Origin: an uncultured virus (IMG/VR IMGVR_UViG_3300025261_000058)
Taxonomy: Duplodnaviria; Heunggongvirae; Uroviricota; Caudoviricetes
IMG/VR virus record: IMGVR_UViG_3300025261_000058
Length of the DNA: 20,000 nucleotides
Reading direction: 5' to 3' (one strand)
Shown here: positions 1 through 20,000 of the stretch, piece by piece
Layout of the letters: the number at the start of each line of letters is the position of its first letter
How positions within the stretch are numbered: the first letter of the stretch is position 1
Program-made: the position numbers and the translations under genes
The notes under the pieces: generated by a model
Told to the model about the DNA's origin: nothing
The model's database searches: none
The model's input: only the letters and a program-made list of their open reading frames with translations

Positions 1-457
1 TGAGCAGTTTCCGAGCTGCGTTTTGTCCCGTTTCGTTCAGGTGGAAACCGGGAACCGTGTCGCTCCACGTTGCCTCAATCTGTTGCAGCGAATCCTCGTC
101 GATCGCCTTCAGCCCGTCGCGCCACTGAAGCATCATTTCCAGTTGTTCGCGGCGCTCGTTCAGTTCCTCGAGCTGCTGACGCTGCTTGGCGACGACTGAA
201 TCATCTGACAGTAGGCGGTCAGACTTGCCGCTGTTGCAGTCAAAGCAGGAGGTGATGTAATTCATCATGTCGTCGTCGCCGCCCTGGCTGACAGGGTGGA
301 TATGGTCGACGTTCAGAACCACTTCAGGAGCGCACTTGCCGCAGTATTGGCATTTGAAGGAATCGCGCTTGAAAACTTCGAAGCGAGTCTTTTTCCCAAT
401 AGCCTTGCGCTTTGTCGCCTTGCCACCATCAACTACTTTCAGTGCCTCGCCCATCAT
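1..457 (-). CDS. HNH endonuclease-domain protein (3' end off window; absent from ORF track)
   Basis: Manual translation: MMGEALKVV...RFEVFKRDSFKCQYCGKCAPEVVLNVDHIHPVSQGG..NYITSCFDCNSGK (CxxC, DH, N, CxxCN); GGGGAA RBS upstream. Confidence 0.88.
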   Translation of the reverse strand, partial: MMGEALKVVDGGKATKRKAIGKKTRFEVFKRDSFKCQYCGKCAPEVVLNVDHIHPVSQGGDDDMMNYITSCFDCNSGKSDRLLSDDSVVAKQRQQLEELNERREQLEMMLQWRDGLKAIDEDSLQQIEATWSDTVPGFHLNETGQNAARKLL

Positions 458-609
458 CACTTCCCCTTGATCATTCTGACCAGCGACACACAGAGCATGT
501 GGGCCTGCTGTTGTTTCGATTGCTTGGTCTTCAGATGGCCGATGTTCCGCGCCATCTCAAGTTGACGCTCCTGCTCGGGCGTCTTCGTCGACAGGAGATC
601 GCGCTTCAT
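457..609 (-). CDS. Small phage hypothetical protein (50 aa)
   Basis: MKRDLLSTKTPEQERQLEMARNIG...MIKGK; start and stop overlap neighbouring genes. Confidence 0.65.
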   Translation of the reverse strand: MKRDLLSTKTPEQERQLEMARNIGHLKTKQSKQQQAHMLCVSLVRMIKGK

Positions 610-695
610 CCAATCACCCCGATCAGTTCACCAACGGTCCACACGATCACGACGCAGATCCAGACCGTCGAGCAGAACAACAAGAACGCTTTCAT
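606..695 (-). CDS. Small hydrophobic (single-TM) protein, 29 aa
   Basis: GGAGGG RBS before ATG 695; MKAFLLFCSTVWICVVIVWTVGELIGVIG; stop coupled to next ATG. Confidence 0.5.
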   Translation of the reverse strand: MKAFLLFCSTVWICVVIVWTVGELIGVIG

Positions 696-776
696 TCCAC
701 CCTCCAGGCGGGACCGGTTAGTCGGTATTGCTACCTTCGAATCTGCTGACTGAAAAATTGACCGGTACATGGCGCT

Positions 777-796
777 AAAAAAACGGCTTTCGCCGC
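777..796 (-). terminator. Intrinsic terminator in the pR operon (tR-like)
   Basis: Minus strand CGGC-GAAA-GCCG followed by T7. Confidence 0.6.
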
Positions 797-833
797 GGTT
801 GTCGATTTGCTTCATGTCCGGTCTCTTTATCCG

Positions 834-1007
834 CTATGCGTCCGAAGTCGGTTCAGGTTTTTCGGTCGCTACGATGTGCAATGCCTGCGTCAACCTCCGA
901 TCACCGGCCGCCTGCATTGCCACCGCTTGTTGAACGTCTCCAGCCCCCTTTGCTACTGCGTCTGCGAATGCTGCTCTGCAGATCTCTCTTGCGTCCTCAT
1001 ACTTCAT
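834..1007 (-). CDS. Phage hypothetical protein
   Basis: MKYEDAREICRAAF...; ATG overlaps the stop of the CII-like gene. Confidence 0.6.
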   Translation of the reverse strand: MKYEDAREICRAAFADAVAKGAGDVQQAVAMQAAGDRRLTQALHIVATEKPEPTSDA

Positions 1008-1375
1008 GCCACCTTCTTGCCCATCTGGGCCTGCCACTCTTCCATCAGGTTCAATGAGACCTTTCGGACGAGGTATTGAGTGATTGCCCGATTGCCGACA
1101 GCCGCCTCGAACGCTGCGATCTTGTCTGCCGGTAACGAGCGCCGGCGCTGCCCTTTCGGATTGACTTCATCGCTGCTGAGGTAATCCGAAAGATGCTGGG
1201 GAAGCAGCTCGCAGACTTCTGCGAGGCGAGCTTTCGTCATGCCCTTGATGCGGCGATTGCTCCACGCCAGCAGAACGGCATCACGAAAACTGGCGCACGC
1301 CGCAATCTCACTGCTGGGCAGAAAGCCCGAGCCGTTGACTGCGCCGCCCATCATCTGAAGTTCTTCGCTGTTCAT
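1004..1375 (-). CDS. CII-like HTH transcriptional regulator
   Basis: HTH-like MTKARLAEVCELLPQHLSDYLS; located directly downstream of cro. Confidence 0.7.
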   Translation of the reverse strand: MNSEELQMMGGAVNGSGFLPSSEIAACASFRDAVLLAWSNRRIKGMTKARLAEVCELLPQHLSDYLSSDEVNPKGQRRRSLPADKIAAFEAAVGNRAITQYLVRKVSLNLMEEWQAQMGKKVA

Positions 1376-1477
1376 AGTTGAAATTCAAATCGCTAACCTG
1401 TTGCGTAACCTGTCAGCGGTAGGGCCAAATAAGAGGCGGCTCAGGCCACCTCTAACTAAGAAAAATCAATGAATCGT

Positions 1478-1765
1478 TTAAATCACCGCTCGAGCCTGTT
1501 TCGTACCTTTGTTAGTCCCGCCGACCGGGGGCTGACTGTCGTCGCTCGCGGCATACGAGTCGATGCCATCGCCCCACAGATCAGGGCGAAGCTCCGCGAG
1601 AGTGAAACGTGGATCAGCTTCGACAAGGTCTTTGCAGAGTTTGGCGCCAGGCTTACGTCCCGGTCGCGTGCAAAGATAGAGGTACTCGACCGACCTGCCG
1701 ATCTTCGCGGCAAGCGCACGGCGCTCGTCAGGCTTGGTAGTGAGGAACCACGTTCGAAGATCCAT
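1478..1765 (-). CDS. cro: Cro/YdaS-like HTH regulator
   Basis: ALAAKIGRSVEYLY HTH and ELRPDLW motif; divergent from cI. Confidence 0.85.
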   Translation of the reverse strand: MDLRTWFLTTKPDERRALAAKIGRSVEYLYLCTRPGRKPGAKLCKDLVEADPRFTLAELRPDLWGDGIDSYAASDDSQPPVGGTNKGTKQARAVI

Positions 1766-1798
1766 TTAGTCAGCACCGAGAAATCATGTAGTGCTGTC

Positions 1799-1827
1799 AG
1801 CATAGATCAAAACGATGTGCGACTCAA
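1799..1827 (-). promoter_or_regulatory. pR-like sigma70 promoter
   Basis: Minus strand TTGAGT-17 bp-TATGCT upstream of cro; overlapped by an operator at 1803-1821. Confidence 0.7.
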
Positions 1828-1881
1828 GCTTTTTGCTTTGCTAAATCAAATCTTTTTGCACGTTGATCAAAATGATTGATC
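1803..1881. promoter_or_regulatory. OR operator cluster
   Basis: Sites at 1803-1821, 1845-1863 and 1863-1881 resemble the OL motif AGCAAATC-N4-TGATCTA; CAAATCTTTTTGC is identical at 1847 and 3063. Confidence 0.7.
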
Positions 1882-1891
1882 CCGTCATCAT
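1863..1891 (+). promoter_or_regulatory. pRM-like promoter, likely giving a leaderless cI mRNA
   Basis: TTGATC-17 bp-CATCAT, then 7 nt to ATG 1899; no SD sequence. Confidence 0.5.
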
Positions 1892-1898
1892 TCGCACC

Positions 1899-2657
1899 AT
1901 GAAAACGGTGAAAGAGATCCGGTTAGAGAATGCGCGCGCGCTCGCACACGAGGGCCCGGCCGAGTTCGCGCGTCGAATAGACAGCAGCACGCAGCAGGTC
2001 AATCAGTTCATGGGGCCGTCGCCGACTCGCAACATCGGCGACAAACTGGCGCGCCGTATCGAGGGGGCGTTTGGCAAGCCAGAAGGGTGGCTTGACGTCG
2101 AGCACATAACCGGCAGCGCCGATGCATCAATCAGCGGAACAAGGTCAGCCGTACTCGAGAAATTGCTGCCAGAAGGAAGCGGTAACTTAGTCACATGGGA
2201 GACCCCGGAAGATCTCGAGCCCGACGACGACCGGGTGTGGATCGACCGTTATGACTATCGTTACTCAGCGGGGAATGGCGTGATTCAATGGGAAGTACGA
2301 CAAAAAAAGGCGCTGCCGTTTGATATCGGTTTCTTCAAGGCCCTTGGTGTGCGCCCACAGGATTGCAGGTTGGCCCAGGTTCACGGTCGGAGCATGGAGC
2401 CGTATCTGTTCAATAAAGACATGATGATGATTTGCATGGCGAAGAACCGGGTGAAGGACGGTCTGATTTACGCCGTGACGTTTCAGGATGAACCGCTGGT
2501 GAAGCAGATCTTTAAGGAGCCGGAGGGCGCTCTGAGGCTGCATTCCTACAATCCAGAGTTTCCCGACAAGATCATCGCCGCGGACCAGCTGGAAGGGCTT
2601 CAGATCGCCGGAGAGGTTGTGTATCGATCCGGTTCAGGCTTGGCCGGCGGTAATTAA
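1899..2657 (+). CDS. cI: CI-type prophage repressor (HTH + S24 autopeptidase)
   Basis: N-terminal HTH (AEFARRIDSSTQQVNQF..RNIGDKLARRIE); SAGNG cleavage-site motif, GRSMEP serine, VKQI lysine. Confidence 0.95.
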   Translation: MKTVKEIRLENARALAHEGPAEFARRIDSSTQQVNQFMGPSPTRNIGDKLARRIEGAFGKPEGWLDVEHITGSADASISGTRSAVLEKLLPEGSGNLVTWETPEDLEPDDDRVWIDRYDYRYSAGNGVIQWEVRQKKALPFDIGFFKALGVRPQDCRLAQVHGRSMEPYLFNKDMMMICMAKNRVKDGLIYAVTFQDEPLVKQIFKEPEGALRLHSYNPEFPDKIIAADQLEGLQIAGEVVYRSGSGLAGGN

Positions 2658-2730
2658 GACCGCTAAAAACCACAAATACGGGGTAGCCGATGGCGGTCGA
2701 TCTGACTGACCATCTTTGCAGCACTGAACG

Positions 2731-2752
2731 ACCCGGCCTCGGCCGGGTTTTT
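2731..2752 (+). terminator. Intrinsic terminator after cI
   Basis: ACCCGGC-CTCG-GCCGGGT followed by a T-run. Confidence 0.8.
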
Positions 2753-2952
2753 CATTTCCGCCTCTGCTCGAAGCCCTCCCGCCATAACGTAGCACCGACC
2801 GACGTCAACACGGCCAGGTCGTCTCCCCCGAATCTCTCCCAGTTCTGCGCAAGCCAGCCTGCGAAGCCGGCGCACGCGTAGTCAATCGGTACGTCTGCTC
2901 GGCCCTCGACGTTCAATCGCTCGAAAACCGTTATCACGTCGTCTGCGGTCAT
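2752..2952 (-). CDS. Small accessory protein (66 aa) between cI and pL
   Basis: Strong GGAGG RBS; converges on the cI terminator. Confidence 0.7.
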   Translation of the reverse strand: MTADDVITVFERLNVEGRADVPIDYACAGFAGWLAQNWERFGGDDLAVLTSVGATLWREGFEQRRK

Positions 2953-3002
2953 CTCAGCCTCCTAGTACCCACCTTCAGTCTAGACGGCGATCCCTCTATC
3001 TG

Positions 3003-3115
3003 AGCAAATCTTTATGATCTATTGAAGCTATGCAGGCGATAGAAATAATTGTTCGCTCCGAGCAAATCTTTTTGCGACATAGCGCTTGGCAAAGCAAATC
3101 AAATTGATCTATGAT
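3003..3115 (+). promoter_or_regulatory. OL operators and pL-like promoter
   Basis: AGCAAATC-N4-TGATCTA at 3003-3021 and 3093-3111, variant at 3061-3079; TTGGCA(3086)-18 bp-TATGAT(3110). Confidence 0.7.
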
Positions 3116-3161
3116 TCTCTCCATACCGCAACACAACGCAACGACGGAGAAGGGGATTGAA

Positions 3162-3368
3162 ATGAGCCCGAACAACCTTAATGCATTCCGCGCGATTGAC
3201 GAAGTCTTCGACGGAACTTTCATGTTGACGTTTGGCGGCCCGCTCGACGCACCGGAGATGATTCCGAACGGCTCGATGGTCGCGCATGAATGCCACACGA
3301 TCCTCGCCGGTTCAGCACTTCGCTTGGGCGCGCACAACAAACCGTGCATATCGTTCCAGGTGCGCTAA
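3162..3368 (+). CDS. First pL-operon gene, hypothetical (68 aa)
   Basis: AAGGGG RBS before ATG 3162. Confidence 0.65.
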   Translation: MSPNNLNAFRAIDEVFDGTFMLTFGGPLDAPEMIPNGSMVAHECHTILAGSALRLGAHNKPCISFQVR

Positions 3369-3370
3369 CA

Positions 3371-3420
3371 GGTCGAAACCGCTTCGGCGGTCTGAGCGTA
3401 AGGCGCTCACTGACGAGACC
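3371..3420 (+). ncRNA. Type II hammerhead ribozyme; predicted cleavage after C3392
   Basis: GGTC-GAAA-CCGC(TTCG)GCGG-TC-TGAGCG(TAAGG)CGCTCA-CTGACGA-GACC: complete core (CUGANGA, GAAA, GUC) with three perfect stems. Confidence 0.95.
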
Positions 3421-3440
3421 GTGAATTACCCGCAGTAGAA

Positions 3441-4068
3441 GCACCCGCCCCGGCAGAGCCGGATCGCGGTTTGGGTCTTTAAGCGTAATCGGAAAGATAA
3501 ACGGACGTGAAACAGTCGTCCAGACACGTTGGTGTCCCTCCCTTGGCCTGGCTCGGAGGAAGAAGAAAGAGCCTGAAACGAGGACAGATGATCCTCAGAT
3601 GCGAAAGCATCGCCCAGCACACCGTGGCGCGGTAACGGGTGCAAACCATGCGGGATCGGGAGACAGACTGGTCCCGCATGTGTAGCAGTTTTTCTGAGAG
3701 AGCCGCTGAGCTCCCGTCACAGACTGAGTATCCGCCGTTAGTAGCCGCATAGATCCGTGGTCCCCCATAACCCGGTAGCGCCGAACCCGGCTCGAAGGTC
3801 TCCCTGATAGCAACAGCGCTCTCTCAGAAACACTGCACCGAAATTGCACCCAGGTAGATGGACATCAAACTCCATCGGTGTGTGCGACTCGCTGGCGGAC
3901 GAGTGATAAAGACTTCGCCTCCACACCCTTTGAAGCGCGGGCCTGGCAAGCTGTGGATAGGGTCACGAGAACGGTTCTACGCCAACGAACGCCGGATACG
4001 TAACCGGCACGAATTCTGAGTCCCCTAGCCGCGGCCGATTCGCTGAGTCGGCGGCGGTTAGGTGATTC
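3441..4068 (+). ncRNA. Tandem structured RNA domains of unknown family
   Basis: Nested closing stems at 3441/3642, 3647/3680, 3685/3836, 3850/3946, 3991/4008 and 4018/4068, with GU pairs; no credible ORF. Confidence 0.7.
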
Positions 4069-4112
4069 TCACATGATGGCATTCAGTACAACTTATTTCA
4101 TCGGGATTTGAA

Positions 4113-4448
4113 ATGGCGATGACGTCGCTGATGGCGTCGCTAAAGAGATTGGAGGCTGATATGAAGATGATCGAGAAAGCTGTAGCGAGACAGGATGACG
4201 AGGCTGATGACGACATTGAGGAAGCTCGCGAAATCCTCAAGTCATTAATCGAGAACATCCGGGCGGATGGGCATTACTCGATAGAGGCAACTTGTACCTT
4301 TATCCAACAGGCCATGAACTGCCTTCCCATGACCACTGATATCCGGCCGATAAGCATCGATCTTGATTCTCCGCGCAGGGTTGTATTGGTTTTCAGAACC
4401 GCTGCCGATGCCGAAGCGTGGATCGCTAGTCAAGAGATTGGAGGTTGA
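4113..4448 (+). CDS. Hypothetical protein
   Basis: 111-aa ORF; stop adjacent to next RBS/ATG. Confidence 0.65.
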   Translation: MAMTSLMASLKRLEADMKMIEKAVARQDDEADDDIEEAREILKSLIENIRADGHYSIEATCTFIQQAMNCLPMTTDIRPISIDLDSPRRVVLVFRTAADAEAWIASQEIGG

Positions 4449-4449
4449 G

Positions 4450-4947
4450 ATGAAGGGTAATCAATCAGGTTTGGCTCGTGATGAGGCGAGTGTGGACTTG
4501 CCCTTAGAGCCGAAGCGCCACGATTACGTCGCAGATGCTGTGCGATTCGGCGAGTGCGAGCAATGCGCGAAGCGCGACAACCTGCACCCGTTGGGCGGCG
4601 CTATGGTTTGCGGCGGTTGTTCGCAAGCCAGCTATCTCTCTGAATGGCAGGACTATGCAGCGCAACTGCGCGCCCTTCTCGTCAAATCTAGCGCAGCCAC
4701 TGTTAGCGATGCCGCGAGTGCAGAGCCAGCCGTAAATGTTGGAACACTGACCGCGGAAGAACTGCGATTCGTGGAGCTTGTGCGCGATAACCCAGGGTGC
4801 AAGCTGAATAGTGGCGAAGCATGGACCGAAACCGGGCCGCTATGGACACGGCTCGAAGCAATGAGCTTGATCGAATGTGTGGGGTCATATAAATGGCGCA
4901 TCAATATCGCCGAACTATGTGCCCGCGCCGCATCTTCAGGAGGCTGA
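4450..4947 (+). CDS. Modular phage early protein with CxxC..CxxC module
   Basis: GGAGG RBS, ATG 4450; CEQC/CGGC; carries LARDEA and SSAATVSDAAS linkers. Confidence 0.75.
   Translation: MKGNQSGLARDEASVDLPLEPKRHDYVADAVRFGECEQCAKRDNLHPLGGAMVCGGCSQASYLSEWQDYAAQLRALLVKSSAATVSDAASAEPAVNVGTLTAEELRFVELVRDNPGCKLNSGEAWTETGPLWTRLEAMSLIECVGSYKWRINIAELCARAASSGG
4671..4720 (+). repeat. Direct repeat copy 1 (partner 12981-13030)
   Basis: 46/50 identical, including an exact 34-mer TCTAGCGCAGCCACTGTTAGCGATGCCGCGAGTG. Confidence 0.95.
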
Positions 4948-5013
4948 AATGCTCGACCTCATAGCAACTCTCAAGCTGGCTTACCTGGCAGATACGCAGG
5001 GTAGGAGTTAATC

Positions 5014-5241
5014 ATGAACGAAATCAAAGATGGTGGCCCGGCGTTTCCGTGCGACGAGCAGATCAGGGATTCGATGATTTATCAGCCTGAGCCCGGTATG
5101 ACGCTGCGTGACTACATGGCGGCGAAGGCGATGCAAGGAATCTGCGCCCATCCCGATACATGGGGATTGCGCATTCACGAGATCACCGAGCACGCGTACG
5201 ACATTGCCGACGCCATGCTACGCGCCCGAGGCCAATCATGA
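5014..5241 (+). CDS. Conserved phage protein (GGPAFP..GMTLRDY.AAKAMQ type)
   Basis: Recurrent phage motif; AGGAG RBS. Confidence 0.85.
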   Translation: MNEIKDGGPAFPCDEQIRDSMIYQPEPGMTLRDYMAAKAMQGICAHPDTWGLRIHEITEHAYDIADAMLRARGQS

Positions 5242-5426
5242 ATTGGCAACAAGACATGACCATCATCGACGGCAGACTGTACGCGGGCGACAGGTGGCTG
5301 GGCAGTTTCTCATCCCACTCTGCGGCGATGGCTGGCATTCAGATCATGCGCAACGGCAGCAGCGATGTTGAGCTTGCTGAGGATGACCGCGATCTTCTCG
5401 CGGCGATTGATGCGGACGAGGTTTGA
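5238..5426 (+). CDS. Phage hypothetical protein
   Basis: ATGA coupling; MNWQQDMTIIDGRLY... Confidence 0.7.
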   Translation: MNWQQDMTIIDGRLYAGDRWLGSFSSHSAAMAGIQIMRNGSSDVELAEDDRDLLAAIDADEV

Positions 5427-5427
5427 G

Positions 5428-5589
5428 ATGTTCTACACCGACTTCGGATTCCGGGCCTGCGTGCCGAGAGTCTCCAACTACATCCTGACGTTCGCGCGGC
5501 ACTTCGACGTCTATTCCAATTCACGGCTGGTCATGTCTGTGGACTACAGCCAAATCGCGTGGTGCTTACATGAAACCTTTCGACCTTGA
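5428..5589 (+). CDS. Small hypothetical protein
   Basis: GAGG RBS, ATG 5428, fills the operon gap. Confidence 0.5.
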   Translation: MFYTDFGFRACVPRVSNYILTFARHFDVYSNSRLVMSVDYSQIAWCLHETFRP

Positions 5590-5920
5590 AGCCGCCAAGC
5601 GTGGTGAGCCTGTTTGGGTGCGCGCCGACAAGCACAACCCTTGGTATGAGCACGCGTGGTTTGTCGGAGTGACAAAGACCGGGCGTCCGATTATCGAATG
5701 GCCAGATGGCGAAGTTCGATCAGTCAGTAACGCCGGCGAGCGGCTTTGCATGGCACCCCGCAAAAAGACGGTGTATGTGAACGTCTACGACATGCGCCTT
5801 AATTCATACGCGGGCAACAGCGCTGCAACGTTCGATAGCGAAGCTCTGGCACGCGACAACGCTGACCGCAACGGAGTTGGGATGCTAGCGGTTGCTGTGC
5901 CAATTGAGATCGGGGTGTGA
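5570..5920 (+). CDS. Phage protein (MKPFDLEAAK.GEPV type)
   Basis: Recurrent phage N-terminal motif; L.MAPRKKT.YVNVY. Confidence 0.8.
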   Translation: MKPFDLEAAKRGEPVWVRADKHNPWYEHAWFVGVTKTGRPIIEWPDGEVRSVSNAGERLCMAPRKKTVYVNVYDMRLNSYAGNSAATFDSEALARDNADRNGVGMLAVAVPIEIGV

Positions 5921-5921
5921 C

Positions 5922-6455
5922 ATGACCGACAAGACAGACAGCCGGTTAAACACCGATGCCGCTTCAAGGGCGTTCGAAGAATCGAAATACTACTTCACCG
6001 GCGAAAGCCCGGTGCGTCGCGTCGAAGATTGGCGGGTGTGGATCGACGCGTGGAACGCCGCACTATCTGCCAGCCAGCCGAAAGCACTACCGAATCTCGC
6101 CGTCTGGTACGGATCCATGCCCGAGAGCAACGGAAAAACGAACTGGACAGCGATCTTACACGCAGGCGAGATCTGGAAAGGAATCACGATCGACCGCTCA
6201 GAATACCCAGATCGCGTGCGCTATGAAGCCGATCGCATGCGCTGGATGATCGGCGAACTGGAACAACAGCCGTCCATTCTTGACTACGACGCGGACAAGC
6301 ATAGCGGGTATGTGTCGCCTGTCAGCCAGCCTAAAGCGCTGACGGACGAAAAGATCGACGCCGCGATCCTTGAATGGTTTTCATACGAGCGCAATCAGGA
6401 CGATTTTCGAGCCCGCATGCGCGCTGCAATCATTGCTGCCACGGAGGCCAAATGA
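5922..6455 (+). CDS. Modular phage early protein
   Basis: Central VWYGSMPESNGKTNWTA module flanked by a duplicated SQPKAL linker. Confidence 0.8.
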   Translation: MTDKTDSRLNTDAASRAFEESKYYFTGESPVRRVEDWRVWIDAWNAALSASQPKALPNLAVWYGSMPESNGKTNWTAILHAGEIWKGITIDRSEYPDRVRYEADRMRWMIGELEQQPSILDYDADKHSGYVSPVSQPKALTDEKIDAAILEWFSYERNQDDFRARMRAAIIAATEAK

Positions 6456-6571
6456 ACGCCTGTTATTTCGCTCTGGGCGCATGGTGTGGCGCCGTTACGG
6501 TGTGCATCCTGTTCATCCGCGGCGCCAATCCGCCAGAGCGAGTCGATAGACGTATGGAGTGTGAGCAATGA
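6452..6571 (+). CDS. Small hydrophobic protein
   Basis: GGAGG RBS, ATGA coupling at both ends. Confidence 0.55.
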   Translation: MNACYFALGAWCGAVTVCILFIRGANPPERVDRRMECEQ

Positions 6572-6702
6572 AACCCGCAATCGACGACTGGATCGAATTC
6601 ACCCGCGCATCGATTGACGAGCAGTTGGCTGAGATTGCGGCGAAGGATGAGGCCGCGTGGCAGGTCTTCCGAGCCAAGCTGTTTGAAGCGCTGGATCAAT
6701 AA
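6568..6702 (+). CDS. Small hypothetical protein (44 aa)
   Basis: Manual translation MKPAIDDWIEFTRAS...; coupled start. Confidence 0.6.
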   Translation: MKPAIDDWIEFTRASIDEQLAEIAAKDEAAWQVFRAKLFEALDQ

Positions 6703-6714
6703 CGGAGAGTTGGA

Positions 6715-6954
6715 ATGAGCCAATTTAACGAAGAACAACTGAAAGAACTCGAAGTCGTCTTCGGCCTGAAGCGAGAAGAAAGTTTGCCGGTGCGCGACGG
6801 GCGCGTGACACGAGATTCGATGGTCTGGTGGCGCGGATCGAAGGGACCCGAGCAAGTGCGGGCTGATAGCGGAACGCACTGGCACAACATCAGTTCCTTC
6901 CCCGATGTCTATCAGTTGAAGCAACCGGTGTATCGCGTCGAGTACTTCGATTGA
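6715..6954 (+). CDS. Phage hypothetical protein
   Basis: GGAGAG RBS, 79 aa. Confidence 0.75.
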   Translation: MSQFNEEQLKELEVVFGLKREESLPVRDGRVTRDSMVWWRGSKGPEQVRADSGTHWHNISSFPDVYQLKQPVYRVEYFD

Positions 6955-6963
6955 TTCCCCGAA

Positions 6964-7156
6964 GCCAGCGCGGCACAAACAGCGCCTAGCACCGGGTGGG
7001 ATGCCCGGGCCTTGAGTGATGGTGATTGGCCTCTAAGGGTTGTACCGGCGAGCCAATGTCCCCTTAAGAGGACTGCCAGTCGCTATCGCTCAGGGCAAAA
7101 GCGGATTCTGCGCGGAAGGCAGTACGAGTAAGCGCAGTGCAGCGAGTAGCTCTGGC
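6964..7156 (+). ncRNA. Structured intergenic RNA
   Basis: 22-bp uninterrupted stem 7009-7030/7075-7096 with 5 GU pairs; hairpins 6992-7008 and 7108-7137; closing stem 6964/7156. Confidence 0.7.
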
Positions 7157-7174
7157 AAATTATCAGGAGTCCAT

Positions 7175-7360
7175 ATGGGACAGCACGCAAATCAACGCGC
7201 TTGGGCCGAATTCGAGCGCAGGCAGCGCAAGGCGCAAGACGACTACTTCGAGTCCGAGCCGCCGATCACAGACGACGAGCTGGCCGAGATTGCAAGCGAC
7301 AAGCACTTCGAGCGGATCGACTACCCGCGCACGAATCGGCAGTGGGGAGGATGGCAATGA
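7175..7360 (+). CDS. Phage hypothetical protein
   Basis: AGGAG RBS, ATG 7175. Confidence 0.7.
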   Translation: MGQHANQRAWAEFERRQRKAQDDYFESEPPITDDELAEIASDKHFERIDYPRTNRQWGGWQ

Positions 7361-7737
7361 GCGAGATCAAGCATACGCCGGGGCCGTGGAAGCTCATGCC
7401 CCGCGAAGTGTTGGAAGACGACAGCGTTTATTCCACGCACATCGTCGGCGGCCCCCGCGAGGTTCAAGTCTGCCTCCTAGAGTCATTCGAATCCGCGAAA
7501 CGAGCACATGACAACCCGGAAATGAAATCCGCAGTGTTCGAAGCTAACTGCCGCCTGATAGCCGCCGCGCCTGACCTCTACGAAGCGCTCGAAAGTATCC
7601 GCCGATACGGGCTGGACACCCTCTCAGGGCGAGCAGACGGCGGAGAAGATGACCGTCAGTGGCAGCGCGAAGCAGTCAACGAAATGACCAAGCGTGCTCG
7701 AATCGCAATCGAAAAAGCCACCGGGAGCCAGTCATGA
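7357..7737 (+). CDS. Phage protein (HTPGPW..AN.RLIAAAPDL type)
   Basis: Recurrent phage motifs; coupled start. Confidence 0.85.
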   Translation: MSEIKHTPGPWKLMPREVLEDDSVYSTHIVGGPREVQVCLLESFESAKRAHDNPEMKSAVFEANCRLIAAAPDLYEALESIRRYGLDTLSGRADGGEDDRQWQREAVNEMTKRARIAIEKATGSQS

Positions 7738-7907
7738 GCGCCACATACGAGATACACGACGGCTGCACGACATGCATATCTGATGCCGGTCGCGACCGCT
7801 TAGCAGAAGAGCAACGCCAGCGCCAAGCCGAGATCCTGATGTGGACCACGGCCGGCTCTATCGGCGCGATTGCTGCACTGGTGCTTAAACAACTACTCGG
7901 AGGTTAA
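7734..7907 (+). CDS. Small protein with C-terminal TM segment
   Basis: Coupled ATGA; hydrophobic tail. Confidence 0.6.
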   Translation: MSATYEIHDGCTTCISDAGRDRLAEEQRQRQAEILMWTTAGSIGAIAALVLKQLLGG

Positions 7908-7909
7908 CC

Positions 7910-8101
7910 ATGTTTTCGAGAGACATCCAGCACTACCGCTATCGCACGGCACGCACGATGACTGAGGCGTTTGGTCCGAACAGCAAACTGCACGTCGAGC
8001 GCGAGAGTGACGTGAAGGCGTGGATCTGGGCGATTGGCTGCGGCGTGGCTATCGGCTGCGTCTGGTGGATCTGCGTGGCGCTTCGGGCGGGGGCGGCATG
8101 A
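7910..8101 (+). CDS. Small membrane protein
   Basis: GGAGG RBS; R.ARTM.EAFGP motif followed by a TM helix. Confidence 0.75.
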   Translation: MFSRDIQHYRYRTARTMTEAFGPNSKLHVERESDVKAWIWAIGCGVAIGCVWWICVALRAGAA

Positions 8102-8292
8102 CCCAGCACTACGACAACGCCATCCACATGATGGAAGTGCAGGGCGGCTCTTTCGTCCAGTCATTGGCCCACTGCTACCTGATGGCCGATCCAGTCAACA
8201 AAACAAAGCTTCGCGACACGTTCGCCGGTTACTTCGAAAACTACGAGCACCGGTTTGATCTGTGGAAGCAACAACAGAGGGAAGCAGCATGA
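8098..8292 (+). CDS. Phage protein (GGSFV.SLA....ADP.N type)
   Basis: Coupled start and stop; recurrent phage motif. Confidence 0.75.
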   Translation: MTQHYDNAIHMMEVQGGSFVQSLAHCYLMADPVNKTKLRDTFAGYFENYEHRFDLWKQQQREAA

Positions 8293-9341
8293 GCACAGCA
8301 CTTTCAGTACGCCAGGAATTCGGCGCACAAGAGACGACCAACGCACTGGTCGAAACCGCCTCGACGGCCATTGCGGCCAAGGCGAAGGCAATGGTCGAGG
8401 CCCGCTACGTGATGGCGATGCGCCAGCCGCGCAATTGGGATCAGGTGCGGCAGGACTTGATGAGCGAGTGCAAGCGGCCATCCTTCGCGCACAACAAGAG
8501 CGCGTACTACCGCAAGCCGATCGGCCAAGGTGTAGAGGGTCTGGGGATTCGCTTCGTGGAAGTCGCGTTGCGTTGCATGAAGAACGTGCTGGTCGAGACG
8601 TCCATGACATTCGAGGACGACGCTAAGGAGATTCATTGCGTCAGCGTAACGGACCTGGAATCGAACCTGACCTATCCGCTGGATGTGCGGGTGTCGAAGA
8701 CGGTCGAGCGCTCGAAGCCGGCCGACGATGGTTCGTATCTCTCGGTCCGAAAGAATAGCTACGGCAAGATGGTCTACACCGTTCCGGCCAACGATGACGA
8801 CTTGCTCAACAAGCGCGGCGCCCTGATTTCCAAAGCTGTACGGACGCTTGGTCTGCGGATTATTCCGGGCGATCTACAGGACGAAGCAGAGGAAATCATC
8901 AAGGCGGTCCGAATGAACGAAGCCGCCCGCGATCCGGGAGCGGAACGGAAGCGCATCGCCGATGCATTCGCTGAAATCGGCGTGAAAGTCGAAGACCTAA
9001 CGAAGTATCTTGGCCACGCGCTTGATACGTGCTCGCCCGCAGAACTGGTAGATCTGCGCGGCATCTATGGCGCGATCAAGGACGGCGAGGCCACCTGGAA
9101 GCAGGTTGTCGAAAACAAGGCCGAGCAGGGCGGGGAGGGCAGCGAAAGCGGCTCAACGAGCGCCAAGGTGATTCCGGTCTGCACTGCCGATGACTTCGAG
9201 AAAAAGTCACCTGAATGGCGAAAGCTGATCGTCGAGAAGAAAAAGACGCCCGCCGAGTTGGTCAAGATGATCGAGACGAAGACCAAACTCAGCGAAGAAC
9301 AGAAACTGACGCTGGACTCATGGAGCCACGAGAATGACTGA
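8289..9341 (+). CDS. Putative recombination/single-strand annealing protein
   Basis: 350-aa ORF overlapping the exonuclease start; AYYRKPIG.GVEGLGIRF motif; function inferred from synteny only. Confidence 0.6.
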   Translation: MSTALSVRQEFGAQETTNALVETASTAIAAKAKAMVEARYVMAMRQPRNWDQVRQDLMSECKRPSFAHNKSAYYRKPIGQGVEGLGIRFVEVALRCMKNVLVETSMTFEDDAKEIHCVSVTDLESNLTYPLDVRVSKTVERSKPADDGSYLSVRKNSYGKMVYTVPANDDDLLNKRGALISKAVRTLGLRIIPGDLQDEAEEIIKAVRMNEAARDPGAERKRIADAFAEIGVKVEDLTKYLGHALDTCSPAELVDLRGIYGAIKDGEATWKQVVENKAEQGGEGSESGSTSAKVIPVCTADDFEKKSPEWRKLIVEKKKTPAELVKMIETKTKLSEEQKLTLDSWSHEND

Positions 9342-10941
9342 CCGCATAACTCACGACCTGATTCAAGGCTCGGATGAATGGGCACAGTTCCGCCTGACGA
9401 AGTTCGGCGCCAGCGAGGCCGCTGCCATGCTCGGAATCTCGACGAAGGCCAAGCGCACCGAACTGCTTCACATGAAGCATACCGGCAATCCCAAGGAGTT
9501 CAGCGAGTGGGTTCAGAAGAACATCCTGGACTACGGTCACGAAGTAGAAGCGCTGGCCCGGCCCATCATCGAAGAACTGATCGGGCAGGACTTGTACCCA
9601 GTGACGCGTTCGCTGGGCGTGCTTTCAGCATCGTGTGACGGCCTGACGCTCGACGACGAGATTGCATTCGAGCATAAGCAGTGGAATGCGACTCTAGCCG
9701 AATCGGTGCGCAATAAGGTGCTGCCGGAAGAGTATCAGCCGCAGTGCCAGCAAATCATGCTGGTGGCCGGCGCGCAGAAGGTCATCTTCGTATGCTCAGA
9801 CGGCACGCGAGACAACATGGAATACATGGAGGTCTACCCGGATCAGGCTTGGTTCGAGCGGATCATCGACGGCTGGGTGCAGTTTGAAAAAGACCTGGCC
9901 GCCTACGTGCCGCAAGTCATCGAAGAAAAGCCGATCGGCCACACGCCTGAAACGCTTCCCGCGCTGCACATCGAACTCAGCGGTGTTGTCAAGCATAGCA
10001 ACCTCCGCGATTTCAAGGCTCACGCACTGGCTGTCTTCGCAGGTATCAACCGCGAACTGACGACCGACCAGCATTTCGCCGACGCCGAGAAGACCGTCAA
10101 GTGGTGCGAAGACGTCGAATCACGACTCAAAGCGGCGAAGGAGCACGCGCTGAGCCAGACGCAGAGCATCGACGAATTGTTCAAGACCATCGACGACATC
10201 GGTGCCGAGGCTCGCCGCGTCCGGTTGGATCTCGACAAACTGGTGACCAAGCGCAAGACCGAAGTCAAGGATTCGATCATCGCCGGCGGCCGCAAGAAAT
10301 TTGCTGATCACTGCGCGGCACTCGCGGCAGATCTGGCCTTGGGCGACGTTCGGCTTGAAGTGGCGGCGCCCGATTTTGTCGGCGCAGCGAAGAACAAACG
10401 GACGATGGCAAGCCTGCACGATGCGATCGACACGGCGCTGTCCAACGGCAAGATTGCCGCCGATGCCGTCGCCCGCGATCTGCGTGCGAAGCTCGACTGG
10501 TACAAGCCGCACGGCGAAGCTCATGGCTTCCTATTCCGCGACCTGCAATCACTGATCCAGAAGCCCGCTGAGGACTTCCAATTGGCCGTCACCACGCGGA
10601 TCGAACAGCACAAGCAGGCAGAAGCGGAGAAGGTAAAGGCGGCGCCGCCGCCCACACCCGCAGTCGTGGCGCCAGCGCCGATCGCCACGAAGCCAGTTCA
10701 GGTCGCAGCGCCTTGGATTGGCACTACGCCGACCGGCGCTCCGACACTGCGTCTTGGCCAGATTAACGAACGACTGGCACCGATCGCTTTGACAGCCGAA
10801 GGCTTAGTGGCTCTCGGATTCAAGCACGCAGCCACCGACAAGGCTGCCAAGTTGTACCACGAGGAAGTTTTCCCTCAGATTTGTGCAGCGCTGATCGAGC
10901 ACATCGATGCGGCGGCTCGCGGGCTTGCTCACGCAGCCTAA
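9334..10941 (+). CDS. YqaJ/lambda-exonuclease family protein with long helical C-terminus
   Basis: QGSDEW..R...GASE, YGHEVE, SASCDG, FEHK, YQPQCQQ motifs. Confidence 0.92.
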   Translation: MTDRITHDLIQGSDEWAQFRLTKFGASEAAAMLGISTKAKRTELLHMKHTGNPKEFSEWVQKNILDYGHEVEALARPIIEELIGQDLYPVTRSLGVLSASCDGLTLDDEIAFEHKQWNATLAESVRNKVLPEEYQPQCQQIMLVAGAQKVIFVCSDGTRDNMEYMEVYPDQAWFERIIDGWVQFEKDLAAYVPQVIEEKPIGHTPETLPALHIELSGVVKHSNLRDFKAHALAVFAGINRELTTDQHFADAEKTVKWCEDVESRLKAAKEHALSQTQSIDELFKTIDDIGAEARRVRLDLDKLVTKRKTEVKDSIIAGGRKKFADHCAALAADLALGDVRLEVAAPDFVGAAKNKRTMASLHDAIDTALSNGKIAADAVARDLRAKLDWYKPHGEAHGFLFRDLQSLIQKPAEDFQLAVTTRIEQHKQAEAEKVKAAPPPTPAVVAPAPIATKPVQVAAPWIGTTPTGAPTLRLGQINERLAPIALTAEGLVALGFKHAATDKAAKLYHEEVFPQICAALIEHIDAAARGLAHAA

Positions 10942-10948
10942 ACCTCCA

Positions 10949-11088
10949 CGCGTTCCCCACCCCAAGCGATGTAGCCCACTCGGGTATTGATCTCGCCAAA
11001 CAGCGGGTGAGGGGACGCGCCTATACCAGTCCCGCAGACAGCACAGTCTGCGGCGTGTTTGGGGCGGCCGGTCTGGCGCCTCCTTTTT
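10949..11088 (+). promoter_or_regulatory. Structured leader and terminator-like hairpin before the methyltransferase
   Basis: Stems 10949-10962/11005-11019, 11032-11039/11046-11053 and 11061-11082, followed by T5. Confidence 0.5.
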
Positions 11089-11103
11089 AGAGAATCAGGG
11101 GCT

Positions 11104-11832
11104 ATGAATGAGTTGGCTCTTTTCGCAGGCGCTGGTGGCGGAATACTCGGCGGCCACCTTCTTGGATGGCAAACCATCGTCGCAGTTGAACGTGATGCCC
11201 ACGCAGCACAAATTCTGGCACAGAGGCAAAACGATGGAGCCATCCGACCATTCCCAATTTGGTCTGACGTCACGAGTTTTGACGGAAAGCCATGGCGAGG
11301 CATTGTTGACGTCGTATCGGGCGGCTTTCCATGCCAGGACATTAGCGTTGCCGGCACCAAGTTGGGCCTCGAAGGCGAGCGCAGTGGGCTCTGGTCGGAG
11401 TTCTTCCGGATTGTGGGCGAAGTTCGACCCGGCTTCGTGTTCATTGAGAACAGCCCAGCACTCGTTACTCGAGGACTCGACCGCGTGCTCGCCGATCTTG
11501 CCTCCATCGGGTTTGATGCTCGCTGGTCGTGTCTATCAGCGGCCCAGCTTGGCGCCTGTCACGAACGTAACCGCGCCTGGATCGTTGCCCACTCCTCTGA
11601 AGTCATGGGGCCGGCGCGGGCCGGGCTTATCGAACAACCTCGACAACTTGCGATGCAGCCTTGGAGTTACGAAGGAGTGTCTAGCGATAGTGGACGCCGT
11701 TGGGTGGAGATGGCCCGCAAGTTTCGTCGAATGGATGATGGGCTGGCCTTTGCAGTGGAGCGCACTGAAGCCATTGGAAATGGGCAGGTTCCAATCGTGG
11801 CAGCAACAGCATTCGACCTTCTCACGCGCTGA
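11104..11832 (+). CDS. DNA (cytosine-5) methyltransferase, alpha-type chain
   Basis: LFAGAGG (I), GGFPCQDIS (IV), ENS (VI), HERNRAW (VIII), IGNGQV (X); no motif IX in this frame. Confidence 0.93.
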   Translation: MNELALFAGAGGGILGGHLLGWQTIVAVERDAHAAQILAQRQNDGAIRPFPIWSDVTSFDGKPWRGIVDVVSGGFPCQDISVAGTKLGLEGERSGLWSEFFRIVGEVRPGFVFIENSPALVTRGLDRVLADLASIGFDARWSCLSAAQLGACHERNRAWIVAHSSEVMGPARAGLIEQPRQLAMQPWSYEGVSSDSGRRWVEMARKFRRMDDGLAFAVERTEAIGNGQVPIVAATAFDLLTR

Positions 11833-11842
11833 AGCGGCGTGA
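11108..11842 (+). CDS. Overlapping-frame methyltransferase beta-type chain (motif IX); true start uncertain
   Basis: 244-codon open +1 frame ending PASFVEWMMGWPLQW, resembling motif IX E..LMGFP..W. Confidence 0.7.
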   Translation: MSWLFSQALVAEYSAATFLDGKPSSQLNVMPTQHKFWHRGKTMEPSDHSQFGLTSRVLTESHGEALLTSYRAAFHARTLALPAPSWASKASAVGSGRSSSGLWAKFDPASCSLRTAQHSLLEDSTACSPILPPSGLMLAGRVYQRPSLAPVTNVTAPGSLPTPLKSWGRRGPGLSNNLDNLRCSLGVTKECLAIVDAVGWRWPASFVEWMMGWPLQWSALKPLEMGRFQSWQQQHSTFSRAEAA

Positions 11843-11862
11843 CCTAACCGAGCTAAATCATA

Positions 11863-12279
11863 ATGCAGACAAAGAATTGCCGCATCTCCCTGGAATGCAA
11901 GCCTATCGAAGCATTTACTCGGAACAAGGCTAGCTCTGTTGGATTCACGCGCGTATGCAAATCTTGCACGAATGCGAAAAGTCGAGCTTACGCGAAGTCA
12001 AGACCTGAGAAAGTCAAAGAGAAGCGGTCGCAGAAGAAAGCATTGAATGCTGCTTTGAATCTCAGTTACCGGCAGCGATATCCCGAACGAATGATAGCGA
12101 ACACCATTTGCAAGCGAGCTGTTGCAGAAGGGATAGTGAAAAGGCACCCATGTTGGGTATGTGGCGAAACAAAAGTCGAAGCTCACCATGCGGATTACAG
12201 CCAACCTCTCGATGTCGTATGGCTGTGCCGCCTTCATCATCGCCAAGCGCATGCACTAGCGCGGGAATTGGAGAAATAA
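11863..12279 (+). CDS. Zn-binding HNH-like phage protein
   Basis: CKSC, CWVCG, EAHHADYSQPLDVVWLCRLHH. Confidence 0.75.
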   Translation: MQTKNCRISLECKPIEAFTRNKASSVGFTRVCKSCTNAKSRAYAKSRPEKVKEKRSQKKALNAALNLSYRQRYPERMIANTICKRAVAEGIVKRHPCWVCGETKVEAHHADYSQPLDVVWLCRLHHRQAHALARELEK

Positions 12280-12280
12280 A

Positions 12281-12883
12281 TTGACGACAAACGACAGCAA
12301 AGACCAGGGACGCGAGGCACTGAGCGAGGCAGAGATCCGCAAGAGCATGACGTCGGACCATATCCAGCTTGAACGCAAACTCACCTGCGAGGCGATCGAT
12401 GGTGCCATTGCATTTGGTTACCAAAACACGAACCCTCCGCCGAGCGATGATCATTGGCTTGCGCCTTACTGGAAGACCGGCCGCAAACAGGCTGAGTTAG
12501 AAGCCGCCCTCGCTACCAGTGCATCCGCTCTCGCTCGCGATGAGGCGACGGGTAATCGCGAGTTCCACGAAGCCGCAGTAAAACTAGTTCGCGACATGAT
12601 GGACGCTTGGTCAGACGGCCGGCGTTTGGCGGAATGCCCGGCCATCGGATGCCGCATAAACGCGCTGCTTACCGCGGCCACTGGTGGAGATGCCGCGAGT
12701 GTGACAAGCGTTGCGGACTGGGAGATTTCTTCTATCGCCAATGAACTGTGGCAATTGGCTGATCAATGTGGCTACGAACAGTTCCGTGACGCTGTCTCGA
12801 CACATCTAAAGAAGTCGTACAGCGATGGGTGGTCTGACCATCAGAACGGCGCAGCATCGGTGACTTACGGGGACCAAAAATGA
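12281..12883 (+). CDS. Modular phage early protein
   Basis: GGAG RBS with TTG start; LARDEA and DAASV linkers. Confidence 0.75.
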   Translation: MTTNDSKDQGREALSEAEIRKSMTSDHIQLERKLTCEAIDGAIAFGYQNTNPPPSDDHWLAPYWKTGRKQAELEAALATSASALARDEATGNREFHEAAVKLVRDMMDAWSDGRRLAECPAIGCRINALLTAATGGDAASVTSVADWEISSIANELWQLADQCGYEQFRDAVSTHLKKSYSDGWSDHQNGAASVTYGDQK

Positions 12884-13545
12884 CGCACGATGAAATCATG
12901 GCAACAGCAAGCCATTACTCGGAAGTGGATGCGCAAGGCTACGTGCGGTTTTGCGAAGATGATCTGATCAACTTCGCAGACGCCCTTCTCGCCCCCTCTA
13001 GCGCAGCCACTGTTAGCGATGCCGCGAGTGTGCTGAGCAATGAGCAGATCATCGAGCGCTGCAAAGCGGCTGGCATTAAGTGGATACCGCCCGAGTTGCC
13101 TGACGACTGCGATTATGAAATGGGCTTCCCCGGCTCGTTCGACATGGTAACCATGGACGAGATGCGCGCGCTTCTCACCGCTGCCAGCGATCAGGCGTCG
13201 GGGCAGGCGGTGCCAAAAGGATGGAAGTTGGTCCCGATTGTGCCAACACGCGGGATGCCGGTAGCGGGTGGATTGGTCCCGCGCGGCGAACACCTTTTTC
13301 ATCATCCTGGCGGTGGCGACGAGCGTATCGAAGTGATTGGCTTCGGGAAAGCCTGCGAAGTTTGGGCCGCCATGCTTGCCGCCGCCCCCTCTCCCGCCGT
13401 GCGCGAAGCCGGGGACGGCGTGACGCTGACGGATAGCGACATTCTCGTACTGTGGGACCAAACCATGGCTCCGGACGACGATGAGAACCGTGAGCACAAA
13501 CTGATCGTACGCTTCGCCCGCGCCCTTCTTAAGGAGGCCAAGTGA
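12880..13545 (+). CDS. Modular phage early protein (VPKGWKLVP..WAAMLAAAP module)
   Basis: Coupled ATGA; shared linkers; module typical of lambdoid exo-xis region genes. Confidence 0.8.
   Translation: MTHDEIMATASHYSEVDAQGYVRFCEDDLINFADALLAPSSAATVSDAASVLSNEQIIERCKAAGIKWIPPELPDDCDYEMGFPGSFDMVTMDEMRALLTAASDQASGQAVPKGWKLVPIVPTRGMPVAGGLVPRGEHLFHHPGGGDERIEVIGFGKACEVWAAMLAAAPSPAVREAGDGVTLTDSDILVLWDQTMAPDDDENREHKLIVRFARALLKEAK
12981..13030 (+). repeat. Direct repeat copy 2 (partner 4671-4720)
   Basis: Exact 34-mer at 12997-13030. Confidence 0.95.
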
Positions 13546-14318
13546 TGGACGCGCACCTCGCAGCATATTTCAGGAATCACCTAGCGTACGACGAGGTGAC
13601 CGGTATAGCCACATGGCTTACAGGACGACGCGCCGGCGACGCTGTGGACGGCAGGACGCACAAGGGATACGTCTCTATCCACATCGCAGGTCATAACCGG
13701 CCGTTGCATCGAGTGATCTGGACAATGGTGACTGGTGAATCCCCGTCTTTGCAGATCGATCATATCGATGGCGTGCGAGACAACAATCGAATGGATAACC
13801 TGAGACTGGCGAACAGCATCCAGAACAACCGGAATAAGTTGGCGTTCAGGTCCAACACCACGACCGGCCTGAAAGGCGTTACCAAACGGATGGGTCGCTA
13901 TTCCGCTCGAATCCATATCGGCCCGGAACTTCGACACCTCGGTACGTTTGCGACGATGGATGAAGCGGCGCATGCCTATAACAAGGCGGCGATTGCTGAG
14001 TTCGGCGAATTCGCAGTTCTCAACCCAATTGGCCTTGTCCAAGAAATAACCGGTCATGACCTGAAAATTGAGGTCGTGGGCGCAGACCAAGGAGCAATCA
14101 TGTCGCGAGGGCATCACGAACTGCAGGTCTTCGCCTCGGAAGCTCAGCAACATGGCTTTGCTTTTTCGATGGATTCCCTTGAGCACGTATGGTTTCGCCC
14201 GATTCCGAACAAATACGATCCGAACAAGACATGTCGCTTTGTGCCTGCCGTGCCGGAATCGAGAGGATCATTCCCAGCCACTTATGTTCGCCTTCTACGC
14301 GAAGCGGGGAGCCGGTGA
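13542..14318 (+). CDS. HNH-AP2 homing-type endonuclease with extra C-terminal domain
   Basis: HRVIW..IDHIDGVRDNNRMDNLR (HNH); GLKGV..YSARI..HLGTF...EAAHAYNKAA..FGEFA (AP2). Confidence 0.9.
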   Translation: MMDAHLAAYFRNHLAYDEVTGIATWLTGRRAGDAVDGRTHKGYVSIHIAGHNRPLHRVIWTMVTGESPSLQIDHIDGVRDNNRMDNLRLANSIQNNRNKLAFRSNTTTGLKGVTKRMGRYSARIHIGPELRHLGTFATMDEAAHAYNKAAIAEFGEFAVLNPIGLVQEITGHDLKIEVVGADQGAIMSRGHHELQVFASEAQQHGFAFSMDSLEHVWFRPIPNKYDPNKTCRFVPAVPESRGSFPATYVRLLREAGSR

Positions 14319-14319
14319 T

Positions 14320-14460
14320 ATGAGCCTTATTTCATGCATTTACTTCCTGTGCGGCGCATTGACCGTTGGCTGCATCTGGGTGTGTGTCGAAACAGCCAGA
14401 ATTCAAAAACGTATTCGGAGGCTCCGATTCACCCTATCCGCCCAGCAAGCAAAGGAATAG
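14320..14460 (+). CDS. Small TM protein
   Basis: GGGGAG RBS; hydrophobic N-terminus. Confidence 0.5.
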   Translation: MSLISCIYFLCGALTVGCIWVCVETARIQKRIRRLRFTLSAQQAKE

Positions 14461-14463
14461 AAC

Positions 14464-14985
14464 ATGAGTGACACGATGCTTTTTGGCATTCTCCGTATGC
14501 CGCTAGATATGGTTCTCTCCGACCCATTATCGACTGCGCAGTTTCATAGCTGCGCTCAAGGCGCCGCCGCTCTCATAGAGCAGCAAGCCGCCCGCATCGC
14601 CGAATTGGAAGAAGCCATCCGAAAGCAAGCCAATGCTGCCCGGTGCCTCGCCGACGCAACTATCCGTGACGCGTCGATCCGTCAAGAGTTGGCAGAGAAG
14701 GCGCGCGCCGAGTCGTCACCAGAAGTGCTCGCGTCTGAGCGACAGGCTAACGCGATGCTGACAGAAGAAAACGAACGGCTGACGGCGCGCATCGCCGCCC
14801 TCGAATCCGCTTCGAAGGATGCGATACGGCGGGAGGCGATCGAGCAGGCTGCGAAGCACATGGATTCACGCGCCGCTGAATTCAGGGGTTGCGGAAACCA
14901 CACGGCAGACACGATGGCGCGCGTTTTCGAAGCCGAGGCTGACGCTATCCGCGCCCTGTCTCAAAAGGTAGGAGACCAGCAATGA
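14464..14985 (+). CDS. Coiled-coil phage protein (Ead/Ea22-like)
   Basis: AAGGA RBS; repeated ARIAELE/ARIAALE heptads. Confidence 0.75.
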   Translation: MSDTMLFGILRMPLDMVLSDPLSTAQFHSCAQGAAALIEQQAARIAELEEAIRKQANAARCLADATIRDASIRQELAEKARAESSPEVLASERQANAMLTEENERLTARIAALESASKDAIRREAIEQAAKHMDSRAAEFRGCGNHTADTMARVFEAEADAIRALSQKVGDQQ

Positions 14986-14995
14986 GCACTGTGTT

Positions 14996-15250
14996 TCAGT
15001 TAAGCCGCGCTGGATTGTCTTCAACGAATTGTCGAGCGGCAGCAAGCGCTTCTTCGGACGTATCGAAATTAAGGCCCTTTGGGTTTGGCACCTTAACCCA
15101 CGCGTCTTCCTCGCGTTCATTGTTCAAGCGAACATGGGCGACGAGTTTCTTTTCGCATGTGCGCTCGAATCCCACGACGCCGCCGGAGATCACTTCGCGA
15201 AGCCGAAGTTCGAAACGTCGGTCCGACACTGAGAATTCAACACTAGGCAT
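14996..15250 (-). CDS. Counter-oriented accessory gene (moron-like, 84 aa)
   Basis: GGAGAG RBS before ATG 15250; protein-like composition; opposes the operon. Confidence 0.6.
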   Translation of the reverse strand: MPSVEFSVSDRRFELRLREVISGGVVGFERTCEKKLVAHVRLNNEREEDAWVKVPNPKGLNFDTSEEALAAARQFVEDNPARLN

Positions 15251-15404
15251 GCGGCTCTCCAAGTTTGCTTTTCGAGGATCGTAACATGGCCGCTGCACAA
15301 CTAGTTCCCGGTATTAGTGAGGGTAGTCGCATGACCCTCTACACAGTCCGCGCCCAAGCGCCGGACGACATCATCGCCGCATCTTGCAAGCGCGAGACGG
15401 ACCA

Positions 15405-15605
15405 ATGAACCACCTCAACAGCCGCCGAGCATTCGAAGAATCGCACCGGTCGTTCTCGCTGGCAAAGCAGCCCACGACGTATCAGGTGCATGACCTTTGC
15501 AGCAAGTTCGCACAGATGGTCGCCGATGATCGACGGTACAAGATATCTGTGGGGCTGTCTGCGGCGGGGATTAATGTTGTTCGTGAGCCGAGGACAGGGA
15601 AATGA
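15405..15605 (+). CDS. Phage hypothetical protein
   Basis: ATG 15405; stop coupled to next gene. Confidence 0.6.
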   Translation: MNHLNSRRAFEESHRSFSLAKQPTTYQVHDLCSKFAQMVADDRRYKISVGLSAAGINVVREPRTGK

Positions 15606-15757
15606 CCAGTCATGACGAAACCGCGGTGAACCTGAGACTGGTTGCCGCCATGGCCGCGAAGATGGCAGGCAAGGTCGAGCAGCGCGCACTCTGGCCCGGC
15701 GACCTTGAGGAAGCAATTGCGCAGATGCAGAAATGGCTAGCGGAGATTGTGGGATGA
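15602..15757 (+). CDS. Small hypothetical protein (51 aa)
   Basis: Manual translation; ATGA coupling at both ends. Confidence 0.6.
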   Translation: MTSHDETAVNLRLVAAMAAKMAGKVEQRALWPGDLEEAIAQMQKWLAEIVG

Positions 15758-15900
15758 CTGAACTGAACGATTTGGAAGCAGTGAAAGCTGAGCTTCAATG
15801 GTGCATCGCCGAGGGCACTTATGGCCCGCGCACGGGCGCAGCGTTGCGCTGGGCATTGGAGATGATTGAGCAGATGGAAGCGGAGAAGCAGGCGGCATGA
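15754..15900 (+). CDS. Small hypothetical protein (48 aa)
   Basis: Manual translation; ATGA coupling. Confidence 0.6.
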   Translation: MTELNDLEAVKAELQWCIAEGTYGPRTGAALRWALEMIEQMEAEKQAA

Positions 15901-15994
15901 CCGAAGCGCTGGAAAAGATTCTGGCCGTTACCGCGGCCTGGTGGAAGATTGAATATCTGGTCGCTTAGGCGGCCAGTTTTGTTTTGGAGGTCAA

Positions 15995-16285
15995 ATGGAG
16001 CGACGAGAGGTTGTCGACCTGTTCGGCGAGACGGTCGTCATCGAGGTAAGCGAGGCCAAAGGAGTTCGCAAGCCGACGCGTCCGAACGGGTACGCGGCGC
16101 CGCCCGGAAGCGGGCCAACAGGCGAGACATGCAAAAACTGTGAGCATGCGGTCCGAGTCAACAACGGAACGGCAGGCACCTATCGCAAATGTGCGCTCAT
16201 GCGGGCGAATTGGACGGGCGGGCCAGGGAGTGACATTCTCTTTCGGTCGCCCGCTTGCAGACATTGGGAGAGCGAGAAAAAATGA
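15995..16285 (+). CDS. Cys-containing phage protein
   Basis: GGAGG RBS; TCKNCEH..KC..AC. Confidence 0.8.
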   Translation: MERREVVDLFGETVVIEVSEAKGVRKPTRPNGYAAPPGSGPTGETCKNCEHAVRVNNGTAGTYRKCALMRANWTGGPGSDILFRSPACRHWESEKK

Positions 16286-16497
16286 ACGAATCGATGTTTC
16301 TGTCCGAGGATGAGCTCGTGGAGATGACCGGCAAGGTTAGGCACCCGGCACAGGTTCGCGTTCTGAATCGCCTTGGCATCGATCACAAGGTGCGGCCGGA
16401 CGGCTCGATAGTCGTGCTCCGGGCCGTCTCGCAACGCGTCTTGGGCGATCGCACGCCGAAGGCTACTATCAAGACGTGGGAACCCGTCTTCAACTAA
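16282..16497 (+). CDS. xis: Excisionase-like protein (DUF4224 type)
   Basis: FLSEDELVEMTG....AQ..L...GI....RPDGS.VV; immediately upstream of the integrase. Confidence 0.85.
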   Translation: MNESMFLSEDELVEMTGKVRHPAQVRVLNRLGIDHKVRPDGSIVVLRAVSQRVLGDRTPKATIKTWEPVFN

Positions 16498-16499
16498 TC

Positions 16500-17552
16500 A
16501 TGCCGCGTCCAAAGAGCAAAGAAAATCAGGGCCTCCCGAAGCGCTGGACGGCCCACCACGGCGCCTACTACTATCAGGTGCCGCTGGGGCAGGAGAGCGC
16601 GTGGGACGGCAAACGCAAGTTCCGGCTCGGCGCGACGCTGCCTGAGGCCTATCGGACATGGGCAGATCGCATTGGCCGGACTGACAACGTACGGACAGTC
16701 GGCGATCTGCTGGACCGGTATGTGTTGGAAGTTATCCCCACAAAAGCGGCGTCTACGCAAACGCAGAATCGCGCGTCGCTGAAGTTCATCAGGGAGAAGT
16801 TTGCCACCGCGCCACTAACAGCGGTGAAGCCATCGCACATCTACAAATATCTCGATTGGCGTCCGGCCAAAGTGCAGGCGAGGCGGGAAATTGAGATCTT
16901 GTCGCATGCTTTCACCAAGGCGGTGGAGTGGGGCTACATCGACAAGCATCCGTTCAAAGGCGAGGTCCGCAAGGAGGGCTCCAAGCCGCGCACGCGATAC
17001 GTTGAAGATTGGGAGATCGTTGAATGCCTGTCGATCGAATCCAAACGCAAGAAGGGTAGCGTTCTGGCCGTCCAGTCGTATATCCGTGTGAAGCTGCTCA
17101 CAGGGCTGCGCCGCGGTGATCTGTTGCGCCTGCGCATGGCTGACCTGAAAGACGACGGCATCCATGTGACACCCTCAAAGACCGCGGACTCGACCGGCAA
17201 GCGGGTGATTATTCAATGGTCCGACGAGTTGAGGGAAGCGGTGGCGATGGCAAAAGGCGCTCGACCCGTGCAGCTGGGGCCGTTCCTGTTCTGCAATCGG
17301 GCAGGGGAATGCTACATCGACGAGGCGTCCGGACGCGCCGGCGGATGGGAATCTCTATGGCGGGGATTCATGGCTCGCGTGCTTGACGAAACCAAGGTCA
17401 CCGAGCGATTCACCGAGCACGATTTGCGAGCGAAGTGCGCGAGCGATGCGGAAACGCTGGCTCATGCGCAGGCACTTATGACTCACGCCGACAGCCGGAT
17501 AACAGACCGCGTCTATCGCCGGAAACCGGAGATGGTGAAGCCGCTGCGCTAG
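16500..17552 (+). CDS. int: Tyrosine recombinase / phage integrase
   Basis: TGLRRGD (R), SKT (K), HDLR (HxxR), MTH (H), RVY (Y). Confidence 0.95.
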   Translation: MPRPKSKENQGLPKRWTAHHGAYYYQVPLGQESAWDGKRKFRLGATLPEAYRTWADRIGRTDNVRTVGDLLDRYVLEVIPTKAASTQTQNRASLKFIREKFATAPLTAVKPSHIYKYLDWRPAKVQARREIEILSHAFTKAVEWGYIDKHPFKGEVRKEGSKPRTRYVEDWEIVECLSIESKRKKGSVLAVQSYIRVKLLTGLRRGDLLRLRMADLKDDGIHVTPSKTADSTGKRVIIQWSDELREAVAMAKGARPVQLGPFLFCNRAGECYIDEASGRAGGWESLWRGFMARVLDETKVTERFTEHDLRAKCASDAETLAHAQALMTHADSRITDRVYRRKPEMVKPLR

Positions 17553-17686
17553 GCAAAAAGTGGGTTATTCGGATAGGGTATTGCACGACAGTTAAAGGCT
17601 TAGCGGGGAGTAGTTCAAAAATCTATAACCCACGTCGATTGTCTGTCATCGTTATGTAGCAAGCGAATCCGATCAATGGGCGTACC

Positions 17687-17729
17687 GGTTAATAGCCTAT
17701 CCGGGGTTCGAATCCCCGTCTCTCCGCCA
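17687..17729 (+). repeat. att site: duplicated 3' fragment of a tRNA-Ser
   Basis: GGTTAATAGCCTATCCGGGGTTCGAATCCCCGTCTCTCCGCCA: part of a long variable arm, T-arm, acceptor 3' strand, G discriminator and CCA; 5' half absent. Confidence 0.85.
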
Positions 17730-17903
17730 GAATACCTTTGTGCCTATAAATGACTGATTTATAAGGCCGTAACGTGTTGGCGAATTCTCGCTAACCACAC
17801 AATCTACACGCATTCCCACCACATGTAGGCAATCGTCAGGAGACGGTTCGAGAGCCAATCGACGTCCTTTCTGGATGAAGTTGAGCTGCTACAGAACATC
17901 CTT

Positions 17904-18608
17904 GTGTCACACGCGACTAACGGCCCTACGTCCGATGGCGACTATGTGACACTGAGGGCCTCCCTACTGGCGCGCGCGGACTATGCGCCACTTGTTCCGA
18001 GATTCGTGCGTACCTGCCGCGACCTGAGCCAGTTCTGGCAATTCATAAAACACAAGTTTCCGAGTTACGCAGAGCGGCGGTTGTTTTTGTGGGACGAGTT
18101 CAGGCCTCTCCTGGAGCGAATCGAAGGGGCCGGGACGAGTCCCGCCGATTCGGCAGTTACTGCGGCCATCGAGAAGTTCGATAGCGAGCATGTGCTGGCT
18201 GCATGGAACAAGGCATTGGAGAGGAAGCAGGCGGACCCAGAGGGCGCGATAACGATGGCGCGTACTCTTCTTGAGACCATGTGTAAGCATATTCTGGACG
18301 AGCGCGACGTATCTTACGGGGAATCGCCTGACCTGCCGGAACTCTACAGGCTCACATCTAAGGCATTGAACTTGGCTCCCAGTCAGCACACTGAGGGAGT
18401 CTTTAGGCAAATCCTGGGCGGCTGTCAGTCGGTGGTGGAAGGGCTGGGTGCCCTCCGAAACAAGCTTAGCGATGCGCACGGCACAGGCAAGCGCGCAGTA
18501 AAGCCCGCAGCAAGGCATGCTGAACTCGCAGTGAACCTGTCGGGAGCACTAGCCCTCTACCTGTTGGCCACACTAGAAGCCACAGGCCAGACTCCATCTG
18601 GGCAGTAA
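17904..18608 (+). CDS. Abortive-infection family protein (Abi_C/HEPN-like C-terminus); start may be further upstream
   Basis: DPEGAITMARTLLETMCKHIL..LRNKLSDAHG..AELAVNL. Confidence 0.85.
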   Translation: MSHATNGPTSDGDYVTLRASLLARADYAPLVPRFVRTCRDLSQFWQFIKHKFPSYAERRLFLWDEFRPLLERIEGAGTSPADSAVTAAIEKFDSEHVLAAWNKALERKQADPEGAITMARTLLETMCKHILDERDVSYGESPDLPELYRLTSKALNLAPSQHTEGVFRQILGGCQSVVEGLGALRNKLSDAHGTGKRAVKPAARHAELAVNLSGALALYLLATLEATGQTPSGQ

Positions 18609-19123
18609 GGCCGAAGTAGGTAGTCTGCCAGGTCATTGGTAAGTGCCATACGTCCTCAGCTATTCCTTTCCATCCGCCTATCCGCGGAGGAAAGAGGCAG
18701 GCCGTTTCTCGGTAGAACGATTCGCCAATGTCGTCGTGAACCACGTTCACAGAGTCCGAGGCTGCCTTCCTGAAGCTTGTCCGTTTTGCTCCCCTTGCAC
18801 TTAACTATTTGATACTGCACGTGACTGCTTACGATGTAGTCATTGTCTGTCGACATCGACCGACACGCCGACCTGTTGAGCGGTTTTTTGTTGACAGGAT
18901 CACAAGGATGCTACGCATACCTGAATTAATGCTTTGTCACTATCCCACTGGAATGCGAGCGGGAAAATACTGTCCCACGTCACCAAACACCAGAACGTCA
19001 CCTGTTTTCAGAGTTGTCCGATATGGCTGTCAGCGCGTCATGCGAGGTAATGCCTTGTCGCGTCAGCGGGCCAGTTTCCGGGCAATTCGGCGGAGTGGCT
19101 TAACCAGGATAGGGGACTTAAGA

Positions 19124-19453
19124 ATGCCGGAACAGCAGAAAAACCAAACGACATACCTGTTTGCAACTATTGGTGCTCGTACCGGGCGCGGCGGATACGC
19201 GAGCCGGGAACTGACCCGCGCCGAGTATGAAGGCAAGGCATGCGCTCGCGTCGGAGAAATCGACGCGTATGACGACGGCAGACAAACCACCATTATCGAC
19301 GGCGCCGCCGATGCCGCTACATGGGAGGTTAAGCCGCTTGCGCTGATCGGTTCGCGCCTAAGCAACGGCGAAATGACTCCCGTCCTGTTCGACCGCGGAT
19401 ACGCGCCGCCTGCCGCTGAGTCTGCCAGTGCGAGAGGCGACACCCATGCGTAA
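19124..19453 (+). CDS. PAAR-like protein, possibly degenerate
   Basis: ATIGARTGRGG..ARVGE..IIDGA..LALIGSRLSNG; AGGGG RBS. Confidence 0.65.
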   Translation: MPEQQKNQTTYLFATIGARTGRGGYASRELTRAEYEGKACARVGEIDAYDDGRQTTIIDGAADAATWEVKPLALIGSRLSNGEMTPVLFDRGYAPPAAESASARGDTHA

Positions 19454-20000
19454 GGCGCTCGTCGTGCAAGGCAGCCCCACGACGACAGGTGGCGTTGTAA
19501 CCGGCGGGTCAGCCACTCACATGACGGACCACCGCAGGCCATTCGCGCTCAACGGTGACGAAGCAACGTGCGGCAACTGCAAGGGTGCATTTTGGATATC
19601 CGGTACAGCTACACGCAGATGCTACAGAGGAAAGCCCGGCGTCGTCGAAGGCGATCTGGTGCTGTGTCCCTGCGGACAAAATCGCGTGATGGCTAGTCCC
19701 AATCCCGGTTGTTTCTACTGGACCGACGAAAGCGAAGCGGGCGAAAGCAGCGGGGCTGCTGCCGCAATCGCGTCATCGGTAGTAGACGCGATATACGACG
19801 AACAGGTCTGCGTCGCTGCTGCGGGCATGACGCTCGAAGGGTATCCGTATGTCATCGAGACGCCAGACGGCCGGATGCGCGCGGGACGCCTTGGTGCGGA
19901 TGGACGGCTACCGCGCATTGACACCGGCGAGAGTAGCGGCGACTACGCAGTGTATTGGGGCGATGAAGCGCTCGCACGCGATGACATGGCGCGCATCTAG
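19446..20000 (+). CDS. PAAR-domain protein with C-terminal extension
   Basis: GSPTTTGGVV..GDEATCGNCKG..EGDLVLCPCG. Confidence 0.88.
   Translation: MRKALVVQGSPTTTGGVVTGGSATHMTDHRRPFALNGDEATCGNCKGAFWISGTATRRCYRGKPGVVEGDLVLCPCGQNRVMASPNPGCFYWTDESEAGESSGAAAAIASSVVDAIYDEQVCVAAAGMTLEGYPYVIETPDGRMRAGRLGADGRLPRIDTGESSGDYAVYWGDEALARDDMARI

Follow-up and report, generated by a model that had tools for sequence, protein, structure and literature searches.

What does a lambdoid phage place at the head of its early-left transcript when no N gene can be recognised there? We addressed this question in a 20,000-nucleotide stretch of DNA (the window), part of a temperate phage record of the Burkholderiaceae type (host kind: soil bacterium). 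Besides a cI-like repressor gene, whose nearest relatives in genomes belong to Paraburkholderia, Trinickia and further Burkholderiaceae, it encodes a cro-like gene, a recombination exonuclease, a methyltransferase and an integrase. A preliminary description of this DNA had put the region of interest under pL/OL control, and the parts of such a control region were all located: the cI-like and cro-like genes, three operator-like repeats and, overlapping these, a sigma70-type promoter that would serve as pL (Table 1). Repeats resembling OL also occur at 1803-1880, ahead of cro. Between the putative pL and the RNA array lies a 68-aa ORF, for which searches of PHROGs, Pfam and Atlas returned no match, and the 111-aa ORF that follows the array matched no family above the cut-off.

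Table 1. Features of the early-left region of the window, and positions of module Z in related loci
Feature	Position	Strand	Basis and remarks
cI-like repressor gene	1890-2657	+	PHROGs repressor families, E=3e-25; Peptidase_S24
Three operator-like repeats (OL)	3003-3022, 3061-3080, 3093-3112	n/a	similar repeats at 1803-1880, ahead of cro
pL-like sigma70 promoter	3086-3115	+	-35 at 3086, -10 ends at 3115; 10/12 consensus matches; putative function
68-aa ORF, between pL and array	3162-3368	+	optional insert; absent in L004
Type II hammerhead ribozyme	3371-3420	+	sequence and fold; predicted cut after C3392
Hairpin in boxB position	3445-3469	+	inner stem-loop 3450-3462; sequence differs between phages
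boxA-like motif	3474-3484	+	core TCTTTAA, as in Paraburkholderia rrn leader/spacer boxA; position kept in relatives
Module W	3487-3642	+	5' hairpins, H-type pseudoknot 3537-3573, two hairpins, terminal hairpin 3617-3642
Hairpin hp2	3647-3680	+	between first module and long-stem cassettes; z=-6.9
Module M3	3685-3836	+	25-bp outer stem; payload 3710-3811, its closure a 4-bp helix flanked by two CUCCC motifs
Module M4	3846-4008	+	~165 nt, multi-helix; H-type pseudoknot 3894-3897 with 3916-3919; terminal hairpin 3991-4008
Hairpin M6	4018-4068	+	22 pairs, no U tail; z=-7.3; downstream identity point with L002
Conserved short motif	4083-4095	+	ahead of first downstream gene; alignment A5
First downstream ORF, 111 aa	4113-4448	+	N-terminal half acidic, not N-like
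Module Z in L020	6226-6332		
Module Z in L023	6051-6162		
Module Z in L304	1333-1447	-	
Module Z in L472 and L480	973-1087		

The stretch 3371-4110 is a real, non-coding and conserved RNA region, with domain boundaries corrected from those first drawn. It holds the hammerhead, the hairpin with the boxA-like motif, and four modules: W, M3, M4 and the hairpin M6. The only plus-strand ORF of at least 50 aa inside it (3858-4019, 53 aa) is not conserved; 12 of 16 homologues have a stop no later than codon 19, and the spacing is variable in each of the three frames, in agreement with the earlier statement that there is no plausible plus-strand gene. The minus strand contains several ORFs of 62-84 aa. 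Compared with dinucleotide shuffles, 3371-4068 folded with z=-5.8 on the plus strand and z=-1.7 on the minus strand, and in a comparison using 15 shuffles per block it reached z=-4.45, with 13 other 698-nt blocks of the window ranging from -3.11 to +2.16. A coding block at 13913-14610 also beats its shuffles (z=-3.1). Folding better than shuffled sequence held for the whole stretch, for hp2 and M6 and for 3681-3840 (z=-5.5), but the signal was weak for 3441-3642 (z=-1.9), 3850-3946 (z=-1.1) and the hammerhead (z=-1.6). Three long hairpins account for most of the signal, and the 150-nt sliding windows that begin at 3401, 3701, 3801 and 3901 showed nothing unusual in their folding energy. With these weak pieces and unremarkable windows, folding energy supports only part of the tiling; 3441-3642 and 3850-3946 are both pseudoknotted, which the energy model cannot see.

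Known families did not account for the region. A scan of Rfam had been suggested at the outset, and none of the window's W, M3, M4 and M6 matched any Rfam 15 covariance model at the gathering score; nor did related loci (14, 12 and 18). ARAGORN called no tRNA gene in the window and, over 45 loci, found tRNAs only in L459 and L464, both outside pL-boxA leaders. A search of plasmids with 3420-3850 returned no match, and a DNA search of a genome sample gave partial matches in 6 of 396 genomes (2 candidates scored per genome).

The array opens with a type II hammerhead whose core is complete (CUGANGA at 3410-3416, GAAA at 3375-3378, NUH triplet at 3390-3392); in the predicted fold, loops cap stems I and III and stem II is open. 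We took the type II consensus and the loop I pseudoknot as criteria from PMC3088659. Loop I may pair with 3426-3429 in the 3' tail, a 4-bp pairing also possible in L007 and L160 and partial or absent in L312, L092 and L028. Type II hammerheads between prophage genes are already known, with cleavage demonstrated, from that paper (Perreault et al. 2011); ours shares their core, open stem II and position between phage genes but precedes a non-coding array and not a gene. It scored below the Rfam gathering threshold. The only hit, Hammerhead_3 at 19.6 bits, corresponds to a longer type III fold reaching 3518, which we treated as chance.

Is the ribozyme what defines the locus, as the label "ribozyme-led" in the preliminary description implied? 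Among 124 distinct hammerhead pattern matches in viral contigs (loci L028-L149), 99 keep all three stems; 80 of these have a stop codon no more than 4 nt away, and at least 2 have a boxA within 130 nt (some of the loci are short), one of them being this phage. Across 34 leaders including the window, 8 contain a hammerhead and 4 another element in the same slot, and in L004, with a cI 80% identical and the same OL/pL, pL runs directly to boxA. We therefore regard the hammerhead as optional punctuation tied to the upstream ORF, and not as the defining trait. Two side observations concern this slot. In L065 (1501-2990), four type II hammerheads each sit just past a small gene's stop codon, a clustering that PMC3088659 describes. 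The second is a conserved, possibly pseudoknotted element of ~60 nt that occupies the hammerhead slot in L470-L483 (about 901-947), L005, L156, L171 and L393; in 13 of 14 loci it immediately follows a stop codon, and it has no Rfam match in the loci scanned, and is a candidate alternative self-cleaving or processing RNA.

Downstream of the hammerhead stand a hairpin in the boxB position and the boxA-like motif. The region had been said to be present in place of nut, which is wrong because a boxA is present. The domain first drawn at 3441-3642 resolves into this hairpin-boxA pair (3445-3484) and module W (3487-3642), since the helix closing 3441 on 3642 is not kept in homologues. The motif alone is not significant (9 one-mismatch matches in the window against 3.7 expected), and beyond its core it diverges from the host boxA. 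Its position is kept in 33 of 35 leader loci, a set that was partly selected by boxA and in which three counted loci have a variant motif; when loci were collected by way of M4, which lies 334-973 nt away from it, 13 of 15 had the motif, as did 10 of 14 collected by way of the alternative element in the hammerhead slot. A similar hairpin occurs in 9 of 33 other leaders.

In lambda nut, boxA comes first and boxB follows. Our locus resembles lambda N/nutL in its slot after pL, its boxA and its hairpin, but here the hairpin precedes boxA, no N was found, and a search from cro to the cII-like gene and through the rest of G560 and G561 showed no second nut-like site; an exact second copy of the hairpin-boxA pair is likewise absent from these two records. 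A search for N36 in G001, in G560 and in G561, which is a complete relative, gave no match; the control came above the cut-off in 0 of 14 genomes, so this search had no positive control. No convincing Arg-rich small gene was found next to the site, and the ORFs flanking the arrays are unrelated between leaders. The earlier remark that there is no Arg-rich N-like gene therefore stands for N36, PHROGs, Pfam and the flanking ORFs, with a distant N possible. HK022 put offers a second comparison: there, too, a structured RNA occupies the pL leader and no N is evident in the phage. According to PMC9378689, put consists of two stems, takes up ~70 nt where the transcript begins, and binds directly to RNA polymerase. 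Its read-through is factor-independent and works via the beta-prime zinc-binding domain. Our locus differs in having a boxA and no sequence likeness to putL (best local match 10 nt, E=0.055), and put homology was rejected when no two-stem, ~70-nt putL-like RNA was found directly after pL.

Module W follows boxA at once and starts about 365 nt after pL. Homologues of W and M3 were picked by patterns designed on the window and aligned by hand, and we read the helices of W, M3 and part of M4 sequence by sequence because MAFFT misaligned them. A W pattern without pairing constraints gave 86 distinct matches, of which 5 (the window, L153, L156, L171 and L213) pair 15/15 over three helices, the other 81 reaching 11 or fewer. 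By hand comparison, 7 members have in common the 5' motif and hairpins, an H-type pseudoknot whose loop is A-rich, a hairpin of the GNRA type and the terminal hairpin. In the six members tabulated (L482 was left out), pseudoknot helix S1 occurs in 3 sequence types and S2 in 6, all pairing 5/5. In every case observed, no more than one cassette separated W from boxA, and the W pattern was absent from 201 sampled genomes. Two broader groupings failed: W and M4 are not one family, as the M4 model does not detect W, and a pseudoknot common to terminal GUAA-loop hairpins was unsupported (8 of 17, 6.6 expected). After W comes hp2; one of three hp2-type motifs occurs in 22 of 34 leaders.

M3 is a long-stem cassette whose 25-bp stem encloses 96 nt. 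Its pattern had 23 matches, with flanking duplexes of -23.8 kcal/mol or stronger in 9 and -15.4 or weaker in 14. The outer stems vary in sequence, yet each pairs with its own partner at -23.8 to -37.9 kcal/mol; the stems of the 10 members compared share 41-60% identity with the 5' arm of the window, and the interiors about 50%. The closure of the payload is pseudo-symmetric, with a CUCCC on each strand 5' of the 4-bp helix, and it is invariant in an interior that is ~50% identical. A scan with the CTCCC pattern returned mostly chance matches, and no target complementary to the M3 motifs was evident in the phage record. Cassettes of the M3 type also occur without a nearby boxA-like motif in L456, L459, L464 and L466; in L459 and L464 they adjoin a true tRNA-Met, and in L391 one follows a gp2.5-like gene. 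A second M3 location as a late, post-Q cluster was not established: the ORF upstream in L456 falls in a family with no known function, and the one in L459 had no match.

M4 is represented by 16 distinct sequences, including cultured Burkholderia phages in which the region is unannotated. In its well-aligned helices, 96.8% of cells are paired and 25 cells show two-sided change, a value reached in 0 of 500 shuffles; counted by pairs, such change is unexceptional (65 of 500 shuffles). This control ignores relatedness, and the alignment (A3) comprises two main lineages. The pseudoknot is fully Watson-Crick (4/4) in 16 of 16 sequences with 5 sequence types, and 0 of 20 cross-pairings were complete; two further helices, read per sequence, behave likewise. 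A second pseudoknot candidate, of kissing loops, has one-sided changes only and is 87.5% paired. The M4 covariance model found nothing in 151 sampled genomes, a search with no positive control. M6 shows two-sided change at 5 of 22 pairs in 6 sequences. End-to-end domains had been described for the array, and the modular folds persist in our analysis, but the pieces 3850-3946 and 3991-4008 form one module and 3441-3642 is two elements.

Both covariation and module swapping, which the preliminary description had proposed looking for, were found, as compensatory changes in W, M4 and the M3 stem and as the array of L002. The compensatory changes in the W and M4 pseudoknot helices across lineages indicate purifying selection on the fold, judged from sequence comparison. 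L002, from G561, is 98.8% identical over window positions 1572-3469, carries other modules in its array, and matches again at 4014-4061; since it is near-identical upstream, differs in the array and rejoins at about 4018, modules swap. Other leaders combine these and additional modules, with order and length differing from one to the next; the arrays span several hundred to over 1000 nt, and the order boxA, first module, hp2 is kept across leaders. Module Z, of ~110 nt, occupies the promoter-proximal slot of boxA-less leaders (5 of 5 loci, about two lineages), with no boxA within -150/+600 nt of it in L020, L023, L304, L472 or L480; it is a candidate Nus-independent antiterminator. Further cassettes are tRNA-like (L002 6930-7040, L007 8980-9170, L010 5485-5595, L151 3900-3995), with D-arm and T-arm look-alikes and replaced anticodon arms, and are not called by ARAGORN. 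An ORF that resembles a homing-endonuclease gene by eye lies inside or directly after the array in L477 and L481.

What, then, would such an array do? The stretch is untranslated in homologues, folds as independent modules that show compensatory change and are exchanged, and has a boxA-like motif ahead of it. The reading we favour, at about even confidence, is an rRNA-operon-style precursor at the head of the early-left transcript, from which discrete trans-acting RNAs are released as in dicBF/DicF. On induction pL would fire, and the hammerhead would cut just after the 68-aa ORF and separate its mRNA from the non-coding precursor. BoxA would recruit host NusB/NusE (with NusA, NusG and SuhB), no phage N protein being needed, and the Nus complex would shield the 0.6-kb untranslated stretch from Rho and aid its folding. 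RNase III may cut the long stems of M3 and M6 and, with other nucleases, free W, the M3 payload and M4. The freed RNAs would have their targets in trans, in the host or in rival phages; W and M4, with their pseudoknots, may be protein-binding decoys, and the CUCCC motifs of M3 may work through base-pairing or dimer binding. The RNase III assignment rests on stem length, as there is no reliable RNase III site consensus according to PMC5371410. Recruitment of NusB/E by boxA and shielding of untranslated RNA from Rho are described in PMC12360218, and PMC4807359 argues that boxA/Nus at rRNA have a main role other than antitermination, which may be folding.

A compatible alternative, which we consider unlikely but worth weighing, makes hairpin, boxA, W and hp2 a cis-acting, N-free antiterminator for the 13-kb early-left operon, an RNA doing the job of lambda N-boxB or HK022 put with the distal cassettes as passengers. 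The missing N36 match and Arg-rich gene, the unrelated flanking ORFs and the conserved order from boxA to hp2 all fit it, and Z and boxA look like two alternative devices for one slot; since five boxA-less loci carry a different module there, RNA-based antitermination stays a candidate. On the other hand, near-identical phages carry unrelated folds in place of the first module, 4100-17700 contains only two plus-strand intrinsic terminators, both weak, and N proteins diverge fast and could be missed, above all by an N36 search without a positive control. Nor is there likeness to putL, which on the evidence of PMC9378689 is ~70 nt and promoter-proximal, with W lying far from pL.

More improbable is that all elements act purely in cis, with hammerhead, RNase III stems and pseudoknots governing where the early-left mRNA ends, how long it lasts and how it is translated, as RNase III sites do in the lambda N leader, and with no trans product. 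The hammerheads close to stop codons (80 of 99, at least 2 of 99 followed by boxA) would suit such a role, as would M6 and the conserved motif directly ahead of the first gene; left unexplained are the ~100-nt payloads with conserved inner motifs inside stems, the 150-165-nt pseudoknotted modules with many invariant unpaired bases, and the sheer array lengths. We give little credence to a decaying tRNA/ncRNA cluster or selfish RNA modules of no current benefit to the phage: cassettes with tRNA-like D-/T-arm motifs do occur in 9 of 34 leaders, ARAGORN calls no gene in the early-leader loci, and the modules are patchy in sampled genomes (M4 model 0/151, W pattern 0/201), but the pseudoknots show compensatory change across lineages and the window's own modules are not tRNA-like. 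That the stretch encodes small proteins is scarcely credible, for the 53-aa ORF and the minus-strand ORFs are set against the early stops and variable spacing in homologues and a folding signal specific to the plus strand. A bolder extension, more doubtful as a whole than the precursor reading, is that temperate phages of Burkholderiaceae possess a dedicated, hot-swappable RNA accessory locus, in which an N-free RNA antiterminator (boxA with a W-like module, or Z) drives the array and the new ncRNA classes in it are released as decoys or inhibitors of host defence or competing phages.

Returning to the precursor reading, its ingredients have relatives elsewhere. Like dicBF/DicF of E. coli prophage Qin, the array sits in a repressor-controlled, pL-like operon, but DicF is one 53-nt base-pairing sRNA with a known target, and here we see several larger pseudoknotted modules; Rfam gave no DicF match in the window. 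With rrn leader/spacer antitermination (boxB-boxA; NusA/B/E/G, SuhB, S4) it shares the hairpin, the boxA and untranslated RNA enclosed by long stems, but this is a phage locus whose payloads are neither rRNA nor tRNA, and Nus binding is proposed only. PreS of lambda, Pas sRNAs, GOLLD and ROOL are also phage-borne ncRNAs, some of them early-left or near tRNAs; they are single RNAs and not swappable arrays, and they had no Rfam match here. The literature searched contains no description of such an array, and fragments may sit unnamed in the supplements of PMC10690425 or PMC5737381. The first of these reports 10,006 viral candidate RNAs from IMG/VR, and its supplement file 4 held no matches. Precedents exist for each ingredient; neither their combination nor the modules W, M3 and M4 seem to have been described before.

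These results point to three or more RNA families in a single phage (W, M3 and M4) that have covariation support and appear undescribed, and to a larger pool in its relatives, arranged like an rRNA operon and exchanged like accessory genes. The locus raises the question of how lambdoid phages of Betaproteobacteria transcribe a long early operon without a recognisable N, and whether structured RNAs carry phage accessory functions usually assigned to small proteins. Annotation pipelines leave the region blank in cultured phages. Elsewhere in the window, a 66-aa ORF on the minus strand (2752-2952), between the cI terminator and OL, matches phrog_21839 (unknown function) and recurs in several relatives, and a sequence like the 3' half of a tRNA (17664-17726, minus strand), right after the integrase gene, is probably the attachment site.

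Follow-up and report, generated by a model that had tools for sequence, protein, structure and literature searches.

We found that positions 3474-3645 of a DNA stretch from an uncultured virus (IMG/VR IMGVR_UViG_3300025261_000058; the whole 20,000-nucleotide stretch is referred to as the window) encode a conserved non-coding RNA, the module, which is a chain of hairpins with two pseudoknots and not a closed multibranch RNA. The module is part of the early-left (PL) leader of lambdoid phages of Burkholderiales, including Burkholderia phage Bcep176. It stands at a fixed distance behind a boxA that resembles the one in ribosomal RNA (rrn) leaders, and no shared protein accompanies it as a partner. 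We tentatively read it as a cis-acting RNA site in the PL transcript that would let the early-left operon resist termination with no N protein involved, and we hold this reading with somewhat less than even confidence.

The window corresponds to the early part of a lambdoid (pro)phage. Its immunity region contains genes for a CI-like repressor (1863-2657, plus strand; PHROGs phrog_4, E 2e-25) and Cro (1765-1478, minus strand; PHROGs phrog_35), and a long plus-strand operon includes a RecE-like exonuclease and an integrase at 16476-17552. Relatives of this CI in named genomes belonged to Paraburkholderia, Trinickia and an unclassified Burkholderiaceae bin. At 3003-3115 (plus strand) three operator-like repeats (repeat family D1) overlap a sigma70-like promoter (-35 at 3086-3091, -10 at 3110-3115), and because of this overlap the promoter is presumably PL. 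The first PL gene (3162-3368, plus strand) encodes 68 aa without a family, is not arginine-rich and is followed by approximately 740 nt without a convincing gene. The CI family was found upstream, on the same strand, in 18/20 carriers of the module. A strict sigma70 match was present no more than 170 nt from boxA in 10/32 rows of family members. Elsewhere in the window, the gap that separates PL from the CI terminator holds a 66-aa ORF (phrog_21839; 2755-2952, minus strand), which is convergent with CI. At 11059-11842, two long plus-strand ORFs (257 and 244 aa) overlap in different frames, and the first looks by eye like a cytosine methyltransferase. The segment beyond the integrase (17904-20000), with phrog_23253, a PAAR-like ORF (by eye) and phrog_5348, probably belongs to the host or to an island bordering the prophage.

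Distant copies of the module core were present in three loci (L011, L018, L025) among 26 viral loci chosen by CI alone. We built a covariance model, R1, from 14 sequences, without the pseudoknot pairings. After motif scans, searches with R1 and genome searches, the family consisted of approximately 36 distinct sequences, and the homologue rows were 53-70% identical to the window over the core. One motif pattern, which required the pairing of pseudoknot 2, returned 35 loci, 19 of them family members by inspection and profile; boxA was absent from the patterns that found the 32 rows. Among 86 further pattern loci tested with R1, 19 matched at E < 0.01. A loose pseudoknot pattern returned 120 loci, and none of the 80 that were tested belonged to the family. 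Five loci were obtained with a boxA-linker pattern (three already known members and two chance matches). Genome searches, which were insensitive or sparse, yielded two convincing members in 397 genomes and 1/150 when 25 candidates were scored per genome; further searches yielded no true member in 213 genomes and 5/401.

With blastn, positions 3000-4200 matched phages in the downstream cassette only (5 records) and plasmids not at all. Bcep176 was the only named phage with the whole module, which is annotated there as ORFs gp28 and gp29. We rejected these ORFs as real small protein genes: one- and two-base gaps occur throughout the alignment A3 (see below), and a conserved reading frame is therefore ruled out. 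R1 detected one copy in 25/27 carrier records, some of them incomplete, and two tandem copies in the same leader in the remaining 2. It detected no second copy in the rightward operon of the carrier records, some of which are incomplete, and no copy in 8 records with other modules. RNA-seq contigs from four runs of three studies covered the L025 homologue, which indicates presence only; steps of read depth there were confounded by strain differences and shared hairpins.

The sequence-only reading had been unable to place this RNA in a family. In agreement with that, Rfam 15 gave no match in the window at the gathering threshold and only weak ones over the module at E up to 10, and no matches in 8 related loci, 6 of them carriers. 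Full-text literature, largely outside subscription papers, contained no description of the module RNA that we could find. A catalogue of 10,006 viral candidate RNA alignments (PMC10690425) could include it; no motif match was found in those of its supplementary files that are not the alignment archives, one table or the large PDFs. Burkholderia and boxA are unmentioned in the main text of Weinberg 2017 (PMC5737381), and the UG27 ncRNA arrays, as presented in the accessible part of bioRxiv 10.64898/2026.09.22.753630, are a different system.

The structure was assessed on alignment A3, which was fitted to the nested stems; it has 28 rows, of which 27 are distinct, and omits four divergent members. 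In A3, 97.4% of 877 cells were paired, and compensatory change on both sides was present in 20/34 pairs. None of 500 shuffles reached the same pairing, and sliding by 1-3 columns left 29-47% paired. Folding of the window sequence on its own was marginal and not significant (MFE z = -1.9 for the plus strand, with 9/200 shuffles as good; z = -0.9 for the minus strand; z = -1.55 for the module core alone).

Two plus-strand hairpins occupy 3503-3536. Both had been proposed from the single sequence; judged by eye, the one at 3523-3536 is kept in place with variable sequence, and the one at 3503-3521 is only an optional insert. Pseudoknot 1 (3537-3575, plus strand) is of H-type, with a 5-bp stem 1, a 6-nt loop 1, a 7-bp stem 2, no loop 2 and an A-rich loop 3. 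Stem 1 (3537-3541/3555-3559) was 100% paired, with compensatory change in 2 pairs. Stem 2 (3548-3554/3569-3575) was paired in 97.8% of A3 cells, with 4 compensatory pairs, and RNAalifold selected it on A3 unaided, although it is absent from R1. The H-type pseudoknot that had been suspected from the complementarity of GGCTC (3550-3554) and GAGCC (3569-3573) was thus confirmed. In the window, a U-U mismatch separates 5 Watson-Crick pairs of stem 2 from a further C-G pair. Parsimony on a tree gave 2-7 changes per variable pair, and three divergent members had a shorter version with compensations of their own.

Further downstream (3580-3611, plus strand) we observed a hairpin with the conserved 7-nt loop CWGAUGA (3580-3596) and a GNRA-type hairpin (3598-3611); both, like the earlier proposed hairpin 3537-3559, were borne out by the homologues. 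The CWGAUGA loop itself (3585-3591) sits on a 5-6-bp stem, which is the size of a tRNA anticodon arm, and its position 2 is not always U. In pseudoknot 2 (3611-3642, plus strand), 3611-3614 pairs with the loop 3626-3629 of hairpin 3617-3642. Compensatory change was present in 8/8 pairs of this hairpin. The loop pairing was invariant in most rows, partly due to the search pattern that required it, and both sides changed in one clade only (L064, L067, L384). Pseudoknot 2 is therefore less firmly shown. A 3' hairpin (3647-3681, plus strand) is a shortened version of the long hairpin found after many modules of types A and B; L143, L158 and L164 lack it. In L025 (8068-8117) and many other loci the long hairpin after the module contains an AGUA/GAR internal loop, common to type A and type B leaders. 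We take this loop to resemble the loop E motif.

The sequence-only reading had enclosed these hairpins in a multibranch layout. All the complementarities that it named are present, and single-sequence MFE folding gives the same fold, but the homologues did not retain the enclosing stems. The pairs 3441-3447/3636-3642, 3465-3470/3621-3626 and 3471-3476/3612-3617 were complete in 1, 1 and 2 of 30 homologues, respectively, with a slide of +/-2 allowed, and their probability was 0 in the window when the whole PL transcript was folded. Moreover, L002 and L010 keep the 5' arms before a different 3' module. The outer stems would bury part of boxA and break hairpin 3617-3642 and pseudoknot 2; since they are not conserved, we describe the module as a chain of hairpins and pseudoknots. 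The 5' leader could instead pair with the loop of pseudoknot 2; this pairing reached p = 0.01-0.05 in 9/32 related rows and not elsewhere.

These results bear on the proposal that the module is a riboswitch aptamer controlling the early operon. The 5' leader position would suit such a role and pseudoknot 1 has the general topology, as preQ1-I and SAM-II are H-type pseudoknots with an A-rich loop 3. However, an alternative outer fold is not conserved, no Rfam riboswitch matched, and no terminator or conserved gene was found behind the module. We consider this proposal most improbable.

A hairpin (3445-3469, plus strand) precedes boxA directly, in a position like that of boxB in rrn leaders, and contains the side hairpin 3450-3462. 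It was seen by eye in the homologues inspected and is common to L002 and L010, which have other modules. The boxA at 3474-3484 departs at two positions from the consensus GYTCTTTAANA (accessible text of PMC5725501), and with its purine-rich linker, which ends in GATAAA at +22, it spans 3474-3501 (plus strand). A boxA no more than one mismatch from the host 9-mer was present within 250 nt upstream in 32/32 rows (31 distinct): the 9-mer was exact in 14 and had one mismatch in 18, including the window. In the background, such a match occurred in 39/3124 windows of 120 nt. GATRAA was found at +19 to +22 of boxA in 28/32 rows; 3 rows carry a self-folding 120-nt insertion in the linker that leaves 19-20 unpaired nt, and one row has a variant hexamer. 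Six more loci (four distinct), obtained with a hairpin-junction pattern containing neither boxA nor either pseudoknot, all had boxA, GATRAA at +20/21 spacing and both pseudoknots.

The rrn leaders of the hosts, confirmed by 16S and 23S matches, have the same boxA and GATAAG at +21, followed by boxC. In the module, boxC (GU-rich, TGTGGG in the host) was not found after the linker, and the hairpin and pseudoknot 1 occupy its place. In the accessible text of PMC3177189 boxA is bound by NusB-NusE. In E. coli, according to the accessible part of PMC6614801, SuhB binds the linker between boxA and boxC, and the rrn complex acts against Rho and, in part, against intrinsic termination. The boxA of the module very probably loads Nus/SuhB factors on the polymerase. 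In L064 (7165-7190), L067, L005, L014 and L017, where the module is not directly behind the promoter, another conserved element recurs 5' of the boxA hairpin.

Approximately 80 nt upstream of the module, we read from the sequence a candidate type II hammerhead (3371-3429, plus strand), which follows the stop codon of the first PL gene by two bases. It consists of stem II (3371-74/3417-20), GAAA, stem III (3379-90), stem I (3393-3409), the CUGACGA core (3410-16) and a tail (3426-29) complementary to 3398-3401, and the predicted cut is after C3392. The core, the three stems, the open stem II and the tail pseudoknot agree with the type II class (Rfam RF02276) as described in the accessible part of PMC3088659, where hammerheads are also described as common in prophages. 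The Rfam hammerhead match here was weak and below the gathering score (seen at E up to 10). Relatives were found in L002, L007, L016, L019, L029, L063, L143 and L384; the hammerhead stands beside the module in 3/32 rows and in L384.

The module itself could also be a new class of self-cleaving ribozyme that processes the early transcript. It is a compact double pseudoknot with invariant junction bases, sits where hammerheads are common in prophages (accessible part of PMC3088659) and in the above rows adjoins one. We regard this as very unlikely, since no Rfam ribozyme model matched the module even at E 10, and a second ribozyme 150 nt after the hammerhead, directly behind boxA, would be redundant. 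The module also differs from hammerheads, in which CUGANGA and GAAA meet in a single three-way junction that has a UH site: here CWGAUGA and GAAA are loops of separate hairpins, and GAAA is replaced in many rows. Of the earlier suggestion of a ribozyme, aptamer or protein-binding RNA, the functional structured RNA stands and binding of a protein is compatible with our data. The ribozyme and the aptamer are disfavoured: boxA at 3474-3484, pseudoknot 2, the hammerhead and the PL-leader context, which all lay outside that description, point to elongation control or to a boxA-led cargo.

We then compared what related phages hold in the same slot. Up to 3469 the phage of L002 shares 98% identity with the window, and in blocks downstream 93-97%; in place of 3470-4017 it has a different folded RNA. 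Other CI-selected phages, BgManors32, phi644-2 and Pseudomonas D3 likewise have PL, boxA and a different module, and some CI loci had no boxA in the DNA examined. In phage D3 (L352, approximately 24940-24560, minus strand) the PL leader combines a perfect boxA with the same 5' hairpin; its folded module is a different one, is unannotated and was not matched by R1 (best 5.9 bits). A second and commoner boxA-led module, type B, occupies the slot in L002 (6610-6830), L003, L007, L015, L016, L017, L019, L021, L024 and L201; it has a conserved internal loop and gave no Rfam match in L024. Still other modules are present in L005, L010, L014 and L063.

Further cassettes follow the module in the window. 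Positions 3683-3838 form a second folded cassette with a closing 19-bp stem (z = -5.3 vs shuffles) and no homologue among the loci searched. A third non-coding cassette (3840-4012) is common to L034, phi644-2, E192a, PL1 and Bups phi1. At the 3' end of the swapped segment, a long hairpin (4017-4062) is identical in L002 and appears RNase III-like in shape. In G600 and G601, which have the same sequence, one leader contains a hammerhead, two boxA-led modules 414 nt apart (the second behind a boxA-like sequence) and a tRNA-like gene. In L397 (1345-2170) we observed a hammerhead, two tandem boxA-led modules and a tRNA-like gene with an abnormal anticodon loop.

This arrangement can be explained if the module acts in trans, as a stable non-coding RNA that serves as a decoy or inhibitor of a host defence or RNA-binding protein, which we consider doubtful overall. 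In such a case boxA would serve only to allow an untranslated RNA to be made and folded in the manner of rRNA. The hammerhead or the promoter would give a protected 5' end, and pseudoknot 2 and the long hairpins would protect or release the 3' end. The leader is a mosaic of exchangeable cassettes, with 3470-4017 swapped between phages that are 93-98% identical on both sides, and the folded cassettes at 3683-3838 and 3840-4012 fit that description. The order in G600/G601 (hammerhead, boxA and module, boxA-like sequence and module, tRNA-like gene) is an rrn-like layout; it looks like an operon of RNAs and counts against antitermination in cis. Early-left operons are also where lambdoid phages keep counter-defence genes. 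On the other hand, the single-stranded spacing to boxA is fixed even across insertions, no conserved terminator or 3' end was found, the next gene in G583, G584 and G603 starts approximately 50 nt after the module, and no target or complementarity was identified. A further candidate, type III antitoxin RNA, was rejected. Such RNAs (ToxI-like) are tandem 34-57-nt pseudoknot repeats before a toxin gene; the 20-kb window contains a single pseudoknot of this geometry and no repeat family, and the ORFs after the module showed no toxin family above the cut-off.

We searched for a partner protein of the module. There was no Pfam N match among 18 window ORFs, with a very divergent N still possible. 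When 4920 ORFs of 20 carriers and 8 non-carriers were clustered, the only widely shared real proteins (in more than 13/20 carriers) were CI (18/20) and Cro (17/20). Arginine-rich ORFs in the carriers were not shared and looked like shadow frames. A winged-helix ORF (11/20 carriers, 0/8 others) was rejected as the cognate factor, as it is absent from the record of the window and from Bcep176. Terminator-like sites downstream were at chance level in the window and in three other carriers, therefore a strong N-like activity may not be needed. The small number of terminators to overcome also favours the trans-acting RNA. A search of the text and 5 supplements of a CRISPRi screen with Bcep176 (PMC12584637) gave no match for nus, suhB or antitermination terms, and a screen of this kind may miss essential genes.

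The module can be compared with three known systems. Like the rrn antitermination signal (boxB-boxA-boxC, served by NusA/B/E/G, SuhB and S4), it has a hairpin, boxA and a GATAA linker at host spacing, and no phage protein was found. It differs in that a 140-170-nt hairpin and double-pseudoknot domain replaces boxC, it heads an operon of phage proteins, and more than half of the boxA copies have one mismatch. It shares with lambda nutL (boxA, spacer, boxB; N protein) the place in the PL transcript and the order of boxA and then a folded element, but lacks a recognizable N-like gene, the 15-nt boxB hairpin and a rightward copy. The putL/putR RNAs of HK022, a lambdoid phage that has no N, bind the beta' zinc-binding domain; they too are structured and directly follow the early promoter, and like them the module would act in cis. 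As described in the accessible part of PMC9378689, put is approximately 70 nt with two stem-loops, occurs at PL as well as at PR and works without dedicated factors; the module is larger (approximately 170 nt), has two pseudoknots and a boxA, and is present in one copy. In our reading the module would work like a nut, put or rrn site, yet it lacks defining features of each.

Our preferred reading, the cis-acting antitermination site, consists of three steps. In the first, which is strongly indicated, the nascent boxA and its linker of approximately 20 nt would copy the host rRNA leader and bring NusB-NusE, SuhB, NusA and NusG to the polymerase, as happens on rrn operons. In the second, which covariation shows, hairpins and two H-type pseudoknots form immediately after the linker, at the place taken by boxC in the host and by boxB in lambda. 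In the third, this rigid domain might dock on the polymerase or the Nus proteins and stabilise or strengthen the complex, which is the job of N in lambda and of put RNA in HK022. If PL and the site are separated by a gene, a hammerhead would often cut off the upstream mRNA. Several points count against this reading. BoxA alone would explain protection from Rho, and a contact of the pseudoknots with the polymerase is our proposal. Unrelated folds in the same slot of near-identical phages are unexpected for a domain whose partner is a conserved host enzyme. Finally, unlike nutR or putR, there is no rightward copy, and 18/32 boxA copies are one base off.

The interchangeable modules would also fit a passive, post-transcriptional role, in which the folds mask the sites where Rho loads and make the early mRNA more stable, or adjust how the next gene is translated, without a specific partner, so that any tight fold would do. 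The module does stay inside the 5' UTR in several carriers. However, the downstream genes differ between carriers, and loop 1, the AAA of loop 3, the CWGAUGA loop and GGUAA do not vary across rows that are only 53-70% identical to the window. Such invariant positions imply specific tertiary or protein contacts, and we find a passive role unlikely.

To our knowledge it is not settled, for most temperate phages beyond the enterobacteria, how lambda-like phages that lack both N and put read through their early operons, and we found no paper on such read-through for Burkholderia phages. It is possible, and we suggest it with rather low confidence, that N-less lambdoid phages antiterminate by a third, RNA-only route: a mimic of the rRNA boxA and linker, with an interchangeable folded cartridge, in this family the double pseudoknot, that would dock on the Nus/SuhB-modified polymerase and do the job of N there; different phages would have evolved different cartridges for the same socket. 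The module family is a precise and mutable object for this question, with a structure backed by covariation, a boxA at host spacing and natural swaps in near-identical phages. A culturable carrier exists in Bcep176, whose annotation shows a pair of tiny ORFs in place of the RNA. Something would be learned whichever reading holds: either an RNA upgrades the transcription complex that the host uses for rRNA, or phages have non-coding RNAs that are transcribed like rRNA.
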